Source: Paenacidovorax caeni (GTDB lineage Bacteria > Cyanobacteriota > Cyanobacteriia > PCC-6307 > Cyanobiaceae). Taken from it: a stretch of DNA of 64,000 bases. The position numbers and the translations under genes are program-made. Below are positions 1-64,000 of the stretch, piece by piece. The notes beneath the pieces are model-generated. The model worked only from the letters and a program-made list of their open reading frames with translations. It was not told where the DNA came from and searched no databases. Positions within the stretch are counted from its first letter, which is position 1. Every line of letters begins with the position of its first letter. Location of the stretch: NCBI GenBank assembly GCA_943371385.1, contig CALRUP020000005.1, positions 1,365 through 65,364 on the forward strand. The letters run 5' to 3'.

Positions 1-1
1 C

Positions 2-1078
<1,077 letters not shown>

Positions 1079-1104
1079 CTCTCCAGCGGGCTCCCCGCAT
1101 CGGC

Positions 1105-2982
1105 ATGCCGCGGTCGCTGTTGGAGAGCGTGAAGCGCACCCTGGTGGGGGATCCGCTGCCCACCAGCGCCCATGGGGAAGAACGGCTCAACAACGCCGAG
1201 GCCCTGGCGATCCTCAGCTCCGATGCCCTCTCCTCGGTGGCCTACGCCACCCAGGAGATCGTGCTGGTGCTGGGCGCGGCCGGCGCCGCGGCCCTGGGCT
1301 TCACCCTGCCGATCACCGGACTGATCGTGCTGTTGATGGTGGTGGTGGCGATCAGCTACCGCCAGACCATCAAGGCCTATCCCCAGGGGGGCGGTTCCTA
1401 CCGCGTCTCGATCGAAAACCTGGGCCCCCTGCCCGGTCTGGTGGCCGGAGCCTCGCTCTCGATCGACTACGTGCTCACCGTGGCGGTGAGTGTGGCGGCG
1501 GGCATCTCCGCCCTCACCTCCTACTTCCCCGTGCTGGAGGCCGAGCGGGTGCCGCTGTGCCTGCTCGCTGTCCTGCTGCTGATGGTGGCCAACCTCCGTG
1601 GCCTGCGCTCCAGCGCCCAGCTCATGAGCCTGCCCACCTACCTGTTCATGCTCACGATCTTCGTTCTGATCGTGGGCGGGCTGGTGAAGCTGGCCCAGGG
1701 TGAACTCGCCGCCCTTCCGGAAGCCGAGCAGAGCCTGAGGCTGGCCCAGGCCCATGGCAAGGAGACGATGGCCATGGGCAGCTTGCTGCTGATGCGGGCC
1801 TTCAGTTCAGGCTGCGCCGCCCTGACCGGGATCGAGGCGATCAGCGACAGCGTCATGGCCTTCCGTCCGGTGGAATGGCGCAACGCCCGGCGCGTGCTCA
1901 CGGTGATGGTGCTGCTGCTGGCCAGCATGTTCACCGGGATCAGTGCCCTGGCGCACCAACTGGGGGTCGTCTACCGGGAGAACGGGCCGACCCTGCTGTA
2001 TCAAATCGGCGAGGCGGTGTTCGGCAACGGCCCGCTGCTGTTTGTGCTGCAGCTGGCCACCCTGTTGATCCTGTTGCTGGCGGCCAACACCGCCTACGCC
2101 GATTTTCCCCGCCTGTCGGCCTTCCTGGCCCAGGACGGCTACATGCCCCGCCAGCTGGCCTCTTTGGGGGACCGGCTGGTGTTCAGCAACGGCATCTTGA
2201 TGCTCAGCGCCCTGGCGGGGGCGCTCGTGGTGATCTTCGGCGGCAGCGTCAGCCGGCTGATCCCCCTTTATGCGGTGGGGGTGTTCACCAGCTTCACCCT
2301 CTCCCAGGCCGGCATGGTGGTGCACTGGTGGAAGCAGAGAGGCCAGGGCTGGCGCAGCAAGGCCCTGATCAACGGCTTCGGCAGCCTCGTGACCGCGGTG
2401 GTCTCTGTGGTGCTGCTGTTCAGCAAGTTCACCCATGGGGCCTGGCTGGTGGTGGTGGCCGTGCCCCTTCTGGTGGGGTTGTTTCTGACGATCAAGGCCC
2501 ACTATCGCCAGGTGGCCAAGCGCCTACGGCTGGCGGCCGACGTGCAGCTGCACCTGCCCGATCCTCCCGCCGCCGGCGGGGCTCCGGTGGTGGTGCTGGT
2601 GGGCCAGCTGCACCGGGGCAGCTTCGAGGCGATTCGCTATGCCCGCAGCATCGCCGGAGAACTGGTGGCCGTGCATGTGGACCTGGGGCTGGGCAAGGCC
2701 GACGCCTTCCGGGAGCAATGGCAGCGCCAGCTGCCCCAGGTGCCGCTGGTGGTGCTGGAGTCGCCCTACCGCTCGCTGCAGGCGCCGGTGCTGCAGTTCG
2801 TGAACCAGTTCGAAATCGACCACCGCAAGGACCGCGACAAGTTCTGCACGGTGGTGCTGCCGGTGTTCGTCACCCGCCACCGCTGGGAGAACCTGCTGCA
2901 CAACCAGTCCACGGTTTCGCTGCGCAGCGCCCTGCGCCGCCAGGGCACCCGGGTGGTCACCACGGTGGGCTTCTATCTCTAG
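1105..2982 (+). CDS. kimA: APC-family K+/H+ symporter, KimA/YdaO-like
   Basis: N-terminus LVGDPL...ALAILSSDALSSVAYATQEI matches the recalled KimA signature (LSSDALSSVAY). About 12 TM segments plus a soluble C-terminal domain. Confidence 0.8.
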   Translation: MPRSLLESVKRTLVGDPLPTSAHGEERLNNAEALAILSSDALSSVAYATQEIVLVLGAAGAAALGFTLPITGLIVLLMVVVAISYRQTIKAYPQGGGSYRVSIENLGPLPGLVAGASLSIDYVLTVAVSVAAGISALTSYFPVLEAERVPLCLLAVLLLMVANLRGLRSSAQLMSLPTYLFMLTIFVLIVGGLVKLAQGELAALPEAEQSLRLAQAHGKETMAMGSLLLMRAFSSGCAALTGIEAISDSVMAFRPVEWRNARRVLTVMVLLLASMFTGISALAHQLGVVYRENGPTLLYQIGEAVFGNGPLLFVLQLATLLILLLAANTAYADFPRLSAFLAQDGYMPRQLASLGDRLVFSNGILMLSALAGALVVIFGGSVSRLIPLYAVGVFTSFTLSQAGMVVHWWKQRGQGWRSKALINGFGSLVTAVVSVVLLFSKFTHGAWLVVVAVPLLVGLFLTIKAHYRQVAKRLRLAADVQLHLPDPPAAGGAPVVVLVGQLHRGSFEAIRYARSIAGELVAVHVDLGLGKADAFREQWQRQLPQVPLVVLESPYRSLQAPVLQFVNQFEIDHRKDRDKFCTVVLPVFVTRHRWENLLHNQSTVSLRSALRRQGTRVVTTVGFYL

Positions 2983-3087
2983 TGCCTTCCCAGCACAGGG
3001 CCTGCGCTGCCTGCTGGCCTGCGCCACCTGTGGGCCTTCGGGTCTGCGGGCCTGCCCCACGCCACCATCGCTTCGGCCTGAGACATG

Positions 3088-3116
3088 AAAAAAGGAGCGG
3101 TGCCAGGCACCGCTCC
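3088..3116 (-). terminator. Intrinsic terminator downstream of the outer-membrane protein gene
   Basis: Inverted repeat GGAGCGGTG/CACCGCTCC followed by T6 on the minus strand, about 40 bp after the stop at 3158. Confidence 0.8.
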
Positions 3117-3157
3117 AGAAAGCAATTCCCTCGGCCCCGTGGGACCTGGGGCTGGCT

Positions 3158-3961
3158 TCACCAGAGGCCGCGGATCGGCTGGGGTGCGGGAGCCACGTAG
3201 GGCTCGGGCTGGGGAGCCGGGGCCACGTAGGGGGCGGGAGCGGGTTCGGGCTGAACGGCCACCGGAGCCGACGGGGCACCACCGAAGCGGAAGCGGGCAC
3301 CGAGTTTGGCGCCCCAGTTGTTGGTGGAGCCGTAGTCGACGTTGGATCCTTGGAAGCTCGTGGCGCCCTGGTACACGCCTTCGAGGAACACATCGGTGCT
3401 GCGGCTGGCGGCGTAGCTCACACCCACCTTGGCCTGATACCCGAACAGACCTTGGTTGTCACTGCCGGTGCGGCCCAGCGGGGTGCTGATGCTGGGGGTG
3501 CTGAGGTTGGTGTAGCCGATGCCGCCGCCGATGTAGGGGGTCCAACGGCTGTTGGTGTTGATGTCCCAGTAGGCGCTGGCGAGCACATCGTTCTTGTTGA
3601 CGACACCCGAGGTGCTGGCGCTGCCGAAGCCATCCACGCTGATCCGATTGACGCTGCTGCGGCTGTAGCCGTAGGTGAGCTCGGTGCGGATGGCGCCGAA
3701 GTCGTAGCCGATGCCGGCCTCGCCGGAGAAGCCACCACCCTGTTGGATGTTGCCACCCAGTGGGAAGTTACGGGCATCCCAGCTGAGGTCCTGGGGCCAG
3801 CTGGCGCCGAGGCCCACGGTGGCGTACCAGCCGGTGACGCTCGAATAGGACGCGGGGGTGGTGCCCCATTCCTGGGCGCTGGCGGGCTGGGAGGCGAGGG
3901 TGCCGCCGATCAGGACGCCACCGACACCGAGCAGAAGCAGGGATTGAAGAGAGGTACGCAT
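3158..3961 (-). CDS. Outer-membrane beta-barrel protein (OmpA-TM/opacity-like) with a Pro-rich C-terminal tail
   Basis: Signal peptide, alternating beta-strand patterns (GIGYDF, WTPYIGGGIGY, GYQAKVGVSY, GARFRF), and a tail ending PIRGLW. Confidence 0.8.
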   Translation of the reverse strand: MRTSLQSLLLLGVGGVLIGGTLASQPASAQEWGTTPASYSSVTGWYATVGLGASWPQDLSWDARNFPLGGNIQQGGGFSGEAGIGYDFGAIRTELTYGYSRSSVNRISVDGFGSASTSGVVNKNDVLASAYWDINTNSRWTPYIGGGIGYTNLSTPSISTPLGRTGSDNQGLFGYQAKVGVSYAASRSTDVFLEGVYQGATSFQGSNVDYGSTNNWGAKLGARFRFGGAPSAPVAVQPEPAPAPYVAPAPQPEPYVAPAPQPIRGLW

Positions 3962-4134
3962 GGAAAAGTCCAGAACGGTTCTGACTTTTTTCTAAAGAGC
4001 TCCTCAAACCCTGGACAGGATCACAGTGTCAATGGTAACGCTGTCACATTCACTACATAAAACGGTTGGTTTCGATCCCTTTCGCCCCACGGAAGCGCTC
4101 CTACAACGAGTTCAGAGCACTGGAGGCCCAAGCC

Positions 4135-4386
4135 ATGTTTCTCAAACTGAACCAGGACGACAGCCTGGTGGAGCTGCTCGAGCCCGCCCAGCTCTGGGAC
4201 CCGTTCATCCATGTGCTGCAGGGTCGCCTGCATGCGGGAGAGGAACTTCAAGATCCCCAGGACTTCGCCAAATCCGACCTGCGCTTCCTTTCGGATGAGC
4301 CCCTGCCCCGCTGCTGGCTCGACCCAGCTTTTCACGCGGCCCTGGGCAAGAAGCTGGTCAGGCCAGCGGGCCTGGGCACGGCCTGA
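4135..4386 (+). CDS. Conserved small cyanobacterial protein (often labelled acetyltransferase; function unknown)
   Basis: MFLK...DP...GRLHAGEELQDPQ.F.K.DL.F.S.EPLPRCWLDP pattern recalled from picocyanobacteria. Confidence 0.6.
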   Translation: MFLKLNQDDSLVELLEPAQLWDPFIHVLQGRLHAGEELQDPQDFAKSDLRFLSDEPLPRCWLDPAFHAALGKKLVRPAGLGTA

Positions 4387-4416
4387 TCCCAGGCGGACCA
4401 CAAAGCCTGAAGCCGT

Positions 4417-5808
4417 TCAGACCAGGCGCGAGCCAGTGGCCTGCAGCCGTTGCCCGGGATCGAACACCGCCGCGATCGTGCGGATCAGCCAGCGGCCCCC
4501 GGTGGTGACCTCCACCCGGCCCAGGGCGCCTTGGTGCTCCAGTCGCACCAGTCCGTCGTCCTCAAGGACCTGAAGGTCCTGCCATTCAACGGCGAAGCGC
4601 TCCAGGTCGAGATCCACCTGAAAGTGGCACATCACCTCCTTGATCAAGGCGCGGCGCTCCAACACGGCAGGATCATTCACCACCAGGCCGCGCTCCACCG
4701 GCAACCGGCCCTGCTCAAGCTCCCGGTAGTAGGCCTTGAGGTCGCGCTGGTTCTGGCTGAACAGCTGGGGGAACTGGCTGATCGCCGTCGGGCCGATTCC
4801 GAGCAGGTCAAGCTCACCACCGGTGGTGTAACCCTGGAAGTTGCGGTGCAGCCGCTGCTCTCTGGCCGCCACCGCCAGGCTGTCATCGGAAAGGGCGTAG
4901 TGGTCCATGCCGATGGCGTCGTAGCCACAGGCGGTGAGCCGCCGGTTGGCGTCGTCGAGCATCGCCAGGCGCTCCCACTGGCTGGGCAGATCCTCAGCGG
5001 CGATCCTGCGCTGCAGGGGCAACTGCTGGGGCAGGTAGGCGAAGGAGAACAGGGAGATGCGATCAGGCCTGAGCTCCTGCACCAGATCCAGGGTGGAGCG
5101 GAAGCGCTCGGGGGTCTGCAGGGGCAAGCCGCAGATCAGATCCACGTTCACACTCTCGAAGCCCGCCTCACGCAGCCAATGCATCGATCGGCGCAGCTGG
5201 TCCACGGCGACCACCCGGTTCACCGCCTGCTGCACCTCGGGATTGGCATCCTGGATGCCGAAGCTGATGCGGTTGAAACCAAGCGCACGCAGATGCCGGG
5301 CTGCCGCCTCGCTGAGGAATTCCGGGTTGACCTCGATCGAGGCCTCCAGCTCAGCGTCCAGATCGAAGTGCCTGGCGATCAGATCCCAGAGGATCGTCTG
5401 CTCCTCAGCGTTGAGGTAGTTGGGGGTGCCGCCGCCCCAGTGGAGCTGGGCCAGGCGCCGGCGCTGGGGCATGGCCGCGGAAATCAGCTCCAGCTCCTTG
5501 GCCAGGGCCGCCAGATAGGGACCCACCACCTTGGAACCCAGTTGGGTGGTGATCCGGTTGCAGCCGCAATACCAGCAGGCATGGCGGCAGAAGGGCACAT
5601 GCACATAGAGCGAGAGGGGATCGGAGCTGGGCTGGGCCAGCTGGGCCGCCAGATCGCCGGAGCCCACCTCCGGTGTGAAAGCGGCGGCGGTGGGGTAGCT
5701 GGTGTAACGCGGTACGGGCCGGTCGTACTTGAGCAGCAGATCCAGCGGTGTGGTTCCTGCAGAAGTGCTGGGGGCCGTGACGGGCGCGGCGTTGAGCGTG
5801 GCGGACAT
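4417..5808 (-). CDS. hemN: Oxygen-independent coproporphyrinogen III oxidase
   Basis: PRYTSYPTA, radical-SAM CxxxCxxC (HVPFCRHACWYCGCN), HWGGGTP, GMDHY and RNFQGY. Start taken at MSATL, not at the ORF-track start. Confidence 0.93.
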   Translation of the reverse strand: MSATLNAAPVTAPSTSAGTTPLDLLLKYDRPVPRYTSYPTAAAFTPEVGSGDLAAQLAQPSSDPLSLYVHVPFCRHACWYCGCNRITTQLGSKVVGPYLAALAKELELISAAMPQRRRLAQLHWGGGTPNYLNAEEQTILWDLIARHFDLDAELEASIEVNPEFLSEAAARHLRALGFNRISFGIQDANPEVQQAVNRVVAVDQLRRSMHWLREAGFESVNVDLICGLPLQTPERFRSTLDLVQELRPDRISLFSFAYLPQQLPLQRRIAAEDLPSQWERLAMLDDANRRLTACGYDAIGMDHYALSDDSLAVAAREQRLHRNFQGYTTGGELDLLGIGPTAISQFPQLFSQNQRDLKAYYRELEQGRLPVERGLVVNDPAVLERRALIKEVMCHFQVDLDLERFAVEWQDLQVLEDDGLVRLEHQGALGRVEVTTGGRWLIRTIAAVFDPGQRLQATGSRLV

Positions 5809-5869
5809 GGGAAACGGACGGGGTTGGGCTGAGACAGGGGGATGGGAAAAAGCCGCATCGGCGGCCGAT

Positions 5870-6571
5870 TCAGCCGACCGGCGTGGGCTCCAGTTCCGCC
5901 AGTTCTGCCAGCAGGGCCTGGGTGGCCAGGAAAGCGGTCTCGGCCTCCTCGAGCAGTTCGGCCTCCTCGGCCTCGCTGAGTTCCAACTGCTCATAGGCGT
6001 CGTGGAAGGCGCCCTTGAGTTCGGCCACGGGCCGCTCGAAGCGCCAGAACTGCAGGGGGCTCAGGCCGTGGTCCACCAGGATGCCGTTGGCCTGCTCCGC
6101 CAGCTGCTGCCCGCCGGAGAGATCGCCGCCGTAGCGCACATACACATGGGCCAAAAAGCGGTGGGGGGCCTCCTGGGCCAAGGTGGCGAGTCGCTCCAGC
6201 CAGCCTCGGGCGGCAGCCGAAGCGGGTGTGGCGGGAAGGGAGGCCAAGGCCTTCTGGTCGGCTTCCAGGGCGGCGCCCCGGCGCAGCGCCTTCCAGGGCA
6301 GATCGGTGGCCCCAAGGGCGCAGGCCAGATCAGGGCCCCGCTCCTCGATCAGGGCATAGGCGGGAGCCAGGGTGCGGATCAGCGCCGCCAGCTGAAGTGG
6401 CGACACCTGGCCCTCCAGCAGCGCTCGGGAGAAGACCATGCTCTCCGTCTTGCGGTGGGCGGCGCCGATGCGGGCGTGGAGCTTGCGCACCCGGGGGCCG
6501 AACCCCTTGCGCGCAACGGCATCAGCGCCGTGGGCATGGCTGGAGATCGCTTCGGGGATGCTGGTTGTCAT
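5870..6571 (-). CDS. Heme oxygenase (biliverdin-producing, Ho2-like)
   Basis: Proximal His in AHRKTE, AHVYVRYGGDLSGGQ distal helix and EEAETAF. Directly upstream of hemN. Confidence 0.85.
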   Translation of the reverse strand: MTTSIPEAISSHAHGADAVARKGFGPRVRKLHARIGAAHRKTESMVFSRALLEGQVSPLQLAALIRTLAPAYALIEERGPDLACALGATDLPWKALRRGAALEADQKALASLPATPASAAARGWLERLATLAQEAPHRFLAHVYVRYGGDLSGGQQLAEQANGILVDHGLSPLQFWRFERPVAELKGAFHDAYEQLELSEAEEAELLEEAETAFLATQALLAELAELEPTPVG

Positions 6572-6621
6572 GGCGAACCGTGCCGATAGGTGAAGGAGGA
6601 GCCCTGCTAACTCATCCTGGC

Positions 6622-6643
6622 CAACGTTATAACACTATCGTTG
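6622..6643. promoter_or_regulatory. Putative operator (CAACG-N12-CGTTG) between ho and the ycf54-like gene
   Basis: AT-rich quasi-palindrome that shares three pentamers with 10314-10333. Confidence 0.4.
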
Positions 6644-6686
6644 TTTCGCTGTCACGACGTTGCCAAACGACGCAACGCCATCCCCC

Positions 6687-7055
6687 ATGGTTTCCCATCC
6701 CTTTGCCCCTGCCCCGCTCGGCTGCCAGGAACTCCATCTGTTGCTGGCCCCCCTGGGCCAGCTGAGCGGCGATGGCCAGCTGCTGGAACTGTTCAAGGAG
6801 CGAGGCGACCACCCGGGGCTCAGCCAGCTCTGGTACCTCACACCCAGCGCCATCGCCAACGCCGGTCTGGAGAGTGGTGAGCCGTTGCAGGAGGGGGTCG
6901 CCTGCGACGATGCTGGCGTGATCACCTGGCTGCAACTGCGCTTCGGGGGCACCCAGCGCACGTTTGTTCCCACAGCTCGTCAGCTGGAACGCTGGGCCAG
7001 CCATCGGCCAGCGGCGGCCCCAAGCGTCCCCCTGGAGGTCGCGGCCATCGGCTGA
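6687..7055 (+). CDS. Divergent Ycf54-like protein (AcsF cyclase auxiliary subunit family)
   Basis: LLELFKER and ITWLQLRF resemble Ycf54 LEEVLKER and ITWLKLRL. About 120 aa, inside the acsF/ho/hemN cluster. Confidence 0.55.
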   Translation: MVSHPFAPAPLGCQELHLLLAPLGQLSGDGQLLELFKERGDHPGLSQLWYLTPSAIANAGLESGEPLQEGVACDDAGVITWLQLRFGGTQRTFVPTARQLERWASHRPAAAPSVPLEVAAIG

Positions 7056-7189
7056 TCGAGCCAGACCAACCCTGCGTCTGGCCACCGGCGAGATAGCGGC
7101 CGCCGCTTCAGCAGGGCGACTGGGTCAGGGCACGACCGGCCGCTCGGGCCAGGGGCAGCGGAGCGGACGGATCCCAAGGCTGCCAGTGG

Positions 7190-7918
7190 CTACTGGTTCA
7201 GCATCAGGGGCTGAGTTGCGATCGGATGGTTCATCGCCGAGCGGGCGCCATTCCAACGGCCGGATTCGGCCATTTCGAGGCAATCATCGAACCAGGGACC
7301 GCCGAGTGTGTAGTGCAGCAGCTTCGGCTCACGCGGCAACGTCTGAACCCCTACGAGCACGTTCCACTCGGGTGGCAGTTCACCGATGGCCCCATCGGCC
7401 AGCCAGCGAAACTGGTGGAGCTCCAGCCCGGTTGCGCTATTGACGAAGTCCGGGGTGAGGGCGGTGCAGCGGGAGCCGTTGAACAACATCACCGACGACC
7501 AGTTCTTGCGCGCATAGGGGGTCTGCGGCATGCCCTGGAACTTGACCCCCTCAGCGCAGTCATGCTGATGCTTCACCACCTGAACCGCGTAGCGCTCATC
7601 TCGCAGGGCCCACAGTTCGGCCACATCGCCGAGGCAAAGCATGTCCGCGTCGATGAACAACGACCAACCCTGGAAACCACTCAGCCAGGGCACCAGGAAG
7701 CGGCTGAACGAAAAGGCCGTGCTCTGTTTGCTGTGGTGGGGCCGCCCGTACACCCCGAGGAGTTGCTCCAGGCGCACCTGGCCGATCAGCACCGGCACCG
7801 ATGACGTCGCCTGAATCGAGTCGGCAAGAACGTTCACCGCCACCCGTTCCCGAGGGTCATAGCCAATGAACACGCGGGGGATGTCGGCTCTCGAGGCAGC
7901 CCCATGGGATTCGGTCAT
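7190..7918 (-). CDS. GT-A fold glycosyltransferase (CDI/GT8-like)
   Basis: FIGYDPRE, FSFSRFLVP, DADM (DxD), RKNWSSVMLFN and HYTLGGPWF. ATGA overlap with the desaturase stop. Confidence 0.75.
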   Translation of the reverse strand: MTESHGAASRADIPRVFIGYDPRERVAVNVLADSIQATSSVPVLIGQVRLEQLLGVYGRPHHSKQSTAFSFSRFLVPWLSGFQGWSLFIDADMLCLGDVAELWALRDERYAVQVVKHQHDCAEGVKFQGMPQTPYARKNWSSVMLFNGSRCTALTPDFVNSATGLELHQFRWLADGAIGELPPEWNVLVGVQTLPREPKLLHYTLGGPWFDDCLEMAESGRWNGARSAMNHPIATQPLMLNQ

Positions 7919-8805
7919 GGTGAAAGCTGGCGAAGAAACGACGGCTGAAGAATGGGGGCCAAGCGGACGTGGCGCGCCAGGCCAAGGCGACGCAGGGCGG
8001 CGATGTGCCACCAGGTGGGATCCAGTTCCCACCAACGAAATCCCATGCGGGCGCTGCTGGGAAAGGCATGGTGGTTGTTATGCCAACCCTCGCCGAAGGT
8101 GACCAGGGCCACCCAGCCGTTGTTGCGGGAGTGGTCACCGCTCGGGTAGCTGACGTACCCCCAGCGGTGGGTGGCCGAATTCACCAGCCAGGTGAAGTGG
8201 TAGACGATCACCAGACGCAGGGGGATCCCCCAGAGCACCAGGGCCAGCCCACCGGCGCCCGTGACCGAGCCCAGCCACCACAGGAAGGCGGCCAAGGGGA
8301 TCTGCAGCAGAAGGAAGTTGCGATCAAGCCAGCGGTAGTAGCGGTTGGGCTGGAGATCGGGGGTGAGCCGCGCTATGTGGGCCTTGGCCGGCACCTCCTT
8401 GAGCATCCAGCCGAAGTGGCTCCACCAGAAGCCCAGATGGCTGTTGTGGTGGTCAGCCGGGTCATCGGAGTGGAGGTGGTGGTGGCGGTGCAGGCCCGCC
8501 CATGCCAGCGGACCGTGTTGGCAACTCAAGCTGCCGCAGGTGACGATCAGTACCTCCAACAACGGCGACACCCGAAAGGAGCGGTGGGCGAGCAGCCGGT
8601 GATAACCGAGGGTCACCCCGATGCAGGCGGTAAGCCAATAGAGCACCAGCAACACAACCAGCGCCAGCGGGCTCCAGAAACGCGGCAACAGCGCCACCAG
8701 GGCCAGCAGATGAAGCACCAGCATGAAGCCCACCGTGGCCCAGCTGGTGCGCAGACGCGCGGGCACCACCGGCTCAATCCTCAGGGGCGCGAATCCGACA
8801 CTCAT
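7915..8805 (-). CDS. Membrane acyl-lipid (delta-9-like) desaturase, DesC/DesF-type
   Basis: His boxes HRLLAH, HRHHH and HNNHH; GFWWSHFGW; GEGW. ATGA overlap with the acsF stop. Confidence 0.9.
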   Translation of the reverse strand: MSVGFAPLRIEPVVPARLRTSWATVGFMLVLHLLALVALLPRFWSPLALVVLLVLYWLTACIGVTLGYHRLLAHRSFRVSPLLEVLIVTCGSLSCQHGPLAWAGLHRHHHLHSDDPADHHNSHLGFWWSHFGWMLKEVPAKAHIARLTPDLQPNRYYRWLDRNFLLLQIPLAAFLWWLGSVTGAGGLALVLWGIPLRLVIVYHFTWLVNSATHRWGYVSYPSGDHSRNNGWVALVTFGEGWHNNHHAFPSSARMGFRWWELDPTWWHIAALRRLGLARHVRLAPILQPSFLRQLSP

Positions 8806-9821
8806 GCGGCCTCCGCGATCACCATCGGCTGGAGAAACTGCCAGGCCATCAGGCCTGCCAGGCGCAGCTTGCGGCCGAGCTGCTGCAGGGGCTTCAGCAG
8901 GCTTGCCGGCTGCTGCTTGGCCGCCTTGATCTCAAGAAACGACGCCACGATCTGGTCGCGGAGCCGGAAGTAGTCACCTGAATCCAGGTTGAACACCCAG
9001 GGGAAGGCCCGGCGGGCGGTGCGGTTGGTCTGCCGCATCACCTCGGCATCGAAGCGGCTGGCCTCCATGCCCAGCAGTTCATAGAAGTCATGCCGCTCGG
9101 CCACGGTGAGGCTGTGGGTGAGAAACACCGACCACAGAAAGAAACGGCTGAGCAGCTTGCCCTTGATGCCCCGTCGCAGGCTGGGCCAGCAGCGAATCAG
9201 CATGTTGAAGATGTCGCCATGGCGGTTTTCGTCCTGGCACCAGGGCTCGAAGAAATCGAACAGGGGAGCGACGTGGTGATCGGGGTGGGCCTTGAGGTGG
9301 CGATCAATCAGGATGTAGCGCCAGTAGCCGATCTTCTCCGAGAGGAAGACGGAATACAGCACCCAGTCGAGGGGGAACCAGGTGATCGGGCGGCGGGTGC
9401 TGAGGCTGGGCAGATCCAGCTGGATGCCCTCGGCCACCAGGGCGCGGTTGAGGAAACCAGCGTGGCGGGCTTCATCACGGGCCATCAGCTGGAACAGGCG
9501 GCCCAGCTCGGTGCGACCCTCCTGGAAGAGCCGACGGGAGAGCTCCTTGAACAGCAGAAAGCCTGAGAACTCCGACACGCAGGAGCGCACCAGGTAGCTC
9601 TCATAGGCGTCCTTCTCCCCGGGAGAGAGGTCGCACAGGCGATCAAGGGGAACACGGCGATCGAAGTGATCGCGGTTGTAGTCGGCCTCCATCTCGGCGA
9701 GCATCGCCTCGAAGGCCGGCCTCTGGGGCTCCACATCGGTGCGAGCCGCCTTCTCGATTTCGGTGGTGTAGAAGCGCGGGGTGAGCAGATTTTCGCGCAG
9801 GTGGGGAGCGGAGGTGGTCAT
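8802..9821 (-). CDS. acsF: Mg-protoporphyrin IX monomethyl ester (oxidative) cyclase
   Basis: ENLLTPRFYTT, SEFSGFLLFKE, DEARHAG, SEKIGYWRYI and QDENRHGD diiron motifs. Confidence 0.93.
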   Translation of the reverse strand: MTTSAPHLRENLLTPRFYTTEIEKAARTDVEPQRPAFEAMLAEMEADYNRDHFDRRVPLDRLCDLSPGEKDAYESYLVRSCVSEFSGFLLFKELSRRLFQEGRTELGRLFQLMARDEARHAGFLNRALVAEGIQLDLPSLSTRRPITWFPLDWVLYSVFLSEKIGYWRYILIDRHLKAHPDHHVAPLFDFFEPWCQDENRHGDIFNMLIRCWPSLRRGIKGKLLSRFFLWSVFLTHSLTVAERHDFYELLGMEASRFDAEVMRQTNRTARRAFPWVFNLDSGDYFRLRDQIVASFLEIKAAKQQPASLLKPLQQLGRKLRLAGLMAWQFLQPMVIAEAA

Positions 9822-10309
9822 GGCTGCGGGATGGTGGGGTTGGCGTTGTGGCTGGCGCGGGCGTAGGCGATGGCGTCGGCGCCGTGGCGGTGCTGGCTGA
9901 ACCAGTCGTTGATGTCCATCAGCCACTGGAGCCGCTGCAGGCGGAGATGGCCGCCGCTGCGGAAGGACCCAAGCGCCTTGGTGGCCACCTGGCGGTGGCT
10001 GGCCCGGTGGCCGCCGCAGAGGGCACTCCACTGGCTCAGCCAGCGCTCCTCGAGCCGCAGGTGCAAGCCCAGCAGGCGCAGCAGGGTGGAGCAGGCGGCC
10101 CACTCCGCCTGCTCCTCGGAGGCGTCCAGCTCGGAGCGGCCATCGCAGTGGGTCTCGATCTGGTGCGTGAGAGCCGCTTCAAGCCGATCGTGCTGGCGCT
10201 CCAGCAGGAGCTGCTGCTCACTCCATGAGCGGGGCCAGCGGGACCCATCCGGCCCGCCTTTGACTGGCCTGGCCTTGGGCGGCCCAACCACCTCGAGAAC
10301 AGCAGCCAT
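9818..10309 (-). CDS. Single-domain hemerythrin-like protein
   Basis: Ligand spacing H...HxxxEE (HLRLEE)...HxxxH (HRASH)...W.xxHxxxxDxxY (WFSQHRHGADAIAY). ATGA-coupled to acsF. Confidence 0.7.
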   Translation of the reverse strand: MAAVLEVVGPPKARPVKGGPDGSRWPRSWSEQQLLLERQHDRLEAALTHQIETHCDGRSELDASEEQAEWAACSTLLRLLGLHLRLEERWLSQWSALCGGHRASHRQVATKALGSFRSGGHLRLQRLQWLMDINDWFSQHRHGADAIAYARASHNANPTIPQP

Positions 10310-10313
10310 CGAT

Positions 10314-10333
10314 CAACGACATAACGACATCGT
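10314..10333. promoter_or_regulatory. Putative operator CAACGnnATAACnnnATCGT upstream of hemerythrin-acsF
   Basis: 15 of 20 positions identical to 6622-6641 upstream of the heme oxygenase. Confidence 0.4.
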
Positions 10334-10580
10334 GATACTACTGGCTCAGGGTCCTGGGGCCTTGTGGCTTCACAGGTTCGACCTGGTCGCTCTGGCTGGG
10401 ACGCCAAGCAACCCCTGCGGCAGTGGTCCTTCCGCGCCAGGAGCCCATGCCGACAGCGTGATACCGCACCCCCGTCACAGCTCAGCCGCGCGCAGGGCCC
10501 TCGGCTTAGATTCAGGCTCCACGGGTCGCCTCGCCAGCCCGATGGCGCCCACCACCCCACCCCCCTGATCGACCCGCACC

Positions 10581-10886
10581 ATGGAGGCGCTCGCCGACTA
10601 CTTCAAGGTGTTCTCCGAGCCGAACCGGCTGGCGGTGCTCGAGGCCCTGCGCGGCGGTGCGATCAACGTCACCGCCGTCGTGGAACGCACGGGCCTCAGC
10701 CAGGCGCTGGTCTCCAAGCACCTGAAGCTGCTCACCATCGCCGGGGTGGTGCGGCGTAGGCCCGAAGGAAGCCTGGTGTACTACGAAGTGATCGACAAGG
10801 GGGTGTTCAAACTGATGCAACAGGCCGAGAAATTGCTGCTGGCCTCCCGCCGCCAGAAGATCAAGGCCCTGGCCGCTTCGATCTAG
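10581..10886 (+). CDS. ArsR/SmtB-family transcriptional regulator (no Cys)
   Basis: FSEPNRLAVL, GLSQALVSKHLKLL and VRRRPEGSLVYY winged HTH. Confidence 0.88.
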   Translation: MEALADYFKVFSEPNRLAVLEALRGGAINVTAVVERTGLSQALVSKHLKLLTIAGVVRRRPEGSLVYYEVIDKGVFKLMQQAEKLLLASRRQKIKALAASI

Positions 10887-11522
10887 ATGACACCCTCCAC
10901 GATCGAAGCGCTGCGCGAAGCGCTCGCGGCCGGGCAACGGGCCTTCCCGGGCCTGCAGCTGAACGACGTTGATGGCGGTGAGCTGGATCTTTCCCACTGC
11001 GATCTCAGCGGTGGCTGCTTCAAGGAATCCCGCTTCGGCCACACCAACCTCAGTGGCGCGAACGTCTGTGGCGCCAGCTTCCAGCAGGCCCTGATCTGGG
11101 GCGCTGATCTCTCGAACCTGCGGGCAGCGAGCTCCTCCTGGCACGAAGCCGACCTTTCCGGCTCCCGCCTGCAGGGGGCCGATTTCGAGCGGGCCCTGCT
11201 GCACCGTTGCTGCCTGCGGGGGGTGGTGGCGGCCGGCAGCCGCTGGCGCGACAGCCGCCTGGTGGAGGCCGATTTCCGCTCAGGACTCGATCAGCACACC
11301 GACCTGGGGGGAGCGGATTTCCGCGGCGCTGATCTCAGCTTCGCCAGCCTGGAGGGGGCTCAGCTGAGGGCGGCAGTGTTTCAGGGGGCGTGCCTGTATG
11401 GCTCCAACCTGCGCGATACCGACCTGCGCGATGCCGACCTCAGGGGGTGCGATCTGCGCGACACCCAGCTCGGTGGTGCCCAGCTGGAGGGGGCCCAACT
11501 GGAGGGCGCCCTGCTGAGTTAG
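10887..11522 (+). CDS. Pentapeptide-repeat protein
   Basis: Tandem A(D/N)LxG repeats. Start abuts the ArsR stop (TAGATG). Confidence 0.88.
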   Translation: MTPSTIEALREALAAGQRAFPGLQLNDVDGGELDLSHCDLSGGCFKESRFGHTNLSGANVCGASFQQALIWGADLSNLRAASSSWHEADLSGSRLQGADFERALLHRCCLRGVVAAGSRWRDSRLVEADFRSGLDQHTDLGGADFRGADLSFASLEGAQLRAAVFQGACLYGSNLRDTDLRDADLRGCDLRDTQLGGAQLEGAQLEGALLS

Positions 11523-11605
11523 CTCGACTTGTGGGCTCCGGGCTGCCTGGCGGCCCTGCCAATCGACCCCCAGCCCGCCTCAACCAGGGTGCTGGGTGCG
11601 GCGGC

Positions 11606-12088
11606 TCAACCAAGCAGCTGCTTGCGCAACTTGCGGATCCGCACCAGCAACTCAGCCCGGTTGCGCTGGCGCAGGGCATGGCGGGCCAGGAACCCCAGCA
11701 CGCTCACCACCCCCACCAACTCCAGCAGTCCCCCCACCAGGGGGATCCCATCGATGGCCGAAAGGGTGGCCCCGGTGATTCGCAGCACCAGCACCGCCAC
11801 CACCGCCAGCGCCAGCACCTGCAGCACCGGCACAACATCACGCAGGGAGCTCAGCTGGAGCGCGCTGATCTGACGCAGGAGCTCCCGCACCAGCGGGTAG
11901 GGCAGCCCCGCCCCAGGGGCTGGGGCCGACCCCGCCGCTGGGGGCTCAGAGGGAACCTCCACCGCCGCCGAGACGGGCACCAGGGGACCCGCCTCCGCGA
12001 TGGGAATCGAGAGCTTCAAGCGCTCGGGAGCCTGGGCATCGCCAGGCTCCCAGCCTGGGGGGGAAGGATCGGAGAAGGGCTGCACCAC
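11606..12088 (-). CDS. CAAD-domain (CurT/CURT1-like) membrane protein
   Basis: AIDGIPLVGGLLELVG...R..L...R.EL motif after a Pro-rich N-terminus. Confidence 0.75.
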   Translation of the reverse strand: MVQPFSDPSPPGWEPGDAQAPERLKLSIPIAEAGPLVPVSAAVEVPSEPPAAGSAPAPGAGLPYPLVRELLRQISALQLSSLRDVVPVLQVLALAVVAVLVLRITGATLSAIDGIPLVGGLLELVGVVSVLGFLARHALRQRNRAELLVRIRKLRKQLLG

Positions 12089-12093
12089 GGGCT

Positions 12094-13074
12094 TCAGACG
12101 GCCGCCAGGCCCTTCTCGTTGAACACCCCTTCGAACAGCACCGAGGAGAGATAGCGTTCGCCGGAATCCGGCAGCACCACCACGATCGTCTTGCCGGCGT
12201 AGGCGGGTTCGTTGGCCAGGCGCACCGCCGCCACCGTGGCCGCACCGCAGGAGATGCCAGCCAGAATGCCCTCCTCACGGGCGAGGCGCCGGGCCATGGC
12301 CACGGCGTCCTCGTCGCTCACCTGCTCGATCCGGTCCACCAGATCGAGCTCGAGGTTGTCCGGCACGAAACCGGCTCCGATGCCCTGGATCTTGTGGGGT
12401 CCGGGCTTGATCGGCTCCCCCGCCTTGGTCTGGCTGATCACCGGGCTGTTGAGCGGCTCGACAGCCACCGACACCAGGGGCTTGCCCAGGGTCTGCTTGA
12501 TATAGCGGCTGACACCGGTGATGGTGCCGCCGGTGCCCACCCCCGAGACGAACACGTCGACGACGCCATCGGTCTGCTCCCAGATTTCCGGGCCGGTGGT
12601 GTCGTGGTGCACCTGGGGGTTGGCGGGATTGGCGAACTGCTGCAGCAGCACGTAGCGATCGGGATCGGAGGCGGCGATGGCCTGGGCCCGGGAGACCGCA
12701 CCGCTCATCCCCAGGCGGCCTTCTGTGAGCTCCAAGTGGGCCCCGTAGGCGGTGAGCAGCTTGCGCCGTTCGAGGCTCATCGTCTCCGGCATCGTCAAGG
12801 TGAGCCGGATGCCGCGGGAGGCCGCAACGAAGGCCAGGGCAATGCCGGTGTTGCCGCTGGTGGGCTCGATCAGTTCCTTTCCGGGACCCAGCAGGCCGTC
12901 TCGCTCCGCCTGCCAGATCATCGCCGCCCCGATCCGGCACTTGACCGAATAGGCGGGGTTGCGGCCCTCGATCTTGGCCAGAACCCGCGCCTGGGCATCA
13001 CCGACGACGCGGTTGAGCTGCACCAGGGGGGTGTGGCCGATGCTCAGGCTGTTGTCAGCGAAGACGGCGCCCAT
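12094..13074 (-). CDS. cysK: Cysteine synthase A
   Basis: PLP lysine motif [33 protein letters not shown] and DSGERYLS. Confidence 0.95.
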
Positions 13075-13217
13075 CGAAAGGTCTGGGTAGGTGAGCGCAC
13101 CCTAAGGGAGCCTTCCGATTCGGGCCAAAGCCGGTTGTCAAGTCCTTCAGACACCACCTTCAGGCCTTGCAGAGCCGTACATTTCAGCGATTACGGTCCC
13201 GCAAGGAGTCGTCAGCG

Positions 13218-13739
13218 ATGGGCCTCACCGCACTTCAGCACGGTGGTCCGGCGGTCCTGCCGCTGCTGTTGTTGTCGGTCGTGGTCGTGGCCATCGGCGT
13301 CGATCGGGCCCGCTACTGGCGGGCTCAGGGCCTCGGCTCCTCCCGGGGCGAACGGCTGCTGGCGGAGGCCCTCCAGGGCAGCGCGGACCCTGGACAGTCA
13401 AAGCTGCGTCAGGAGCTGCTGCTGCGACAACTGGAACGCCAGGGAGCCAGTGGCGAGGCGGTGCTGGAAGCCGCCGCCGTGATCGGCCCCCTGCTGGGCC
13501 TGATCGGTACCGTCGCCGGGCTGATCCGGGCCCTGGCGGACCTGGGCCCCCAGCTGGTGCTGCCCAGCGGCGGCGCCAGCCTGACCAGCTATTCCCAGGT
13601 GCTGGTGAGCACTCTGCTCGGTCTGGTGGTGGCCTTGATCGCCACCGTGGTGCTGCGCACCAACCGGGGCCTGCGCCTGCGGCAGCGGCAGCAGCTCGAA
13701 ACCGCGGGCTTGCGTCTCGCCCTGGAGGCTCAGCCATGA
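13218..13739 (+). CDS. MotA/TolQ/ExbB proton-channel protein
   Basis: Three TM segments with IGPLLGLIGTV and STLLGLVVAL. RBS AGGAG upstream. Confidence 0.82.
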   Translation: MGLTALQHGGPAVLPLLLLSVVVVAIGVDRARYWRAQGLGSSRGERLLAEALQGSADPGQSKLRQELLLRQLERQGASGEAVLEAAAVIGPLLGLIGTVAGLIRALADLGPQLVLPSGGASLTSYSQVLVSTLLGLVVALIATVVLRTNRGLRLRQRQQLETAGLRLALEAQP

Positions 13740-14089
13740 CGCCGCCGCTGTTCGCTCTCACTGGCCTCACCCTGGTGCTGCTGAGCGCTGTGGCGACGGT
13801 GCCGGAGCTGCTGCGGGTGAACGACCCCCGGGTCATCCTGCCTCCAGCCCAGGAGAGCCGTCCCCCCTGGGTGGTGGTGCGCTCCGGGACAGGCAGCTGG
13901 TTCCTCAATGGATCTCCGATCCAGGCTGTGGCCTTGATGTCCCACTTGAAAGCCGCTCCACCGGGGGGAACGGTGCGCTTCCTGGCCTCCTCGGCCCTGG
14001 CCACTCGCGAGGTGAGCCGCTCCCTGGCCTGGCTGCGCCGGCAAAGCCGCCAGCCGGTGCTGCTGGAGCTCGCCCACAACCCGCGATGA
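13736..14089 (+). CDS. Degenerate ExbD/TolR-like protein 1
   Basis: N-terminal TM, LNG..I and TVRFLAS. ATGA-coupled to exbB. Confidence 0.5.
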   Translation: MTPPLFALTGLTLVLLSAVATVPELLRVNDPRVILPPAQESRPPWVVVRSGTGSWFLNGSPIQAVALMSHLKAAPPGGTVRFLASSALATREVSRSLAWLRRQSRQPVLLELAHNPR

Positions 14090-14478
14090 GCCCGTTCAGC
14101 CCCTCGATGAGAAGCGCCACGGGCGCTGCCGGGAGCCTCGATGGCCTCGCCTACGGAGCCCTCTCCACCGCCCTGGCCCTTTTGACAGTCGGGCTCCTGG
14201 TGGTGCCCCAGCTCCTCGCCCAGCGCCCCGCCCACAGGGGGGTGGTGGCGCTGCACCTGGCCGCCGACGGCGGCCTGCGGCTCTGGAACCGCCCGATCAA
14301 CCCCCAACAGCTGCCCCAGGTGCTGCGGGATGCTGGTCGGATCAATCCACAGGCCCGGATCCGGCTGATCCCTGACCCCGCCACCCCCTGGGGCGTGGTG
14401 CAGTCCGTTCTTCCCATGCTCGAACTCGGTGTCCTTCCTTTCGAAGTTCAACTTCCCGGATCCCCGGCCCAACCTTGA
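14086..14478 (+). CDS. ExbD/TolR-like protein 2
   Basis: Single TM followed by IRLIPDPATPWGVVQSVL, similar to ExbD I.AD...YG.V..V. ATGA-coupled. Confidence 0.6.
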   Translation: MSPFSPSMRSATGAAGSLDGLAYGALSTALALLTVGLLVVPQLLAQRPAHRGVVALHLAADGGLRLWNRPINPQQLPQVLRDAGRINPQARIRLIPDPATPWGVVQSVLPMLELGVLPFEVQLPGSPAQP

Positions 14479-14539
14479 GCGCCCGGCTCCAGGTTGGTTG
14501 GCGGTTCGGCCCAGGGCGTCCAAGCTCCCGGCGGCGCTG

Positions 14540-15340
14540 ATGACGCGCTGGCCCTTGCCCTGGCGCGCCCTGGCCCTGCCCGTGGGGGTCGCCGTGGCCT
14601 TGCATGCCCTGTGGCTGGCGGGGGCCAGCCTGGTGGAGTCCAGGCGCCCGGCACCGGCGGCGCTCACCAGCGGCGACGACACCCCCGAACTGCTGCGCTT
14701 CAGCCGCCGGGCCAGCTCTGCGTCGGGGCCGCTGTCGGGCAAGGGTCAAGCTCCGAACCTGAGCCTGGTTCCTCTGCCCCTGGACAGCACCCTGCCGCCT
14801 CCACCCCCCGACCTGGCCTTCACAGGTCGGGGGCTGATACCCCCTGGCGCCAAGCCCGCGAGCGGCGGAGCCACGGTCCCTTCCCCCAACTCGCCCAAAG
14901 GAGTGCTTGCGCCCACGGCGCCGCCACCCCTGCGCCTGGGGGAGCTGGTGCCGGCTGAGCGGGCTTCCCTGGAGGGACTACCCGGCGATCCGCTGGTGGC
15001 CTTCAAGCTCGCCGCGGCCCTCAGCGCCCGTCCTGACGGCGCGGCCGACTCCCCTGGCCCTGACAAAGCCGCCGAAGCCATCGCCCGTCGCCATCTCAAG
15101 CTGAGCGCTGGTGGCGAGAAACCCTTCCTGCTGCTCTGGAAACAGGGGCAACCCCTGGCGCCACGCCCGGCCGCCTTAACGGATCTACCCGAAGGGGTGG
15201 AGCTGCGCAGCCTGCCCCTGGCCGCCTTGCGCCGGCAGGGTCTCAGCCAACCCCACGGCCTCTCGATCAGCTATGGAACAACTCTGCTGCTGCTGTGGGT
15301 GGATGGCGACGAGCTCTGGCTGATCCAGCAAAGAGCCTGA
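14540..15340 (+). CDS. TonB/TolA-like Pro-rich membrane-anchored protein
   Basis: N-terminal anchor VAVALHALWL with the TonB-type His, then a long Pro-rich linker. C-terminal domain not recognised. Confidence 0.45.
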   Translation: MTRWPLPWRALALPVGVAVALHALWLAGASLVESRRPAPAALTSGDDTPELLRFSRRASSASGPLSGKGQAPNLSLVPLPLDSTLPPPPPDLAFTGRGLIPPGAKPASGGATVPSPNSPKGVLAPTAPPPLRLGELVPAERASLEGLPGDPLVAFKLAAALSARPDGAADSPGPDKAAEAIARRHLKLSAGGEKPFLLLWKQGQPLAPRPAALTDLPEGVELRSLPLAALRRQGLSQPHGLSISYGTTLLLLWVDGDELWLIQQRA

Positions 15341-15392
15341 AGATTCCCCAACCTCTTTAGGTTGCAGAGACCAGCTTGAACAGGCGAAGACG

Positions 15393-16511
15393 ATGCAGGC
15401 GGGCGCCCAATGGGGACTCGATCCGATGGGCGTCTCCCTGCTGGTGCGCTGGCTGATCGGCTGGGCCTTGATGGCGCGCCCTCCCGGCCTGCCGGACCTT
15501 CCGGTGCAGGGCACCCCGAGGCTCTCGGTGCTGATCCCGGCCCGCGATGAGGAGCGCACCCTGCCCCACCTGCTGGAGGCCCTGAAACGGCAGAGCCTGA
15601 AGCCGGATGAAATTCTGATCATCGACGACCAATCCAGCGACGGCACCGCCGCCATCGCCCAATCAGGCGGGGCCAAGGTGGTGAGGACCCCGGAACTGCC
15701 CCGGGGCTGGACCGGCAAGAACTGGGCCCTGCATACGGGGGTGCAGCAGGCTTCCGGCGAGATTCTGGTGTTTCTCGACGCCGACACCGAGCCCGAACCG
15801 GAGTTGCTGCGGCGTCTGGTGGCCGCGGTGCAGCAGAGCGGCGGTCTGGTGTCGGTGCAGCCGTACCACCGCACCGAACGGGCCTACGAGCGGCTCTCGA
15901 TCCTGTTCAACCTGCTCGGGGTGATGGCGGTCAGGCTGGGTCGCGGAGGCGGGGTGGCCTTTGGCCCGGCGATGGCCACCAGCCGAAACGACTACGAGCG
16001 GGCCGGGGGCCATGCGGCTGTGGCTGGCCATGTGGTCGAAGACTGGTTCATGGCCCACGCCTACCAGTCGGCGGGGCTCACCACCAGCGCCTACATCGGC
16101 TGGCAGCAGCTGAACTACCGCATGTACCCGGGGGGGCTCAAGGACCTGATCCATGGCTTCGACAAGAACTTCGCCGCCGCGGCCGGGGAGGTGTCCTGGC
16201 TGCGGATGCTGGCGGTGGTGCTGTGGCTTTCGGCCCTGTTCTGGGCGGCCTGGTGTCTGCCGGCCAGCCTGCTGGGCCTGCCGGTGATGGGAAACCCATC
16301 GCTTGCCGCCAGCGCCCTGCTCTATCTCGCCTTTGCCCTGCAGCTCACGCTGCTGGTGCGCCCGGTGGGCAACTTCGGCCTGGCCGGACTGCTGTTCCCC
16401 CTGCCGGTGCTGTTCTTTCTGGTCGTGTTCGTGCAGGCGATCCTCAACCTCAAGCGGGGCCGGATCGAATGGAAAGGCCGCCGGGTGGACACCCACATGG
16501 AGCAGCGCTGA
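15393..16511 (+). CDS. GT2 glycosyltransferase, CrtQ/CruC/HpnB-like
   Basis: SVLIPARDEE, DDQSSDGT, GWTGKNWA, FLDAD, VVEDW, RMY and C-terminal TM helices. Confidence 0.8.
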   Translation: MQAGAQWGLDPMGVSLLVRWLIGWALMARPPGLPDLPVQGTPRLSVLIPARDEERTLPHLLEALKRQSLKPDEILIIDDQSSDGTAAIAQSGGAKVVRTPELPRGWTGKNWALHTGVQQASGEILVFLDADTEPEPELLRRLVAAVQQSGGLVSVQPYHRTERAYERLSILFNLLGVMAVRLGRGGGVAFGPAMATSRNDYERAGGHAAVAGHVVEDWFMAHAYQSAGLTTSAYIGWQQLNYRMYPGGLKDLIHGFDKNFAAAAGEVSWLRMLAVVLWLSALFWAAWCLPASLLGLPVMGNPSLAASALLYLAFALQLTLLVRPVGNFGLAGLLFPLPVLFFLVVFVQAILNLKRGRIEWKGRRVDTHMEQR

Positions 16512-16520
16512 GGACCGGTC

Positions 16521-17051
16521 ATGGTGGAATCAGTCATCGAGCTGCCGGCGCTGGAGCTCTCGGATGGGGCGATCGCCACCAGCTGCGCCCTGGGCTGGCT
16601 GGCCTGGTCGCTGCTGATCGGCTACGGCGCCCAGCGCCTCGACCCGCACTGGCTGGCCGGCCTCACGGCACTCGATGGCCCCCTCCCCTGGATCGACGAC
16701 CCCCAGTGGTGCCAGCGCGTCCTGGGGATCCGCCGCTGGAAGGATCACCTGCCTGAGGCCGGCGCCTTCTTCCCGGGCGGTCGAAGCAAACGCTCCCTCA
16801 CCGGGGGCGAGGGCCCTGGAACCGCGGCGGAGCAGCAGTTCCAGCTGGAGCGCTTCGTGGCCGAAACCCGCCGGGCGGAGCTGGTGCACCTGGCCCTGCT
16901 GCCCTTTGCCCTGGTCACAGCCCTGTGGTGCCCGCCCTGGGCCGTGGCCGTCAATCTGGCCTTCGCCGCCCTCTTCAACCTGCCCTGCCTGCTGGTGCAG
17001 CGCTTCAACCGCCGCCGGCTGCTGCGTCTGCTGGGTCGCCTCAAGGCCTGA
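16521..17051 (+). CDS. Carotenoid-glycoside acyltransferase-like protein (CrtO/CruD family)
   Basis: GIRRWKDHLP, ETRRAELVH and NLPCLLVQRFNR.R.L motifs typical of the CrtO family. Confidence 0.7.
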   Translation: MVESVIELPALELSDGAIATSCALGWLAWSLLIGYGAQRLDPHWLAGLTALDGPLPWIDDPQWCQRVLGIRRWKDHLPEAGAFFPGGRSKRSLTGGEGPGTAAEQQFQLERFVAETRRAELVHLALLPFALVTALWCPPWAVAVNLAFAALFNLPCLLVQRFNRRRLLRLLGRLKA

Positions 17052-17064
17052 GCGCCTCAAGCGC

Positions 17065-18579
17065 TCAGAGCACCCGTTTGAGGTGCTCCGCCAGCCGCAG
17101 GGCCAAGGCGATCACGGTGAGCCCCGGGCCCACACTGGAGCAGTTCGGGAACACGCTGGCATCGGCCACGTAGAGGTTCGTCAATTGATGGCTCCTGCCG
17201 TGCAGATCCACCACGGAGGTGGTGGGATCACGGCCCATGCGGGCGGTGCCGCAGGCGAAGCCCAGCACCGCCAGCGGCGATTCCCCGCGGGGATGGAGCG
17301 GAAAAGCCCGTACCACCGTGGTGGCGGGGTCGGCCTCGAGATCCTTGATCGTTGACAGCCAGCGGTAGACGAGGCGGTCATGGGCCTCCCGGTTGTTGGG
17401 GGTGTAGGTGATCTGCACGCCTTCGCCCCGCAGGCTCACCCGGTTGGCGGGATCGGGCCGCACGCCGCTGCTGGCCCACCAGCTCACCGTGCGCACCGCC
17501 AGCTGCTCCAACAGGGCCTTGGGCAACAGCCGCGTGACCAAGGAGAGCAGGGGCGGTGATTCGGCGAACAGGGGGTCCTGGAGCACGCCGCCACCGTTGC
17601 GGATCTGCCCCAAGGGCACGGACACGTTCTTGTCGCCCCAGTAGTAGTCGTTGATGGCCAGCCCGCAGCCGTAGCGGCCGGAATCGGGCCGGGTCGCCAA
17701 CTGCAGAATCGAGGAAAGCTGGGGTTTCATCAGGTTGCGGCCCACCTGGCCCGACCCGTTGGCCAGGCCGTCGGGATGCTGGTCGTTGCAGGAGCGCAGC
17801 AACAGGGCCGCGGTGTTGATGGCACCGGCGGCCAGGACCACCACATGGCCGTTGAACAGCCAGTTCTGGCCATCGATCTCCGCCTGCACCCCCTTCACCT
17901 CGCGGCCACTGGGGTTGACGTGCAGCCGCGTCACCCGGGCCCCCGTTCGCAGGGTCACCCGCTGGGAGCCCACGGCCCCATCCACCCCGAAACGCTCGGC
18001 GTCACCGCTGGGATCCAGCTCCGACATCGACCAGCTGATCGGCGGGTCGTAGGCGGTGACGCCGAGGCGGGCCAGGTCGGTGCGCAGGGTCTCCAGGATC
18101 GGTTCAAGCGGCCGGGGCGGATGCAGGTAATCCCCCGAGCGCGGCGGCTCGGTGGGGTCGACGCCCTGGCGCCCATGCACCCGGTAGAGCCGTTCGGCCC
18201 GGTCGTAGTGGGGGGCGAGATCGGCGTAGCTGAGCTCCCAGCCGGGGCTGGGGCCATCCAGCAGCTGCTGGGGGGCGAAGTCCTGCTCCCGCAGGCGCTC
18301 CAGCACCCCAGCCCAGATCTTGGTGTTGCCCCCGAGGGCGTAGATCATCTGGGGTGGGAAGGGATCTCCGTCGGTGCCGAACCACTGCTCGCCGGGGTGG
18401 TAGCGGGTGTTGCGGATCAGATCGACATCCCCCAGGTTCTGATCGGTCAGGGCCATGGCCCCGCCCCGCTCCAGCACGAGCACGCTCTTGCCGCTCTCGG
18501 CCAGGGCGCCCGCCAGGGTGCCGCCGCCGGCACCGGTGCCGATCACGATCAGGTCGTAGGTGTGGTCGTCGATGATCAC
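17065..18579 (-). CDS. GMC-family oxidoreductase (flavoprotein)
   Basis: IVIGTGAGGG FAD motif, GGNT, LAAGAINT, GTARMG and NLYVADASVFP. Confidence 0.9.
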   Translation of the reverse strand: MIIDDHTYDLIVIGTGAGGGTLAGALAESGKSVLVLERGGAMALTDQNLGDVDLIRNTRYHPGEQWFGTDGDPFPPQMIYALGGNTKIWAGVLERLREQDFAPQQLLDGPSPGWELSYADLAPHYDRAERLYRVHGRQGVDPTEPPRSGDYLHPPRPLEPILETLRTDLARLGVTAYDPPISWSMSELDPSGDAERFGVDGAVGSQRVTLRTGARVTRLHVNPSGREVKGVQAEIDGQNWLFNGHVVVLAAGAINTAALLLRSCNDQHPDGLANGSGQVGRNLMKPQLSSILQLATRPDSGRYGCGLAINDYYWGDKNVSVPLGQIRNGGGVLQDPLFAESPPLLSLVTRLLPKALLEQLAVRTVSWWASSGVRPDPANRVSLRGEGVQITYTPNNREAHDRLVYRWLSTIKDLEADPATTVVRAFPLHPRGESPLAVLGFACGTARMGRDPTTSVVDLHGRSHQLTNLYVADASVFPNCSSVGPGLTVIALALRLAEHLKRVL

Positions 18580-18591
18580 GGCATCACTCCC

Positions 18592-19215
18592 TCAGCGCCA
18601 GACGTAGAGAAGCAGAAACAGCGCGATCCAGATCACATCGACGAAGTGCCAGAACAGTGACGTGGCCACCACTCCCTCCTCACCCCCGTCGTAATTGCCG
18701 GGAATGAACGACCTCACCAGCATCAGGGCCATCAGCAGCACCCCCGTGGCCACGTGCAGGCCATGGAAGCCTGTCAGCAGGTAGAAGGTGCCCCCGAAGG
18801 TGCCGGAGGTGAAGCCGAAGCTGAGGGATTGCCATTCCAACGCCTGGCCCACGAGGAAGTAGACCCCCATCGCCATCGACAGCAGCCAGAGGGCGCGGAA
18901 GCCGAGGAGGGAGCCCTTGCCCTTGAACCACTCCGCGAGCGCCAGCGTGAATGAACTGGACACCAGCACCACGGTGTTCACCAGGGGGGTGCGCCACTCG
19001 AGCCCCTCCACCCCCGGCGGCAGCCAGTCGCTGGCCGAGAGCTTCAGGACGGCGTAGCCGCTGAAGAAGGCCAGAAAGATGACGCTCTCGGAGCACAGAA
19101 AGATGATGAAGCCGGTGAGCGTGTGATTGCCATGGCTGTGGGCCCCGTGGCCGCCGGGTGATGGGGCACCGCCGAGGGGGGCGTAGGTTTCGGGTGTGGC
19201 GGGAGTGGAGGTCAT
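18592..19215 (-). CDS. ctaE: Heme-copper oxidase subunit III (ARTO)
   Basis: FLCSESVIF, NTVVLVSSS, FYLLTGFHGLHV and FWHFVD.IW. Confidence 0.9.
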   Translation of the reverse strand: MTSTPATPETYAPLGGAPSPGGHGAHSHGNHTLTGFIIFLCSESVIFLAFFSGYAVLKLSASDWLPPGVEGLEWRTPLVNTVVLVSSSFTLALAEWFKGKGSLLGFRALWLLSMAMGVYFLVGQALEWQSLSFGFTSGTFGGTFYLLTGFHGLHVATGVLLMALMLVRSFIPGNYDGGEEGVVATSLFWHFVDVIWIALFLLLYVWR

Positions 19216-20891
19216 GGGCGCAGCTCGAGAAGGGCCAGCTCCCGCTCGATTTCAGCCTGGTGCTCCACCAGGGGCTTGCCGGTGCCGTAGCCGTAGGGCC
19301 CACTGATCACCGTGGGGACATGATCCTCGAAGTTCTCCAATGGCGGCGGCGAGGGCAGCAGCCACTCCAGGCCGATGGCCCGCCAGGGGTTGGCGCCAGC
19401 GCGCTCACCGCGCACCACCGAGCTGACGATGTTGATCAGAAAGGGGATGATCGAGACCCCCAGGAGGAAGCCGCCCAGGCTGGCGATCACGTTCCAGAAG
19501 GCGAACTCCGGGTCATAGGACGACACCCGCCTGGGCATGCCCATCAGCCCCAGGGGATGCATGGGCAGGAAGTTGAGGCTGGTGCCGATGAAGGTGAGCA
19601 GGAAATGGAGCTTGCCCAGGCCCTCGTAGGTCTTGCGGCCGGTGAACTTGGGGAACCAGTGGTAGATGGCCGCGAAGATGCCCATCACCACGGCGCCGTA
19701 GATCACGTAATGGAAGTGCCCCACCACGAAGTAGGTGTTGTTGACGTGGATGTCGATCGGCACCGTGGCCAGCATGATGCCGGTGATGCCGGCGAACACG
19801 AAGTTGATCAGCCCCCCCAGGCTGAACAGCATCGGCGTGGTGAGCTGCAGCTTGCCGCCCCAGAGGGTGGCCAGCCAGGCGAACACCTTCACGCCTGTGG
19901 GCACGGCGATCAGCATCGTGGTGACCATGAACAGATCGCGCATCCACTGGCTCACGCCACTGGGGAACATGTGGTGCACCCACACCACCAGGCCCAGGGC
20001 CACGATCGCGAACGAGGCGATCGCCACAAAGGGATAGCCGAACAGGGGCTTACGGGCATACACCGGAAACAGCTCCGAGAAAATGCCGAACACCGGCAGG
20101 ATGATCACGTATACCGCCGGGTGCGAATAGAACCAGAAGAAGTGCTGATAAAGCACCGGATCACCGCCGCCGGCGGGGTCGTAGAAACTGGTGCCCACGG
20201 TGAGATCCAGCAGCAGCATCACGGCGCCACCGGTTAAAGCCGGCAGGCCGATCAGCTGGATCGTCTGGGCCGCCATGGCGGTCCAGCAGAAGATCGGCAT
20301 CCGGAACAGGCCCATGCCCGGCGCGCGCATGCGCAGGATCGTGGTCACGAAGTTGATCGCTCCCATGATCGAGGAGACACCCGAGAGGGCCACGGCGAGG
20401 ATCCAGAGGGATTCGCCATTGATCAGGTGGCCCAGGGGGTTCTGCACGCTGATCGGCGGGTACGACCACCACCCCGCTGACGCCGGCCCGCCGGGCACGA
20501 AGAAGCTGGCGATCAGCACCACACCGAAGACCGGGAAGATCCAGAAGGCCGCCGCGTTCAGCCTTGGGAAGGCCATGTCCGGGGCGCCGATCATCACCGG
20601 GATCAGCAGGTTGTTGAGCCCGTTCAGCACCGGAAAGGTGAACAGGAACAACATGATCGACCCATGCATGGTGTACAGGCCGTTGTAGACCGTGCGGTCG
20701 ACCAGATCGGCCGCCGGGGTGAGCAGTTCCCCCCGCATCACCATCGCCAGGAAGCCCCCGATCAAGAAGAAGGCAAAGGAGAGCACCACGTACTGGATGC
20801 CGATCACCTTGGCGTCGGTGCAGAAGCTGAAATAACGCAGCCAACCGGGTGGAGACGGCGGTGTGGGAGCAGCGGGGGTGAGGACGGTCAT
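19212..20891 (-). CDS. ctaD: Heme-copper oxidase subunit I (A2-type YSHPAVY)
   Basis: TMHG, WFYSHPAVY, WVHHMF, GHFHYV and GMPRR. Confidence 0.93.
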   Translation of the reverse strand: MTVLTPAAPTPPSPPGWLRYFSFCTDAKVIGIQYVVLSFAFFLIGGFLAMVMRGELLTPAADLVDRTVYNGLYTMHGSIMLFLFTFPVLNGLNNLLIPVMIGAPDMAFPRLNAAAFWIFPVFGVVLIASFFVPGGPASAGWWSYPPISVQNPLGHLINGESLWILAVALSGVSSIMGAINFVTTILRMRAPGMGLFRMPIFCWTAMAAQTIQLIGLPALTGGAVMLLLDLTVGTSFYDPAGGGDPVLYQHFFWFYSHPAVYVIILPVFGIFSELFPVYARKPLFGYPFVAIASFAIVALGLVVWVHHMFPSGVSQWMRDLFMVTTMLIAVPTGVKVFAWLATLWGGKLQLTTPMLFSLGGLINFVFAGITGIMLATVPIDIHVNNTYFVVGHFHYVIYGAVVMGIFAAIYHWFPKFTGRKTYEGLGKLHFLLTFIGTSLNFLPMHPLGLMGMPRRVSSYDPEFAFWNVIASLGGFLLGVSIIPFLINIVSSVVRGERAGANPWRAIGLEWLLPSPPPLENFEDHVPTVISGPYGYGTGKPLVEHQAEIERELALLELRP

Positions 20892-20894
20892 GGC

Positions 20895-21842
20895 TCAGGC
20901 GTCGTGGGGGAGGGAAGAGGAGCCTGGAACATTCACCAGGGGGGGCGGAGCGGGGGGCACCGTGGCCCAGCGGATTCCCCCCGCCGGCTGACGCGCGAGC
21001 TGCTCAGCCTCCACCACGGCCAGGCTCAGGCCCGGTTGCAGGGGCTGCTGGGCGGCTGCCACGAGCCAGGAGGCGAAGGTCTCGGGTGGCTCCACCACCA
21101 CATCGGCCTGGTTGGCGGCGAACCAGGCACCGCTGAACTGGGAATCCCTCAGCCGGTACCGGCCGCTGCGGGTGGGGGTGAGTGAGAAATCGATCGCACG
21201 GCCGGGCACCACGTCCTGCTTGAGGCGAAAGGCCGGCACGTAAAAGCCATGCAGCACATCCGGGGAGGTGAGCTCGAAGGTGACGGGCTGATCCAAGGGC
21301 AGATGCAGCTCGGTGGAGGAGACCTGCGCCTGGGGATAGCGGAACTCCCACGACCACTGGCGGGCGACCACCTCGACCCGCAGGGGGGCAAGGCCTGGGG
21401 GAGCCGCAGGGCCTCGGGCCACGGCCTCGATCACCTCCCCAGACCCAGCGCCAGCCCCAGCTCCCCCCCCGTGCACGTGCTCCATCGGCCCCAGGACCCC
21501 CAGCTGCCGGTTCACGCGGATGCCCGCCACGGCGATCGCCATCACGACCACCAGGGGAATCACGGTCCAGACGATCTCCAAGGTGGTGTTGCCCTCCATC
21601 GGGGGGCCGTCCTCCTGGTCGTACTTCTCGGCTCGGTTGAACAGCAGCACCCAGAGCAGCACTGAGAGCACCCCGAGAAACACGAAGGTGCCGATAGCGG
21701 TCTCCAGGCTGAACAGGCCATCCACCAGCGGCGCCGCATTGGAGGCCTGCACGGGGAACCAGCGGTAGGACTGATCCCCCATCCAGAGGCTGGCCAGCAC
21801 CAGCAACACCAGCCACAGGGCGAGCAGCAGGGCGCGGATCAC
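20895..21842 (-). CDS. ctaC: Heme-copper oxidase subunit II lacking CuA cysteines (ARTO CtaCII)
   Basis: LEIVWT and DVLHGFYVP; DSQFSGAWFAAN replaces C.ELCG..H..M. GTG start overlaps the upstream TGA. Confidence 0.88.
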   Translation of the reverse strand: MIRALLLALWLVLLVLASLWMGDQSYRWFPVQASNAAPLVDGLFSLETAIGTFVFLGVLSVLLWVLLFNRAEKYDQEDGPPMEGNTTLEIVWTVIPLVVVMAIAVAGIRVNRQLGVLGPMEHVHGGGAGAGAGSGEVIEAVARGPAAPPGLAPLRVEVVARQWSWEFRYPQAQVSSTELHLPLDQPVTFELTSPDVLHGFYVPAFRLKQDVVPGRAIDFSLTPTRSGRYRLRDSQFSGAWFAANQADVVVEPPETFASWLVAAAQQPLQPGLSLAVVEAEQLARQPAGGIRWATVPPAPPPLVNVPGSSSLPHDA

Positions 21843-22426
21843 GGCAGCGCCTCCCGCAGGTCTGCGCCAGCGGCCAGCAGCTGGGCCGCCGTGATGTGCA
21901 CCCCGAACTCTGCCGCCAGCTGGGCGCCGAGGGTGCCCTGCACGCCCATCAGCACGGCGATCCCCAGGCCGGCCAGCAGGTAGCTCCACTGGACCTGGCG
22001 GCCCATGTCCTTGCGCCAGGAGAAGCGCTGGAAACCACGCCAGATCGCCATCAGCGCGATCAGCAGCAGCAGGGCCACACCGCCCACCCCGTGCCAGAGC
22101 ATCGTCACCTGGCTGCCGAGGCCGAAGGCGCTGAGAACCCCCTCGAGCGGTTGGGCCAGCAAGATCTCGTAGAAGCCGCTCGCCACGGTGAAGAAGCTGA
22201 GCAGGGCACTGGCCAGGAGGTTGTACCAGCCCACATCGTGGAAGCCAGCGCGGGTGACCGGCAGGGCCAGGAAACGGAACAGCCGTTTCTCAAAGGGATA
22301 AAGGGCGCCGATGATGTCGAAGCCGATGGCGACGGCATAGAGACCGATGCTCAGGTGCACCAGGTTGGGATGGATCGGCAGGGCGTAGGGGAGGCCGTTG
22401 GGGCCAAGGGCCAGCTCAGGGCTCAT
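21839..22426 (-). CDS. DUF2231 membrane protein (ARTO operon)
   Basis: IHPNLVH, VGWYN and conserved His residues. TGATG overlap with the upstream gene. Confidence 0.75.
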   Translation of the reverse strand: MSPELALGPNGLPYALPIHPNLVHLSIGLYAVAIGFDIIGALYPFEKRLFRFLALPVTRAGFHDVGWYNLLASALLSFFTVASGFYEILLAQPLEGVLSAFGLGSQVTMLWHGVGGVALLLLIALMAIWRGFQRFSWRKDMGRQVQWSYLLAGLGIAVLMGVQGTLGAQLAAEFGVHITAAQLLAAGADLREALP

Positions 22427-22923
22427 CAGACCAGCCCCCGTCGCAGGGCATCCACCACCGGCACCGTGTGCAGGCCGTAGACCCAGATCAGACGATCCCC
22501 CAGCACCACCTGCACCACCACCAGGGCACTGAGCAAGGCGCCCGCCCCGAGAAAGGCCACGGGCAGATGCCTGGGATCCCGCAGCCGGATGACGTAGCGC
22601 CAGGCCGTGAGCACCGAAAGCACTCCCGCCAGGGCCCAGCCCAGGGTGGTGTGCTGGTTGAGCAGTTCCCGCGAGGCGCCGTAGGGGTTGGCCAGACCGG
22701 CTTCGATCTGGCCAATGATGATCGCCACGAAGATGGTGGCGGTGGACACCAGCAGGTTCCAGAAACTCACCTCCAGCAGCGCAGGACGCCGCGCCACCAA
22801 GGCGATCAGATCGAACACGACCACCATCAGGGCCGAGGCGATCACGAAATGGACCACGATCGGGTGCAGGGTGTCGGGCCACGGCAGGTTGTGGTCGTTG
22901 AGGGCCGGCAGTAGCTCGAGCAT
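22426..22923 (-). CDS. DUF2231 membrane protein (ARTO operon)
   Basis: LHPIVVHF, VSFWN, GQIEAGLA and LG..LIWVYGLH. Confidence 0.75.
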   Translation of the reverse strand: MLELLPALNDHNLPWPDTLHPIVVHFVIASALMVVVFDLIALVARRPALLEVSFWNLLVSTATIFVAIIIGQIEAGLANPYGASRELLNQHTTLGWALAGVLSVLTAWRYVIRLRDPRHLPVAFLGAGALLSALVVVQVVLGDRLIWVYGLHTVPVVDALRRGLV

Positions 22924-23052
22924 GGACCGCTTGCGCCTGGTCACGCGTCACCACAGTGTGTCCGAAGTCGCAGGCCAAGGCGGCCAATGTCACCAAAAGC
23001 CTTCACGGTTAAGGCTCCTAGGCTGCCTTCGGCCTGCCTCCTGCCCAGCGCA

Positions 23053-23562
23053 ATGAGCTCAAATCCAACCCTGCGCTGGATCACGGCGCTGCTGCTGTTG
23101 CTGGCCGCCGGTTTCTCGATCTTGGTGCCATTCGTCTCGGCGACGGCGCTGACGATCGCCATCGGCGGGGTGGCGATCGCGGCCGGGGTGGCCCAGCTGC
23201 TGCGGCTCACCGGTGAAGCGGAGCTCAACGCCAGGATTTTCCGCGGACTCTCCGGTCTCTTTTATGGGGCCACCGGCGCCTGGATCCTGATCCACCCGCT
23301 CGACAGCGAGGTGAGCCTGACCCTGCTGGCCGGCCTGCTGCTGGTGTTCGAGGGGGTGATGGAGCTGGCGGGCGCCGCCGCCGGGGCCGGAGCGGCCCGG
23401 GGGCTGGTGATCGTCGATGGGGTGGTGACGGCCTTGCTGGGCGGGCTGCTGGTGGCCGAGTGGCCAAGTGACAGCCTCTGGGCGATCGGCACCCTGTTCG
23501 GGGTGGCCCTGTTTTTCTCAGCGATCAATCTGCTCACGGCACCCTCTGCTCCCGCCGCCTGA
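23053..23562 (+). CDS. HdeD/DUF308 membrane protein
   Basis: Six short TM segments ending in WPSDSLWAIGTLFG. Confidence 0.75.
   Translation: MSSNPTLRWITALLLLLAAGFSILVPFVSATALTIAIGGVAIAAGVAQLLRLTGEAELNARIFRGLSGLFYGATGAWILIHPLDSEVSLTLLAGLLLVFEGVMELAGAAAGAGAARGLVIVDGVVTALLGGLLVAEWPSDSLWAIGTLFGVALFFSAINLLTAPSAPAA
23395..23540 (+). repeat. Direct repeat copy 1 (3' end of hdeD; 146 bp, colinear with 26088-26233)
   Basis: Manual alignment without indels; both copies encode ARGLV..DGVVTA.LGGLLVAEWPSDSL.AIGTLFGVALFFSA.NLLTA. Confidence 0.9.
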
Positions 23563-23625
23563 TCCGGCGGACCAGAGGCCCGAGCAAGGCCCAGATCGCC
23601 ATCGGGAACCGCGGTCCCGGAAACC

Positions 23626-23847
23626 TCAGGACTGACAGTTCTTGCCCCAGGTCTGGGTGCAGATGCCGTCGTCGTTGCAGGCCACCGCCTTGATCGGTCG
23701 ATCAAAGCGCTCGGCAAAGGCCTGCTGCACGATCGCCGAGGGGGCCTCGCCCTTGAACACCTTGGTGGCTTTGCAGCTGGCCTGGGCCAGGGCCGCCGGA
23801 GAGGCCAACGGAATCGCCAGCAGGGGCAGGATCAGCAAAGAACGCAC
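23626..23847 (-). CDS. Small secreted four-Cys peptide
   Basis: Signal peptide ending ALA-QA, and a mature part of about 50 aa with 4 Cys. GTG start. Confidence 0.6.
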   Translation of the reverse strand: MRSLLILPLLAIPLASPAALAQASCKATKVFKGEAPSAIVQQAFAERFDRPIKAVACNDDGICTQTWGKNCQS

Positions 23848-23989
23848 GGAACTCTGAAGCGCTTGGCGGCAAGCCTACCGAGGGCTCTCGGCCCCTGATC
23901 TACCCAGTTGCGAGCCGATGGGGCTGCTCCACAGGCTGCTGGTCAGCTGGGGCGGGCCGATTCCTCTCTGGTGCGTCTGCGTTGTCCTT

Positions 23990-25579
23990 TCAGGCTGTGG
24001 CTGCCAGCTCGACCTTCACCGGCGACGGAACGCTCGGCTGATTGAGCTGCCCCTGGCGATAGGCGGCCAGTTGATTCTCGATCTGCCGGCGCACGATCTC
24101 CCGGTACTCCATGAAATGCTCGTTGTGGGCACACACGGCCAGGTACTGCTCGGTCACCTTGGGGTTGGAGCGAAGGATGCTGAACAGGTGATGCCAAAAG
24201 GCCCAGCGGGTGGAGCGCTTGATCCCCTGACGCCAGCAGACGATCAGCAGCGCCCGGATCACCACCGGATCGGGAAGTTTGAAGGCGCTCTTCACCCTGG
24301 CTGGGCCGAGTTTAAGGAAATAGCGATGCACCCGGTCGAGATACTTACGCGGTTCATAGAGCTGGCAGAACGCTTCGACATACTCCTGGGCAATGTCTTC
24401 CACCGGCCTGGTCGGCACGAAATTCATCAGGGTGGTCTGGTTGATGTTGCCGACCTTGTCGATCAGCCGCCCTTCCTTCTCGAGCCTGTGCCAGAGGGCG
24501 GTATGGGGCAGGGCCTGAAGCATGGCGAAGGTGGTGGTGGGAATCCCCGCAGCTTCTGAGAAGGCCACGATCCGCTGACCGGCTCCCACCTTCTCCCCAT
24601 CGAAGCCGATGATGAAACCGGCGATCACCCTCAAGCCAGAGCGGGTCACCTTGTCGATCGAGTCGAGCAGGGGCGAGCGCATGTTCTGGAACTTCATGGT
24701 TGCGGCGAGGCTGTCGGCATCGGGGGTTTCGATACCCATGAAGACGGCGGCAAAGTTGCAGGCCAGCATCTGATCGATGAGTTCCTGATCGTCAGCCAGA
24801 TCGAGGGAAGCTTCGGTATCGAAGCGGAAGGGGTAGCCATGCTCTCGCTGCCAACGCTCCAGCGCCGTGAGCATCATCTTGACGTTGCGCTTGTTGCCGA
24901 TGAAGTTGTCATCGACCATGAACACACCACCCCGCCAGCCGAGGGTATAGAGGCTGTTGAGTTCGCCGATGAGTTGATCCGGTGACTTGGTCCGGGGTTT
25001 GCGGCCATAGAGCACGATGATGTCGCAGAATTCGCACTGGAATGGGCAGCCGCGCGAGAACTGCACGCTCATCGAGTCGTAGGCCTTGAGCTCGAGCAGG
25101 TCGTAGCGGGGAATCGGCGTGGATGTCACATCCGGCTTGACACCATTGGAGCTGAATCGTCCTCCTTGATCGCCCCTCTCCCAGGCCGCCACGAACATGG
25201 GCAGGGTGATCTCACCTTCATCGAGGATCAGGTAATCGGCCCCGGCGGCCACAAGCTCCTCGGGGGTGGAGGATGGATAGGGACCGCCTACGGCCACGGG
25301 CTTGCCGTGATGCCTGGCCAGATTGATCTGGCGAATGATGTCGTCTTTCTGAACGATCATCGCCGACATGATCACCAGATCAGCCCACATCCACTCTTGA
25401 TCAGTGACGGGCAGGATGTTCACATCAGCCAGCTTGAAGTTCCAATCCTGGGGCAGGATGGCCGCCACGGTGATCAATCCAAGCGGCGGCAGGAGAACCT
25501 TTCGATTCACCAGTTCGAGGATTTTCTCGTAACTCCAGAATGTTTTGGGAAACTCGGGATAAACCAGTAAGACATTCAT
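23990..25579 (-). CDS. B12-binding radical SAM protein with DUF4070 (class B methyltransferase-like)
   Basis: PPLGLITVAA, VAVGGPY, SRGCPFQCEFC (CxxxCxxC), DDNFIG, GIET and FIIGFD. Confidence 0.88.
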   Translation of the reverse strand: MNVLLVYPEFPKTFWSYEKILELVNRKVLLPPLGLITVAAILPQDWNFKLADVNILPVTDQEWMWADLVIMSAMIVQKDDIIRQINLARHHGKPVAVGGPYPSSTPEELVAAGADYLILDEGEITLPMFVAAWERGDQGGRFSSNGVKPDVTSTPIPRYDLLELKAYDSMSVQFSRGCPFQCEFCDIIVLYGRKPRTKSPDQLIGELNSLYTLGWRGGVFMVDDNFIGNKRNVKMMLTALERWQREHGYPFRFDTEASLDLADDQELIDQMLACNFAAVFMGIETPDADSLAATMKFQNMRSPLLDSIDKVTRSGLRVIAGFIIGFDGEKVGAGQRIVAFSEAAGIPTTTFAMLQALPHTALWHRLEKEGRLIDKVGNINQTTLMNFVPTRPVEDIAQEYVEAFCQLYEPRKYLDRVHRYFLKLGPARVKSAFKLPDPVVIRALLIVCWRQGIKRSTRWAFWHHLFSILRSNPKVTEQYLAVCAHNEHFMEYREIVRRQIENQLAAYRQGQLNQPSVPSPVKVELAATA

Positions 25580-26039
25580 TCAGTGGTATCCATCGCTCGT
25601 GGAGAGTATTGGCTAAGTCTGGCTCCAGTAAGCTAAGTATGGCACGGTTTGCCCCAAGGTTTTTGTCTCAGAGGGTGCTTGAATCTGGCCTTGCATCAAG
25701 GGCGGCGACAACGGTTGCCGCCCTTGATGGCTGAGGAGTGAACCGCGTTCGGCTCAAAGGCCCTGGGCCAAGGAGAAGCGCGAAGCGGCCTTGGGGGCAC
25801 AGGTCAAGCCATCACTCGGGAGCGGTCGATCTGGGCGCCAGTGCCTGGATCGGCGGCCTGGGGCTGACATGAAGCCTGAATTGCCAAGCCTGCCCCCAGG
25901 CGGAGGACCGAAGGAGTGGACATATGGAAGGCGCGTGGGCAGGACCGCCGAACCAAAGCAGCGACAGGGCCACAACCAGCTGATCACAGGGTGAAGCTGT
26001 CGTCTAGTGCAAAAGGCCGATGCACCGGACTGCCTCGGC

Positions 26040-26240
26040 GGAGCCGTGATCGCAGCAGTGGCCGGAGCAACGGCCGGCAGCGGCCCAGCCCGGGGCCTGG
26101 TGCTCTCCGATGGGGTGGTGACGGCAATTCTTGGCGGGCTGCTGGTGGCCGAGTGGCCCAGTGACAGCCTCATGGCGATCGGCACCCTGTTCGGGGTTGC
26201 CCTCTTCTTCTCCGCCCTCAACCTGCTCACGGCGACCTGA
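26040..26240 (+). pseudogene. 5'-truncated hdeD remnant (direct repeat copy 2)
   Basis: Encodes only the last two TM segments of HdeD, with no matching 5' half. Confidence 0.75.
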
Positions 26241-26292
26241 CTGCCAATCCAGGCGAATCGGGCTAGGAAAGGGAGGCAGCCGTCAGCCCGTC

Positions 26293-26499
26293 ATGACCTT
26301 CGGCGACATCTTCCGGATCATCGTTGCCTTCATCCTTCCTCCCTTGGCCGTGGCCACCCAGGTGGGATTCACCGGGGCCTTCTGGCTGAACCTGGTGTTC
26401 TGGCTGCTCAGCTTCGGGGCCTTCGGGCTGCCGCTGATGGCGGTGATGTGGCCCGTGGCCGTGGTGCATGCCCTGTTCATCATCGTGACCCGGAAATAG
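26293..26499 (+). CDS. YqaE/Pmp3-family small membrane protein
   Basis: AFILPPLAV...FWLN...WP.A..HAL. Confidence 0.8.
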   Translation: MTFGDIFRIIVAFILPPLAVATQVGFTGAFWLNLVFWLLSFGAFGLPLMAVMWPVAVVHALFIIVTRK

Positions 26500-26521
26500 G
26501 GTCTGAATGTGGCCCTGTCTT

Positions 26522-26541
26522 GGGCTGGGCTGGGCTGGGCT
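26522..26541 (+). repeat. (GGGCT)4 simple repeat upstream of tpsB
   Basis: Four exact pentamers that also fit G3N2G3N2G3N2G3. Confidence 0.85.
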
Positions 26542-26619
26542 TATCAGCAATTGGAAAAGAAACCACCGTCTATATTACCCAATATGATAATTTCTCGTAC
26601 TGATTAACTACCTATTTCG

Positions 26620-28362
26620 TTGCCATCAACTCGGACCAGAATAGGTGCTTGCCTGATCGTGGCCATCGGCTGCACGTCACAGCACGCCTGGGCCCAGTCC
26701 CTGCCCTCGGGGGGGATCCAGCGTTTCGAGCGCGACCAGCGCCTGCGGGATGCGCTTGATGACCAGAACCGGCGCCTGCTGGAGCAGCGCAACAAGCCGG
26801 TGGTTCCCGAATCCCTGCCCCAGGGCAAGGAACCAAAACTGGAGACCGCGCCTGACTTCCTCTACGGCAGCGTGCGCCTCGAAGGCGTGTCGGTGGAGTG
26901 GAAGGGCCAACTCGAGGGCCTGGCGGCGCCCTATCTGAACCGTCCCGTGAGCCTGCGGGATCTGGAAACCCTGCGCAGCGCCATCCGCGACGCCTACCGA
27001 ACCCGCAACCTGCTCGGCCTGGTGCGGATCGATCCCAGCGGCCCCAAGGGGGGAGTGCTTGTGATCACGGTGACCGAAGCGCGCATGGGGGAGGTGAAGA
27101 TCGATTCAAGCGTCCGCCATCACCTCAATGACGGCATCGCCAAGGCCACCGTGCGGGCCTCGGTTCCGCAGGGCAGCCTGCTGCGGCTCGACAAGCTCAC
27201 CTCCGCCCTGCTCAAGCTCAACGATCTGGCCGGCGTACGGGTGCGCTCCACGCTCCAGCCCGGGGCTACCGCAGGCACCACCGATGTGCTGCTGACCCTG
27301 AGGGACACCGACCGCACCAGCGGCGAGCTGAACATCAGCAACGAGATCAACCGCTTCCTCGGCTCCACCGACATCGATCTCACCCTCACCGGATCCAACC
27401 TCCTCGGCCGAGGTGAGCGGATCTCCCTGGAGGGGGCCTGGTGGGGCAACAACGTCAACACCGGCAACCTGGTGGGCTCCCTCAATGCCACCCTGCCCGT
27501 GACCCCCGATGGGGCCCAGCTCAACTTCTACGGCAACTACAACGCCTACCGCCTGCTCGATGAGCTGTATGACGCCGACATCAACGGCAGCACCGGCAAC
27601 CTGCGGCTGGGGTTCCAGCAGCCCCTGTGGCGCCGGCCGAAGGAGTCGCTCTGGGGCAGCGTGAGTGGCGAGGTCAACAGTTACATCGACCGGATTCAGA
27701 CCACGGAGATCCGCAACCGGGACAGCCAGGTGGCCCGCCTCTCGCTGTTGGGCCAGAAGCAGGATGCGATCCTCGGCACAGGTCTGAACACGGCCCTGTT
27801 CCAGTACAGCCTCGGCAATCTGGATCGCTCCGGTAATGCCAATGATCTGCTCCTCGATTCCCTGACGGCCCAGACCGACGGGGTCTTCAACAAGGTGGGG
27901 CTGGTGGTGAGTCGCTATCAGGTTTTCTCCGACCGCTGGCACGCAAAGGTGTTCCTCCAGGCCCAGAAGGCCTTCAACAATCTCGACGGTGCCGAGAAGC
28001 TCTCTCTCGGCTATCCGAACGGTGTGCGGGCCTACCCCCCGGGTGAAGCCCCAGGAGACAGCGGCTTCAGCGGGCAGTTCGATCTGATCTACCGGGCCAC
28101 TCCGGAGCTTTCTCTGGTGGCGTTCATCGATGGGGGGTACATCTGGCGCTGGACCAATCCCTTTCAAGGCTCCCTTGAGCCCAATGGCTATGGACTGGCC
28201 GGTGCGGGTTTCGGGGTGGATCTCGGCACCCCGGGGGAATGGCTCGCCTCCGTCAAGGTGGCTTTTCCCATGGGGAACAATCCCGGCAGTCTCGATGACA
28301 CCGATGCGGACGGCTTCAACAAGGGCGTGAGGGTCTGGGGTTCTCTGCGGTGGTGGTTCTGA
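26620..28362 (+). CDS. TpsB outer-membrane transporter (ShlB/FhaC/HecB family)
   Basis: Signal peptide, POTRA-like region, barrel loop-6 motif GVRAY, and C-terminal WWF. Confidence 0.88.
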   Translation: MPSTRTRIGACLIVAIGCTSQHAWAQSLPSGGIQRFERDQRLRDALDDQNRRLLEQRNKPVVPESLPQGKEPKLETAPDFLYGSVRLEGVSVEWKGQLEGLAAPYLNRPVSLRDLETLRSAIRDAYRTRNLLGLVRIDPSGPKGGVLVITVTEARMGEVKIDSSVRHHLNDGIAKATVRASVPQGSLLRLDKLTSALLKLNDLAGVRVRSTLQPGATAGTTDVLLTLRDTDRTSGELNISNEINRFLGSTDIDLTLTGSNLLGRGERISLEGAWWGNNVNTGNLVGSLNATLPVTPDGAQLNFYGNYNAYRLLDELYDADINGSTGNLRLGFQQPLWRRPKESLWGSVSGEVNSYIDRIQTTEIRNRDSQVARLSLLGQKQDAILGTGLNTALFQYSLGNLDRSGNANDLLLDSLTAQTDGVFNKVGLVVSRYQVFSDRWHAKVFLQAQKAFNNLDGAEKLSLGYPNGVRAYPPGEAPGDSGFSGQFDLIYRATPELSLVAFIDGGYIWRWTNPFQGSLEPNGYGLAGAGFGVDLGTPGEWLASVKVAFPMGNNPGSLDDTDADGFNKGVRVWGSLRWWF

Positions 28363-31271
28363 TGAAACAGTCAATGAACAGCGGATCGATCAGCCTGCGC
28401 CTGCTGCTGTGGCGTGCCTCCCACGCCGGGATGGCGGCCCTCGCCCTGGCCAGCGGGATTCCCTTGAGTCCTGCCCAGGCGTTGCCGACCGGGAACCAGC
28501 AGGTGGGCAGCGGCACCCACACGGCTACCCCTTCGGGCAACACCCTCACCGTCACCACGCCGGGCCGGGCGGTGATCAGCTGGGGCAGCTTCAACATCGG
28601 ACGGGGCGAAGCGGTCAACTTCCAGAACGGTGGCGCCGTTCTCAACTACGTACGCAGCGGTGGCGGGGCCTCTCGCCTCGATGGCGCCCTCAATGCCATC
28701 AATCCCCTGGTGTTGATCAACAACCAGGGCATCACGGTGGGCTCGACGGCCGTGATCTCCGTGCCCAGCATCCTGCTCACCAGTGGCACGCTCACCTCCG
28801 ACGGGGTGGAGAAGTTCCTCACTGGTGCGGCCTATGGCAACGGCCTGAATGCGCCGTTGATCAGCATCGTCATGGCCGATGGCGATGGGCCGGTTCAGGT
28901 GGACGGCAGCATCCGCTCCACCAATGGGGGCGGCATCGGCCTTGTGGCCCCATCCGTCACCATCGGCCCATCGGCCACCATCGTCACCCGCGGCTTCCGC
29001 ACCCCATCCACCGGCACCGATGGGGTCAACACCACCGTGAACGGTGTCGTAGCCGAAGGTTCACTCTGGATCGGCACCACCGGATTGCCAGCCAGCCCCT
29101 TCACGGCGCCTCCGGGGTTGCCCACCGGCTTCGGCTTCGTCCAGATCAGCGGCCAACCCTCGCCCCAGAGCGCGTCGCTGGCGTTGCAAGCCACCTACGA
29201 CCTCGAGCGTTTCGTGGTCAACACCAAGGGAGCCACGGTCGGGCAGTTCGATGGGCTGTTCTTCTCCCCCAGCTTCAGAGCTGCAGATTTCTACGTCTAT
29301 GACGGCATCGCCGCGATCGAAGAGGGCCACCGCGAAAGCACCAATGGAGGTTCCCTCAGGCGTCGCCTCACCCATACCGACGCCCAGGGCAACCTCGTCG
29401 CCGAGGAGAGGGACGAAGCCAGCATCCTTGGCCTGACGTTGCCGCCAGGGGCTGTATTACTGAACGCCGACGGTGTCCGCGTCGATCCAGCCTCCGGGCA
29501 GATCCTGACCGCAACGCTCACGGTTCAGCCGGGCCCCGATGCGGTGGCCAATCAAGATTTTATTAACCAGTTCGGCAGCGGGGCCCTGAAGGTCACGATC
29601 GACGGTGGCGCCTCGTCGGTGGTGGGCAGCAACGGGGCGAAGGCGGCTTATAACCCGCAGACGGGATTGATCACCTGGACCAAGACAATTCCGGGAACGC
29701 CCACGACCCAGATGGTGGCGATTCCTGGCGGATCGTTCACGATCAATCAGGGGCAGACGAATCCTGGTTTCACCAGGCCACCGGAAGCTGGAATTAGCCA
29801 GCAATATGTCAGCAAGGAGGGTTACTACTATCACGGCAATAACGGTCAGTACGCAGGAACCAGCCCTTGCCCTGGCTGCCGCTATGTGAATCCCGTCACC
29901 GGTCAGGTGACCTACTGGCGGGGGCACTTCACCACCGACAGCAACGGCCGCCCGCAGTTCAGCACCGCTGGCAATGTGCCTCCCACCCATGTGCTCTACG
30001 TGGTCGGTGGCCGGACCTACGTGACCGATGCGGCCAATTTCAATCCCCAGACCACACCGAAGAATCCACCCACCCAGGTGGTGACGCCGCCGATCTACCA
30101 GCAGGTCACCACGCCGGGCACTCCCACCGTGGTGCAGCTCCAGCAGGCGCTTCCCCTGACGGGTCAGGCCACGGTGCCCCAGGGTTCCGCCACCTCCAAC
30201 TGGCAGCGGCCGACGCCGCCACCCTTGGTGATCCAGGCTCCCGTGCCGCAGCCCACGACAGCACCCACTCCAGGCCAGGTGCCAACCATGGCGCCCGCTC
30301 TAGTGCCGCAGCCCACCACAGCTCCCACCCTTCAGCCACCTACGGCCGCGGTTCCCACCATGGCGCCGATCAAGGTGCCGCAGCCCACCACAGCTCCCAC
30401 CCTTCAGCCGCCTACGGCCGCGGTTCCCACCATGGCGCCGATCAAGGTGCCGCAGCCCACCACCGCACCCAAGCCCGGTCAGGTTCCGACGATGGCGCCT
30501 GGACTAGTACCACAACCCACCACGGCTCCCAAGCCGCTGCTAACTCCGACGATGGCTCCGGGGCTGTTGCCGCAACCGACGGCAGCGCCGAAGCCAACTC
30601 AGGGCCCGTCAGTAACACCGACCTTGGCGCCGACCTTTACGCCAACTCAGGGCCCGACGTCGGCACCGCAACCCACGCCGTCACCAACCCAGGCCCCCGT
30701 GCGGCAGCCGCTGCTGACGCCCACACTGGCACCACAGAAGGTGCCGCAACCGACGGCTGCGCCGAAGCCAACTCAGGGCCCGTCAGTGACACCGACCTTG
30801 GCCCCGACCTTGACGCCAACTCAGGGCCCGACGTCGGCACCGCAACCCACGCCGTCACCAACCCAGGCCCCCCTACGGCAGCCGCTGCTGACGCCCACAC
30901 TGGCACCGCAGAAGGTGCCGCAACCGACGGCTGCGCCGAAGCCGGTTCCTGGTCCCGTCCTCAGGCCGCTTCCCGTGGAGGAGCGGGTGCCCACCTCTGG
31001 AATGCGGCCTGTTCCACGCACCGATTCCTTCAGTTACCAGATCCCAAGGGGGCTCATCGAACAACGCATCCCTGGTGCCATCCCAGAGCAGAGCCGCGCA
31101 CGCCTCTTCGACGGACGTGCCCTGCCACCTGGAGTCGAATTCGATCCCTTCAGCCAGACCTTCGAGATCAAGAGCTACGGGAAAATCTCTCTACCGCTCG
31201 ACGTGCTCCTGCTCGTTCCGACCCGCAGTGGCACCACCGGCTCGTTCACCCTGACGATCGGCAAACCCTGA
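28362..31271 (+). CDS. TpsA exoprotein: FHA-type secretion domain, Pro/Thr mucin-like domain and C-terminal cadherin/He_PIG-like domain
   Basis: AQA-LPTG cleavage site, AVISWGSFNIG, V.FQN, S.LDG.L and LINNQGI (NPNG-like). ATG overlaps the tpsB TGA. Confidence 0.85.
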   Translation: MKQSMNSGSISLRLLLWRASHAGMAALALASGIPLSPAQALPTGNQQVGSGTHTATPSGNTLTVTTPGRAVISWGSFNIGRGEAVNFQNGGAVLNYVRSGGGASRLDGALNAINPLVLINNQGITVGSTAVISVPSILLTSGTLTSDGVEKFLTGAAYGNGLNAPLISIVMADGDGPVQVDGSIRSTNGGGIGLVAPSVTIGPSATIVTRGFRTPSTGTDGVNTTVNGVVAEGSLWIGTTGLPASPFTAPPGLPTGFGFVQISGQPSPQSASLALQATYDLERFVVNTKGATVGQFDGLFFSPSFRAADFYVYDGIAAIEEGHRESTNGGSLRRRLTHTDAQGNLVAEERDEASILGLTLPPGAVLLNADGVRVDPASGQILTATLTVQPGPDAVANQDFINQFGSGALKVTIDGGASSVVGSNGAKAAYNPQTGLITWTKTIPGTPTTQMVAIPGGSFTINQGQTNPGFTRPPEAGISQQYVSKEGYYYHGNNGQYAGTSPCPGCRYVNPVTGQVTYWRGHFTTDSNGRPQFSTAGNVPPTHVLYVVGGRTYVTDAANFNPQTTPKNPPTQVVTPPIYQQVTTPGTPTVVQLQQALPLTGQATVPQGSATSNWQRPTPPPLVIQAPVPQPTTAPTPGQVPTMAPALVPQPTTAPTLQPPTAAVPTMAPIKVPQPTTAPTLQPPTAAVPTMAPIKVPQPTTAPKPGQVPTMAPGLVPQPTTAPKPLLTPTMAPGLLPQPTAAPKPTQGPSVTPTLAPTFTPTQGPTSAPQPTPSPTQAPVRQPLLTPTLAPQKVPQPTAAPKPTQGPSVTPTLAPTLTPTQGPTSAPQPTPSPTQAPLRQPLLTPTLAPQKVPQPTAAPKPVPGPVLRPLPVEERVPTSGMRPVPRTDSFSYQIPRGLIEQRIPGAIPEQSRARLFDGRALPPGVEFDPFSQTFEIKSYGKISLPLDVLLLVPTRSGTTGSFTLTIGKP
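30303..30446 (+). repeat. 72-bp tandem repeat x2 (VPQPTTAPTLQPPTAAVPTMAPIK)
   Basis: Units start at 30303 and 30375; a partial third unit starts at 30447. Confidence 0.92.
30570..30944 (+). repeat. 174-bp tandem repeat x2 plus partial (58 aa, PQPTAAPKPTQGP...)
   Basis: Units start at 30570, 30744 and 30918. Confidence 0.92.
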
Positions 31272-31283
31272 ATGGGCTGAGCC

Positions 31284-32900
31284 ATGCCGAGCCTTGCACC
31301 AGGACTCAGCCTGATCATCGGCAGCCGCAACGAGGGTGCCTATCTACGGCGCACTGTTGAGGGAGCCTTTGCGCTCACCCCACCCGAGGGCGGTCTTGAA
31401 TGTTCGCTCTACGACGACGCCTCAAGCGATGGCAGCGCGGCGTTCTGCTACGAACCACCCTGGCGCCAACTCCGCGACCAGGGGGCCCTTCGCTTGCAAC
31501 GCGGTGCTGTCCGTGTCGGGGTCTCCCGGGGCCGACGCCAGGGTGCGGCCGGTTGCCGCGCAGAGGTGCTGGTGTTCCTTGATGCCCATCTGGAGTTTCC
31601 CCAGAGCGATCTCTGGTTGAAGGTTCAGGAGAAGTTCCGTGACCCGGCCTGCGATCTTCTGGGGATCGACTGCTTCGACAGTCGCAATGGTGCCACCACA
31701 GCTGGAACGATCTACAGCAGCAAGCGGCTGGATCACCTCAATCCGGCCTGGGTGCAGCAGCAAGCTGAGCCACTGGTGGGGATAGAGGTGCCCTTCGTGA
31801 ATGGCGGCTTCTTTGCCATTCGCCGTCGGGTCTACGAACGACTGGAGGGTTTTCCGGATTTCCTGGAGGACTGGGGCCATGAGGACCGCTTCCTCTCCAT
31901 GCTTGCCGGCATCTGTGGGTACCACTGCCGGATCGATCAACGGCTACGGGTCGGCCATCTCTACAAGGAGGTGTTCGATGAACGGGAGGGCCTTGCCTTG
32001 CCCGAAGCCTTCTCGGACCCGCTGCCTTCTGATGGCGTTGCCCTACCGGAGGTCGTCTACCGCCATGCCGATGCGGCAGCGGCGGGCGTGTCGACCCTGT
32101 TGATGAACAGCCTGCGGTGTGGCGCTGTGCTGTACAGCGCCGAGATCGCTGAGCGCATGAACGAGCAGCTGCGCTTCGATTTCGGCTCTGAGATGGTCGA
32201 AAGGGCCCTTGTGCTGCTTGAGCAGGAACGTCCCCAGCTGGAGGCCCTGATGCTTCGTCTTGGGCTCACCCCCGAACGGCGTGACCAGCAGATGGGGGAT
32301 TTCTTTCAGCGTTTCAGGCCCGTTCTGCCGATGCTGGAGGAGGCGGATCTGCAGGCCACGGCCACGATGGCGGATATTTCTCAGGCACTCGATCGATTGC
32401 GGCAGTTGCCCCTAACGCTGCCTTCCCTCGATCAGCCGGACGCTGACCATTACCGAACGGCCCGCCTCTACCGAGAAGCCCTCTATGGCTACCAGCTCCA
32501 GCGGCATGAGGAGGCCAGCCGTCTGCTGGCCGAGTTGCTGACGATAGATCCGGACTACCTGCCGGCCATCTGCCTGCTGTGTGTGAACCTGCGGGCCCTG
32601 GGGCGTCTGGCGGGCGAGCGATTCTGGCTGCAGCGGGGTGCCGAGATCATCGAGCGCCACCGCCCCCAGGTGGGTCCAGGCCCGGTCGGGGCGTTCCACC
32701 CCGCCAGCCTCAACCCCTACCTTCGCCATCTCTATTGGCCTGAGGCGGATCGGATGATCTGGGCAGCCCTGGCGGATCTAGAGGAGCGGGCTGGCCACAC
32801 ATCTGCGGCCGTGGGATGGCTGCTCAAGCTGCTCGATCAGTCGCCCGACGACCCTTCTGTGCGGGAGCAGTTGCTGCGGTTGGTGCAACCTCAGCCGTGA
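31284..32900 (+). CDS. Cytoplasmic GT-A glycosyltransferase with ppGalNAc-T-like motifs and C-terminal TPR-like helices
   Basis: SLII..RNE, FLDAHLE (DxH), PFVNGGFFAI.R, WGHED..LS...CG and RVGHLYK. No signal peptide or TM. 12 bp after tpsA. Confidence 0.8.
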   Translation: MPSLAPGLSLIIGSRNEGAYLRRTVEGAFALTPPEGGLECSLYDDASSDGSAAFCYEPPWRQLRDQGALRLQRGAVRVGVSRGRRQGAAGCRAEVLVFLDAHLEFPQSDLWLKVQEKFRDPACDLLGIDCFDSRNGATTAGTIYSSKRLDHLNPAWVQQQAEPLVGIEVPFVNGGFFAIRRRVYERLEGFPDFLEDWGHEDRFLSMLAGICGYHCRIDQRLRVGHLYKEVFDEREGLALPEAFSDPLPSDGVALPEVVYRHADAAAAGVSTLLMNSLRCGAVLYSAEIAERMNEQLRFDFGSEMVERALVLLEQERPQLEALMLRLGLTPERRDQQMGDFFQRFRPVLPMLEEADLQATATMADISQALDRLRQLPLTLPSLDQPDADHYRTARLYREALYGYQLQRHEEASRLLAELLTIDPDYLPAICLLCVNLRALGRLAGERFWLQRGAEIIERHRPQVGPGPVGAFHPASLNPYLRHLYWPEADRMIWAALADLEERAGHTSAAVGWLLKLLDQSPDDPSVREQLLRLVQPQP

Positions 32901-32915
32901 CGGTGCTGCCAGCGC

Positions 32916-32933
32916 CCATGCCTTCGGGCATGG
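32916..32933 (+). terminator. Stable hairpin closing the TPS operon
   Basis: CCATGCC-TTCG-GGCATGG (C(UUCG)G tetraloop) 15 bp after the GT stop. No U-tract. Confidence 0.45.
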
Positions 32934-33046
32934 AGCAAGTGGTTCAGTGTTCGCTGTCGTCTGACAGCCATCTAACGAGGCCGCGCAAACCTGCTTCGGG
33001 GTTACCTGCCGCCGAATCAAGGTTGACTCCCCCCCTCATCACCCGT

Positions 33047-33343
33047 ATGAAAGCAAGCCTCAGCTTCGCCCTGATCACCGCTTAAAGCATGGTGGTGGCC
33101 ACCTCTCAAAGCCGGGCAGCTGAAGTTTCCAGCAATGCCACATCGGCCTGCATGGTGGCGGTGAACAAGCAGTACGGCGGCAATGTGCGCCACCTCAAGG
33201 TGGTGCGCAGCGAGTTCTCCCAGGCCAACTCCGAAGTGATCGTCAAGGCGATCGGTGTGCGTGGCGGCTCAAGCAATGAAAAATGGCGCTGCCTGGTCTC
33301 GAACAGCGGCAAGGTGCAGGACCTGAGCGTGGCCTGGAACTGA
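33047..33343 (+). pseudogene. Small secreted two-Cys protein with a premature stop in the signal peptide
   Basis: MKASLSFALITA*SMVVATSQSRA-AEVSS... is a single frame, with TAA at 33083-33085. Confidence 0.6.
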
Positions 33344-33549
33344 ACCCAACCGGCGGGCCCTTCACGATCAGGGCCCGTCGGTCGCATCTGGATGAGGGTG
33401 ATACCGCTGGGAGCCCTAAGCCAGCGCCATCACCGTGCTGGTGTGCGGGACCATTCCTCCTTCCCAGAGGTCCAGCGGGAGGATCTGGTGGAGGACCAAC
33501 GGCGCTGGGTGGAGAGCGAGGAAAGTGAAGCCGTTATGCCTGAGCCAGC

Positions 33550-33843
33550 ATGGAACTGCTCTTCTGGTTGTTCGTCGGGAAGCCGCCAGCCATCCTGATG
33601 GTGGCCGTCGTTTTTCTGACGGGCTTTCTGGCCTTGCGGTTTCTGTGGCCCGGCCAGGCTCGGCATCCTGGGGCGTTGCTGATCGGGGCCATCGCCTGGG
33701 GGAGCTATGCCGGCTGGGAATGGCTGGTGCAGTTCAGGACCCCGGAGGCGAACATCCGCGTTGATCTCCTGGTGATCTGGCCCGTGTTGGCGATCCCGTC
33801 GACCTGGCAATCCTGCGTACGTTTCGATAGACCCCGTGGCTGA
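33550..33843 (+). CDS. Small membrane protein, TPEANIRVD family copy A (possibly frameshifted near the 3' end)
   Basis: Shares W..AGWE.L...TPEANIRVD.L.I.P with 34462-34731. Confidence 0.6.
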   Translation: MELLFWLFVGKPPAILMVAVVFLTGFLALRFLWPGQARHPGALLIGAIAWGSYAGWEWLVQFRTPEANIRVDLLVIWPVLAIPSTWQSCVRFDRPRG

Positions 33844-33893
33844 TGGCTGCAGGCGGAGGGAACAGCTGCGGGTCAGACCTGGTCGCTAATCCC

Positions 33894-33959
33894 CTAGAGC
33901 GCGTTGCTCACGGCATCGCCATCCTTGGTGGAGGCCCTGATCTTGTCATCCAGGCTCGT
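33894..33959 (-). pseudogene. Internally deleted csbD remnant
   Basis: ACG-SLDDKIRASTKD-GDAVSNAL*: the two ends of the csbD at 35363-35587 fused, with ACG where the intact copy has ATG. Confidence 0.65.
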
Positions 33960-34021
33960 GGTGGCGTGACAGGAGGCTGACTGGACCCTACCCGAAACGA
34001 GGTGATTGACCCACCAACGAT

Positions 34022-34267
34022 TCAGGCCCGTTTGAGCACCCTGAGCACCACCAGCAGGATCACGGCACCGAGGGTCGCCACCACGATGCTGCCCAGCAGG
34101 CCGCCTCCCACTGCTCCACCGAGACCGCCGAAGAGAAGCCCACCGAGCAGGGCGCCGATGATGCCCACCACCAGATCGCCGACGAGCCCGAAGCCTCCCC
34201 CTTTGACGAGAACCCCGGCGAGCCAGCCTGCAATCACACCCACGAGCAGAAACCAGAGAACGTTCAT
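34022..34267 (-). CDS. GlsB/YeaQ/YmgE (transglycosylase-associated) membrane protein
   Basis: GVIAGWLAG...G.G...D.VVGIIGA.LGG...ATLGAVILL. Confidence 0.88.
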   Translation of the reverse strand: MNVLWFLLVGVIAGWLAGVLVKGGGFGLVGDLVVGIIGALLGGLLFGGLGGAVGGGLLGSIVVATLGAVILLVVLRVLKRA

Positions 34268-34461
34268 GACGGGGGAACTGGTGTGAAGGGAGGTCGATCA
34301 GAGGTTACGTAAAGCAGCAGGGCAGGTTGTCCAGCGACAACGAGCATTCGAAATGCAGCCGCCTGAAGGCGCGTTCATTCGTTCACTTCCGTTCAGCGGC
34401 ACCCGAGGAGCGCGTGGACGCGCGGAAGTAGAACATCGTCACATGCAAGACGGACGCGCTG

Positions 34462-34731
34462 ATGGCTCCTCTGGCGCTGCTGATCGGTCGTCCGCTGCTC
34501 ATCCTGATGGTGGGTCTGCTGTGGGGCCTGACGGCGCTGGCGCTTCCCCGCAGCCGCCAAGCCCTCGTGGCCAACACAGTGGCCTGGCTGGTCTTCGCTG
34601 GATGGGAAGGGCTGATCCTGGCGTTCACGCCGGAAGCCAACATCCGCGTGGACATCCTGCTGATCGCACCGCTGCTCAGCGGGCTGGGGCTGTGGGGCCT
34701 CGTTTCCATCCTGCTGCGCCTTAAGCGATGA
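34462..34731 (+). CDS. Small membrane protein, TPEANIRVD family copy B
   Basis: Three hydrophobic segments; paralogue of 33550-33843. Confidence 0.65.
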   Translation: MAPLALLIGRPLLILMVGLLWGLTALALPRSRQALVANTVAWLVFAGWEGLILAFTPEANIRVDILLIAPLLSGLGLWGLVSILLRLKR

Positions 34732-34810
34732 AGTGGCTTGTGTTCATCCCCCCTGCTCAGCGGGAAGGCCGCCGGCCAAGGTCACTCCAGCCACAGAACA
34801 TCGTCACTCC

Positions 34811-35242
34811 ATGGCTTCGATCCGAAAAGCCCTCGTCCTTTCAGGATGCTTATTGATCCTGGTCAGCGGCTTCGGCGTAGGGCCAGCCTTGGCGCAGCGC
34901 TCCTCAACGGTGCAGTTCAAGCCCGGCAACTACGGCACCATGGTGAGTGGCACAATCACCGGTCGTGAATACATCGACTACAAGCTCAGCGCCAAGAAAG
35001 GGCAGAAGATGTTTGCTGAGCTTGCCGTGAGCGGCACCAATGGCAATGGATCGGCTTTCTTCAACATCCTGCCTCCCGGCAGCAAGGGCGAGGCGATCTA
35101 CGTCGGCCAAACCGACAACGACAAATCCGCACTCGTGAAACTGCCCGCCAACGGCGTCTACACCATCCGGGTGTATCTGATGGGAAATGACAAGGACGCC
35201 GGCAAGACCGTGGGCTTCAACCTCGATCTCTCGATCCAGTGA
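34811..35242 (+). CDS. Secreted PliG/PPC-like protein 1
   Basis: Signal peptide; VQFKPG...SGTITG..Y..Y...AKKGQK...LPANGVY.IRV resembles recalled E. coli PliG. Confidence 0.6.
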   Translation: MASIRKALVLSGCLLILVSGFGVGPALAQRSSTVQFKPGNYGTMVSGTITGREYIDYKLSAKKGQKMFAELAVSGTNGNGSAFFNILPPGSKGEAIYVGQTDNDKSALVKLPANGVYTIRVYLMGNDKDAGKTVGFNLDLSIQ

Positions 35243-35362
35243 CAGCGGCCGCCCCTGCTCCCATGCGCTGAAGAGAGCCTGAATCAAGGGCCATGGCTAC
35301 GGTTCACTCAGAATGGACGGGGCGAGATCCCTGCCCGTTTTCCATCCCTTTGCTGGACGATC

Positions 35363-35587
35363 ATGAGCCTCGAGGACAAGATCAGGGCCTCGGCCAAAGA
35401 TGTCGAAGGCAAGCTCCAGGCCGCTGCCGGTGAGCTCACCGATGACGATCGCCTCAAAGCGGAGGGAGAAGCCAAGCAGCTGCAGGCGGACCTGATCGAT
35501 GCCGCCGGCACGCTCAAGGACAAAGCCCAGCAGGCCGCCAGCGCGGTGAGTGATGCCCTCGACAGCCTCACCGGCAAGCAATCCTGA
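35363..35587 (+). CDS. CsbD-family stress protein
   Basis: K.EGKLQ.AAGELTDDD.L.AEG.AKQ. Confidence 0.85.
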   Translation: MSLEDKIRASAKDVEGKLQAAAGELTDDDRLKAEGEAKQLQADLIDAAGTLKDKAQQAASAVSDALDSLTGKQS

Positions 35588-35792
35588 CCAGCAGGTTCGG
35601 CGACCGGGCTGTGGTCCCGCTGGATCAAGCCCCAAAGACTGAACGACCTGCAGCCTTGCCTGCATCGTTTCGATCCTGCCGGATGGATCTGATCCCTTGG
35701 GGAGCTGGCTGATTCATTAGCCGGTACTGAAGGAAGGCTGCCGATCCCCGTATCGGCGGCCAGGGCGGCCAACGGCCTGAGCGTTCAGGCGA

Positions 35793-36533
35793 TCACTTGC
35801 ACTTGCTTGGTTCGGTGAAGGTGATCGACTGGTAGCGCCCATCGGTGGTACGCACCGCCACGCAGCTGTTGGTGCGCGGCTGCTTCCAGTAGGTGAAGGC
35901 ACTGTCACCGATCTGGTCGCCACCCCGGTAGGTGTACCCCTTGCTGGTCAACTCGCCCTCGGCACCGGCGGCCTTCGCCCCCACCAGCGACTGCAGGGAG
36001 CTCACCGGGGCCCCCACGCGGGCGGTTTCGCTGCTGCCGCCCTTGTTCGATCCGGCGATCAGGCCGCCGAGCAGCGCTCCCACCGCCGCCCCGAGCAGGG
36101 AACCGGTGGTGGCCTTCTGGGGCTGGTCCTCGAACTGAATGTCAGGGTTCTGGACGTTGTCGAGTTTCACGGAAAGGCGCCTCTCTTCCCCGTCGTTCCA
36201 GAGGAAAAGATCGTGGTCGGGCTTGGCGTTGTGGCGCACGTTCACGATCCCGCGATAGGTCTGCAGTTGCAGGGCCTGAGGACTGGGGCCAGAGAAGTTG
36301 AAGTCGGTGCCGTCATCGAGCTTCACCACAAAGGCATCGGTGCCGCCAGCCGCCTTGTGCTTGAAGGTGCAATGGCCGTTGAAGGACACATACCCCCCAC
36401 TCTCCAGCTTGCAGCGGCCCCCGGCTCGCACCAGCGTCTCGGCGGATGCGAGCTGTTGGAACGGAGCGGCCGCCGTGAGCAGCAGGAGGCCAGGTCCGAG
36501 CAGGGCACCGGCGCGTTGGAGGCAGTTCTTCAT
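35793..36533 (-). CDS. Secreted two-domain protein with a glycine-zipper segment
   Basis: Signal peptide, Cys pair in the N-domain, GSLLGAAVGALLGG zipper, and C-domain L.SLVGA.A.GAE.EL..KGY...YW....C. Confidence 0.65.
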   Translation of the reverse strand: MKNCLQRAGALLGPGLLLLTAAAPFQQLASAETLVRAGGRCKLESGGYVSFNGHCTFKHKAAGGTDAFVVKLDDGTDFNFSGPSPQALQLQTYRGIVNVRHNAKPDHDLFLWNDGEERRLSVKLDNVQNPDIQFEDQPQKATTGSLLGAAVGALLGGLIAGSNKGGSSETARVGAPVSSLQSLVGAKAAGAEGELTSKGYTYRGGDQIGDSAFTYWKQPRTNSCVAVRTTDGRYQSITFTEPSKCK

Positions 36534-36856
36534 CGGGAGGTAGGAAGAAGGATGTCCCAGTGCGATTCGACTGGAAGGCCCTGAGGGTATCGGCTGCCTG
36601 CCCCCTCTATCGAGCCTTGTGGCTGAACGCTGAAGTCCCTGACCACGATCGGCACCCGGCTGGTGGGGACGTCGGAGACCAACGCATGACCTTGCTGGAT
36701 GCGGGCAATGAAAGGTAGCCGTAGGCATAGGGCGGGTCCTCCCCGTTGCGCGGCACCAGCAGCCAGGGCGGCGGTTCCCAATACCGACGGCTTTCTCCGC
36801 ATCGTGCTGCGGACGGGGCCCTCCTTGGACGCACAATGAAGGTTTCCCCCCCACCC

Positions 36857-37219
36857 ATGGGTAATCGCTCCTCCTCCTGGGCGCTGATCCTCACCGGCCT
36901 TGTGATACTGGCAGGACAGGCCGCACCTGCCAGAGCCCAGCCTCAGGTCCAGGGCAGCCCGATTCGCTCCCTGCTCGAGAACGGAGCAGGACGACTGTTG
37001 GGGATCTATGACGGGATCCGCCACGTGGAACTGCCCCTCGCCAATGGCAAGGCCGTGATCGGTCTGAACTGTGAGCGTCAGACCTGGACCCTGTTCAGGA
37101 TCGAGCGCAACGGGCGGGAGGTGTACAGCTTCGGCAACGATCCCAAGTGGGGCTACCAACCGGCGGGCCCCATTGCCACCTCACGCCTATGCACGGATGC
37201 GGTTCGTGTGGCTGAGTGA
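36857..37219 (+). CDS. Secreted hypothetical protein (2 Cys)
   Basis: Signal peptide ending ARA-Q; plausible codon usage. Confidence 0.55.
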   Translation: MGNRSSSWALILTGLVILAGQAAPARAQPQVQGSPIRSLLENGAGRLLGIYDGIRHVELPLANGKAVIGLNCERQTWTLFRIERNGREVYSFGNDPKWGYQPAGPIATSRLCTDAVRVAE

Positions 37220-37342
37220 GGCCAGGCAAGCCTTGAGGTCCAGCCTCCGGCCGCATTCATTTTTCGGGAGTCAGCGGGAGCCCGTCGGCAAAGGTTGGGT
37301 TGCCCGACAGGACGGCCAAACCCGCCAGGGCAAGCGGCGGCC

Positions 37343-37777
37343 GTGATCAACAGTGACGTTCGGGGCAGCAGGTCCCGAGGGGAAGCAAGGATTGCCGCGA
37401 TCTGCGCGGGCGGTCTGTTTCTGTTCCTGTCGGCTGTCGCGCTGGCAGGAGCTGACCGACCACCACCCCCCCGGTTCGGGGGGCTGGTGGTCGCGTTCGG
37501 TGTGATCTCCGGGGTGGCGTATCGCCGCTTGAGGAAGCGGCTTTCCCATCGCCGCCTGACGAGTGCCGATCAGGCGTTCGGCGCTGCCTGCGAGGGGTGG
37601 GTCGCAGGTCTTGGCTTCGCGCTGTTCGTATTGGTTGCGGGGGGCGGGGAGCCGGGGGTGATGCCATCCCTACACGCTCGGCTGATCTGGTTCGGCGTGA
37701 TGGGGGCCCTGGGAGCCTGCGCAGCCCTCGTGCTCTGGTGGATCGCGGCACGCCTGCAGCGACGCCTTCCGCCCTGA
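37343..37777 (+). CDS. Hypothetical four-TM membrane protein
   Basis: Four hydrophobic segments. Start uncertain. Confidence 0.5.
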   Translation: MINSDVRGSRSRGEARIAAICAGGLFLFLSAVALAGADRPPPPRFGGLVVAFGVISGVAYRRLRKRLSHRRLTSADQAFGAACEGWVAGLGFALFVLVAGGGEPGVMPSLHARLIWFGVMGALGACAALVLWWIAARLQRRLPP

Positions 37778-38206
37778 TCAGCGCCGTTCCAACGTGAGCG
37801 TGAAGACCGCACGGCCCCCGACCCGTGCGGCGTCCCCCTCCATGAGCACCGAGGCGCGCCAGCGCCCGGTCTCGCTCAGCAGCATCTGCAGGCCGTCCGC
37901 GCCAGGGCGGGCCCCATCCAGCACCATCGCCCCGGAGGGCGCCTCGAGGGCCAGCACAAGGGTCCGGGTCGGGTCGTCCAGGCGCACAAGCAGCCGTTCT
38001 CCCTTGCGGGCGGCGAAGGCGAAGACCGGGTGGTCGTAGGCGAGCACCCGGTCTTCCACGCGCACGGTCGTGCCCGGGGCAAGGGTGAGCACCCGGGGTT
38101 CCCGATCCGGTGGCGGCGGGATGGCACGAGAGGGCACTCCCGTCATCGAAAGGAGCAGGGCGGACAGACCAACCAAAGCCCGATTCACTGCTGAATCCCT
38201 CACCAA
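37778..38206 (-). CDS. Secreted PliG/PPC-like protein 2
   Basis: L.PG....V...VLAYD...F.F.ARKGE.L.V...L..TG.W...VLM..DAAR. Confidence 0.55.
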   Translation of the reverse strand: MVRDSAVNRALVGLSALLLSMTGVPSRAIPPPPDREPRVLTLAPGTTVRVEDRVLAYDHPVFAFAARKGERLLVRLDDPTRTLVLALEAPSGAMVLDGARPGADGLQMLLSETGRWRASVLMEGDAARVGGRAVFTLTLERR

Positions 38207-38217
38207 GGGCTGAGGCC

Positions 38218-38973
38218 TCAGCCCCCCACCACCAGGGCGTCGACAATTTCATAACGCTCGAAGTTCTCCCCAAGCAGCAGCACCGACACATCGCCGCGCC
38301 GCTGCACCGAGAGCTTCTCTGGCTGATCAGAAGCGACGGCCTTGCCCTTCACGAACAGGAACTGCCGTTTCTGACCCTCGGGGTTCATGACCACCACCGT
38401 GGCGCTGTTGTTGGCCCGGCGGATCACCGAAGCCTTGCAGCGGGCGGCCTTACCGCTGCTGCTTCCAGACACACAGGGCACCTCCGCTGAGGCGTGATAG
38501 CGAGTGCCGGGGATCAGGGCATCTCGGGCAGCGGGCACGGGGGCGATGGGAACACCGCCGATCCAGACCTTCAGGCTGTAGGTGCTGGTTTCGTTGCGGC
38601 GCGCCGCCGGGCGCATCAGGTACACACGCACCCTGACGTCACCGTCGCTGGGCAGGAGCCCCCGGAAGCGGTTGCCTGAGCTGCTGCCGATGAACAGGGC
38701 GTTGGCGGTTCCGGCCGCCAGCACGTTGAAGTAGTTCTGCGGGTTGGAGCCCTTGAGCTCCACCGTCAGGGTCTGGCCGGCACCGGCCCGCAGTTTGTAG
38801 TCGACGGTCTGGTCACCTTTGAGCTGGCCCTTGAGCAGGGTGGAACTGGCTCCAGCAGGGAACGTGACCCTCCGGCTCTCGATCGCCACCTGGGCCAGGG
38901 CACCTCCAACCGGCGGGCTCAGGGCCACCAGGCCAGCGGCGACAACAGCACAGGCAGCCCGCATCGGAACCAT
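38218..38973 (-). CDS. Secreted PliG/PPC-like protein 3 with an extra C-terminal Cys-pair domain
   Basis: VTFPAG.SS..LKGQLKG....DY.LRA.AGQ...LPSDG...VRVYLMRPAARRN, then GT.YHA...VPC...C.A.V.R. Confidence 0.65.
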   Translation of the reverse strand: MVPMRAACAVVAAGLVALSPPVGGALAQVAIESRRVTFPAGASSTLLKGQLKGDQTVDYKLRAGAGQTLTVELKGSNPQNYFNVLAAGTANALFIGSSSGNRFRGLLPSDGDVRVRVYLMRPAARRNETSTYSLKVWIGGVPIAPVPAARDALIPGTRYHASAEVPCVSGSSSGKAARCKASVIRRANNSATVVVMNPEGQKRQFLFVKGKAVASDQPEKLSVQRRGDVSVLLLGENFERYEIVDALVVGG

Positions 38974-39100
38974 CAGGTAGAGGGTCAGATCAACCTAGTC
39001 CGACCTACCGGTACGACAAAACAGGGCTGTCAATTGGAGAAACGTGGTGGCATCGAAACCCGGTACTCTCTCGGAGTTGAAGGAAGGCACGATCACCGCC

Positions 39101-39496
39101 ATGAAACCCAGCTCCGCTGCCGTCTTCGCCCTCAGCCTCCTGACCCTGGCCCTCCTCAAGGACCTGAGTCAGCCGGCACTGGCGGCACCACCCTGGCTGA
39201 AGTGCACTTTCTCGGAACCCACCCCCACCGATCCCACCAAGCTGGCGAGCTGGCACATGTTGAGTCAGGAAGCCAGGAAGAGCGTTGAGTTCGTCAACAC
39301 CCGTGGTGAACGAAGAACCCTCAGTGCCCTCTATACCCCCAGCCAGATTCTCTTCATCTATCCCAAACAGATCAGCCGGGATGTCAGCTATGAGATCGAA
39401 TTTCGCCTCAATCGCAAGACGCTCGCCATCACCAAGCAGGTGAGCAACGAACCGGGCAGCTCCAGCGGAACCTGCGCCTTCGCACCGGCCCCTTGA
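39101..39496 (+). CDS. Secreted hypothetical protein (2 Cys)
   Basis: RBS AAGGAAGG, signal peptide ending ALA-A, and INR.T/LNRKT-like beta motif. Confidence 0.55.
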   Translation: MKPSSAAVFALSLLTLALLKDLSQPALAAPPWLKCTFSEPTPTDPTKLASWHMLSQEARKSVEFVNTRGERRTLSALYTPSQILFIYPKQISRDVSYEIEFRLNRKTLAITKQVSNEPGSSSGTCAFAPAP

Positions 39497-41214
39497 GCAG
39501 CGGGAGCCGGCGATGGTGCGCCTCGCTGCTGGGCGTGCTTGCCCTGACCTTCAGCCTGCTGCTGCCGGTCGCCTCGGCGTCGCTGCCCGGGATGGCCAGC
39601 ATCTCCGGCCCTGAGGCTTCACAGTCCTCCACCCCCACCGCGGCCGGCAGCTACGAGCTGGCCAATGTGCGCATCCTCTCCGTCCCGGCCCTCACCGTGG
39701 CCTCACCGGTGGTGACGGAGGCGAAGTCAGGTCCCGCCGCATCCCGTCGGGCGGAGGTGATCGAGGGCAACCTCTCCCTCCTCTATGCCCCCCAGCCGAT
39801 CTGCACCAACAGTGAGGCCATCAGCGAGGAGGTGCTGGAGGGACTGGTGCTGAAAGGCAGCGATCGGGCCTGCGCCGGCGCCCGCTGGGGCGTGCGCGGC
39901 CATCCCGATGATCTCCGCATCGAAGTCCGCCGCAATGGCAACGGCCCCACCGTGCTCGAAGCCCGGCTGCCGGACCACCCGCAGCCCCTCCCTCTGCTGA
40001 CGGTCACGGAGGCCGATGCCCGGCTCAATGGGGTGAGCAGCGATGTGCTGGCGGGCCGCTGGCGCTCGCTGCTGGAGCGCCGCCTGCGCCATGCCCGCCG
40101 AACGATGGAAGAGAACGCCCTCGAGCGTCGACTGCAGATCACCCTGCTGATCGAACTGGGGCTGGCGGCCCTGCTGACCCTCGCCCTCTTGTTGCTCGGC
40201 CAGAGCCGTCGCTTCGCCCAGCGGCTGCAGGAAGCCAGTGCGTCGCTGCCGCCCACGCCGCGACGGCAGCTCACGCTGCAGCTCAGCCATGGGATCGCCA
40301 ATCTGCTGTTCCTGCTGGTGCTCGGCCAGCTGGTGGTGATGCTGGGGCTGGCGGTGATGGCCTTTCCCGGGCAGATCCCCCTGGGGCTGGCCCTGGTGAT
40401 GCAGCCCTTCGGTGCCCTGGTGAAGGTGCTGGTGATGGGGCTGCTGGCGGCGGCCCTGCGGCTGCTGGCCAACTTCCTCCTGCACCAATGGGCCGGCAGC
40501 CTGCATGTGCCCGTGGAGCAACGGGCCCGCCGCGACCAGCGCTACCGGAGCCTGCTGCGGGTGTCCCACCGGCTGATCAATCTGACCAGTATCGCCATCG
40601 TGTCGGTCTGGATCCTGGTCGGGATCCCCGGCGTCCAGGAGGCCTCTTCAACCGCCCTGCTGGCGGGCGGTGCCCTGATCGGCGGCCTGGCCTTCGTGTT
40701 CCAGGGGCTGCTGCGGGACTTCGTCGCCGGCCTGCTGGTGCTCCTCGATGATCGCTACGCCATCGGCGACTGGGTGGAGCTGGGCGGCAACGAGGGGGAG
40801 GTGGAGGATGTGGGGGTCCTGAGCACCGAGCTCCGCTGCACCGACCAGCGGGTGGTGGTGATTCAGAACAGCAGCTTCGATCGGGTGATCAACCACACCA
40901 AGTTCGCCTCCGGCGCCGATGTGAGGCTGCAGCTCTCCCCCGAGATCGACGACATCAACCGGGCCCTCGCCGTCTTCGCCGATGTGCTGGCGGGGTTCAG
41001 TGCCGACCCTGACTGGAACGGCCGGCTGCTGAAGCAACCATGGCTGCGGGGGGTGAATGCGATCACCCCAATAGGCATCGAGATCAGCGTGGTTCTGACC
41101 ACCCGCTCCGGCGAGCAATGGCTCTGCAGTCGGGAGCTGCAGCGACGGCTGCTCGAGGAGCTCCAGCGGGCCCGGATTCCCCTGGCTAGGAGCTGGCCTA
41201 CGGATCCAGTCTGA
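39493..41214 (+). CDS. Mechanosensitive channel (MscS family) with a large extracytoplasmic N-domain
   Basis: FVFQGLLRDFVAG, DDRYAIGDWV, G.VE.VG..ST.LR and IQNSSF..V.N. Confidence 0.88.
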   Translation: MSSGSRRWCASLLGVLALTFSLLLPVASASLPGMASISGPEASQSSTPTAAGSYELANVRILSVPALTVASPVVTEAKSGPAASRRAEVIEGNLSLLYAPQPICTNSEAISEEVLEGLVLKGSDRACAGARWGVRGHPDDLRIEVRRNGNGPTVLEARLPDHPQPLPLLTVTEADARLNGVSSDVLAGRWRSLLERRLRHARRTMEENALERRLQITLLIELGLAALLTLALLLLGQSRRFAQRLQEASASLPPTPRRQLTLQLSHGIANLLFLLVLGQLVVMLGLAVMAFPGQIPLGLALVMQPFGALVKVLVMGLLAAALRLLANFLLHQWAGSLHVPVEQRARRDQRYRSLLRVSHRLINLTSIAIVSVWILVGIPGVQEASSTALLAGGALIGGLAFVFQGLLRDFVAGLLVLLDDRYAIGDWVELGGNEGEVEDVGVLSTELRCTDQRVVVIQNSSFDRVINHTKFASGADVRLQLSPEIDDINRALAVFADVLAGFSADPDWNGRLLKQPWLRGVNAITPIGIEISVVLTTRSGEQWLCSRELQRRLLEELQRARIPLARSWPTDPV

Positions 41215-41220
41215 ACGGCA

Positions 41221-43241
41221 TCAGGCGGCCTCGAGCCTCCAGCCGCCATGGCCATCGAGCCGCAGAAGGCGCTGATGGAACTCCCGCAGGCTGGGGCGAT
41301 GCCCCACGCTGATCACGGCGATGCCATGGCGTTGGAGCAGCCCATAGAGCTGGCGCTCGGCGTCGAGATCCAGGGCACTGGTGGCCTCATCGAGCAGCAC
41401 GAACGGGCGGGCCGCCAGCAGCAGGCGGGCAAAGCCGAGCCGTTGCTGCTCACCGCCGGAGAGCAGCCGCGCCCAATCCTCCTGGGCCCCCAGATCCGGG
41501 TAGCGCTCCCCCAGGGAGCTGAGGCCCGCATCGGCCATCGCTTCACGCAGGACGCCATCCGGCAGTGGTGGCGCCTCCAGTGGCAAGCCATAAAGCAGCT
41601 GCTCCCGCAGACTGCCCAGGGTCATGTAGGGAGCCTGGGGCAGCACCATCCATTCGGACGGGGATGGTCCGCTGAAGGAGCCGGCGGCGGCGGGGGCCAG
41701 CCCGCAAAGCACCCGCAACAGGCTGGTCTTGCCGCAGCCACTGGGGCCGCTGATCAGGAGCCGCTCCCCCCGCTCCAGGCGTAGATCGAGGCGCTCGATC
41801 AGGAGTGGGCCGCCCCCCGGATCCGCCACGCTGAGCTGGCAAAGCTCCAGCCTGGGCCGCTCCGGAGCGCGCCCTGGTGCGGCGATGGCGCCAGGGGGAT
41901 TGGCGCCCGGGGGACTTGCATGGGTGGGCCGGGGGCGATCCGCCATGGCGCCGCGCAGTTCGCCGATCCGGTGCAGGCTGGCGAACAGGCTGGAGAAATC
42001 ATCGGCGCGCACGATCAGAAACGACAACGCCGCCTGCACCTGGCCGAAGGCGATGCTGCCGACCGTGAGCTGGCCGAGGCTGACGCGGCCACTGAAATAG
42101 GCGCCCGAGAGCACCAGGTAGGGCACGAACTGCATCAGGAAGCCGTAGAGCCCCGTGCCCTGATCCACCAGTGCCCGCCAGCGGATCACCCGCTCGAGGT
42201 TGAGCAGCACACGGGCGAAACGGCCCCGCAGCCCCCGCGCTTCTCGGGCCTCGCCGCGCAGGAAAGCGATGCTTTCGCCGTGGTTGCGCACATGCATCAA
42301 GGCGAAGCGGAAATCGGCCTCGAGCGATTGCTGGCGAAAGCCCAGCGTGGCCAGCCGCCGCACCAGCTGCACGATCACACCGTTGCCCAGCACGGTGGCC
42401 ACCAGCAGGGTCAGCACCAACAGTCCACTGATCTGGAACAGCACCAGCACGTAGGCCGCCAGGGACAGCAACGAGGTGCAGAACCCGAAGAACAGATCAG
42501 TGGAACTGAACACCGCCCGTTGGATGTCATCGGCGATGCGCTGGTCGGGGTTGTCGATTCCGCCGACGCCGGCGGCTCGGCTCTCCAGGTGGTAGTAGTT
42601 CTGACCGCTCAGGTAGGCGTCAGAGAGCACGGTGGTGGTGCGGTCGCGCCAGGCCAGGGCAAAGCGCTGCTGGCCGTAGCTGTTGAGGTACTGAACCGGC
42701 AGGGTGACCAGATAGATCGCCGTCAGGCCCGCCGCCGTGCCCCAGAAACGCTCGGCGCTGCGCACATTGAGCGCCTCCATCACCGCCCCATTGCCCTCGG
42801 TGAAGGCCACATCCACCGCCGTGGCCACCACCAGCACCAGCACCAGAGCGGCCAGGGCGAGCCAGCGCCGGGCCAGCACCCGACCCAGCCGCCGGGCCGC
42901 CAGCCAGGCCCCCAGCAGCCCCGCCAGGGTCAGCCCCACGGCCAGCAGGCGGATCTGGGCACTGCCGGAGAGGTTCAGGGCCGAGCGCAGGTAGGGGAAG
43001 GCCAGATCGAGGCGGGCCTGGCCGAGGACCGCATCCAGAAGCTGGGCCGCAGCGCCGATCACCAGGGCCGACAGCCCCAGGGCCAGGGCGACCGCCACCA
43101 GCAGCAGAACGGCAAAAGCCAGCAGCGGGCGCTGGGGGGCCTGGGGGGGCTGGGAGAGCTGGGGCTGGCGGTGGCGGGCCGGCAGCAGAAAATCCGCGGC
43201 CAGTTGCCGAAACTCGACGGCAAAGGTGACCAGCCTCGGGC

Positions 43242-43245
<4 letters not shown>
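41221..43245 (-). CDS. Fused ABC transporter, ABCD/YddA/SbmA-like
   Basis: DNPDQRI, EAD(F)R EAA-like loop, Walker A GPSGCGKT, LSGGEQQR, Walker B LLDEATSALD and SVGHR. Confidence 0.9.
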
Positions 43246-45773
<2,528 letters not shown>

Positions 45774-46159
45774 GCTGGGGCCAGCATCTGGCTCACCCTA
45801 TGCACCAAACATCCACCTAATCGTGCGTGGGCGGAGCGACGGGAAGGAGCAGCCCTGAAGATGAACCCCGTCCCCCAACATGACCGGCGCCGAAGACGGC
45901 GACAAAGACGACGACAATGACGGTGCCGGGCAGCAGGGTCCCTGGCCCAGCCAGTCTCACCCAGCCCATCCTCTTGGGGATGACATGAAGAGCAGGCTGG
46001 TTGGCTGGGCGCCCGGCACCATTGTCATCAACCGCTGCGTTCGGATTCCCCGGTTTAGTGGACATCAACGACACACCTAAGGACGCCAACCATGGGGCGC
46101 TGGCCACCAACCTGCTGGCGCTGTTGGCGGCGCCCATCCCCCATGGCTGGCAGTGGGCC

Positions 46160-46474
46160 AGCTTCGGAATCGCCCTGCTCACCTCCCAGCTGAGCCACCA
46201 CGAGGCCCAGCACCGGGCCCGCCTCACCGAGGCCGCCGGCGCCCTGGACACGGGCCTGCGCGAGCGCCTCGAAGCCCTGCAGCTGATGCTCCAGCAGCAG
46301 GGGGTGGATCCGGAGCTGGCCGCCCGCCGCGCCCTCAAGCTGGTGGATCAGAGCCTTGACGGCCAGGCGGCCCTGCTGGCCTACGGCGATGTGTTCCATC
46401 TGCTGGCGCTGGTGTTCCTGGCGGCCATCCCCCTGGTCTTGCTGCTGCGCGCCCCCCGCCGGCTGCAGCCATGA
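46160..46474 (+). pseudogene. C-terminal remnant of a DHA2 (EmrB/QacA) efflux permease
   Basis: SFGIALL...H...L...QA.LLAYGDVF..L..VF....PL.LL. The stop overlaps the next ATG; no N-terminal 12 TM. Confidence 0.65.
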
Positions 46475-47721
46475 AGACGCCTCTGAACCCACCGGTGGTG
46501 ATCGTGGGCGCTGGTCCGGCCGGCGCCAGCCTGGCCCTGCAGCTGGCCCGCGCCGGGGTGCCCGTCACCTTGATCGAGGCCACCGGGGAGTTCAGCCGCC
46601 AGTTCCGCGGCGAAGCGCTGATGCCCTCGGGCCTGGAGGCCCTGGCTGCCATGGGGCTGGCGGACCTGCTGGCGAAGCTGCCGCAGCGTGAACTTGAGGG
46701 CTGGAGCTTCTGGATCAATGGCCGGGAGCTGTTCAGCGCCGATGAACCGCTCGGATCGGCCCGCCCCTGCACCCTGGTTTCCCAGGGCCCCCTGCTGGAG
46801 GCCCTGGTGGAACAGGCCCGGGAGCAGCCCGGATTCACCTGGCTGCCGGGCACATCGATCGCCGATCTGATCGAGCAGGGCGGGCGGATCAGCGGCGTGC
46901 GCCTGGCCGATGGCCGCTGCCTGGAGGCCGCCCTCCTGGTCGGCACCGACGGGCGCCGTTCACTGGTGCGCCAGCGCGCCGGCCTGGCCCTCGACGCCCT
47001 GGGTTCGCCGATCGATGTGCTCTGGTTCCGGCTGCCGAGTGCGCCCGAATTCGAGCAACCGAACCGGTTCACCACCCTGGTGGCCCAAGGGCAGATCTGC
47101 AGCCTTTTCGCCGGCACCAGAGCCGGGGAACTGCAGCTGGGCTGGGTGGCCAGCAAGCCAGACGGCTCGGCGTCATCGAGCGAACGCAGCGCAACGGATT
47201 GGTGCGAAACCTTTGCCCAGCTGGCCCCCGAACCCCTGGCCCAACACCTGCACCGGCAGGCCGGGGCCCTGGTGGGCCCGGTGCGCCTGAACGTGGAGGT
47301 GGGCCGCGCTCCCCTGTGGCACCGCAGCGGGCTGTTGCTGCTGGGGGATGCGGCCCACCCGATGAGCCCGGTGCGCGCCCAGGGCCTGAACATGGCCCTG
47401 CGGGACAGCCTGGTGGCCGCCCAGATGCTGGCCCCGCTCTGGGGGACCGCCACCAGAGCGGGCGGTCAGGGCCCCGATCCAGCCGACATCGATGGGGCCT
47501 TGGGAGGGATCCAGGCGGCCAGGCTCCCTGAGATCACGCGCATTCAGGGTCTTCAGGCCAAGGAGGCGGCCCGGGGCGAACTGCTGCGCTCCCAGGGGTT
47601 CCTGCGCTGCGCCCTGGCCCTGGCGGCGCCGCTGGCGGGTGCGGCGCTGAAACGCCATTGGATCCATCAGCAGCGTGTGCTCCGCGAGGGTCTGCCGTTG
47701 CCAAGCTGCGTGGGATCCTGA
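46471..47721 (+). CDS. FAD-dependent monooxygenase/oxidoreductase
   Basis: IVGAGPAG, GTDGRRS and LLGDAAHPMSPVRAQGLNMALRD. Confidence 0.9.
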   Translation: MKTPLNPPVVIVGAGPAGASLALQLARAGVPVTLIEATGEFSRQFRGEALMPSGLEALAAMGLADLLAKLPQRELEGWSFWINGRELFSADEPLGSARPCTLVSQGPLLEALVEQAREQPGFTWLPGTSIADLIEQGGRISGVRLADGRCLEAALLVGTDGRRSLVRQRAGLALDALGSPIDVLWFRLPSAPEFEQPNRFTTLVAQGQICSLFAGTRAGELQLGWVASKPDGSASSSERSATDWCETFAQLAPEPLAQHLHRQAGALVGPVRLNVEVGRAPLWHRSGLLLLGDAAHPMSPVRAQGLNMALRDSLVAAQMLAPLWGTATRAGGQGPDPADIDGALGGIQAARLPEITRIQGLQAKEAARGELLRSQGFLRCALALAAPLAGAALKRHWIHQQRVLREGLPLPSCVGS

Positions 47722-47744
47722 ACCACCGGCCCAGCGCGTTGCCG

Positions 47745-48386
47745 ATGCCCTCCGACCCGGCTCTTGCGGCCTTCGGCTCCAGCTTCACCGCCATCACCCT
47801 GGCCGAGCTGGGAGACAAGACCTTCTTTGTGGCGCTGCTGCTGGCGGCCCGCCACCGGGCCCGCTGGGTGTTCACCGGAGCCTTCGCCGCCCTGGCGGTG
47901 GTGACCGTGGTCTCCCTGGCCGTCGGCTACGGCCTGCGCAGCCTGCTGCCGGCCAGCCTGGTGCCCTGGCTGGCGGCGGCGCTGTTCGGAGGCTTCGGCC
48001 TCAAGCTATTGATCGATGCCCAGGGTCTGGGCGCGAACGCGGCCGCGGAGGAGGCCGAGGAGGCCGAAGAACTGGTGGAGCAGGCCGAAGCCCGCCATCC
48101 CTCGGCCACGGCCTGGGGCGTGATGCGCGAGGCCTTCGCGCTGGTGTTCATCGCCGAACTGGGGGATCGCACCCAGTTCGCCACGATCTTTCTGGCCACA
48201 GGCCCTGGCTTCGGCTTCGCCGCCCTGCTGGCGGGCAGCCTGCTGGGCCACGCCCTGGTCACGGCCCTGGCGGTGGGGGCGGGCCGTTGGATCGGCCAGC
48301 GGATCAGCGAACGGCTGCTGTTCCAGCTCAGCGGTGGCCTGTTCCTCGTCTTCGCCGCGGTGGCCCTGCGCCAAGCCCTCGCCTGA
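47745..48386 (+). CDS. TMEM165/GDT1 (Mnx-like) Mn2+/Ca2+ transporter
   Basis: Two E-x-G-D-(K/R)-T motifs (AELGDKT and AELGDRTQ). Confidence 0.9.
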   Translation: MPSDPALAAFGSSFTAITLAELGDKTFFVALLLAARHRARWVFTGAFAALAVVTVVSLAVGYGLRSLLPASLVPWLAAALFGGFGLKLLIDAQGLGANAAAEEAEEAEELVEQAEARHPSATAWGVMREAFALVFIAELGDRTQFATIFLATGPGFGFAALLAGSLLGHALVTALAVGAGRWIGQRISERLLFQLSGGLFLVFAAVALRQALA

Positions 48387-48394
48387 ACCGGCCG

Positions 48395-49444
48395 ATGCCC
48401 CCCTCCTCCCCCCACGCCGCTGACCACGATCACAGTCACGACCACAGTCACGGCCATCACCACGACGACAGCGGAGCCCCAGAGGAGAGCGGAGCCCCAG
48501 ACGACAGCCATACCAGTGACGACAGCCATCCCGCCGTGGGGATCCAGCAGCAGCCCCACCCTCGGCAGCACGAGCACAAACCCGGTTCGGCGGCGGCCTT
48601 TCGCTGGAGCATCATCCTCAACAGTGCCCTCTCGGGTCTGCAACTGGCGATCGGCTTCGGCTTCGGCTCCCTTGCCCTCGTCGGTGACGCCGTTCACAAC
48701 CTCGGCGACGTGGCCGGGCTGCTGCTGGGCTGGGGGGCGGAGAGGCTGAGCGCCAGGCCCGCCAGCGAGCGCTTCACCTACGGCTACGGCCGCAGCACCC
48801 AGCTGGCCTCCCTGGTGAACGCGGTCCTGATTTTGATGGCCGCCGCGGTGGTGATCGTCGAAGCGCTGCAGCGGCTGGGGCGGCCGGTGGAGATGTCCAC
48901 CGGGCCCGTGGCCTGGGCCGCCGCCGCCGGCATCGTCGTCAACCTGCTCTCGGCCCGCCTGTTCGGCCATGGGCACCAGCACGACCTCAACCGCCGCGCC
49001 GCCGTGGTGCACCTGCTCACCGACGCGGCCGTTTCGGCGGCGGTGCTGGGCAGCGTTCTGCTGGTGAGCCTGACGGGGTGGAATGTGCTCGATGCGATCA
49101 CCGCGATCGGCGTGGGCCTGGCGGTGGCCTGGAGCGGCTGGTCGTTGCTGAAGGAATCCCTGGCGGTGGCCCTCGACGGGGTGCCCCGGGAGATCGATCG
49201 CCGCTCGGTGGAGGCCACGATCCTGGAGCTGCCGGGGGTGATCGAGGTGCACCACCTGCACATCTGGGGCATGAGCACCTCCCAGAACGCCCTCACCGCC
49301 CACATCATTCGCCGGGCCGACACGACCGACGACATGGCCTTGCTGCATGAGGCCAAACGCCGGCTGGCGGCCCTGGGGATCGCCCACAGCACCCTGCAGC
49401 TGGAGCCGCCCCCCACTGATCTGCCCACTGATCCACCCAGCTGA
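48395..49444 (+). CDS. Cation diffusion facilitator with a His/Asp-rich N-terminus
   Basis: DAVHNLGD, FTYGY.R, HLLTD and HHLHIW; N-terminal HDHSHDHSHGHHH. Confidence 0.9.
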   Translation: MPPSSPHAADHDHSHDHSHGHHHDDSGAPEESGAPDDSHTSDDSHPAVGIQQQPHPRQHEHKPGSAAAFRWSIILNSALSGLQLAIGFGFGSLALVGDAVHNLGDVAGLLLGWGAERLSARPASERFTYGYGRSTQLASLVNAVLILMAAAVVIVEALQRLGRPVEMSTGPVAWAAAAGIVVNLLSARLFGHGHQHDLNRRAAVVHLLTDAAVSAAVLGSVLLVSLTGWNVLDAITAIGVGLAVAWSGWSLLKESLAVALDGVPREIDRRSVEATILELPGVIEVHHLHIWGMSTSQNALTAHIIRRADTTDDMALLHEAKRRLAALGIAHSTLQLEPPPTDLPTDPPS

Positions 49445-49467
49445 AGCCCGCCTGTGCCGCCCCACCG

Positions 49468-50019
49468 ATGGCCCGTCCCTACCAACCCTCGCTGCTGCGA
49501 CTCGTCCATGGCGGCACCGCCCTGCTGGTGGCCGCCACCTGGTTCAGTGGTCTGCTGATCTACAGCCATTACGACGGCCGCTGGGGGCGCCTGGGCTGGC
49601 AGCCTCCCGGCGACTGGATCGACCTGCATGGCAGCGCCGGGGTGGTGCTGTTGCCCCTTGCCGTGATGCTGGCCCTCTATGCCTTCACCCTGGGACGGCG
49701 CCAGCTCAATCGGATCGGCAATGCCCTGCCCCTGGCGGCTCTCGCCCTGGCCCTCGTCAGCGGCAAGCTCATGCAGGAGGACTGGTTGCGGGACGGCGAG
49801 CTGCACCACCTCATCTACAGCTTGCACCTGATCAGCTGGCTGTTGATCACCTTCACGCTGCTCTGGCACCTTGGCGCTGCGCTGCGGCTGGGGGGCTGGC
49901 CGTTGATCAGCTCGATGCTCAGCCTGCGCCTCCAGGCCCGCGATCGGCCCCAGCACTGGCCTGGCCAGCTGGGGCGCTGGCTGGGGCGCTGGCTGAACCG
50001 TGGGGGCCCCCAGCCCTGA
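49468..50019 (+). CDS. Cytochrome b/b6-domain membrane protein
   Basis: RLVHG, IDLHG and YSLHL His spacing across four TM segments. Confidence 0.7.
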   Translation: MARPYQPSLLRLVHGGTALLVAATWFSGLLIYSHYDGRWGRLGWQPPGDWIDLHGSAGVVLLPLAVMLALYAFTLGRRQLNRIGNALPLAALALALVSGKLMQEDWLRDGELHHLIYSLHLISWLLITFTLLWHLGAALRLGGWPLISSMLSLRLQARDRPQHWPGQLGRWLGRWLNRGGPQP

Positions 50020-50193
50020 TGAGGTCTTCGCCAGCAATTATCCAGGTTTCAACATCATTGTTGGGCCAATCATTAAAGCAATCAAAAATAAAGTCGCTAA
50101 TCGCCTGATTCTCCAGCTCCAAGCGTTAGACCCACCGCACGCAAACCCATTGATAACGGGAGCGGCACATCCTTGCCCCAGACCGTTCCTGCA

Positions 50194-50919
50194 ATGAAGC
50201 CCTCTCTGCTGCTGATCGACGACGACCTCGAATTCTGCCAGCGGCTGGTGGTCGAACTCAACGCAGCCGGGTTCGACACCCGCTACGCCCTCGATGGCAT
50301 CCACGGCCAGGCCCTGGCGCACCAACTGTGCCCCGACCTGATCATGATCGATCTGATGTTGCCCAAGGTGGATGGCCTCACCCTCTGCATGCGGCTGAAA
50401 CGGGATCCGCGCACCACCGCTGTGCCCGTCCTGATCCTCACCTCACTGCGGGACATCAGCGACAAGGTGAGCGGTTTCAATGCCGGCGCCGACGACTACG
50501 TGATCAAGCCCCACAACAGCGAGGAACTGATCGTCCGGCTGCGTGCCCTGCTCCGGCGCAGCGGCTCTCAGGCGCTGCCTTCCCTGCGGGGAGAGGTTCT
50601 CACCTACGGGCCCCTCACCCTGTTGCCCGAGCGGCTGGAGGCGATCTGGTTCGACCAGGCGATCCGCCTCACCCGCCTGGAACTGGAGGTGCTCCATTGC
50701 CTGCTGCAGCGCCACGGCCAGGCCGTCCCCCCCGATGAGATCCTCGCGGAGGTCTGGGGCTATGAGCCGGATGTGAATGGCATCGAATGCCTGCGGGTTC
50801 AGATCCGCCACCTGCGCGGCAAGATCGAACCCGACCCCCACCGGCCCACCTATCTCAAGACCATGTACGGCGTGGGCTACTGCCTGGATCTGCCCATGGA
50901 CCAGCAGCGCTACGGCTGA
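50194..50919 (+). CDS. OmpR-family response regulator, divergent RpaA paralogue
   Basis: [55 protein letters not shown] and YG.GYCL.LP are RpaA hallmarks. Confidence 0.8.
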
Positions 50920-50939
50920 GTCACGGGCGGCTCACCGGC

Positions 50940-51605
50940 TCACTCCCCCCACATCCTCAGCAGGTTGCTGTAGCTACGGCAGAGCAGGTCGAACACCTCG
51001 CCCTTTCCACCGCCGGCGAACAGGGTCCTGCGGGCCGTGTCCAACTCGAACAGCAGCTCCCGCCGCTCGGCGCTGCGCACCCGGCTCTGAATCCAGCCCA
51101 CCGCCACCAGTCGCTCACCGGCGCTCACCGGCTCCACCCGGTGCAGCAGGGTGCTCGGATAGATCAGGGCATGGCCCGCCGGCAGACGGAACGCCTCCTC
51201 GCCGTGGGGTTGCTCCAGCACCAGCGCGCCGCCTTGGTAGTGATCGGGAGCGGTGAGAAAGACCGTGAACGAGAGATCCGAGCGGCCTCCGTCCATGAAG
51301 GCGTTGTCCACGTGGCGGCCGTAGCCGTCCCCGGGGCCGCTGCGGCTGAACAACAGCCCATGGAGACGCACCGGCAGGGCCGCCGACTGCAGCAGCGGGT
51401 GCGCCAGCAGAGCCGCACTGACCTGGCTCGCCAACGTTTGATGCAGGGCACTGCCGCGATCCAGCTGCCAGTTGCGCTTCACCTGGCGGGCGTGCCAACC
51501 GGCGGTGGAGCTCCCGGCCAACCAGGCCCCCGGCTCCGCCTGCAACGCCCCACGCAAGCTCAAGGCCGCCTCGGGGCTCAGCAGGGATTCGAGTTCAAAG
51601 CGCAT
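50940..51605 (-). CDS. PKHD-type Fe(II)/2OG hydroxylase (PiuC/YbiX-like)
   Basis: G..TAG..A..VK.N.Q, YG.HVDN, DLSFTVFL, YPS..LH.V.PV..GER and VGWIQS. Confidence 0.9.
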   Translation of the reverse strand: MRFELESLLSPEAALSLRGALQAEPGAWLAGSSTAGWHARQVKRNWQLDRGSALHQTLASQVSAALLAHPLLQSAALPVRLHGLLFSRSGPGDGYGRHVDNAFMDGGRSDLSFTVFLTAPDHYQGGALVLEQPHGEEAFRLPAGHALIYPSTLLHRVEPVSAGERLVAVGWIQSRVRSAERRELLFELDTARRTLFAGGGKGEVFDLLCRSYSNLLRMWGE

Positions 51606-51614
51606 CTCTGTTGA

Positions 51615-53540
51615 TCAGCCCCTCAGCCACAGCACCGTTTGGTAGAACACGAAACTGCTCACCCAGGCCAGCAGCAGCGACCAGACCACCGCAAAGGCCG
51701 TGAACCGCCAGTTCTTGGACTCGCTGCGGATCACCGCCACCGTGGAAAGGCACGGGGTGTAGAGCAGGGTGAAGATCATGAAGCTGTAGGCCTGGGCCCA
51801 ATCCAGGTCCAGGGCCAGGGCCTGACCCAGCCGCACCGGGTCGGCCTGGGTGTAAATCACCGCCAGCCCCCCCAGCACAATCTCCTTGGCGATGAAGCCG
51901 AACAGCAGCGCCACCGTGAGTTTGGGGTTGATGCCGATCGGGGCCAGCAGCGGTTGCAGCGCCTGGCCGAGCATCCCCGAGAGGGTGCCGGCACTGGCGG
52001 GGGGAACCCCCACGGGCAGGTTGTTCATCAACCAAATCGCCACCACCCCGAAGATGATGAAACGCCGTGACCAGATCCAGAAATGGCGCACTTCGCACCA
52101 GGCCCGGTTGAGCATCTGGACCGCCGTGGGAAAGCGATAGGGAGGTAACTCCAGGATCAGCGGCTCATCGCTGCTGAAGCTGCCCTTGAACAGCGCCGCA
52201 GTGAGAATCATCGCAACGAAACTCAGCAGATAGAGGCTGAAGATCACCAGGGCTCCCTGGCTTGGGGCAAACAGCGCCGCCGCCATGAACAGGAACACAT
52301 TCAGGCGCGCCGAGCACAGCGAGAACGGAATCACCAGCATCGAGAGCAGGCGCAGGCCACTGGAGCGCATCACGCGGGTGCCGAGCAGCGCCGGCACATT
52401 GCAGCCGAAGCCCATCAGTGAGAGCACGAACGAGCGGCCATCGAGCCCCAGCCGCTCCATCAGACCGTCCATCAGGAAGGCCGCCCTCGAGAGGTAGCCA
52501 CTGTCTTCGACCACTCCCATGGCCAGGAAGAACAGGAAGATCACCGGCAGAAACGCCGCCACCGTGCCGATACCCTGATAGAGGCCATCCATCAGGAAGC
52601 CGCTCAGAAAGGGGGGAAGGCCGCCCAGCAAGGGCCTCAGCAGCTGAGCGCCGAGGCCATTGAGCACGGTGGCGAGCCCCGCCTGCAGCGGCACCCCCAG
52701 GGCGTAGATGCCCTGGAACATCAGGAACATCACCCCAAAAAACAGCGGCAGCCCCAGCACCGGATGCAGCAGCAGCGCGTCCAGGCGGCGAGTGGTGCGG
52801 TCCTTGAGGCGATCGGGCAGCCGCACGGCGGCCTCCAGCAGGGGCGCCAGGGCGGCATCGAGGGCAGGATCAGCGAGCAGGAAGCGCGCGGGATCAAGGC
52901 AGCGCACCGGGGCCTCTGCCAACGCCAGCCGGGCCTCGATCGCCGCTCGAACCTCAGCGAATCCTGTGCCGTACTTGGCGCTGATCGGAAGCACCGTCAG
53001 GCCCAGCTCGCTGCTGAGGACGTCATGGTCGATCGTCAAGCCGAAGCGGCGGGCCTCATCGGCCATGTTCAGCAGCAGCAGCACCGGCAAGCCCAGGCTT
53101 TGGGCCTGGAGCACCAACTGCAGCTGCCGGTCGATCTGACTGGCATTGAGGATCACCAGCACCAGATCGAGCGGGGTGCGCTCCAGGAATCCCCGCACCA
53201 GCAGTTCGTCTTCGGAGTAGCCGCGCAGGTCATAGATGCCCGGCAGATCCACCACCCGCGCCAGGCGACCGCCCAGCTCCAGCTGGGCCTGCAGCAGATC
53301 GACGGTGAGCCCTGGCCAATTGCCGATCTGGGCATGGGCGCCGGTGAGCCTGGTGAAGAAGGTGGATTTGCCCGTGTTAGGCATGCCCAGCAGGGCCACG
53401 CAGGGGGGGCGATCGGGCCCCTGGGGCTCCGGAGCCTGGGGGACCACAGACGCTTCAGGGCCCGGCCCGGAAACGGGTTGAACAGCCGGTGGCGGAGCGG
53501 ATGGCGAGGTGGTGGCGGGGCCCATGGCGCGCCTGTTCAT
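51615..53540 (-). CDS. feoB: Ferrous iron transporter B
   Basis: GMPNTGKS, GNWPGLTVD, DLPG, NMAD, gate motifs GFGCNVP and LYTPC. ATGA-coupled to feoA. Confidence 0.92.
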   Translation of the reverse strand: MNRRAMGPATTSPSAPPPAVQPVSGPGPEASVVPQAPEPQGPDRPPCVALLGMPNTGKSTFFTRLTGAHAQIGNWPGLTVDLLQAQLELGGRLARVVDLPGIYDLRGYSEDELLVRGFLERTPLDLVLVILNASQIDRQLQLVLQAQSLGLPVLLLLNMADEARRFGLTIDHDVLSSELGLTVLPISAKYGTGFAEVRAAIEARLALAEAPVRCLDPARFLLADPALDAALAPLLEAAVRLPDRLKDRTTRRLDALLLHPVLGLPLFFGVMFLMFQGIYALGVPLQAGLATVLNGLGAQLLRPLLGGLPPFLSGFLMDGLYQGIGTVAAFLPVIFLFFLAMGVVEDSGYLSRAAFLMDGLMERLGLDGRSFVLSLMGFGCNVPALLGTRVMRSSGLRLLSMLVIPFSLCSARLNVFLFMAAALFAPSQGALVIFSLYLLSFVAMILTAALFKGSFSSDEPLILELPPYRFPTAVQMLNRAWCEVRHFWIWSRRFIIFGVVAIWLMNNLPVGVPPASAGTLSGMLGQALQPLLAPIGINPKLTVALLFGFIAKEIVLGGLAVIYTQADPVRLGQALALDLDWAQAYSFMIFTLLYTPCLSTVAVIRSESKNWRFTAFAVVWSLLLAWVSSFVFYQTVLWLRG

Positions 53541-53800
53541 GCCCCATTCTCGCAAGGATCCATGCAGATGCGCTCGGCGTCGCAGCGGCGCAGCATCAGC
53601 TCGGTCATGCCGACGCGCACATGCAGCGGTCCTGACCACCAGGCGCGGCGGAGGACCTGCACCGTGCGGCCCTTGCAGAGGCCGAGGGCACTCAGCCGCT
53701 GCAACAGACCCGCTTCAGCAGCCACCGCCAGGATCCTGCCCGAGCGTCCCACCTCCAGACCAGCCAGGGAGAGGGCGTGGCCCGGAGGAGGGAGGCCCAT
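53537..53800 (-). CDS. feoA: Ferrous iron transport protein A
   Basis: RL.ALGL..G..V.V.R.A...GPL.VRVG.....LRR..A. Confidence 0.88.
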   Translation of the reverse strand: MGLPPPGHALSLAGLEVGRSGRILAVAAEAGLLQRLSALGLCKGRTVQVLRRAWWSGPLHVRVGMTELMLRRCDAERICMDPCENGA

Positions 53801-53809
53801 GGGCGGGCT

Positions 53810-53830
53810 TATTGCAACTGAATCTCAGTA
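53810..53830. promoter_or_regulatory. Fur-box-like site upstream of feoA
   Basis: TTGCAACTGAATCTCA resembles TGAGAATnATTnGCA and overlaps the stop codon of the upstream gene. Confidence 0.55.
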
Positions 53831-54475
53831 TCGTAGCGCCGTCGTCGCCCGGGGCAGATGGGTGATCACCAGATGGCGCTGGGCATCGATGCTCAGCCAG
53901 CCCTCATCCCGCAGCAGACCGATCACCCTGGTCACCGTCACCCGGGTGGTGCTCAGGGCGCTGGCCAGCTCTTGGTGGGTGAGCCGCAGGTTCAGGCGCA
54001 GGCCGGTGTCACAGGGCTGGCCGTACTCCTGGGCCAGCAGCTCCAGGAACCCCCGCACCCGCTCCTCCACCCGGCGCAGGCCGAGCAGCGCCAGCAGCAC
54101 TTCGGCCTGGCGGTAGCGGCTGGAGACCGCCTGCATCAGCGCCATGGCCAGATGGGGGCTCTGCTCGATCTCAGCGCAGGACAGGCAGAGCAGATCGGTG
54201 TCGCAAAGGGTGATCGCTTCGTAGGCCTCCACATTGGAGAGCGGATCACCGAAGGGCTCATTCGGCCCCGCCAGACCAAGCAGCAGCTCATCGCCATGGA
54301 TGGAGACGGCCCCCAGCTTCACCATGCCCCTCACCACCAGCCAGATGGTGTTCTTGAGCAGCGGCACGGAACTGCCGGTGCTCAAATGAACGAGGTTGCG
54401 TTTTTGGTAACTGGATTCGAGAACCTCGCGCAGGCCATCACTGCGGCCCGCATCACGGGGCGGTGTCGCAACCAT
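53825..54475 (-). CDS. ptrA: Crp/Fnr-family regulator, PtrA-like (phosphate stress)
   Basis: cNMP-like domain plus HTH LRLTHQELASALSTTRVTVTR; lies downstream of pstS, as recalled for marine Synechococcus. Confidence 0.7.
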   Translation of the reverse strand: MVATPPRDAGRSDGLREVLESSYQKRNLVHLSTGSSVPLLKNTIWLVVRGMVKLGAVSIHGDELLLGLAGPNEPFGDPLSNVEAYEAITLCDTDLLCLSCAEIEQSPHLAMALMQAVSSRYRQAEVLLALLGLRRVEERVRGFLELLAQEYGQPCDTGLRLNLRLTHQELASALSTTRVTVTRVIGLLRDEGWLSIDAQRHLVITHLPRATTALRY

Positions 54476-54547
54476 CGGAGTGACCAAAAGGAACGTGGCT
54501 AGCGTATGGAGGAACACATGGAAACGGGCAAAGCTTTGTTATCCAGA

Positions 54548-54566
54548 CGGTTAAGTTCTGGCTAAG
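54548..54566 (-). promoter_or_regulatory. Pho box (two 8-bp units, 11-bp period) upstream of the ptrA-like gene
   Basis: CTTAGCCA-gaa-CTTAACCG on the minus strand, matching cyanobacterial PyTTAAPyPy(T/A). Confidence 0.6.
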
Positions 54567-54641
54567 GCGTGATCGGATGGGTGGCACCGGCTCGGCGCTC
54601 TGGACCGGCGAACCCCCAACGGATTCAGAAGAATCCCTGCC

Positions 54642-54669
54642 AATAAAAAAGGGTCCGAAAGGACCCCTT
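54642..54669 (-). terminator. Intrinsic terminator after pstS
   Basis: GGGTCC-TTTC-GGACCC followed by T6 on the minus strand. Confidence 0.8.
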
Positions 54670-54747
54670 CAAAACCCATTGATAAAACCTTGAGATCACA
54701 GCACGATCAATAACAATCGAGCCACCATCATCAAAGCCATCAGTGTC

Positions 54748-55728
54748 TCAGGAACCGATGTTGGCGACAGCGGTCCGCGACGACTTCAGGATGCTGTCAC
54801 GCAGGGGCACGAAGCCCAGATCATCCGCCAGGCCCTGGGGTTTGGGGCTCAGGGTGTAGAGGAAGGCCTCTCGAATGGCGGAAGCCTTGGAGCCGTTGCC
54901 GGTTTTGTAGGCCAGGATCCAGGTCAGCGTGGTGATCGGATAGGCCTGGGCGCCGGCGGGGTTGGGATCTTCACCGGCCAGCATCCCATCAAGCTTGATG
55001 CTGTTGAGGGCCGCGGCGCCACCTTTGAGGTCGGGCTTGATGAAGTTGCCGGACTTGTTCTGCACAGCCGCAGACTGGAGCGGCCCCTTGACGAAGGCAC
55101 GACTGAGATAGCCGATCGAACCGGGGGTGTTGGTGAGCACACCGGCCACACCCTCATTGCCCTTGCCGCCCACACCGACCGGCCAGTTCACGCTCTTGCC
55201 TTCGCCCACCTTGCTCTTCCACTCAGAGGAGAAGGCGGAGAGGGAGCTGGTGAACGAGAAGGTGGTACCGGAACCATCGGAGCGATGGGCCACGGAAATC
55301 TTGCCCGGGGCGCACTTGAGTTGCTTCCAGTCCTTGATGTTGCCGAGGAAGATGTCGGCGACCTGCTTCTGGGTGAGCTTCAGGCTGCAGCCCGGCTTGT
55401 TGTAGGCGATGGCGATCGTGCCGCCGGTGGCGGGGAACTGCACCACACCGCGCTTCACCTTGGCGGCGTCGGAGGCCTTGATCGGCTCATCGGTGGCGCC
55501 GAAATCAACGGTGCCGGCAATGAACTGACGCACGCCAGCGCCGGAGCCCACCGACTGATAGTTGACCTGGATGTCCTTGGCTTTGGCCAGATCAGCGAAC
55601 CAGCGCTGGTACAGCGGGGCCGGGAAGGAGGCACCGGCACCGTTGAGGTTGGGGCCCGCTAGAGCGGAAGCACCGAGGCCGAGGGCGGCAAGGGTGGTGA
55701 GAGTCAGGGCCTTCTTGGCGAAGGTCAT
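54748..55728 (-). CDS. pstS: Phosphate ABC transporter substrate-binding protein
   Basis: GAGASFPAP.Y..W, YQSVGSGAG, DFGATD, HRSDGSGTT, GKGNEGV and YPI.TLTW. Confidence 0.95.
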   Translation of the reverse strand: MTFAKKALTLTTLAALGLGASALAGPNLNGAGASFPAPLYQRWFADLAKAKDIQVNYQSVGSGAGVRQFIAGTVDFGATDEPIKASDAAKVKRGVVQFPATGGTIAIAYNKPGCSLKLTQKQVADIFLGNIKDWKQLKCAPGKISVAHRSDGSGTTFSFTSSLSAFSSEWKSKVGEGKSVNWPVGVGGKGNEGVAGVLTNTPGSIGYLSRAFVKGPLQSAAVQNKSGNFIKPDLKGGAAALNSIKLDGMLAGEDPNPAGAQAYPITTLTWILAYKTGNGSKASAIREAFLYTLSPKPQGLADDLGFVPLRDSILKSSRTAVANIGS

Positions 55729-55754
55729 CAGAGCGGCCATGGTGGGAGCGTTCA

Positions 55755-55800
55755 AGGTTTAGCCGCTGGACCCCCCCGGCATCGTTATGGCCTGGTTAAC
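55755..55800 (-). promoter_or_regulatory. Pho-box-like repeats upstream of pstS
   Basis: GTTAACCA-ggc-CATAACGA (55782-55800) and CTAAACCT (55755-55762). Confidence 0.5.
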
Positions 55801-56713
55801 CCCCGCTCAAGATCTGATTGAGCTTTCCCCGCTCGTTCGGATCGAGGGCTTCCGGAGCCAGGAGCCGCCAGCGGCCCCAGCTGAGCCCTTCGCGCCGCTC
55901 CAGTTCGGCGGCCAAGCTCGGCAGCGCCTGGGCCAGGGGCTTGTCCAGCTGTTCGCCCAGGGCCGAGCGCAACACCTGAAGATCCTGCAGATCCCCCAGG
56001 CAGCTCTGAACGGCCTTGAAGCGCTCGATCCAACCGCTCGGGCGCCCCTCCAGCAGCGGCGCCAGATTCTCCAGGCCGTAGCGGGCCCCCTTGATCCGTT
56101 TGCGCAGATCGTGGAGCACCGTCGCGTCCCGGTGGGGATCGGCGGCCCACCAGCCCGGATGGGTCATCAAGCCGCTGAGGCAGGGCGCGGGCCATTCCCC
56201 CAGCCAGTCGCGCACGGGTTCCAGTCCCAGGGGGGTGAAGCGCGGCTGGCGCAACCAGCCCTGGAGGGCCCCAAGCATCGCCAGGTAGCGGCCGCGCTTG
56301 AGCTGGTGCTCGAGATCGAGAAAGGCCAGCCGGCGGTCGCGGCGCAAGCGCTTGAGGATCGGCTTGAACCGCTCTTGCTCCGCTGCACTGAGCAGGGGCA
56401 GGTCGTCGTGGAGGCGGTCGCGGAGCACATCGAGATCCCTGGCCACCCCAAGCCGGCGTGCCACCCGGGCGATCCGCTCATCGCTGACGGCCTCGGGCAG
56501 CACCAGGGCCCGCTCGAACTGCACCAGGGCCGTGCGCAGCCGGCGCATGGCCACCCGCAACTGATGGAGGGGTTCAGGGTCCTCATCGGCGAGCACGTCA
56601 GCGTGCAGGGCGACGATGCGCCTGAGGGCAACGGCAAGGCGATCGGCGGCATAGGCGCCGGCGCTCAGGTACTGATCGATCGCCGCCGGCTCAGGTGGTG
56701 TTGGGGCGCTCAT
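55796..56713 (-). CDS. CHAD-domain protein (polyphosphate-binding family)
   Basis: LHQLRVAMRRLRT, LG..RDLDV, LH.LRK.IK..RY and Q..LGDLQD. Confidence 0.88.
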   Translation of the reverse strand: MSAPTPPEPAAIDQYLSAGAYAADRLAVALRRIVALHADVLADEDPEPLHQLRVAMRRLRTALVQFERALVLPEAVSDERIARVARRLGVARDLDVLRDRLHDDLPLLSAAEQERFKPILKRLRRDRRLAFLDLEHQLKRGRYLAMLGALQGWLRQPRFTPLGLEPVRDWLGEWPAPCLSGLMTHPGWWAADPHRDATVLHDLRKRIKGARYGLENLAPLLEGRPSGWIERFKAVQSCLGDLQDLQVLRSALGEQLDKPLAQALPSLAAELERREGLSWGRWRLLAPEALDPNERGKLNQILSGG

Positions 56714-57858
56714 CGCCGCCCCCTCGCCTGGGGAGAACGGCGCGGGGAGCGGCTCGCCGTCCAGTTGTCGAACCAGCCGCGGCGCCAGAGGACATAGGAC
56801 TGAAGGCCGGCCACGAACACCATCGCCAGCAAGCTGACGTAGTAGCCGTATTTCCAGTTGAGATCTGGCATGTTCTGGAAGTTCATGCCGTAGATGCCGG
56901 CGATCAAGGTCAACGGCGCGAAGATGCTGGTGATGATCGCCAGGGTCTTCATCACCTGGTTCATGCGGTTGCCGGTGCTGGCCATGTAGGCATCGGTCAC
57001 CGCATCGCAGTGGTAGCGCATCAATTCGCAGCTGCCGAACAGCATCTCCACCTGCTGGCCCATGTCAGTGAAGCCCTGCAGCGCCTGCTCACCCAGCACC
57101 CGATGGTTCTGGCGCAGCAACGACTGGATCTCGGTGCGCAATGGCCAGACCTGACGCCGGATCACGCGCAGATTGGCACGCACCTCATAGGCCCGGTTGA
57201 TCACCCTGGGGCTGGGCTCCCGCAGGGCCCGCTCCTCGAGATCGTCGAGGCGATTGGCGAACTGCTCAAGCAAGGGAGCGATCCCATCGAGCAGTTCATC
57301 GATCACGTAATGGAGCACGTCGTCGAGATCCGCCACACCGGGGACCCCATGGCCCACCAGCCAGTGGCTGAGCACCGGAAAGGGCTCCGCGCTGGGCACC
57401 TCCTCCACCGACACCAGCAGACGATCGAGCAGCAGCAGCCCGAGCTGCTCACTCACCACCGTGAGGCTGTCGGGCGCGAAGGACATGCGGTGCAGCACCA
57501 CCACCAGCCCATCGCCCAAGGAATCCACCCGGGTGCGCTGGGGCTGCTCCAGCAGGGGCCGGTGAAAGTCACTCGGCACATTGAGCAGCCGCAGGGCCTC
57601 GGTGATCCGGCCGATCTCCGCCAGACCCTGAATCCGCAGCCACAGGGGCCGCCCCAGGGCCGCCAGGGGCTCCAGTTCAGCGACGCTGCGCAGCCTGTGG
57701 CTCTGGACCCCCCGCTCGCCGAACACGATCACCGACAACTCGGTGGGGGCCGGGCCGTCGTGGCGGGCGAGGGCGGCGGGCAGGTCACCGGGTCGGTTCT
57801 CCAGCCGCCGGGTCTCCAGGGCCCCGGGGGTCGGACGGATGCCATGCGACTCCAACAT
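56710..57858 (-). CDS. corA: Mg2+/Co2+ transporter CorA
   Basis: MNQVMK.L, TLIAGIYGMNF..MP.L.W.YGY (GMN signature). Confidence 0.9.
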   Translation of the reverse strand: MLESHGIRPTPGALETRRLENRPGDLPAALARHDGPAPTELSVIVFGERGVQSHRLRSVAELEPLAALGRPLWLRIQGLAEIGRITEALRLLNVPSDFHRPLLEQPQRTRVDSLGDGLVVVLHRMSFAPDSLTVVSEQLGLLLLDRLLVSVEEVPSAEPFPVLSHWLVGHGVPGVADLDDVLHYVIDELLDGIAPLLEQFANRLDDLEERALREPSPRVINRAYEVRANLRVIRRQVWPLRTEIQSLLRQNHRVLGEQALQGFTDMGQQVEMLFGSCELMRYHCDAVTDAYMASTGNRMNQVMKTLAIITSIFAPLTLIAGIYGMNFQNMPDLNWKYGYYVSLLAMVFVAGLQSYVLWRRGWFDNWTASRSPRRSPQARGRR

Positions 57859-57984
57859 CGCCCCGAATCCAGTGGAGGCTTGAGGCTAGTTGGAGCGGCC
57901 GGTGTGATCCACCGCACATGAACCCATCGCTGGAGCGATCAGATTCGGAGATTGCACTAGCGTCTACCCGGCGCAGTTGAACGT

Positions 57985-58269
57985 GTGACGGCTTCCAACG
58001 ACGACGCTCTGGAGAGTGAATGGCTCGCCAAGGGCGCCACCCGTTCCCCCATGGAAGGCCACAGTGGTTACCGCGGTGACGACTGGAGCCCGGAACGACT
58101 CGCCTTTCACCAGAATCTCGAGCAGTTCGCCGAACGGGTGGGCCTGATCGTGGGCCTTCAGGGCAACGGCAAGGTGAGCCAGGAGCAGGCCTACGCCGAG
58201 ATCAAGGCGATCTGGAAATCCCTCAAAGACAGCAAGAACGCCCTGCTGCAGTCGGACGCGAAGCGCTGA
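57985..58269 (+). CDS. Conserved small cyanobacterial protein
   Basis: YRG...PE.L.F.QNL..FA.RV..I..L...GK.....AY..IK..WK.L..S pattern. Confidence 0.7.
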   Translation: MTASNDDALESEWLAKGATRSPMEGHSGYRGDDWSPERLAFHQNLEQFAERVGLIVGLQGNGKVSQEQAYAEIKAIWKSLKDSKNALLQSDAKR

Positions 58270-58522
58270 AACAGGTGTTGAGCGCGGTTCGTTGGTGTTC
58301 GAGGACCGAACTCACCAGCCCCGACCAGACCGGGCGATCCGCGCCAGCGCGGTGCTCAAGACCATGAAGGCCCGAGGGCCGTCAGCGATCTCAATCCTGC
58401 TGGCACCATCCAGCGGCGGAGCCCCACCAGGCTCGCTGAGACGCGATCGACGACCACCGTCCCAGGCCCACTCAGCAACGGCAGGTGCGCCCCATACAGG
58501 GGCGGACTCTCTCGCTCCAGGC

Positions 58523-59026
58523 TCAGGGGGAATCGCCAGAGGGAAGCTGACTGAGGGCCTGCACGCTCCCGGCTCCCAGCGTCAACCGACGGACGCTGCC
58601 ATCGGCCAGCGTGAGTTCCAGTCCCAGCGGCAGGACGTCGCTGGGACGTGGTTGCAGGGGCGCCAGATCGAACTGGGCCGATCCAGGCGGTGGCGCTGAG
58701 CCCCCGGGCGGCACGAGTTCAGCGCTGAGGTTGCCCAGTTGCCATTCGCCGCCCAGACCATCACGGAGCTGGAGGGCTTGGGCGTGATCGGGCTGGATTC
58801 CGGGGCTGAGGCCATTGAGCCGCAGTCGCCAGCCGCCGGCATAGGCGGGATCAGGCTGCTCAAACAGGCTCAGCTGCCAGCGGTCTCCATGGGAATCGGT
58901 GCTGGACCAGTGCTGGGCCACGCCAGCCTGCGCCGGCTCCGGTGGCAGCCAGAGCAGCAGAGCCAGGAACAGAGCTGTCAGCAGTGCGCCTGGCTGGAGC
59001 CGTTGCCGTTGTGCGGAAACATCCAT
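58523..59026 (-). CDS. Secreted DUF3122-like protein
   Basis: Signal peptide ending AQA; D..G..WQL.LF...WRLRL.G...SAQFDL.PL. Confidence 0.55.
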   Translation of the reverse strand: MDVSAQRQRLQPGALLTALFLALLLWLPPEPAQAGVAQHWSSTDSHGDRWQLSLFEQPDPAYAGGWRLRLNGLSPGIQPDHAQALQLRDGLGGEWQLGNLSAELVPPGGSAPPPGSAQFDLAPLQPRPSDVLPLGLELTLADGSVRRLTLGAGSVQALSQLPSGDSP

Positions 59027-59234
59027 CGCAGCGATCAACCGTTCATGACCTTTTGACCGTAGGGAGGGTTCCCCCGATGACAGGGCCTTCGACAGGAAGG
59101 TCACCGCCCAACATGCTCTGCCTGCCCAACGCGCTCTGCCTGCCCAACCGTGTCCAGCGCAGAGGGCGAGGCTGGCCAGGGGGCAGGCCAAGGGGGCTGG
59201 GCGGTGGCCTAGGCCGAGGGGGATCAGATGAGCC

Positions 59235-59819
59235 TCAGGTAGGGGGCCCATGAAGGACCCGCTCGATCCGAGGGTCAGGGAGGAGCCAGAGCAGCGCCAC
59301 CAGCCCATAGATCGTCTGGGCGATCGCCGGAGAGCGCAGGCTGGCCAGCAGCGCCACCAGGTAGAGGGTCAAGGAGGTGTGCCCCTTCCAGTCGCGACCC
59401 ACCGCCCGGCGCAGCACGGAGTCGCTGCCCTGGAGGGCCATGATCCGCCCCTGCAGGATGAAGTAGGCCACGGCCGCCATGACCATGACCGCCCCGTAAA
59501 GGACAGCCGGCGCGATCGCCCGGTGGTTCTGACCCATCCAGCCGGTGGCGAACGGCACCAGCGACAACCAGAACAACAGGTGCAGATTGGCCAGCATGAC
59601 GGGGCCATTCACGCGCTGAAGGGTGTGCAGCATGTGGTGGTGATTGTTCCAGTAGATGCCGATGTAGACGAAGCTGAGCAGATAACTCAGGAAGACGGGG
59701 ATCAGGGGAATCAGGGCCGCCGGTTGCGTGTCGTGAGGCACCTTGATCTCCAGCACCATGATCGTGATGACGATGGCCAGGACGCCATCGCTGAAGGCCT
59801 CCATGCGGGTGGTGGTCAT
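59235..59819 (-). CDS. TMEM175-family K+ channel
   Basis: RMEAFSDGVLAIVITIMVL signature and YWNNHHH. Confidence 0.92.
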   Translation of the reverse strand: MTTTRMEAFSDGVLAIVITIMVLEIKVPHDTQPAALIPLIPVFLSYLLSFVYIGIYWNNHHHMLHTLQRVNGPVMLANLHLLFWLSLVPFATGWMGQNHRAIAPAVLYGAVMVMAAVAYFILQGRIMALQGSDSVLRRAVGRDWKGHTSLTLYLVALLASLRSPAIAQTIYGLVALLWLLPDPRIERVLHGPPT

Positions 59820-60067
59820 GGTGCGTTCCGGGTTGACCTGGCTGGATGATCTCCGAATGATGCCGACAACGCCATGGCCCAGTTGTCGTGCAGATGGACA
59901 GCAGAGTGCATCAGGGGAGAAATCTTTCGCCACATCCCTGAAACACCCTGGCCTCACTGAAGCTGCCCAGGCTGATTCCAATCCACACCAGCACCGATCC
60001 GACTCGGAAACCGCCACGACGCTGGGACGTGAGTATGGAGGGAGGGACCACTTCACAGGAAAGTCTG

Positions 60068-60421
60068 ATGCGAAGTCGCTTCCACAAACTCCTGATCAGG
60101 CTGGCCTCCATGGCCACGCTGGTTGTCTCCCTGATGGTCCAGTGGCCTGACATGGCCATGGCCAGCCAGGCACCATCCATCACTCCCATCGTTATCGGAA
60201 CCATGTCCAACAAGATCGAGGCCAAAGCCAAGGAAGCCGAGGGCAAGCTGGAGTCTGCCTATGGCGAACTCTCCGGCGACACGGGTCACCAGATCCAGGG
60301 GAAAGCCAAGCAGGTGCAGGCCTCAGCCATGACTACGGCGGAAGCGGTGAAGGATGGCACCAGGTCCGCAGCCCGCCAAGCCAGCGATTCCGCAGACAAG
60401 TTGGCGGACAAGATCAAGTAA
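60068..60421 (+). CDS. CsbD-like protein with an N-terminal signal/anchor
   Basis: K.KEAEGKLE.AYGEL.GD...QI.GKAKQ. Confidence 0.75.
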   Translation: MRSRFHKLLIRLASMATLVVSLMVQWPDMAMASQAPSITPIVIGTMSNKIEAKAKEAEGKLESAYGELSGDTGHQIQGKAKQVQASAMTTAEAVKDGTRSAARQASDSADKLADKIK

Positions 60422-60529
60422 GCGCCACGGCGTCCTGAACAACGGCAACGGCAGGGAGCCTGACGCCGCATCCCTGCCCCAGCCACCAAATCACCCAGCC
60501 CCACCAGACCCCACAGATAGGAGCACCCA

Positions 60530-60676
60530 ATGTTGGAATCACTCGCCGTCATTCTGGTCGTTCTCTGGCTGCTTGGACTCGTGACCTCCTACACCATGGG
60601 CGGCCTGATCCAAATCCTGCTGGTCATTGCCGTGGTCGCCATCGCCCTGCGCTTGATCAGTGTTCGTGCCGCATGA
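60530..60676 (+). CDS. lmo0937/DUF5670-family 48-aa membrane protein (not in the ORF track)
   Basis: RBS AGGAG; MLESLAVILVVLWLLGLVTSYTMGGLIQILLVIA. Confidence 0.82.
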   Translation: MLESLAVILVVLWLLGLVTSYTMGGLIQILLVIAVVAIALRLISVRAA

Positions 60677-61059
60677 GCTTCATCAGGATTCAGGCTGATC
60701 AGATCGATGCCGTTGTTCTGGTGGCGTTCATCTGATGGCGTCAGCCGCGGCAAGCATCCGATGCTATGCAAGCCACCTGCGAAGCGATCTCATCGGTCTG
60801 AAGAGAGGCGGAGAAGGCTTGATTGGAGGATCGACGCACCACCAAAAACAATACAAATGCGCATCTGCGGCAGATGTGCAGCGAACAACAGATGCCACCC
60901 CGTGAATCAGCAAACCTTTTGTATCAAACCCGCTGACCATGGCCTGTAACTCCTGAGGCTCTATAGGCTCCAAACTGAAGAAGCGAGTCATCGAAGCTCC
61001 TCGGAGGGCCTCCCGTAAAGCCCTCAATAGCTCAACCTTGAACGATAGGAGAACCACTC

Positions 61060-61251
61060 ATGTCCCTGATATCTCTCGTTGTCACCCTGATTGTTGTCGG
61101 AGTCTTGCTCTGGCTGGTCAATAATTACATACCGATGGATGGCAAGATCAAACGCATCTTGAACATCGTCGTTGTTGTTGCGGTCGTGGTCTGGCTGCTC
61201 AACGCGGTCGGCTTGATGGATTCCATCCGCGGCGTACGCGTCGGTAGGTGA
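61060..61251 (+). CDS. Thivi_2564-like small membrane protein
   Basis: RBS AGGAG; LIVVGVLLWLVN.YIPM...IK.ILN.VVV. Confidence 0.78.
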   Translation: MSLISLVVTLIVVGVLLWLVNNYIPMDGKIKRILNIVVVVAVVVWLLNAVGLMDSIRGVRVGR

Positions 61252-61325
61252 TCGCTTGCCTGCCGGAAGCATCTCTGGACCTCTGAATTATATTTTAATG
61301 GAGCCGCTCAACTGAAATTTCATCA

Positions 61326-61799
61326 ATGTGGCAACTTGCAATCCCGATCTGGGAGTTCATCCTTCGTGGTGTCGTTGTCTATATCTTTCTCCTGGTGCTC
61401 CTGCGGCTGACGGGGAAGCGTCAGGTGGGCCAGCTCGCCACGTTCGATCTCGTGCTGCTGCTGATTCTGTCCAATGCCGTGCAGAATTCGATGAATGGCG
61501 GTGATAACTCACTGGTCGGTGGATTGATTTCCGCCGTGACTCTGGTGGTGCTGAATCATCTCGTTGGGGTTGCAACAAGTTCCAGCAGGACAATCGAAAT
61601 CCTCGTCGAAGGGCGTCCTCAAGTGTTAGTGCACAATGGCAAGATCTATGCAAATGTGCTTCGCCATTCGCAGCTGACGCGCAATGAACTGGATGCGGCG
61701 ATCCGATCAGCCGGCTGCACCGGAGTGGATGATGTCCATGTGGCCATTTTGGAAAACAGTGGCTCCATCACCGTTCTGCCGAAGCCTCACCCGTCCTGA
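61326..61799 (+). CDS. DUF421/YetF membrane protein
   Basis: RL.GKRQVGQL..FD, EG.P..LV.NG and LE.SG.ITV. Confidence 0.88.
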   Translation: MWQLAIPIWEFILRGVVVYIFLLVLLRLTGKRQVGQLATFDLVLLLILSNAVQNSMNGGDNSLVGGLISAVTLVVLNHLVGVATSSSRTIEILVEGRPQVLVHNGKIYANVLRHSQLTRNELDAAIRSAGCTGVDDVHVAILENSGSITVLPKPHPS

Positions 61800-61933
61800 T
61801 CGAACCTGGCCACCGTGCTGGCACGGCGATGACCGATGGCGTCATCGCCCGACGAGCCGATCTCAAAGTTGACGGCAACGAAGCGCTCCCAGGGTCTTCG
61901 TTGAGGCCGCCCTCGTGATCCCGGCTCTCTGGT

Positions 61934-62305
61934 TCAGAGCGACTCACCCGGCAGGAAGCGCTGGATGAACACGGCCAGTTCCATGGGATCGCAGCGTGGC
62001 TGCCATTCCGTGCCCCCTGGCAACCTCCGCCAGCACACCACCTGGAGCGAGGCCGCTTCGCCGTCCAGCAGCTGCACCCGGTAGCGGTACTCGGCATCGG
62101 CGGCCTGCTCCGGGCAGGCCATGGGTTCGGCGCCGGGCTGGGTGGCCAGGAAGCAGGCAAGGAAGGCGGAGCCGTCACCGCCGTGGCGTCGGGCCGTGGC
62201 GAAGCGCCAGGCGGCACCGGTGGGGTAGCCGTCGTGGTGGAGGTAGAGGTGGCGCTCCGGCGTGCCCGGAAAGCCAGTGAAGGTGTAGACGGCGCGGGTG
62301 GCCAA
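61934..62305 (-). CDS. Hypothetical protein with an HHDGYP motif
   Basis: TRA.Y...LY.HHDGYP.GA. TTG start. Confidence 0.6.
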   Translation of the reverse strand: MATRAVYTFTGFPGTPERHLYLHHDGYPTGAAWRFATARRHGGDGSAFLACFLATQPGAEPMACPEQAADAEYRYRVQLLDGEAASLQVVCWRRLPGGTEWQPRCDPMELAVFIQRFLPGESL

Positions 62306-62441
62306 AGGGCGAGAGCAGTTGCACCATCCAGTGCCACCGGTGTCTCACACCCAGGCGGCGCAGAGAAGCTCCGCCTGGGCCAGCACGGCTTTCAGCGCGG
62401 CGTCCAAGTCGTTGGCGGCGAGGGCCGCGCACCACGATCCA

Positions 62442-62867
62442 TCAGGCGCGGCCCTGGATCCCGGCCCCGCAACGCCCCTGACGCTGATCACAGAGGGTCT
62501 GCAGCTCACTACGGCCGGTCAGCCGCAGCCGCCACCGGGCCCAGAGGGCATAGAGCGCATCCACCACGGGAGCGATCAGTGGCCAGGCGGTGGGGGCATA
62601 GAGCCAGCCCAGTCCCACCAGCCGGTAGGCCTCCCGGAAGACGGCCACATCCTTGATCACGTGGCCGTCGGCGGCGAGCCCACGCATGCTGCCCATCGCC
62701 TCCTGGTAGCTGATGCCTCCATGGGCCGAGGGGTCGTAGTCGGGTGCATCGATGTCGACGAAACGAATCAGCCCCCGGCCGCGATCACGGCCCCGCAGGC
62801 TGTCCACCTCGCGGCGGCAGAGGGGGCAGGCCCCGTCGAAGAGAAGGGTGAGCTCAGGTTCAGCCAT
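62442..62867 (-). CDS. DCC1-like thiol-disulfide oxidoreductase (DUF393)
   Basis: LFDGACPLC (DxxCxxC), F.DI and G.DVF..AY..VGL. Confidence 0.88.
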   Translation of the reverse strand: MAEPELTLLFDGACPLCRREVDSLRGRDRGRGLIRFVDIDAPDYDPSAHGGISYQEAMGSMRGLAADGHVIKDVAVFREAYRLVGLGWLYAPTAWPLIAPVVDALYALWARWRLRLTGRSELQTLCDQRQGRCGAGIQGRA

Positions 62868-63005
62868 GGCCTGGATCCTGGCGCAACGCTGGGGTGCACC
62901 GCGCCAGGGTTGCGCCAACGCCCGGGTCTGCGGGCGGCAGGGATGCGGGGTCTCCACTCGTTACGGGAGCCCGGTGGCTCCTGGCCTGGCCCGCCAACAA
63001 ACCGA

Positions 63006-63353
63006 TCAGGCTGGCTCGAGCAGGCGCAGCTGCTGCTCCAGCCGTTGCTTGAGGTGACCCTGCACCAGGTTGCAGAGGTCCTCCACCAGCGGGTCGGCCA
63101 GTTCGTAGCTGAGCCGCGTGCCCTCGCGCACGGAGCGCACCAGACCGGAGCGCTGCAACTGAGCCAGCTGACGGCTGATGTGGGACTGGCTGAAGCCCGT
63201 GGCCGCGATCAAGCTGGCCACATCCATCGGCCCCTGGTGCTTGAGCTGGCAGAGCAGCTGAAGCCGGGCCGGCTCGCTCAGGAGCCGGAAGAACTGGCTG
63301 AGCTCATCGAGGAGCTGGGGGCTCGGTGGCCCCCCGCCGGAGGGTTGACGCAT
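63006..63353 (-). CDS. ArsR regulator of the BigR/YgaV/SqrR (persulfide-sensing) type
   Basis: LSEPARLQLLC (alpha2 Cys), SQSHISRQL and DLC (alpha5 Cys). Divergent from the rhodanese gene. Confidence 0.8.
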   Translation of the reverse strand: MRQPSGGGPPSPQLLDELSQFFRLLSEPARLQLLCQLKHQGPMDVASLIAATGFSQSHISRQLAQLQRSGLVRSVREGTRLSYELADPLVEDLCNLVQGHLKQRLEQQLRLLEPA

Positions 63354-63362
63354 CTCAAGAGC

Positions 63363-63380
63363 TTATGCCGCTAGCAGCAT
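63363..63380. promoter_or_regulatory. Putative ArsR operator 1 (TTATGCCGCTAGCAGCAT)
   Basis: Near-perfect palindrome ATG-N10-CAT about 10 bp upstream of the arsR start; similar to 63492-63509. Confidence 0.55.
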
Positions 63381-63491
63381 GATGCCTGGCGCGTCGAATG
63401 GGCAACGGGGTGATGGGGCGACGGGATCACGGGCCTGGCCTCAGGCAGCGAAAGCCAACGATGATCGCTTTCGGGCTTGCGTTCATGCTCC

Positions 63492-63509
63492 TTATGCGGC
63501 TATCGTCAT
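63492..63509. promoter_or_regulatory. Putative ArsR operator 2 (TTATGCGGCTATCGTCAT)
   Basis: 14 of 18 positions identical to operator 1; upstream of the rhodanese gene. Confidence 0.55.
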
Positions 63510-63577
63510 AGTCATCAGCCGGTGTTCTCGATGGCGCCCACGGCGCCATCCAGCTCACCCCTCACCACGAACGTCCC

Positions 63578-64000
63578 ATGGCCATCCAAAGCCGCATCTC
63601 CGCCCATGACCTGGCTGATCAGCTCGCCGAGCACGACGTGACGGTCATCGATGTGCGCGAACCGATGGAGTACGCCTCCGGCCACATCGCCCATAGCCTC
63701 AACATCCCGCTCTCGCGCATCACCAAGGCGGATCTCCCCCGGGGTCCCCTGGTGCTGGTCTGCCAGAGCGGCAACCGCAGTTCCAAGGCCCTCGCTGAAC
63801 TGCAGCGGCTGGGGCACCCCCACAGCGTGAGTGATCTGCTGGGTGGACTTCCCAGCTGGCAGCAGGCCGGCCTGCCGGTGCGCAAGCTCAAAGGCGCCCC
63901 CCTGCCCCTGATGCGGCAGGTGCAGATCACCGCTGGCTCCCTGGTGCTGATCGGGGTGATCCTCAGCCAGCTGCTGGCGCCCGGCTGGATCTGGCTGAGC
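63578..64000 (+). CDS. Rhodanese + DUF2892 (YgaP-like) sulfurtransferase, runs off the window end
   Basis: IDVREP.EY..GHI, active-site CQSGNRS, L.GG...W and L.RQVQI.AG. Confidence 0.88.
   Translation, partial: MAIQSRISAHDLADQLAEHDVTVIDVREPMEYASGHIAHSLNIPLSRITKADLPRGPLVLVCQSGNRSSKALAELQRLGHPHSVSDLLGGLPSWQQAGLPVRKLKGAPLPLMRQVQITAGSLVLIGVILSQLLAPGWIWLS

Follow-up and report, generated by a model that had tools for sequence, protein, structure and literature searches.

A two-partner secretion operon with a GT27-like glycosyltransferase as a candidate bacterial mucin-like system

We describe a three-gene operon, tpsB-tpsA-GT, from a freshwater picocyanobacterium, that is a strong candidate for a bacterial mucin-like system, in which a dedicated glycosyltransferase (GT) would glycosylate the repeat threonines of the exoprotein TpsA before its export. 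What we observed directly is how the genes are ordered, which domains they encode, the conservation of the catalytic residues, the similarity of fold and the association with particular neighbours; from this we infer that the repeat threonines are the acceptor, that modification precedes export and what physical role the product would have. We judge the explanation as a whole to be probable, including that the three genes form a horizontally mobile unit making a surface or secreted glycoprotein. Our literature search on the architecture of a tpsB-tpsA pair with a GT27-like glycosyltransferase found no description of it and returned nothing beyond Bacillus entries listed, in the style of CAZy, as 'GT27 candidate' (PMC3178493).

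Results

Operon layout and genomic setting

ORF calls in the window (the whole 64-kb stretch of DNA that was analysed) define a three-gene unit, all on the + strand, at 26620-32900 (Table 1). The tpsB stop codon and the tpsA start codon overlap in the sequence TGATG (28360-28364), while 12 nt separate the tpsA stop from the GT start. The genes tpsB and tpsA are adjacent and co-oriented, and their order is also kept in six other loci. An operon of this layout, with the TGATG overlap, the 12-nt gap and a UUCG hairpin, had been proposed in a sequence-only reading of this DNA, and the ORFs and the sequence agree with it.

The AT-rich leader 5' of tpsB, in a genome of 65% GC, is possibly the promoter region of this gene; a sigma-70 consensus scan of the leader returned no site. 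On the 3' side of the GT stop, the UUCG hairpin (CCAUGCC-UUCG-GGCAUGG, with a 7-bp stem) is present. In its 48-nt context it has an MFE of -19.8 kcal/mol (z = -1.43, with 20 of 200 shuffles folding equally well), a folding energy that is ordinary for the local composition, and it has no U tract. The terminator scan did not pick it up, and we regard it as a putative terminator at most.

The operon lies in a variable genomic island. By blastn against G140, a genome of the same genus, the two flanks are syntenic (22287-25714, 84-92% identity; 39173-41198, 70%) and the DNA between them gave no match. G140 has a tpsBA-GT copy of its own, some 100 kb away from the radical-SAM gene that both genomes share. 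The surroundings of the locus in the window contain one GT gene only and no sugar-nucleotide gene, and no flippase, polymerase or other GT gene was found near the operon.

Table 1 Features of the tpsB-tpsA-GT locus, with positions in the window.
Feature	Position	Strand	Description
AT-rich leader	26540..26619	+	5' of tpsB; read directly from the sequence
tpsB	26620..28362	+	580 aa; Omp85-type outer-membrane transporter; signal peptide, POTRA, ShlB barrel
tpsA	28362..31271	+	secreted exoprotein; 969 aa from ATG at 28362 (public-record start); alternative GTG 28350
TpsA folded beta-rich passenger	29172..30191	+	residues about 270-610; AF2 pLDDT about 80-90
TpsA disordered Pro/Thr-rich repeat tract	30204..31022	+	residues about 615-887; AF2 pLDDT <50 throughout; TRF
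TpsA C-terminal small beta domain	31026..31259	+	residues about 889-966; Ig-like or dystroglycan-type cadherin-like; AF2 pLDDT 72-81
GT (glycosyltransferase gene)	31284..32900	+	538 aa
GT GT-A catalytic domain	31284..32003	+	residues 1-240; Pfam GT2; DAH100-102, WGHED197-201, H225
GT C-terminal all-helical TPR-like domain	32094..32900	+	residues about 271-538; Pfam TPR_14; AF2
UUCG hairpin	32916..32933	+	3' of the GT stop
Variable genomic island carrying the operon	25715..39172		blastn against G140 (same genus)

The secretion pair and the Pro/Thr tract

TpsB begins with a TTG codon, has a signal peptide that ends at AWA-Q and matches ShlB (57.2 bits, cut-off 22.7, E 2.4e-15) and POTRA_2 (31.1 bits, cut-off 24, E 2.1e-07) in Pfam; its identity across six orthologous loci is 65-81%. 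The secretion domain of TpsA is recognized both by Pfam TPS (43.6 bits, cut-off 33.5) and by TIGR01901 (44.2 bits, cut-off 29.1). In the AF2 model of TpsA, a signal peptide (residues 1-40) precedes a TPS beta-helix (residues 45-210, pLDDT 85-93). In Foldseek (E about 5e-07) the model comes closest to EtpA, HxuA and HMW1 in their secretion domains, and the beta-helix also matches those of HpmA and FHA. By the barrel and POTRA domains, the TPS domain and their adjacency, tpsB and tpsA are assigned as a two-partner secretion (type Vb) pair, and TpsB-dependent export of TpsA is predicted.

The passenger region of TpsA is 41-83% identical among orthologues and has no match in Pfam. The disordered tract contains 91 Pro, 61 Thr and 9 Ser, with Thr in large excess over Ser. 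TRF detects tandem repeats at 30278-30943, a 72-nt unit in 2.7 copies (92% match) and a 174-nt unit in 2.2 copies (96%). It also detects a 60-nt period, and the tract is composed of tandem DNA repeats of recent origin. The presence of Pro/Thr repeats in TpsA, already claimed from the sequence, is borne out by TRF and by composition, while the length given then (about 240 aa) was somewhat too short, the tract measuring about 270-330 aa. It is the richest Pro/Thr segment of the whole 2.83 Mb genome, in which only three segments have at least 45% P+T per 100 aa, a background of about one such segment per Mb.

Proline stands at position -1 of Thr in 62% of cases in the TpsA tract and at +3 in 52%, versus 27% overall, statistics that are inflated by the repeat copies. 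Enrichment of Pro at both positions is seen in 8 of 10 candidate substrates; the candidate substrate of locus L031 has a different Pro/Thr register, and the outgroup neighbour at L048 has no proline. The Pro/Thr peptides named as candidate acceptors are VPQPTTAPKP and PTLAPTLTPTQGP.

The C-terminal region of TpsA (residues ~868-973 by tblastn) is kept in all TPS-type loci. A segment of about 85 columns of the TpsA model matches the N-terminal domain of alpha-dystroglycan in Foldseek (prob 1.0, E 0.075, rmsd 3.2 A); the output carries no query coordinates, and from its size and beta fold the matching part is probably the C-terminal domain. The window's genome has three TPS-domain ORFs, and only the Pro/Thr-rich one adjoins a GT gene.

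The glycosyltransferase

The GT matches Pfam Glycos_transf_2 (PF00535) at 50.9 bits (cut-off 23.3), with a weak match to Glyco_transf_7C. In CAZy terms, PF00535 takes in GT2, GT27 and their relatives. The search of NCBIfam was uninformative for this protein (MftF, 25 bits versus a cut-off of 280). The AF2 model has a mean pLDDT of 90.7 over the full length. Its C-terminal TPR domain (TPR_14, 3.7e-07; TPR_2 and TPR_19 weak) is modelled as 13 helices with pLDDT of about 80-98, and is well conserved over its about 270 aa. The protein is predicted to be soluble and cytoplasmic, because neither a signal peptide nor a membrane helix was found in it and its first beta-strand begins at residue 8.

All the motifs named in the earlier reading (DxH, GGFFAI, WGxE and RVGH) were located in the sequence, as DAH (100-102), GGFFAI (174-179), WGHE (197-200) and RVGH (222-225). 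Across 17 family members, with identities as low as 41%, residues D100, H102, W197, G198, E200, D201 and H225 do not vary, indicating that catalysis is under selection.

A phmmer search against PDB gave ppGalNAc-T10 (1e-14) and T2 (3.6e-13) as the best matches, with DxH, WGxE and RVGH aligned: the DxH and the distal His of the GT align with the DSH and the His of RVGH in human GalNAc-T2 and T10. The top 50 Foldseek matches of the GT model are all from GT27, a peptide-glycosylating family, although GT27 stands as the nearest solved relative partly because no structure from the bacterial clade has been solved. An HMW1C/NGT-type GT41 enzyme was considered as well and ruled out by the modelled GT-A fold and by the lack of a GT41 match in Pfam, NCBIfam or PDB.

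On the other hand, the GT reads WGHEDRF where GT27 has WGGENxE: W, G and E are kept and N is replaced by D, as in the 'ED' motifs of the GT2/GT7 type. With WGHED instead of WGGEN, a GalNAc donor and an alpha linkage are therefore not implied, and the motif is ambiguous, being compatible with either retaining GT27-like or inverting GT2/GT7-like chemistry. The description of the GT as ppGalNAc-T-like holds for its closest solved relatives, by sequence and by fold; in the phylogeny, the GT is not specifically sister to eukaryotic GT27.

Gene neighbourhoods and export partners

Of the 401 genomes of the family, 15 carry the GT, always in single copy, and its presence tracks Pro/Thr exoproteins. 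Culturable carriers include Synechococcus sp. BO 8801, Cyanobium gracile UHCC 0281 and Cyanobium sp. ATX 6F1. Whether GT homologues co-occur with Thr/Pro-rich passengers had been set beforehand as a test that could refute the proposal; they do so in 14 of 16 informative cyanobacterial loci, where the orthologue adjoins a Pro/Thr-rich protein, and in all six informative outgroup loci. This outcome supports the proposal, as do those of the other tests that were applied to it. Nine loci (the window, L001-L006, L009 and L023) have tpsA followed by the GT. The Pro/Thr tract is confirmed in eight of them, L006 having too little upstream sequence, and tpsB is seen in the six that have enough upstream flank.

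A different export system accompanies the GT in L010 and L014, where it closes an ABC-ABC-HlyD type I secretion operon and overlaps the HlyD gene; this operon is divergent from a gene whose product has no signal peptide and consists of P+T+S to 39-42%. A Pro/Thr protein of this kind also adjoins the GT in L011 and L031. In the GT tree the type I secretion-linked sequences are basal and the TPS-linked ones form a single derived clade (SH-aLRT 100), which indicates that the export partner was switched while the Pro/Thr partner was retained.

The two exceptions are L007 and L008, from one genus, in which the GT is present and no Pro/Thr neighbour was found. The sole TPS proteins of these genomes are TPS-CHAT fusions without Pro/Thr tracts, and a search of the same genomes for a homologue of the type I secretion-type substrate returned none. 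Such orphan GTs must have a target in trans or none at all. In one alternative that they would fit, another O-glycosylation system, periplasmic or general, acts on the TpsA tract and the GT modifies other proteins in trans, for instance pilins or S-layer proteins. Pro/Thr linkers are O-glycosylated in other bacteria by the unrelated PMT-type enzymes of actinobacteria. We nevertheless consider this explanation very improbable: translational coupling or 12-nt spacing with tpsA, and the overlap with HlyD in the type I loci, point to a dedicated partner, and the single-copy GT follows these exoproteins from genome to genome.

The partners of the type I secretion-linked and outgroup GTs have no folded domain in common with TpsA and share with it the Thr-rich repeats alone. 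This, together with the invariance of the catalytic residues, argues against a role of the GT on TpsA outside the repeats, be it the glycosylation of Ser, Asn or other residues of the passenger or mainly the function of a TPR chaperone or export-licensing factor for a disordered exoprotein. HMW1C, for comparison, also stabilises HMW1. The large and well-conserved TPR domain would suit such a role, and the tight operon linkage of the GT with tpsA suits any TpsA-directed function; we regard it as unlikely.

The DxH clade and the outgroup lineage

The nearest outgroup clade of the GT (99% support) comes from metagenome genomes of 37-44% GC, one of which is tied to the candidate phylum Gracilibacteria. 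In the six informative loci, the neighbours of the outgroup GTs are giant Thr-repeat proteins, with repeats of PTGPTQ, PPT, GPTSST or VETTAED. At least 1445 representative clusters match the DxH/WGxE/H core and nearly all of them look prokaryotic, and the view of a GT27-type core as eukaryotic has to be qualified in that this core is not confined to eukaryotes. WGGEN occurs in only 4 of 145 clade representatives. In a tree of the 145 DxH catalytic domains, the GT family groups (99%) with TPR-bearing 'WGPED' proteins, and the WGGEN rows lie elsewhere. We rejected an origin of the GT as a eukaryote-derived GT27 gained by transfer, since this is a large prokaryotic clade in which the GT family and the WGGEN rows are not sisters.

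A DxH member without TPR sits in a sulfotransferase/methyltransferase cluster that resembles glycan synthesis; having the DxH GT-A core does not by itself mark an enzyme as acting on protein. In another alternative, the GT would modify exopolysaccharide, a small molecule or a lipid-linked sugar, travelling with exoprotein genes in surface islands, and the tract would be an unmodified spacer. This relative, the Pfam placement in GT2, most of whose members are polysaccharide and lipid enzymes, the position of the operon within a variable island and the two orphan copies would fit such an acceptor. We hold it to be quite unlikely, as the GT has no membrane segment and none of the accessory genes searched for nearby, its nearest characterised structures all act on peptides, and adjacency to Thr repeats in 14/16 plus 6/6 loci, across two export systems and a distant outgroup, is set against a background of about one segment per Mb.

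With a confidence slightly short of even, we propose that the TPR-fused DxH GT-A clade may consist of widespread, undescribed cytoplasmic protein O-glycosyltransferases, which would densely modify giant secreted proteins at their Thr-rich tandem repeats, independently of how these proteins are exported. Mucin-type O-glycosylation would then have a genuine counterpart in prokaryotes, and the clade might be related to the stock that gave rise to eukaryotic GT27 and GT60.

Discussion

Members of GT27 (human GalNAc-T2, T10 and T1) carry out a retaining transfer of GalNAc from UDP-GalNAc to Ser/Thr. Like the GT described here they have a GT-A fold with DxH and a distal His, GGxF and WGxE; their acceptors are dense Thr/Pro-rich tandem repeats, and their C-terminal non-catalytic targeting domain matches the TPR domain in position. 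This domain is a ricin-type lectin in GT27, however, and a TPR-like helical domain in the GT, and the GT27 enzymes sit in the Golgi membrane as type II proteins whereas the GT is predicted to be soluble and has no N-terminal anchor. Sequence identity is only about 20-24%, with WGGEN against WGHED and separate positions in the tree. The GT60 protist polypeptide alpha-GlcNAc-transferases are related to GT27, and the cytosolic soluble Gnt1 acts on Skp1 (PMC8724618). By description, GT60 resembles the GT in having no ricin domain and one soluble cytoplasmic member, and differs in that no TPR domain is described and that it acts on protist mucins or on one hydroxyproline.

The clusters HMW1B-HMW1A-HMW1C and EtpB-EtpA-EtpC follow the same logic of TpsB, TpsA and cytoplasmic GT, with glycosylation preceding export. 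HMW1C and EtpC are GT41 enzymes of GT-B fold, in contrast to the GT-A DxH fold and the candidate Thr/Pro-repeat acceptor considered here, and they N-glycosylate Asn in NX(S/T) sequons (PMC3012730, PMC4550697). GmaR, the flagellin O-GlcNAc transferase of Listeria monocytogenes, combines an N-terminal GT with TPRs that have been proposed as the substrate binder (PMC9638930). The likeness drawn here is one of architecture, that of a soluble cytoplasmic GT-then-TPR protein acting on a protein whose export does not involve a classical folded state; GmaR has an extra antirepressor domain and modifies few sites of flagellin, not a mucin-like tract. In Gram-positive bacteria, Ser-rich repeat adhesins are densely O-glycosylated in the cytoplasm by GtfA/GtfB and exported by accessory Sec, giving a mucin-like stalk. 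GtfA/GtfB are GT4 enzymes of GT-B fold acting on Ser-rich repeats, and the system differs from that of TpsA in enzyme family, repeat residue, export route and phylum. To our knowledge, none of the known secretion-coupled cytoplasmic GTs (HMW1C, EtpC, TibC, GtfA/B and GmaR) is a GT27-like GT-A enzyme or acts on a Pro/Thr mucin-like tract.

In the mechanism that we propose, the soluble GT would use D100-x-H102 and H225 to bind Mn2+ and a UDP-sugar and would add a single sugar or a very short glycan to many threonines of the newly made TpsA tract. The TPR domain may grip the extended protein substrate, a role that has been proposed for the TPRs of OGT and of Listeria GmaR. The modified, unfolded TpsA would then be exported by Sec, its TPS domain recognized by the POTRA domain of TpsB, and the chain threaded to the cell surface, where the glycosylated tract may form a stiff, hydrated and protease-resistant stalk between the passenger and the C-terminal Ig-like domain. 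A lone GT with no sugar-nucleotide gene fits a simple glycan that could pass through the Sec, TpsB or type I channel. For dense glycosylation ahead of passage through Sec and TpsB, the only precedent we know of is the mono- or di-hexoses on HMW1.

If this explanation is correct, the enzyme and acceptor logic of mucin biosynthesis exists in bacteria, which would give a concrete entry point to the origin of eukaryotic mucin-type O-glycosylation. It would also provide a function for unannotated 'GT2 plus TPR' proteins and the giant Thr-repeat proteins adjoining them, in picocyanobacteria and in low-GC Gracilibacteria-like bacteria, and a simple, soluble one-enzyme route to densely O-glycosylated repeat proteins in E. 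coli. Anti-grazing, anti-phage and similar ecological roles for TpsA are speculation. Patchy, island-borne surface traits are believed to affect how cells interact with phages and with grazers, and for picocyanobacterial ecology the operon offers a candidate surface glycoprotein of this kind, carried on an island and present in 15/401 genomes.

The operon and its exoprotein

The three genes at 26620-32900 of the window, whose GC content is 65%, share one orientation, and the features on which the sequence-only reading had proposed a candidate bacterial mucin system (reading frames, overlap, 12-nt gap, motifs and hairpin) were all found again. Judged by its closest relatives, the DNA is from a picocyanobacterium of fresh water, within the Cyanobium/Synechococcus group. 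From its domains, the first gene's product is a TpsB transporter of the two-partner secretion (TPS) type, the second product, TpsA, matches the TPS secretion domain in both Pfam and NCBIfam, and the third gene encodes a glycosyltransferase (GT) whose GGFFAI...WGHED segment gives a weak Pfam match to Glyco_transf_7C. The hairpin behind it is of ordinary stability for such base composition (z = -1.43). A second, unrelated membrane glycosyltransferase of GT2/GT21 type lies 10 kb upstream, outside the operon (15393-16511, +), adjoining a GMC-oxidoreductase-like ORF.

An AlphaFold2 model of TpsA, built from 12 orthologues, is closest to the secretion domains of EtpA, HxuA and HMW1 (E about 5e-07), with HpmA and FHA next. 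A segment of about 85 columns resembles the Ig-like/cadherin-like domain of alpha-dystroglycan (Foldseek prob 1.0, E 0.075), a protein that itself carries a mucin-like domain; we infer that this segment corresponds to the C-terminal domain of the model. The Pro/Thr tract corresponds to the disordered stretch and contains 91 Pro and 61 Thr but just 9 Ser. Its DNA is built from tandem units, 72 nt and 174 nt long and 92-96% identical, indicating recent expansion. The tract is the most Pro/Thr-rich open segment of its own 2.83-Mb genome, in which only three segments reach at least 45% P+T per 100 residues. In public assemblies the homologous tract is broken by a frame change (locus L001:4208-7985) or a run of N (locus L002:4319-8053), probably because the tandem repeats were misassembled, and the annotated lengths of these two products are therefore unreliable.

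Coordinates and properties of the features. G000 is the window's own genome, G140 a congeneric genome; L numbers are the loci compared.
Feature	Location	Size or content	Remarks
tpsB	window 26620-28362 (+)	580 aa	signal peptide, POTRA_2, ShlB-type barrel (Pfam)
tpsA	window 28362-31271 (+)	969 aa	ATG at 28362, TGATG overlap with tpsB stop; start as in public records
GT gene	window 31284-32900 (+)	538 aa	begins 12 nt past tpsA stop; Pfam Glycos_transf_2 and TPR models
Hairpin	window 32916-32933	7-bp stem, UUCG loop	3' of GT gene
Variable island	window 25715-39172	13.4 kb	contains operon; between G140-syntenic flanks
TpsA signal peptide	TpsA 1-40		pLDDT below 50
TpsA beta-helix	TpsA 45-210		pLDDT 85-93
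TpsA beta-rich folded region	TpsA about 270-610		pLDDT about 80-90
TpsA disordered stretch	TpsA about 615-887	disordered throughout	pLDDT below 50
TpsA small C-terminal beta domain	TpsA 889-966; window 31026-31259		pLDDT 72-81
Other TPS-domain ORF	G000 C7:6392-7045 (-)	open frame 2326 aa
Other TPS-domain ORF	G000 C35:4585-5262 (-)	open frame 1811 aa
Second Pro/Thr-repeat family	L010:1-2725 (-)		no signal peptide
Second Pro/Thr-repeat family	L014:346-2712 (-)		no signal peptide
Second Pro/Thr-repeat family	L031:1-8697 (-)		no signal peptide
Second Pro/Thr-repeat family	L011:8046-8784 (+)		no signal peptide
Outgroup repeat protein	L033:1404-7892 (-)	2162 aa	long PTGPTQPTGPT arrays, 73% P+T+S
Outgroup repeat protein	L049:488-5980 (+)	1830 aa	(PPT)n, 77% P+T
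Outgroup repeat protein	L032:1897-6405 (-)	1502 aa	PP2C domain, P/T stretches
Outgroup repeat protein	L037:36-7850 (-)	2604 aa	one P/T stretch
Outgroup repeat protein	L034, contig end		GPTGPTSST repeats
Outgroup repeat protein	L048:8150-9461 (+)	about 40 tandem VETTAE(D/E) units	Thr-rich (Thr-Thr), no Pro; faint WXG100 matches

Fold and affinity of the glycosyltransferase

Neither a signal peptide nor a membrane helix was found in the GT, and the first strand of its Rossmann fold starts at residue 8. Its model (mean pLDDT 90.7, pTM 0.85) comprises an N-terminal alpha/beta domain to about residue 225, a lower-confidence linker and 13 helices. Among solved structures, human GalNAc-transferases match the sequence best (T10 E 1e-14, T2 3.6e-13, T1 3e-09), while no bacterial or archaeal GT2 matches better than about 1e-05; the aligned pairs are DAH100-102/DSH, GGFFAI/GGLF, WGHE/WGGE and RVGH225/RVGH. 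The fold search agrees, all of the 50 best of 223 significant PDB matches being GT27 (E about 2e-13, about 360 columns), and D100, H102, W197, G198, E200, D201 and H225 are invariant in 17 of 17 family members, down to 41% identity. The description of the enzyme as ppGalNAc-T-like therefore holds for sequence, fold and metal-binding residues.

It does not extend to a eukaryote-type affinity. When the catalytic domain was searched exhaustively against 1.84 billion representative proteins, 1445 relatives were found at E <= 0.001 (200 at E <= 1e-10). Among the 145 best, DxH is present in 144 and the distal His in 143, and the third motif is mostly WGxED, the eukaryotic WGGEN occurring in only four. 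Beyond the cyanobacterial family, the best matches score 110-125 bits, compared with 57 bits to GalNAc-T10, and have GT2-plus-TPR, GT2-TPR-methyltransferase or double-GT2 architectures. The catalytic-domain tree places the family within a 20-member "WGPED" clade (99% local support, proteins of 390-835 aa) and the WGGEN sequences elsewhere, one of them with a membrane anchor and a ricin-like tail. The relatives, bit scores and tree placement together make the GT a member of a large prokaryotic DxH GT-A radiation, of which GT27 is the sole structurally characterised branch. The ED pair, as in WGHED, is the catalytic base arrangement of inverting GT2/GT7 enzymes, so that the GT sequence does not reveal which sugar is transferred or with what anomeric outcome, and "mucin-type" should be understood here as an architecture and not as alpha-GalNAc chemistry. 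Elsewhere in the DxH clade, a double-GT2 zinc-ribbon enzyme (L046:1890-4097, +) is clustered with zinc-ribbon membrane proteins and a kinase-like protein with long P/T/S/A-rich regions, possibly another protein-glycosylation module.

Gene neighbourhoods in picocyanobacteria

The GT family is small (41 clusters, every one picocyanobacterial) and patchy: of the 401 genomes in the taxonomic family 15 have it, spread over 9 of 64 genera, in single copy every time. We examined 17 loci: the window, L001-L014, L023 and L031. At nine of them (window, L001-L006, L009, L023) the GT gene directly follows tpsA, with tpsB upstream in the six whose flank is long enough; L003 and L006 are truncated, yet the TpsA C-terminus is visible. 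A tract of at least 45% P+T is present in eight of the nine, the exception being L006, in which the sequence before the GT gene is only about 600 nt long.

A second arrangement involves type I secretion. At L010 and L014 the GT gene closes an ABC-ABC-HlyD operon (Pfam); the divergently transcribed gene encodes a protein that lacks a signal peptide, is 788 to at least 908 aa long, has 39-42% P+T+S and contains repeats such as PTQPPSTGTPTDAPPAITQPPQTGA. These proteins define a second Pro/Thr-repeat family with a conserved N-terminal L..LxxLHxGDRExY motif and, in the two scanned (L010, L014), no Pfam match. At L011 such a protein begins at the contig end, and L031 has one at least 2899 aa long, encoded divergently to the GT gene; neither locus shows an ABC-ABC-HlyD operon. 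A 1137-aa autotransporter (Pfam Autotransporter beta-domain, 6.5e-40) is encoded 2.6 kb downstream of the GT gene in the Vulcanococcus genome of L014 (12235-15648, -).

L012 is too short to be informative, and L013 stops within transporter genes. The exceptions are L007 and L008, from two genomes in the same genus, where the GT gene has no Pro/Thr neighbour and where a genome search found neither a Pro/Thr-rich TpsA nor a type I secretion-type substrate. These orphan-GT genomes encode proteins with an N-terminal TPS domain and, by eye, a C-terminal CHAT-like region (L043:2617-5733, +; L044:3540-6803, -) that looks like an unusual TPS passenger.

The co-occurrence of GT homologues with Thr/Pro-rich partners is thus borne out at 14 of 16 informative loci, a count that takes in L003 and L006, omits L012 and rests on adjoining genes alone for L006 and L013; the tract itself is seen at 12 of the 14. 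The background for such segments in the window's own genome is about one per megabase. That genome also provides an internal control, since the GT gene adjoins only the Pro/Thr-rich one of its three TPS-domain ORFs, and the other two, not Pro/Thr-rich, serve as negative controls. The enzymes linked to type I secretion branch at the base of the GT tree, and those linked to TPS make up a single derived clade (SH-aLRT 100) within which the orphans fall, indicating that the enzyme swapped its secretion partner once and retained the Pro/Thr-repeat partner.

Outgroup loci

The sister "WGPED" clade, an independent lineage, is drawn from metagenome genomes with 37-44% GC, possibly candidate-phylum bacteria, one being linked to Candidatus Gracilibacteria through an adjoining gene. 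A large repeat protein lies beside the GT gene at six of six outgroup loci with usable flanks; some of the giant ones (1500-2600 aa; L032, L033, L037, L049) have a PP2C domain or membrane segments, and the L033 GT also carries a methyltransferase domain. A non-TPR DxH enzyme (L047) lies among sulfotransferase and methyltransferase genes, in what appears to be a glycan-synthesis cluster, so the Thr-repeat association is a trait of the TPR-bearing clade and not of the DxH core. Recurrence across phyla and export routes is the strongest argument that Thr-rich repeats may be the acceptor.

Predicted mechanism

In eight of ten candidate substrates, Pro flanks Thr at -1 in 44-71% and at +3 in 35-86% of cases, compared with 23-31% overall, these counts being inflated by repeat copies; Thr exceeds Ser 2.4- to 50-fold. 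The L031 substrate has a different Thr/Pro register. ppGalNAc-transferases prefer Pro at -1 and +3, and the sequence context is only consistent with that preference.

We consider it fairly likely, judging from sequence, that the GT glycosylates the Thr repeats in the cytoplasm before export. The enzyme would bind Mn2+ and a UDP-sugar, its TPR domain would hold the extended, polyproline-like substrate, and one sugar or a very short glycan would be added to many repeat threonines. TpsA would afterwards be exported via Sec and TpsB (or, for the substrates of other genomes, via ABC/HlyD), and the tract would stand on the cell surface as a stiff, hydrated stalk. It is a supporting point that the operon has a single GT gene and that genes for sugar nucleotides, flippases or polymerases are absent nearby. 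Precedents exist in HMW1, whose small cytoplasmic glycans pass Sec and TpsB (PMC3012730), and in GmaR and OGT, whose TPR domains are proposed to bind protein substrates (PMC9638930).

A dedicated protein glycosyltransferase coupled to secretion is already known as a general principle; no description of this enzyme family, its acceptor type or its pairing with two-partner and type I secretion was found in the literature searched. A single enzyme and a single peptide would suffice for a direct test of the system, which may assign a function to an unannotated enzyme clade and to the giant repeat proteins encoded alongside.

Genomic setting

Compared with G140, the flanks at 22287-25714 and 39173-41198 are syntenic and the 25.7-39.2 kb between them is unrelated. 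G140 has a tpsBA-GT set too, at a distance of about 100 kb from where it carries the flanking radical-SAM gene, and its GT is only 55% identical to that of the window, against 95% for the radical-SAM gene. The synteny break, the distant locus and the unequal identities place the operon in a variable, horizontally exchanged cell-surface island, a setting that fits a role in biotic interactions and is no proof of it. The island also encodes several signal-peptide ORFs with no Pfam match (34733-35242, 35793-36854 and 38218-38973).

Follow-up and report, generated by a model that had tools for sequence, protein, structure and literature searches.

The locus described here raises the question of what a long, proline- and threonine-rich tandem repeat does in a bacterial exoprotein whose gene is directly followed by a glycosyltransferase (GT) gene. 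It lies in a window (the whole stretch of DNA analysed) of 64,000 nucleotides from a freshwater picocyanobacterium. An earlier note, made from the letters alone, had called the repeat a mucin domain and taken it for an acceptor array of the neighbouring enzyme. In our reading the region is the Pro/Thr stalk of a two-partner secretion (TPS) exoprotein, and it is probably the dedicated O-glycosylation acceptor array of the GT encoded 12 bp downstream.

Organisation of the operon

Three genes follow each other tightly on the forward strand. The tpsB stop overlaps the ATG of tpsA (TGATG), and the gap from the tpsA stop to the GT start is 12 bp. From these junctions we infer that the three genes are co-transcribed. 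The features are:

26620..28362, +, tpsB, Omp85-type TPS transporter (POTRA_2 and ShlB/FhaC/HecB barrel; Pfam PF03865 at E 2.4e-15 and PF08479 at E 2.1e-7, each exceeding the gathering score)
28362..31271, +, tpsA, exoprotein of 969 aa (Pfam TPS domain PF05860 and named orthologues); domain order: signal peptide, TPS domain, family-specific middle region, PT repeat stalk, C-terminal Ig-like domain
30210..30944, +, Pro/Thr tandem-repeat region, residues 621-865, 32 PTxxP units; proposed O-glycosylation acceptor array and extended stalk
30278..30471, +, 72-bp (24-aa) tandem array AVPTMAPIKVPQPTTAPTLQPPTA, 2.7 copies, 92% match (Tandem Repeats Finder)
30422..30577, +, 60-bp (20-aa) tandem array QVPTMAPGLVPQPTTAPKPG, about 2 copies (1.9-2.2), 73-78% match (Tandem Repeats Finder)
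30568..30943, +, 174-bp (58-aa) tandem array, 2.2 copies, 96% match (Tandem Repeats Finder and a second repeat search)
31017..31268, +, conserved C-terminal beta-sandwich (Ig-like) domain of about 85 aa at the far end of the stalk (alignment, AF2, fold search)
31284..32900, +, soluble GT-A glycosyltransferase (DxH and C-His, GT27/GT60-like) with C-terminal TPR-like domain (Pfam, PDB matches, AF2, Foldseek)
32916..32933, +, 7-bp stem with UUCG loop just 3' of the GT stop codon; the operon transcript may end here (read from the sequence)

An in-frame GTG at 28350 is an alternative upstream start of tpsA and gives 973 aa; residues 621-865 map exactly to 30210-30944 in the translation of 28350-31271. 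The terminator scan did not call the hairpin at 32916..32933, since its stem lacks a following T-run. An open frame at 29867-31360 (497 aa) was rejected as a gene; it is a stop-free shadow frame of the GC-rich repeat and has no homologues besides frameshifted annotations.

The exoprotein outside the repeat

By its sequence TpsA is a two-partner (type Vb) secretion exoprotein, with predicted TpsB-dependent export. The N-terminal TPS secretion domain is found at residues 43-204 (PF05860, E 4.4e-11, score 43.6 bits, cutoff 33.5), and the adjoining TpsB is of the Omp85 type (POTRA and ShlB barrel, profiles above cutoff); the pair is kept in orthologous loci. Orthologues of TpsA in Cyanobium and Synechococcus are named [quoted passage not shown]. 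Pfam returned nothing useful for the middle 416 aa and no match for the C-terminal 108 aa. The C-terminal domain of about 85 aa has 21 invariant columns in an alignment of nine orthologues, and its AF2 model has a pLDDT of 80-94 in the structured part. The best PDB fold matches of this domain, the Ig/cadherin-like domain of alpha-dystroglycan and Rib domains, are weak (E ~1e-3).

The succession of TPS domain, body, Pro-rich region and small conserved C-terminal domain recalls Bordetella FhaB, in which the proline-rich region and the extreme C-terminus act as a prodomain. The same could apply here: both parts would stay periplasmic, govern how the N-terminal part is secreted or matures, and be cleaved off by proteases, with glycosylation secondary if present at all. 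TpsA proteins are exported N-terminus first, and the C-terminus is therefore the last part out, which would fit such a role. However, Pfam finds similarity to FhaB in the TPS domain only, and the model of the C-terminal domain is an Ig-like sandwich of a kind common in surface adhesins. A second family of PT-array proteins, described below, uses ABC/HlyD export, which has no periplasmic stage, and a prodomain would leave the dedicated GT unexplained. We regard this explanation as distinctly improbable.

Composition and tandem structure of the repeat

The earlier estimate of about 30 PTxxP pentamers at 30210-30944 was close: there are 32 overlapping matches to PT..P in residues 621-865, and none in the rest of TpsA. 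The commonest variants are PTTAP and PTMAP (five each), PTQGP and PTLAP (four each) and PTAAP (three); PTLQP, PTSAP, PTPSP and PTQAP occur twice each, and three are singletons. That the motif might be no more frequent than in shuffled sequence of the same composition had been named as a refutation; shuffling the 245 residues gave 4.3±1.9 matches (maximum 12), and none of 5000 shuffles reached 32. For PT.AP the count is 21 against 0.5 in such shuffles. With each tandem unit collapsed to a single copy (135 aa), 17 PTxxP remain against 2.4±1.4 (maximum 9 in 10000 shuffles), so the enrichment goes beyond an effect of recent duplication.

The Tandem Repeats Finder arrays bear out that the region expanded by tandem duplication. 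The repeats noted before as 72 bp x2 and 174 bp x2 are right (72 x2.7 and 174 x2.2), although the intermediate 60-bp array had been missed. The array could in part be an assembly artefact, or the gene may be decaying, and copy number and "VNTR" behaviour would then mean little. Two orthologous loci from short-read assemblies do have the N-terminal part and the C-terminal domain in different frames, and one orthologue, as deposited, is read through in an incorrect frame. In the window, however, the frame is open from the signal peptide to the conserved C-terminus, and several orthologues are intact. Furthermore, the repeat periods are multiples of three at all loci, and PTxxP is retained under 23 different 15-nt encodings among the 32 units. 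Artefact or decay is scarcely credible on these data.

The repeat consists of 31% Pro, 19% Thr, 12% Ala, 10% Gln and 2.4% Ser, and its 245 residues include no Asp, Glu or Cys. Thr is enriched relative to the rest of TpsA (19% against 10%) and Ser is depleted (2.4% against 7.8%). As the name of a Pro-dominant, Ser-poor spacer in a bacterial TpsA, "mucin domain" holds as an analogy only. The premise that Pro at -1 and +3 of the acceptor Thr is the preferred context was half right. Pro stands at +3 of 32 of the 47 Thr in the repeat, but in eukaryotes the conserved sequon, T/S-P-x-P, has Pro at both +1 and +3 (bioRxiv 10.1101/2020.06.25.171371); Pro is at +1 in three of the 32 PTxxP units.

The regular P-x-x-x-P spacing (51 pairs, 22 expected) is also what would be expected of a polyproline-II spacer. 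The region could then be a passive extended stalk, unglycosylated and comparable to the PT linkers of many bacterial secreted enzymes, and the GT would act on TpsA outside the repeat, on TpsB or on an acceptor that is not a protein. A mere spacer does not explain why position 2 of the PxxxP pairs is Thr, and not any small residue, in 32 of 51 cases, when Thr makes up 47 of the 170 non-Pro residues.

The neighbouring glycosyltransferase

The suggestion that the neighbouring enzyme resembles ppGalNAc-Ts was confirmed. Its catalytic domain (about residues 1-260; Pfam Glycos_transf_2, E 2.3e-13) is followed by an all-helical TPR-like domain (about residues 270-535; TPR_14, E 3.7e-7). The best PDB sequence matches are GalNAc-T10, T2 and T1 (E 1e-14 to 1e-9), with an identity to animal ppGalNAc-Ts of about 20%. 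The AF2 model (pLDDT 91, pTM 0.86) shows a single-Rossmann GT-A fold with a helical repeat, and the best 50 Foldseek matches in the PDB are all ppGalNAc-Ts. No GT41 chain is found among the PDB sequence matches or the best 50 fold matches.

The motifs D100-A-H102, WGHED and RVGH225 are invariant, and D100, H102 and H225 align to D224, H226 and H359 of GalNAc-T2; DxH and C-His are unchanged in 21 homologues. For the Gal/GalNAc-T motif WGGENxExS the enzyme has an invariant WGHEDRFLS, and PF02709 (Glyco_transf_7C) scores 18.2 bits, below its cutoff of 23. The replacement of DxD by DxH has been reported as confined to GT27 and GT60, both families of polypeptide Ser/Thr O-glycosyltransferases (PMC7185993). 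Strand beta-1 of the GT-A fold stands at the very start of the enzyme, which has neither a signal peptide nor a type II membrane anchor at its N-terminus; a ricin-type lectin domain is lacking too, the C-terminal half being TPR-like.

A search of 1.8 billion representatives gave about 200 clusters of relatives at E<1e-10. Among 144 aligned relatives, 122 have DAH and only three the AGGLF signature of GalNAc-Ts. The nearest are GT2(+7C)-TPR or tandem-GT2 proteins without eukaryotic lectin-domain hallmarks; they are uncharacterised and presumably prokaryotic, the library being without taxonomy. By sequence, then, the closest relatives are uncharacterised DxH GT-A proteins and not bona fide ppGalNAc-Ts. 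Since the homology to GT27 is remote (about 20% identity) and these relatives are uncharacterised, homology does not prove a polypeptide acceptor, and for the same reasons the acceptor rules of the animal enzymes are not transferable. Uncharacterised closest relatives would also suit a GT acting elsewhere than on the repeat; on the other side, a soluble enzyme with a TPR tail and the DxH/C-His signature fits a polypeptide acceptor.

In the +1 pocket of GalNAc-T2 (F280/W282/F361), F361 aligns with the invariant Y227, while F280/W282 fall in a poorly aligned loop, and the pocket was dropped as a guide to acceptor specificity. Three Melioribacter loci matched the GT patterns at 24-26% identity but have no PT-rich neighbour; they were taken for generic GT2 and placed outside the system.

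Co-occurrence of the glycosyltransferase and Pro/Thr repeats

Orthologous GTs occur in about 3% of related genomes (10 with and 291 without, 301 in the family). This TpsA is present in four of the 301, in all four with the GT directly downstream, and every further orthologous locus long enough to judge has the order tpsB-tpsA(PT)-GT. More divergent GT orthologues (40-54% identity) are located in or beside an ABC-ABC-HlyD export operon (type-I-like). The cargo there is divergently encoded and unrelated to TpsA, but is also Pro/Thr-repeat-rich, with 42 PTxxP at loci L019 and L035 and 18 at L021 and L039. The GT tree places the T1SS-linked enzymes at its base and gathers those linked to TPS in a single clade (100/99). 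Judged from these sequences, PT-repeat cargo is what persists with the GT across the switch of secretion system.

A PT-rich filter leaves only four frames in the genome of the window, of which TpsA alone has more than five PTxxP. A DNA pattern for triple PTxAP matches solely the GT-linked gene in genomes G000 (19 matches), G140 (51), G181 (44) and G272 (19). Arrays of at least 10 matches to this pattern were found in four of the 10 GT-positive genomes and one of the 291 GT-negative genomes (hypergeometric p ~3e-6, not corrected for shared ancestry), and the co-occurrence counts represent about two independent evolutionary associations. Long PTxAP arrays thus appear almost only at GT-linked genes. 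The pattern test was substituted for an uninformative protein search: the whole type-2 cargo protein had no match in the orphan-GT genomes, G000 or G058, but as a query it was too low in complexity or too divergent, and missed the known member in G058.

Two orphan GT orthologues (L032 and L033) stand in a housekeeping context with no PT-rich gene within 10 kb, and the DNA pattern found no PTxAP array anywhere in their genomes. PT repeats in turn do not need the GT, since GT-less genomes contain short PT linkers and one 10-match PTPAP array; a PT linker is also found in a kinase-like ORF of the window's genome. The cargo of G058 has TPGM/TPGL units and no PTxxP, and the acceptor context is accordingly not uniform. 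The orphan enzymes and GT-less linkers are what one would expect if the stalk were an unmodified spacer. Nevertheless, neither the persistence of the GT with PT-repeat cargo through the switch of secretion system nor the near-restriction of long PTxAP arrays to GT-linked genes is explained in that way, and we consider it unlikely.

Genomic context therefore suggests, and supports well, that the stalk is an acceptor array. Of the earlier proposal, the link between repeat and enzyme stood up to comparative genomics, and its derivation from animal acceptor rules is not supported. Of the variation in length that would make the repeat a mucin-like VNTR, the part between species is seen: orthologues differ strongly. 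The PT region ranges from 146 to 891 aa, and its units are 72x2.7/174x2.2 here, 78x18.4 in L027, and 78x10.7, 129x8.1 and 78x8.7 in L023; PTxxP is 3-9 fold enriched in every orthologue though the units differ. An exact-match scan of metagenome contigs with the 29-nt flank just upstream of the repeat gave no match.

Comparison with known glycosylation systems

Stalk and GT together may be viewed as a variant of TPS glycosylation of the HMW1ABC/EtpBAC type. HMW1C and EtpC are GT41 enzymes of the GT-B fold, with Asn in NX(S/T) as their N-glycosylation site. In non-typeable Haemophilus influenzae (HMW1A/B/C) and in enterotoxigenic E. coli (EtpBAC) the TPS operon likewise has three genes, for transporter, exoprotein and soluble GT, and the order B-A-GT of etpBAC matches the present operon. 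For HMW1C and EtpA it is established that a GT from the operon itself glycosylates the TpsA protein in the cytoplasm; the modification is proposed to take place on repeated sequence, before export through Sec and TpsB, and to stabilise the exoprotein (PMC5422565). The present enzyme differs in being a GT-A DxH protein of GT27/GT60 type with a TPR tail, its presumed acceptor is Thr in a Pro/Thr repeat, and its host is a free-living picocyanobacterium and not a pathogen.

Eukaryotic mucin-type glycosylation (CAZy GT27 acting on PTS VNTR domains) has in common with this locus the catalytic fold and metal ligands (DxH and C-His), a Pro/Thr tandem repeat of variable length with Pro at +3 of most Thr, and a non-catalytic C-terminal domain positioned to aid processive reading of a repetitive substrate. 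In contrast to GT27, the present GT is soluble and predicted cytoplasmic, whereas those enzymes are type II membrane proteins of the Golgi; it carries TPR where they have a ricin-type lectin domain, and shares only about 20% identity. The motif lacks the +1 Pro of T/S-P-x-P, Ser is nearly absent, and glycosylation here is predicted. The other DxH GT-A family, GT60, includes a soluble cytoplasmic member. Its polypeptide alpha-GlcNAc transferases of protists (among them cytoplasmic Gnt1 on Skp1) are grouped with GT27 and act on polypeptide hydroxyls (PMC7185993). They modify other targets, either Hyp of Skp1 or mucin-like, Thr-rich protist proteins, and the likeness is one of DxH class, with no GT60 chain among the PDB matches.

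Bacterial PT linkers, for example in cellulases, often carry O-glycans, and glycosylation of linkers is reported in PMC3490864. Such linkers and the present stalk alike keep folded domains of secreted proteins apart by an extended, low-complexity stretch rich in Pro and Thr. They are usually 20-60 aa long and, in actinobacteria, glycosylated extracytoplasmically by membrane enzymes of PMT type, whereas the present family has 146-891 aa of long tandem units and a dedicated soluble GT. Within the cyanobacteria, the Ogt of Synechococcus elongatus is a soluble, TPR-containing GT41 enzyme of the GT-B fold. It differs from the present GT in fold and family and has no operon link to repeat cargo. According to PMC9306852, this GT homologue is required for glycosylation of pilin, an exported surface protein. 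Our literature search found no described bacterial GT27-like enzyme tied to TPS or PT repeats, an absence that is not proof.

Proposed mechanism and implications

In the mechanism we propose, tpsB, tpsA and the GT would be transcribed together. In the cytoplasm the GT, a putative soluble Mn2+-type retaining GT-A enzyme whose catalytic signature D100xH102 and H225 is seen in the sequence, would dock on the extended repeat, presumably by its TPR tail, and move a monosaccharide from a UDP-sugar onto Thr, with P-T-x-(A/G)-P as the putative contexts. Export of the modified and still unfolded chain would use first Sec and next TpsB, on the model of HMW1 and EtpA. At the surface, a polyproline-II-like, glycan-stiffened and protease-resistant stalk would separate the C-terminal Ig-like domain from the N-terminal TPS domain and body. 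Unequal recombination or slippage of the in-frame 60-174-bp units would alter stalk length and the number of acceptor sites, and this may account for the homogenised unit and the copy number peculiar to each orthologue.

A wider reading is offered as a serious possibility, short of an expectation. Freshwater picocyanobacteria may have a self-contained bacterial mucin-type O-glycosylation, in which a soluble GT27/GT60-like DxH enzyme with TPR replacing the lectin domain reads a P-T-x-A-P-type sequon over the whole of very long repeats in the cytoplasm. The GT would have shifted from type-I cargo to a TPS exoprotein, and the sequon would have arisen independently in two unrelated cargo scaffolds under selection by the enzyme. 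Repeat turnover would tune stalk length and glycan load, with phages or grazers as a possible selective pressure.

Should the neighbouring enzyme indeed glycosylate the stalk, the mucin-like design of a Pro/Thr VNTR with an initiating enzyme of GT27 type would exist in bacteria too, in a minimal three-gene form, instead of being an invention of eukaryotes. TPS-associated glycosylation would then include more than the GT41 N-glycosyltransferases known from pathogens. How GT-A polypeptide transferases read proline-flanked threonines could be studied on a simple soluble enzyme and its defined repeat substrate, with possible use in bacterial glyco-engineering. For the picocyanobacteria themselves it would mean a variable glycoprotein surface appendage, encoded in an accessory island of about 3% of their genomes, that could plausibly affect phage adsorption, grazing or aggregation.

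Organisation of the operon and domain layout of TpsA

The flagged region falls within a single long open reading frame in high-GC bacterial DNA (window GC about 66%). This frame is part of an operon with the following features:

26620-28362, plus strand: tpsB, transporter of a two-partner secretion (TPS) system
28350/28362-31271, plus strand: tpsA, the TPS exoprotein
30210-30944, plus strand: Pro/Thr-rich (PT) region, exactly residues 621-865 of TpsA
31017-31268, plus strand: conserved domain of about 85 aa, C-terminal to the PT region
31284-32900, plus strand: gene of the neighbouring glycosyltransferase (GT)

The product of the upstream gene is a TpsB of the ShlB/FhaC type that includes a POTRA_2 domain (Pfam), and the stop codon of this gene overlaps the ATG of tpsA (TGATG). 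Residues 43-204 of TpsA match the TPS secretion domain (PF05860, above cutoff), and its homologues in Cyanobium and Synechococcus are annotated as 'filamentous hemagglutinin N-terminal domain-containing protein'. The host, with a genome of 2.83 Mb, is a freshwater-type picocyanobacterium.

The C-terminal domain of TpsA has no Pfam model. In the AF2 model it forms a small Ig-like beta-sandwich (pLDDT 80-94 in the structured part), and the folds that come closest are the Ig/cadherin-like domains of alpha-dystroglycan and bacterial Rib domains, at weak scores (E ~1e-3). Alpha-dystroglycan itself has a central mucin-like region. The PT array is located between the body of TpsA and this modelled domain, and is therefore a spacer, with the secreted body on one side and a terminal Ig-like module on the other. 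The layout of TpsA is adhesin-like, and the flagged region is almost certainly its tandem-repeat stalk.

Directly upstream of the operon, 23990-25579 on the minus strand encodes a B12-binding radical-SAM protein with a DUF4070 domain. The GC content around this gene (0.595 at 24-26 kb) is lower than in the surroundings, and the stretch may be the edge of an accessory island. At the other end, 16 nt 3' of the GT stop codon, a 7-bp GC-rich stem with a UUCG tetraloop (32916-32933, without a T-run) may, judging from its sequence, be a transcript-end or stability element of the operon.

Anatomy of the PT repeat

Residues 621-865 contain 32 overlapping matches to P-T-x-x-P, and none are found in the rest of TpsA. 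Shuffling the same 245 residues gave 4.3±1.9 matches (maximum 12, n=5000), and the narrower PT.AP motif occurs 21 times where 0.5 is expected. Recent duplications inflate such motif counts, and the test was therefore repeated with a single copy of each tandem unit retained; the collapsed 135 aa still hold 17 PTxxP, against 2.4±1.4 after shuffling (maximum 9, n=10000). The motif also exceeds mere proline periodicity, as Thr occupies position 2 in 32 of 51 PxxxP pairs, although it accounts for just 28% of the residues other than Pro. At the DNA level, 23 different 15-mers code for the 32 units; VPQPTTAPKPGQVPTMAPGL is an example of a repeat peptide.

Tandem Repeats Finder resolved three arrays, 72 bp x2.7 (92%), 60 bp x~2 and 174 bp x2.2 (96%), all in frame. 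An earlier note had described a PTxxP-built domain expanded by tandem duplication, and had named comparison with same-composition shuffles as one check that could refute it. The motif counts, the shuffles and the in-frame arrays show this description to be correct and the repeat to be non-random. Mis-assembly or gene decay as the origin of the repeat is very improbable given the open frame and the in-frame repeat periods. Two stop-free shadow frames cross the GC-rich repeat, 29867-31360 on the plus strand (497 aa) and 30637-30906 on the minus strand (89 aa); we rejected both as genes, although they may mislead gene callers.

Length variation of the stalk

Across TpsA orthologues the first 620 residues and the C-terminal domain are retained, but the PT region ranges from 146 to 891 aa. 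Each lineage has repeat units and copy numbers of its own, homogenised within the array. The repeat periods are multiples of three in every compared locus, and every TpsA orthologue shows a 3-9 fold enrichment of PTxxP.

PT arrays in other genomes
Cyanobium gracile UHCC 0281: 78 bp x18.4
Cyanobium ATX-6F1: 78 bp x10.7 + 129 bp x8.1 + 78 bp x8.7
Unrelated Vulcanococcus cargo: units of 75/66/111 bp

In these comparisons between species, the pattern is what one would expect of arrays that continue to expand, contract and homogenise while selection favours the PTxxP motif. An exact-match scan with the flank upstream of the repeat found no near-identical metagenome contig.

In two short-read assemblies, Synechococcus sp. 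BO 8801 (L026:6208-9985) and C. gracile UHCC 0281 (L027:6319-10053), the N-terminal part and the C-terminal domain of TpsA are in different frames, which implies a frameshift within the 78-bp PT array. In the protein deposited for BO 8801 (P0046), translation continues in the wrong frame. These frameshifts could be short-read assembly errors, or real slippage or phase variation.

The neighbouring glycosyltransferase

The GT (538 aa) starts 12 bases past the tpsA stop codon and matches Glycos_transf_2 and TPR models (Pfam). Its AF2 model is confident (pLDDT 91, pTM 0.86) and places an all-helical repeat domain C-terminal to a GT-A domain; no N-terminal signal peptide or membrane anchor was found. 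The best PDB sequence matches are the animal GalNAc-T10, T2, T1 and T12 (E 1e-14 to 1e-9), and the best 50 Foldseek matches in the PDB are all ppGalNAc-Ts. D100-A-H102, NGGFFAIRR, WGHEDR and V223/H225/Y227 are invariant across 21 GT homologues. In the alignment to the PDB sequence, D100, H102 and H225 correspond to D224, H226 and H359 of GalNAc-T2, and Y227 to F361. DxH in place of DxD is reported to be restricted to GT27 and GT60, two families of polypeptide O-glycosyltransferases, and in GT27 the C-His serves as a metal ligand (PMC7185993).

Scanned exhaustively with HMMER, 1.8 billion representatives yielded about 200 clusters at E<1e-10. DAH is present in 122 of 144 aligned relatives and the GalNAc-T 'AGGLF' signature in only three of the 144. 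Nearest to the enzyme are GT2(+7C)-TPR or tandem-GT2 proteins, which are uncharacterised and show no hallmarks of the eukaryotic lectin domain; as the scanned library is taxonomy-free, we infer their prokaryotic origin. Animal enzymes head the PDB lists because they are the sole solved members of a wider DxH clade. The enzyme lacks the lectin domain and membrane anchor, and its nearest relatives are not bona fide GalNAc-Ts; it is therefore best regarded as a prokaryotic DxH GT-A relative rather than a GT27 member. Homology alone does not prove a protein acceptor, and indicates nothing firm about the sugar.

Association of the GT with PT repeats

Ten of 301 family genomes encode the GT and four of these the TpsA, with the GT directly downstream in every one (4/4). 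When 185,579 species genomes were scanned, the order tpsB-tpsA(PT)-GT was seen in every additional orthologous locus of sufficient length for a judgement.

More divergent GT orthologues (40-54% identity) either form the last gene of an ABC-ABC-HlyD export operon (Pfam) or lie convergent to it. The cargo of these loci is encoded divergently and belongs to a protein family unrelated to TpsA, sharing the N-terminal motif L..L.GL.NLH.GDRE.[YF]; no N-terminal Sec signal was obvious by eye in these proteins. This second cargo, too, contains Pro/Thr tandem repeats, and PTxxP occurs 42 times in the protein of Vulcanococcus limneticus and 18 times in that of another Vulcanococcus.

Loci with the second cargo and ABC-ABC-HlyD genes
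L019/L035:1561-11590
L021/L039
L020/L036
L022:938-11777

In the maximum-likelihood GT tree the T1SS-linked enzymes are basal and all TPS-linked enzymes fall in one clade (100/99), suggesting that the GT switched secretion partner once while a PT-repeat cargo remained its neighbour. The stalk might alternatively be a proline-rich part of an FhaB-like periplasmic prodomain; this is improbable, as both the Ig-like nature of the terminal domain and the ABC/HlyD setting weaken it.

A DNA pattern of three PTxAP at short spacing was searched in the 301 genomes. In the window's own genome (19 matches) and in G140 (51), G181 (44) and G272 (19), it hits the GT-linked gene exclusively. Among GT-less genomes, one has 10 matches from a PTPAP/PEPT linker and others have 1-5; reversed-pattern controls gave 0-2. 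Arrays of at least 10 matches occur in 4/10 genomes with the GT versus 1/291 without (hypergeometric p ~3e-6), a count affected by shared ancestry, so that the co-occurrence amounts to about two independent associations. A PT-rich filter on the window's own genome passed only four frames, with TpsA as the sole large array; two of the remaining three are probable shadow frames, and the third is a kinase-like frame. This last one (contig C2:193156-195261, outside the window) by eye resembles a Ser/Thr protein kinase and has a predicted membrane segment; its C-terminal PT tail of about 60 aa, PTTPTTPGEPTPTDPVPSTPTPAPTPTPAPTPSAPTGPTPPPP, is the only other real PT-rich stretch in this genome.

Two observations count against the link. 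The triple-PTxAP pattern found no array anywhere in two genomes with orphan GTs, and the second-cargo protein of genome G058 (3033 aa) has a different Thr context, with very long TPGM/TPGL arrays. The orphan GTs (L032 and L033, 58% identity; MAGs labelled Pseudanabaena sp. UWO311 / Synechococcus sp. UW140) are nested within the TPS-linked clade, which suggests that their cargo was lost or relocated. Their neighbourhood is housekeeping (SpoT/RelA, SelO, metallophosphatase), with no PT-rich gene within 10 kb.

The PT region could instead have the passive role of a spacer that carries no glycans, in which case the GT would act elsewhere. We consider this unlikely, since it is weakened by the second genomic context, the GT phylogeny and the genome-wide specificity. 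We lean towards the PT stalk being the acceptor array of the neighbouring GT. The earlier note had proposed such an array, and the phyletic pattern, second context, phylogeny and specificity speak for it, with the orphan GTs and the G058 context against.

Comparison with known systems and proposed role

Functionally, HMW1ABC and EtpBAC are closest, being TPS systems with an operon-encoded cytoplasmic GT and a similar gene layout. The HMW1C/EtpC-side enzymes are GT41 N-glycosyltransferases of GT-B fold, whereas the modelled fold of the GT studied here is not GT-B. Mechanistically closest is eukaryotic mucin-type initiation (GT27), which shares the catalytic signature but has a lectin domain and a membrane anchor that are both absent here.

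The eukaryotic sequon is T/S-P-x-P (bioRxiv 10.1101/2020.06.25.171371). The +3 Pro is shared (32/47 Thr), but +1 Pro is found in only 3/32 units. The earlier premise of Pro at -1 and +3 thus holds for +3 but misses the +1 Pro of the sequon, and a eukaryotic acceptor rule is not transferable to an enzyme at 20% identity. Literature searches found no description of a bacterial TPS- or PT-repeat-linked GT27-like enzyme.

We propose that the GT would act in the cytoplasm on nascent or unfolded TpsA, docking on the extended repeat via its TPR domain and transferring a single sugar, from a UDP-HexNAc or UDP-hexose donor, to Thr in P-T-x-(A/G)-P. Cytoplasmic modification fits the ABC/HlyD context, because in type-I-like export the cargo leaves directly from the cytoplasm. 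The modified chain would be exported via Sec and then TpsB, as known for HMW1 and EtpA (PMC5422565). A glycosylated, PPII-like stalk would lend the terminal Ig-like domain reach, stiffness and protease resistance. The operon is a partly supported candidate for dedicated glycosylation of a TPS exoprotein, a kind of system already known, in which the combination of a mucin-enzyme-like GT-A enzyme with a Pro/Thr, VNTR-like acceptor would be new.

Follow-up and report, generated by a model that had tools for sequence, protein, structure and literature searches.

What does a glycosyltransferase act on when its gene directly follows that of a secreted exoprotein with a Pro/Thr-rich repeat, and to which known enzymes is it related? 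The window analysed here, a stretch of 64,000 nucleotides from a freshwater picocyanobacterium, contains such a pair (Table 1). A first-pass annotation had read the second gene as a soluble bacterial relative of the GT27 polypeptide GalNAc-transferases (ppGalNAc-transferases); its reading frame is confirmed, on the forward strand with an ATG start and a product of 538 aa.

Table 1. Features of the tpsB-tpsA-glycosyltransferase (GT) locus, in window coordinates
Feature	Position	Strand	Basis
tpsB, outer-membrane two-partner-secretion transporter, 580 aa	26620..28362	+	ShlB, POTRA_2
tpsA, secreted two-partner-secretion exoprotein, mucin-like Pro/Thr repeat	28362..31271	+	Pfam TPS, TIGR01901
TpsA TPS secretion domain, aa 43-204 of the 973-aa form	28476..28961	+	PF05860; filamentous haemagglutinin N-terminal domain model
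TpsA Pro/Thr-rich repeat region, proposed acceptor array, about 330 aa	30015..31004	+	composition
DNA tandem repeat in the PT region, 72 bp x 2.7 copies, 92% match	30278..30471	+	
DNA tandem repeat in the PT region, 174 bp x 2.2 copies, 96% match	30568..30943	+	
TpsA conserved C-terminal domain, about 93 aa	30990..31268	+	44-88% identical in TpsA orthologues (L001, L007-L014, L017)
GT-A/TPR glycosyltransferase gene, the subject of this analysis	31284..32900	+	538 aa, ATG start
GT-A catalytic domain, aa 5-230	31296..31973	+	PF00535; full-length alignment to GT27 catalytic domains; Foldseek
D100-A101-H102, DxH metal/nucleotide-sugar motif	31581..31589	+	aligned with DSH/DAH of GalNAc-T10, T2 and T1
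W197-G-H-E200-D201, equivalent of the Gal/GalNAc-T motif	31872..31886	+	aligned with WGGEN (T1, T2) and WGGEQ (T10)
H225, third metal ligand, in RVGHLYK	31956..31958	+	aligned with VGH of GT27
Low-confidence loop/linker, aa 226-270, conserved DP.P.DG patch	31959..32093	+	pLDDT 61-76 at aa 230-250
C-terminal all-helical TPR-like solenoid, aa 271-534	32094..32885	+	Pfam TPR matches, AlphaFold, Foldseek

Domains and catalytic residues of the enzyme

Profile searches describe the product in general terms. Pfam recognises Glycos_transf_2 (PF00535, 50.9 bits against a cut-off of 23.3, residues 9-187) and, weakly, Glyco_transf_7C (residues 173-202); NCBIfam returns generic GT2 alone, with weak matches to MftF, EpsD and HfsG, and homologues are labelled merely 'glycosyltransferase' by NCBI. 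In the AlphaFold model (pLDDT 89, pTM 0.82) the catalytic domain has the alternating strand-helix pattern expected for GT-A, and Foldseek matches it to GT-A enzymes. The motifs picked out in the first-pass annotation, FLDAHLE, PFVNGGFFAIRR, DWGHEDRFLS and RVGHLYK, are all present in the reading frame, the first of them precisely where it had been placed (residues 98-104, nucleotides 31575-31595), and their order is that of human GalNAc-T1, T2 and T10, with which HMMER aligns them column for column at DxH, AGGLF, WGGE(N/Q) and VGH. The third Mn-binding His proposed there is likewise recovered as H225, which aligns to the VGH His of GT27, H359 in GalNAc-T2. One residue had been overlooked: the conserved Glu of WGHED is followed by Asp, where GT27 has Asn or Gln. 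Across all 19 family members, which are 40-85% identical, DD44-45, D100-x-H102, NGG173-175, WGHED197-201 and H225 are invariant. With its catalytic residues intact and invariant the enzyme looks real and active, and because every one of them is conserved, catalysis would be the selected function. D245, within the loop or linker that follows H225, is nearly invariant in the family alignment, and this segment is a possible equivalent of the mobile loop at the GT27 active site.

The remainder of the protein bears out the TPRs that had been suspected there. TPR_14 matches residues 492-533 (30.6 bits, cut-off 23.5), with TPR_2 and TPR_19 weaker; residues 271-534 are modelled as all-helical, with 13-15 helices at a pLDDT of about 88-89; and the best Foldseek matches of this domain, though weak (E 8e-4 to 8e-3), are consensus TPR proteins and the TPR domain of OGT. 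Folded alone, the domain again gave generic TPR and OGT matches, and no TPR analogue specialised in peptide binding, for instance the substrate-binding domain of prolyl-4-hydroxylase, came up; the corresponding Pfam model, PF23558 (TPR_P4H), matches 2 of 19 sister-clade proteins, not the enzyme itself. Pfam finds no ricin B-type lectin domain (PF00652) in the enzyme, so that the TPRs do stand in its place, as first proposed. A transmembrane segment or signal peptide was not found either (the maximum Kyte-Doolittle mean over 19 residues is 1.43), in agreement with the missing anchor of the first-pass annotation, and in the model the N-terminus leads directly into strand beta1, which starts at residue 8. 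The enzyme is accordingly predicted from its sequence to be cytoplasmic and soluble. A membrane-bound or periplasmic enzyme is ruled out on the same analysis.

Relation to GT27 and the DxH radiation

By sequence and by fold, the closest solved relatives of the enzyme are the animal ppGalNAc-transferases of GT27. A phmmer search of the PDB returns T10 (E=1e-14) and T2 (E=3.6e-13) over query residues 5-280, at least 13 GT27 sequences match profile positions 6-231 with 44-60 bits, the best match outside GT27, 6yv7, being at 36.8 bits (phmmer/hmmsearch), and the top 50 Foldseek matches in the PDB are all GT27. No named GT60 sequence or structure came up in the libraries searched. Identity to solved GT27 enzymes is 20-23% (E 1e-14 to 1e-9), and the metal triad of D100-x-H102 and H225 is common to the enzyme and the aligned GalNAc-T1, T2 and T10. 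The 23 other GT2 domains of the host genome have DxD and lack the Asp-His-His triad, score at most 34 bits, and in no case align past the nucleotide-binding half; among all PF00535 matches of that genome, the enzyme ranks 20th of 24.

These relatives are close only among solved structures: hundreds of uncharacterised DxH GT-A proteins score 83-166 bits against the enzyme, compared with 44-60 bits for GT27, and the ten nearest non-cyanobacterial relative clusters that were looked up all consist of metagenome proteins. In our trees the family falls within a 28-row clade together with other GT-TPR proteins, and GT27 groups elsewhere in the DxH radiation with the WGGEN-bearing proteins P0078, P0081 and P0102, the first of which, a genuine eukaryote-type relative, carries a Ricin_B_lectin domain. 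An exclusive clade of the family and GT27, a group that was named after the first tree had been seen, is rejected by the AU test (p=0.002); trees and test together rule out a specific sister relationship with GT27. Nor does the family nest among ordinary LPS or rhamnosyl GT2 enzymes, the placement that the first-pass annotation had set against its own reading. Phylogenetically, then, the family appears as a separate clade of a large and mostly uncharacterised DxH GT-A radiation. The idea of a bacterial GT27 relative survives in part, in the closest solved structures and the Asp-His-His triad, but DxH proteins outscore GT27 and the exclusive clade fails; a bearing on the origin of mucin-type glycosylation is not upheld, since trees, AU test and WGHED all indicate that the enzyme is not specifically close to GT27.

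The invariant WGHED also bears on the chemistry of transfer, as the residue aligned with D201 is N335 in T2 and Gln in T10. An amide after the motif Glu fits a retaining mechanism, and an Asp at this position is the base in inverting GT2 and GT7 enzymes, D318 of beta4GalT1 and the 'ED' motifs of GT2 being the basis for such an assignment. A search of the literature on the WGGEN/Asn335 motif yielded nothing useful on the link between motif and mechanism. Because WGHED keeps the Asp that is replaced in GT27, inverting (beta) chemistry seems the better expectation than alpha-GalNAc transfer, and from this one aligned residue, together with general knowledge of these enzymes, we infer that D201 is the putative catalytic base and the linkage beta.

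It follows from the same features that the enzyme is not to be classed in GT27, as judged by sequence: it has WGHED where the Gal/GalNAc-T motif reads WGGE(N/Q), it has neither the type II membrane topology nor the ricin domain, and it belongs to a separate clade. We accordingly consider it quite unlikely that this is a true bacterial GT27-type enzyme, that is, a retaining UDP-GalNAc:polypeptide alpha-GalNAc-transferase which decorates the TpsA repeat with mucin-type (Tn-like) O-glycans, as had first been read. Such an enzyme would account for the lead of GT27 among PDB matches in both sequence and fold, for the shared DxH plus His triad and the W-G-x-E core, and for the PTxxP and PT[LA]AP contexts of the repeat, which are like those that ppGalNAc-transferases are known to prefer. 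It would not account for an invariant Asp where GalNAc-T1, T2 and T10 have Asn or Gln after the Glu, for a clade that differs from that of GT27 and the WGGEN-bearing P0081 and P0102 (AU p=0.002), or for the lack of lectin domain and membrane anchor. In addition, a hand reading of a poorly aligned stretch places Lys/Arg147 and Leu149 at F280 and W282 of T2, which form the proline pocket of that enzyme, weak evidence that the pocket residues of GT27 are not conserved in the enzyme.

The tpsB-tpsA-GT operon and its relatives

The two genes upstream have the make-up of a type Vb operon, a TpsA with a TPS domain (Pfam TPS 43.6 bits, cut-off 33.5; TIGR01901 44.2 bits, cut-off 29.1) and a TpsB with ShlB (57.2 bits, cut-off 22.7) and POTRA_2 (31.1 bits, cut-off 24). 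TpsA measures 969 aa from the ATG at 28362 or 973 aa from a GTG at 28350; its N-terminus resembles a long signal peptide, and its conserved C-terminal domain has no Pfam match. The TGA stop of tpsB overlaps the ATG of tpsA (TGATG), and 12 nt separate the tpsA stop from the GT start; in seven other loci the latter gap is 5-13 nt or 34 nt (L017), or the genes overlap. From this tight spacing we read the GT as the third gene of a predicted tpsB-tpsA-GT operon. Promoters and terminators were scanned for between 25.5 and 33.6 kb, and none exceeded shuffle expectation; the runs in which the locus is present comprise six DNA metagenome runs and no RNA run.

Within the TpsA repeat region are 90 Pro, 61 Thr and 9 Ser, with PT[LA]AP and PTTAP as the dominant units. 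TpsA is the single outstanding PT-repeat protein of its genome: it has 32 PTxxP motifs, against 5 in the runner-up among all open reading frames of the 2.83-Mb genome. The number of repeats differs among populations that have an identical enzyme. The first-pass annotation had supposed that the TPRs may hold an unfolded substrate, and the gene context does point to an unfolded Pro/Thr-rich polypeptide. TpsA as a whole contains one NxS/T sequon and the repeat none. An N-glycosylating analogue of HMW1C is ruled out by this absence from the repeat, and on the same ground O-linkage to Thr is expected.

The GT is an accessory, island-type gene: of 301 genomes from the taxonomic family, 10 have it. 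A TpsA orthologue occurs in 4 of the 301, and in 4 of 4 the GT adjoins tpsA, so that co-occurrence is strict on one side. Among about 20 related loci, the GT adjoins an exported Ser/Thr/Pro-rich product wherever the flank suffices, this product being a TpsA, a giant protein linked to ABC/HlyD genes, or peptides with a double-glycine leader. In the basal loci (L018, L022, L005, L019 and L029) the GT is accompanied by ABC-ABC-HlyD genes and by giant Thr/Pro-repeat proteins with a common N-terminal motif, NLHxGDRExY; a derived clade of the GT tree has TpsAB partners; and a nested clade (L003, L015), whose GT orthologues are 57-59% identical to the one studied here, neighbours C39-ABC exporters and double-glycine-leader peptides whose cores are rich in Ser, Thr and Pro. 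Partner and secretion route thus switch twice on the tree; the partner of the GT changes, and its composition does not. PT[LA]AP units occur both in TpsA and in the otherwise unrelated L018 proteins, and of three distant GT-TPR relatives that were sampled, two (L027, L028) have giant neighbours with Pro/Thr/Ser tracts and the third (L026) has no such neighbour. The GT of L003, L015 and L016 may be an orphan left after the loss of tpsAB. It is important to note that adjacency gives correlative evidence and that PT linkers are not rare in large proteins.

It could be argued that the enzyme is an ordinary GT2 of polysaccharide, LPS or lipid-linked glycan synthesis, next to tpsA by accident and with TPRs that serve the assembly of a biosynthetic complex. 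Pfam and NCBIfam see a generic GT2 with weak MftF, EpsD and HfsG matches, the NCBI annotation of the homologues says no more than 'glycosyltransferase', and 'ED'-type GT-A enzymes are usually glycan-forming. However, the GT lies in a polysaccharide gene cluster in none of the about 20 loci, its Ser/Thr/Pro-rich exported neighbour is kept through two changes of partner and route wherever the flank suffices, and it adjoins tpsA in every TpsA-bearing genome; the enzyme also shows no membrane association and is distant from the 23 other GT2 domains of its genome. We regard this explanation as rather improbable.

Less plausible still is a protein that acts mainly as a TPR chaperone or secretion accessory, keeping the repeat protein unfolded or targeted, with a GT domain that works elsewhere, on a small peptide-derived or small-molecule acceptor, or on itself. 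TPR domains often serve as chaperones or adaptors, GmaR of Listeria has another role besides its catalytic one (PMC9638930), and the weak MftF similarity would suit a peptide-derived small-molecule acceptor. Against it stand the invariance of all catalytic residues and a neighbourhood that conserves the Ser/Thr/Pro-rich tract and no other candidate acceptor.

Proposed mode of action and its significance

The explanation that we favour, and hold to be reasonably probable, is that the gene encodes a dedicated, TPR-guided cytoplasmic polypeptide O-glycosyltransferase for Pro/Thr repeats such as that of TpsA. Its observed basis is the fold, the invariant catalytic residues, the missing signal and transmembrane segments, the closely spaced operon and the exported Ser/Thr/Pro-rich products that are conserved as neighbours of the gene. 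The enzyme would join a metal-dependent GT-A glycosyltransferase to a TPR solenoid which grips the extended repeat and feeds it into the active site, where sugar from a nucleotide-sugar donor would be placed on Thr, and perhaps Ser, of the unfolded repeat, with D201 acting as base to give a beta (inverting) linkage. Because its gene directly follows that of the secreted Pro/Thr-repeat protein, we expect the enzyme to modify TpsA before export, so that glycosylation would precede exit by way of Sec and the TpsB pore.

The best analogy for this mode of action is offered by HMW1C and EtpC (GT41), cytoplasmic enzymes encoded in operons with TpsA and TpsB (HMW1ABC of Haemophilus influenzae, EtpBAC of ETEC) that modify many sites of the exoprotein before its export through Sec and TpsB. 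The operon logic is the same; HMW1C, however, is a GT-B N-glycosyltransferase of NxS/T sequons with an all-alpha N-terminal domain, whereas the present enzyme has a GT-A fold, C-terminal TPRs and a substrate repeat that lacks NxS/T. We propose that it is a functional counterpart of HMW1C and EtpC from a different enzyme family, directed to O-sites of a mucin-like repeat. With the GT27 enzymes of animals and protists (such as human GalNAc-T2, PDB 2FFU/4D0T; T10, 2D7I) it shares the GT-A fold, the DxH and downstream His Mn ligands, the (A/N)GG(L/F)F loop and the W-G-x-E motif and, if our account of the acceptor is right, polypeptide Ser/Thr in a Pro-rich context. By contrast, GT27 enzymes are Golgi type II membrane proteins with a ricin B lectin and retain configuration, whereas this one is predicted to be cytoplasmic and soluble, carries a TPR solenoid and probably inverts.

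Other dedicated systems resemble it in part. GmaR of Listeria monocytogenes, a beta-O-GlcNAc transferase with a GT2 domain, and FlmG of Caulobacter are likewise soluble cytoplasmic glycosyltransferases with TPRs that O-glycosylate Ser/Thr of a protein exported later; their substrate, flagellin, is folded and no Pro/Thr repeat, their gene context and secretion route differ, and no GmaR/FlmG-type match to the enzyme family was detectable in PDB searches. Both contain TPRs (PMC9638930, PMC7591256), GmaR being an O-GlcNAc transferase for flagellin (PMC9638930). The glycocin enzymes SunS, ThuS and GccA (GT2) act with a GT-A domain on a ribosomal peptide that then leaves by double-glycine-leader C39-ABC export, as may happen in L003 and L015; glycocin cores, however, are Cys-containing helical hairpins, the proposed cores of L003/L015 being Ser/Thr/Pro-rich and basic. 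SunS-type enzymes were not among the sequence matches of the enzyme, and double-glycine-leader peptides of the L003/L015 type are absent from the window. Serine-rich-repeat adhesins (GtfA/GtfB, accessory Sec) and SgtA/BclA3 of Clostridioides difficile also pair a dedicated cytoplasmic O-glycosylation enzyme for the long, low-complexity Ser/Thr repeat of a surface protein with adjoining substrate and export genes, but the enzymes are of GT4/GT-B or multi-domain type, the route is aSec or assembly of the exosporium, and the hosts are Gram-positive.

To our knowledge, the only glycosyltransferases known to be dedicated to TPS exoproteins are N-glycosyltransferases of GT41, HMW1C and EtpC, which come from a few pathogens. 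We found no description of the present system in the literature on TPS glycosyltransferases of cyanobacteria, SwmA-type glycoproteins or bacterial GT27. In freshwater picocyanobacteria, which are abundant, an enzyme family other than GT41 appears to carry out an O-linked version of this modification, with a mucin-like Pro/Thr repeat as its target. Asp-His-His metal sites of the GT27 kind are widespread among uncharacterised GT-A enzymes that retain the 'ED' motif, which places GT27 itself inside a large, probably mostly prokaryotic DxH radiation, with the present family not its sister.

As a more speculative extension, which we put forward tentatively, picocyanobacteria may make true bacterial 'mucins', in which a hitherto unrecognised TPR-guided cytoplasmic GT-A family would densely O-glycosylate Thr of Pro/Thr repeats, in proteins and peptides exported by TpsAB, ABC/HlyD or C39-ABC. 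The family would stem from the DxH radiation in which eukaryotic GT27 nests, and its members would be living examples of an inverting, soluble stage that preceded the retaining ppGalNAc-transferases of the Golgi. That the enzyme family tracks Ser/Thr/Pro-rich cargo over three export routes provides a testable rule for the sequence-based discovery of bacterial O-glycoproteins, and glycosylated double-glycine-leader peptides are possibly a new class. Glyco-engineering in bacteria could also make use of a soluble enzyme with PT repeats as its acceptor. For the picocyanobacteria themselves, such surface glycoproteins are prime candidates for interactions with phage and grazers.

A soluble GT-A/TPR enzyme in an operon with a two-partner secretion pair

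The glycosyltransferase gene (GT) is third in a tight operon, tpsB-tpsA-GT, together with the genes for a two-partner-secretion transporter (TpsB) and exoprotein (TpsA). The TGA stop of tpsB overlaps the ATG of tpsA (28362), and 12 nt separate the tpsA stop from the GT start. The four motifs cited by the first-pass annotation all lie where it placed them, with FLDAHLE at residues 98-104 (nt 31575-31595). Pfam assigns residues 9-187 to Glycos_transf_2 (50.9 bits) and finds TPR_14 above its cut-off at residues 492-533, with weak matches to Glyco_transf_7C, TPR_2 and TPR_19. In a confident AlphaFold model computed from an alignment with 19 homologues (pLDDT 89, pTM 0.82), residues 8-225 alternate strands and helices in a GT-A-type domain, residues 226-270 form a loop of lower confidence, and residues 271-534 form an all-helical domain. 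Folded separately (pLDDT 88), this C-terminal domain matches consensus TPR proteins and the TPR superhelix of OGT, though only at E about 1e-3; as modelled, it resembles a TPR domain but has no specific analogue, in keeping with the TPRs proposed at first pass. The absence of a membrane anchor, also proposed there, agrees with a scan of the 538-aa protein, which found no hydrophobic segment.

TpsA opens with a signal peptide, which is long, continues with the TPS secretion domain and a Pro/Thr repeat of about 330 aa, and ends in a C-terminal domain (about 93 aa) that is conserved. The repeat, coded by DNA tandem repeats (72 bp x2.7 and 174 bp x2.2), counts 90 Pro, 61 Thr and 9 Ser; its units include PQPTTAP, VPTMAP and TPTLAP, and it contains no NxS/T sequon over its whole length. 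Across the 2.83-Mb genome PTxxP occurs 32 times in TpsA and 5 times in the runner-up open reading frame; a giant frame of 9,409 codons on contig C14 carries only 4.

The GT gene lies within a stretch of lower G+C. The window minimum (0.595) falls at 24-26 kb, the area of a radical-SAM gene located upstream, on the strand opposite to the operon, and is compatible with an accessory island. Downstream of GT, an in-frame TAA (33083-33085) breaks the signal-peptide-like start of a small open reading frame (MKASLSFALITA-TAA-SMVVATSQSRAAEV...), which may be a pseudogene or, with translation restarting at ATG 33089, may encode a protein that lacks a complete signal peptide.

Coordinates of features in the window (no prefix), on contig C14 of the same genome, and in compared loci from other genomes or metagenome contigs (L prefix)
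Feature	Position	Strand	Remark
tpsB	26620-28362		ShlB and POTRA_2 domains
GT-A/TPR glycosyltransferase	31284-32900	+	538 aa; open reading frame confirmed
Small open reading frame	33047-33343	+	downstream of GT
B12-binding radical-SAM protein	23990-25579	-	with DUF4070
Giant open reading frame	C14:21091-49320	-	9,409 codons
tpsA	L007:5162-7987		metagenome contig
tpsA	L008:4958-7987		metagenome contig
tpsA, split	L009:6208-9988		two overlapping frames
tpsA, split	L010:6319-10056		two overlapping frames
Motif-bearing large protein	L029:435-9497	-	
Motif-bearing large protein	L018:1558-4725	-	
Motif-bearing large protein	L022:2346-4712	-	
Motif-bearing large protein	L005:8970-9455	+	
Motif-bearing large protein	L019:8046-8784	+	
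Double-glycine-leader peptide genes	L003:9956-11367	-	between GT orthologue and C39-ABC exporter
Double-glycine-leader peptide genes	L015, about 12600-13400	-	between GT orthologue and C39-ABC exporter
Large protein beside P0050	L027:1404-7892	-	2163 aa
Large protein beside P0044	L028:1897-6405	-	1503 aa

Position within the DxH GT-A radiation

The resemblance to the polypeptide GalNAc-transferases (GT27) that the first-pass annotation had noticed is borne out among solved structures. With phmmer against all PDB sequences the best match is ppGalNAc-T10 (E 1e-14, query residues 5-280), followed by T2, T1, T12, T9, T4, T7 and Toxoplasma enzymes; the best match outside GT27 is an archaeal GT2 (6yv7, 9e-6). 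The alignments pair DAH with DSH/DAH, NGGFF with AGGLF, WGHE with WGGE and VGH with VGH, and the best 50 Foldseek matches listed against PDB are all GT27, with E from 1e-13 to 3e-10 over some 360 aligned columns. Three further searches used a profile of the catalytic domain (A2), against PDB, the source genome and 1.84 billion representative proteins. It scores 44-60 bits over the whole domain of GT27 chains, and at most 24 bits, in the nucleotide-binding half only, against other structures of GT2 type (TarP, GalT1, heparosan/chondroitin synthases, DPMS and ArnC). The 23 other PF00535 domains of the source genome reach 34 bits at most, and the matches, apart from two, are limited to the N-terminal, nucleotide-binding half, so that human GalNAc-transferases are nearer to GT than is any GT2 paralogue of the same cell. 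At the proline pocket of GalNAc-T2, the aligned GT positions fall in a poorly aligning stretch of the phmmer alignment and are not conserved.

Among representative proteins A2 returned 8,709 matches at E<1e-3, of which 730 have E<1e-10; family members aside, the top 150 score 83-166 bits, far over GT27. DxH with a downstream His, the GT27-type Asp-His-His triad, occurs in 125 of 128 aligned representatives, and the ordinary GT2 domains of the host have DxD. Glu-Asp (WGxED) is kept in 96 of the 128 and in every family member, at a site that reads Glu-Asn or Glu-Gln in GalNAc-T1, T2 and T10. In the inverting beta4Gal-T1 the catalytic base is D318, the Asp after the equivalent Glu, which matches the 'ED' motif seen in GT2 enzymes that invert; GT27 enzymes are retaining and have an amide in place of that Asp. 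Because this Asp is kept, we infer with moderate confidence that GT inverts and would make a beta-linkage.

In a FastTree phylogeny of 162 catalytic domains the GT family (support 100) lies inside a 28-row clade (support 99) with many metagenome GT+TPR proteins of about 500 aa. GT27 groups first with P0078, a eukaryote-type enzyme with a ricin domain, then with the WGGEN-bearing P0081 and P0102, all within a separate 111-row subclade. Ordinary DxD GT2 enzymes do not enclose the family. An AU test (IQ-TREE, subsample) rejects an exclusive clade of the family with GT27, a grouping chosen after a first tree (log-likelihood difference 47, p=0.002). On these comparisons the family is neither a member of GT27 nor its sister, and trees and motifs together place it in a large, probably mostly prokaryotic, DxH GT-A radiation that includes GT27. 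The special tie to GT27/GT60 suggested at first pass, with its bearing on how mucin-type glycosylation arose, is only loosely supported. Better candidates for close non-eukaryote-type relatives of ppGalNAc-transferases are two proteins from the search of representative proteins, P0081 (654 aa) and P0102 (755 aa), which have DAH/DCH and a true WGGEN and fall with eukaryotic GT27 in both trees. The downstream His is present in P0081 and replaced by Asp in P0102; P0081 begins directly in the catalytic domain and hence lacks an anchor.

Distribution and exchange of exported partners

The 41 full-length homologues found, with identities as low as 40%, come only from picocyanobacteria, named Cyanobium, Synechococcus, Vulcanococcus and Aphanothece at NCBI. 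The gene is accessory: in the taxonomic family, 10 of 301 genomes carry it, and 7 of 64 genera; a TpsA orthologue occurs in 4 of the 301, each time adjoining GT. Among fetched loci, the order tpsB-tpsA-GT is kept in the window, L001, L007/8, L009, L010, L012, L013 and L017, and contig ends truncate it in L002, L011 and L014. In L017, 34 nt lie between tpsA and GT; in all the other loci of this type the spacing is -4 to +13 nt. Repeat length is very variable, and TpsA spans 941-1586 aa where directly measured; an 875-aa frame in one genome contains a stop. L007 and L008 encode an identical GT (P0012) with TpsA of 941 and 1009 aa, a gap of two 34-aa PT-repeat units, indicating that repeat copy number differs among natural populations. 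In the close relatives L009 and L010 the tpsA repeat region is split between two frames, through either frameshift or repeat misassembly.

A second group of loci without TpsAB (L018, L022, L005, L019, probably L021, and L029, the most distant member) has GT inside or beside an ABC-ABC-HlyD gene set, from which a large protein gene runs divergently. These proteins lack a signal peptide, always adjoin the ABC-ABC-HlyD genes and GT, and begin with the motif L..L.NLH.GDRE.Y.P, possibly a signal for export or GT docking; then come hundreds of Thr/Pro-repeat residues: PTLAP/PTAAP/PTGAP units in L018, and in L029 about 950 aa of TPG(M/L)VP units ahead of five DUF5801 domains. In a third group (L003/4, L015, probably L016), whose GTs are 57-59% identical to the query, two or three small genes and a C39-peptidase ABC exporter run convergently with GT. 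The peptides encoded by the small genes have double-glycine leaders (MLE[ED]QIKDLQA...ELSDEELAG[VMI]AGG) and short, basic, Ser/Thr/Pro-rich cores, e.g. AIRGTGTTTMPPRTTTTRPPNLTRR. These peptides may represent a new class in picocyanobacteria, O-glycosylated and similar to glycocins, or the loci could be leftovers of tpsAB loss.

In the GT-family tree, ABC-type loci form a basal grade and Tps-type loci a derived clade (support 99), inside which the double-glycine-type loci are nested. This topology implies two changes of partner and export route, throughout which the neighbour stayed Ser/Thr/Pro-rich and exported. Among distant GT-TPR relatives sampled from other, lower-GC organisms, two of three adjoin giant proteins with Pro/Thr/Ser tracts, suggesting that repeat proteins may be paired with such enzymes outside cyanobacteria as well. 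The tracts beside P0050 and P0044 are 24-35% Pro and 16-40% Ser/Thr, their source organisms have about 44% GC, and P0050 additionally bears a methyltransferase domain.

Proposed function

The recurrent, correlative association of GT with a Ser/Thr/Pro-rich exported neighbour is the main evidence for function. GT is a cytoplasmic enzyme, in the compartment of the nucleotide sugars, and its substrate must cross the inner membrane unfolded; we therefore propose that the TPR solenoid would bind the extended Pro/Thr repeat. The earlier idea that the TPRs hold an unfolded substrate is plausible. The GT-A domain would then move a monosaccharide onto hydroxyls, presumably of Thr; D100, H102 and H225 would coordinate Mn2+ and, under the stereochemistry proposed, D201 would serve as the base. 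Modified TpsA would subsequently leave via Sec and TpsB. The same logic is established for HMW1C/HMW1A/HMW1B and EtpC/A/B, and for glycocin peptides with C39-ABC export; the HMW1/Etp systems and glycocins show that these routes of export tolerate small glycans added in the cytoplasm.

No description of the GT family was found in the literature searched. The description that fits it best is a new clade of soluble DxH GT-A/TPR enzymes whose probable role, judging from sequence and gene neighbourhood, is O-glycosylation of Pro/Thr repeats in exported proteins. As such, the family would be a variant of a wider known class, the dedicated cytoplasmic glycosyltransferases tied to repeat-protein secretion.
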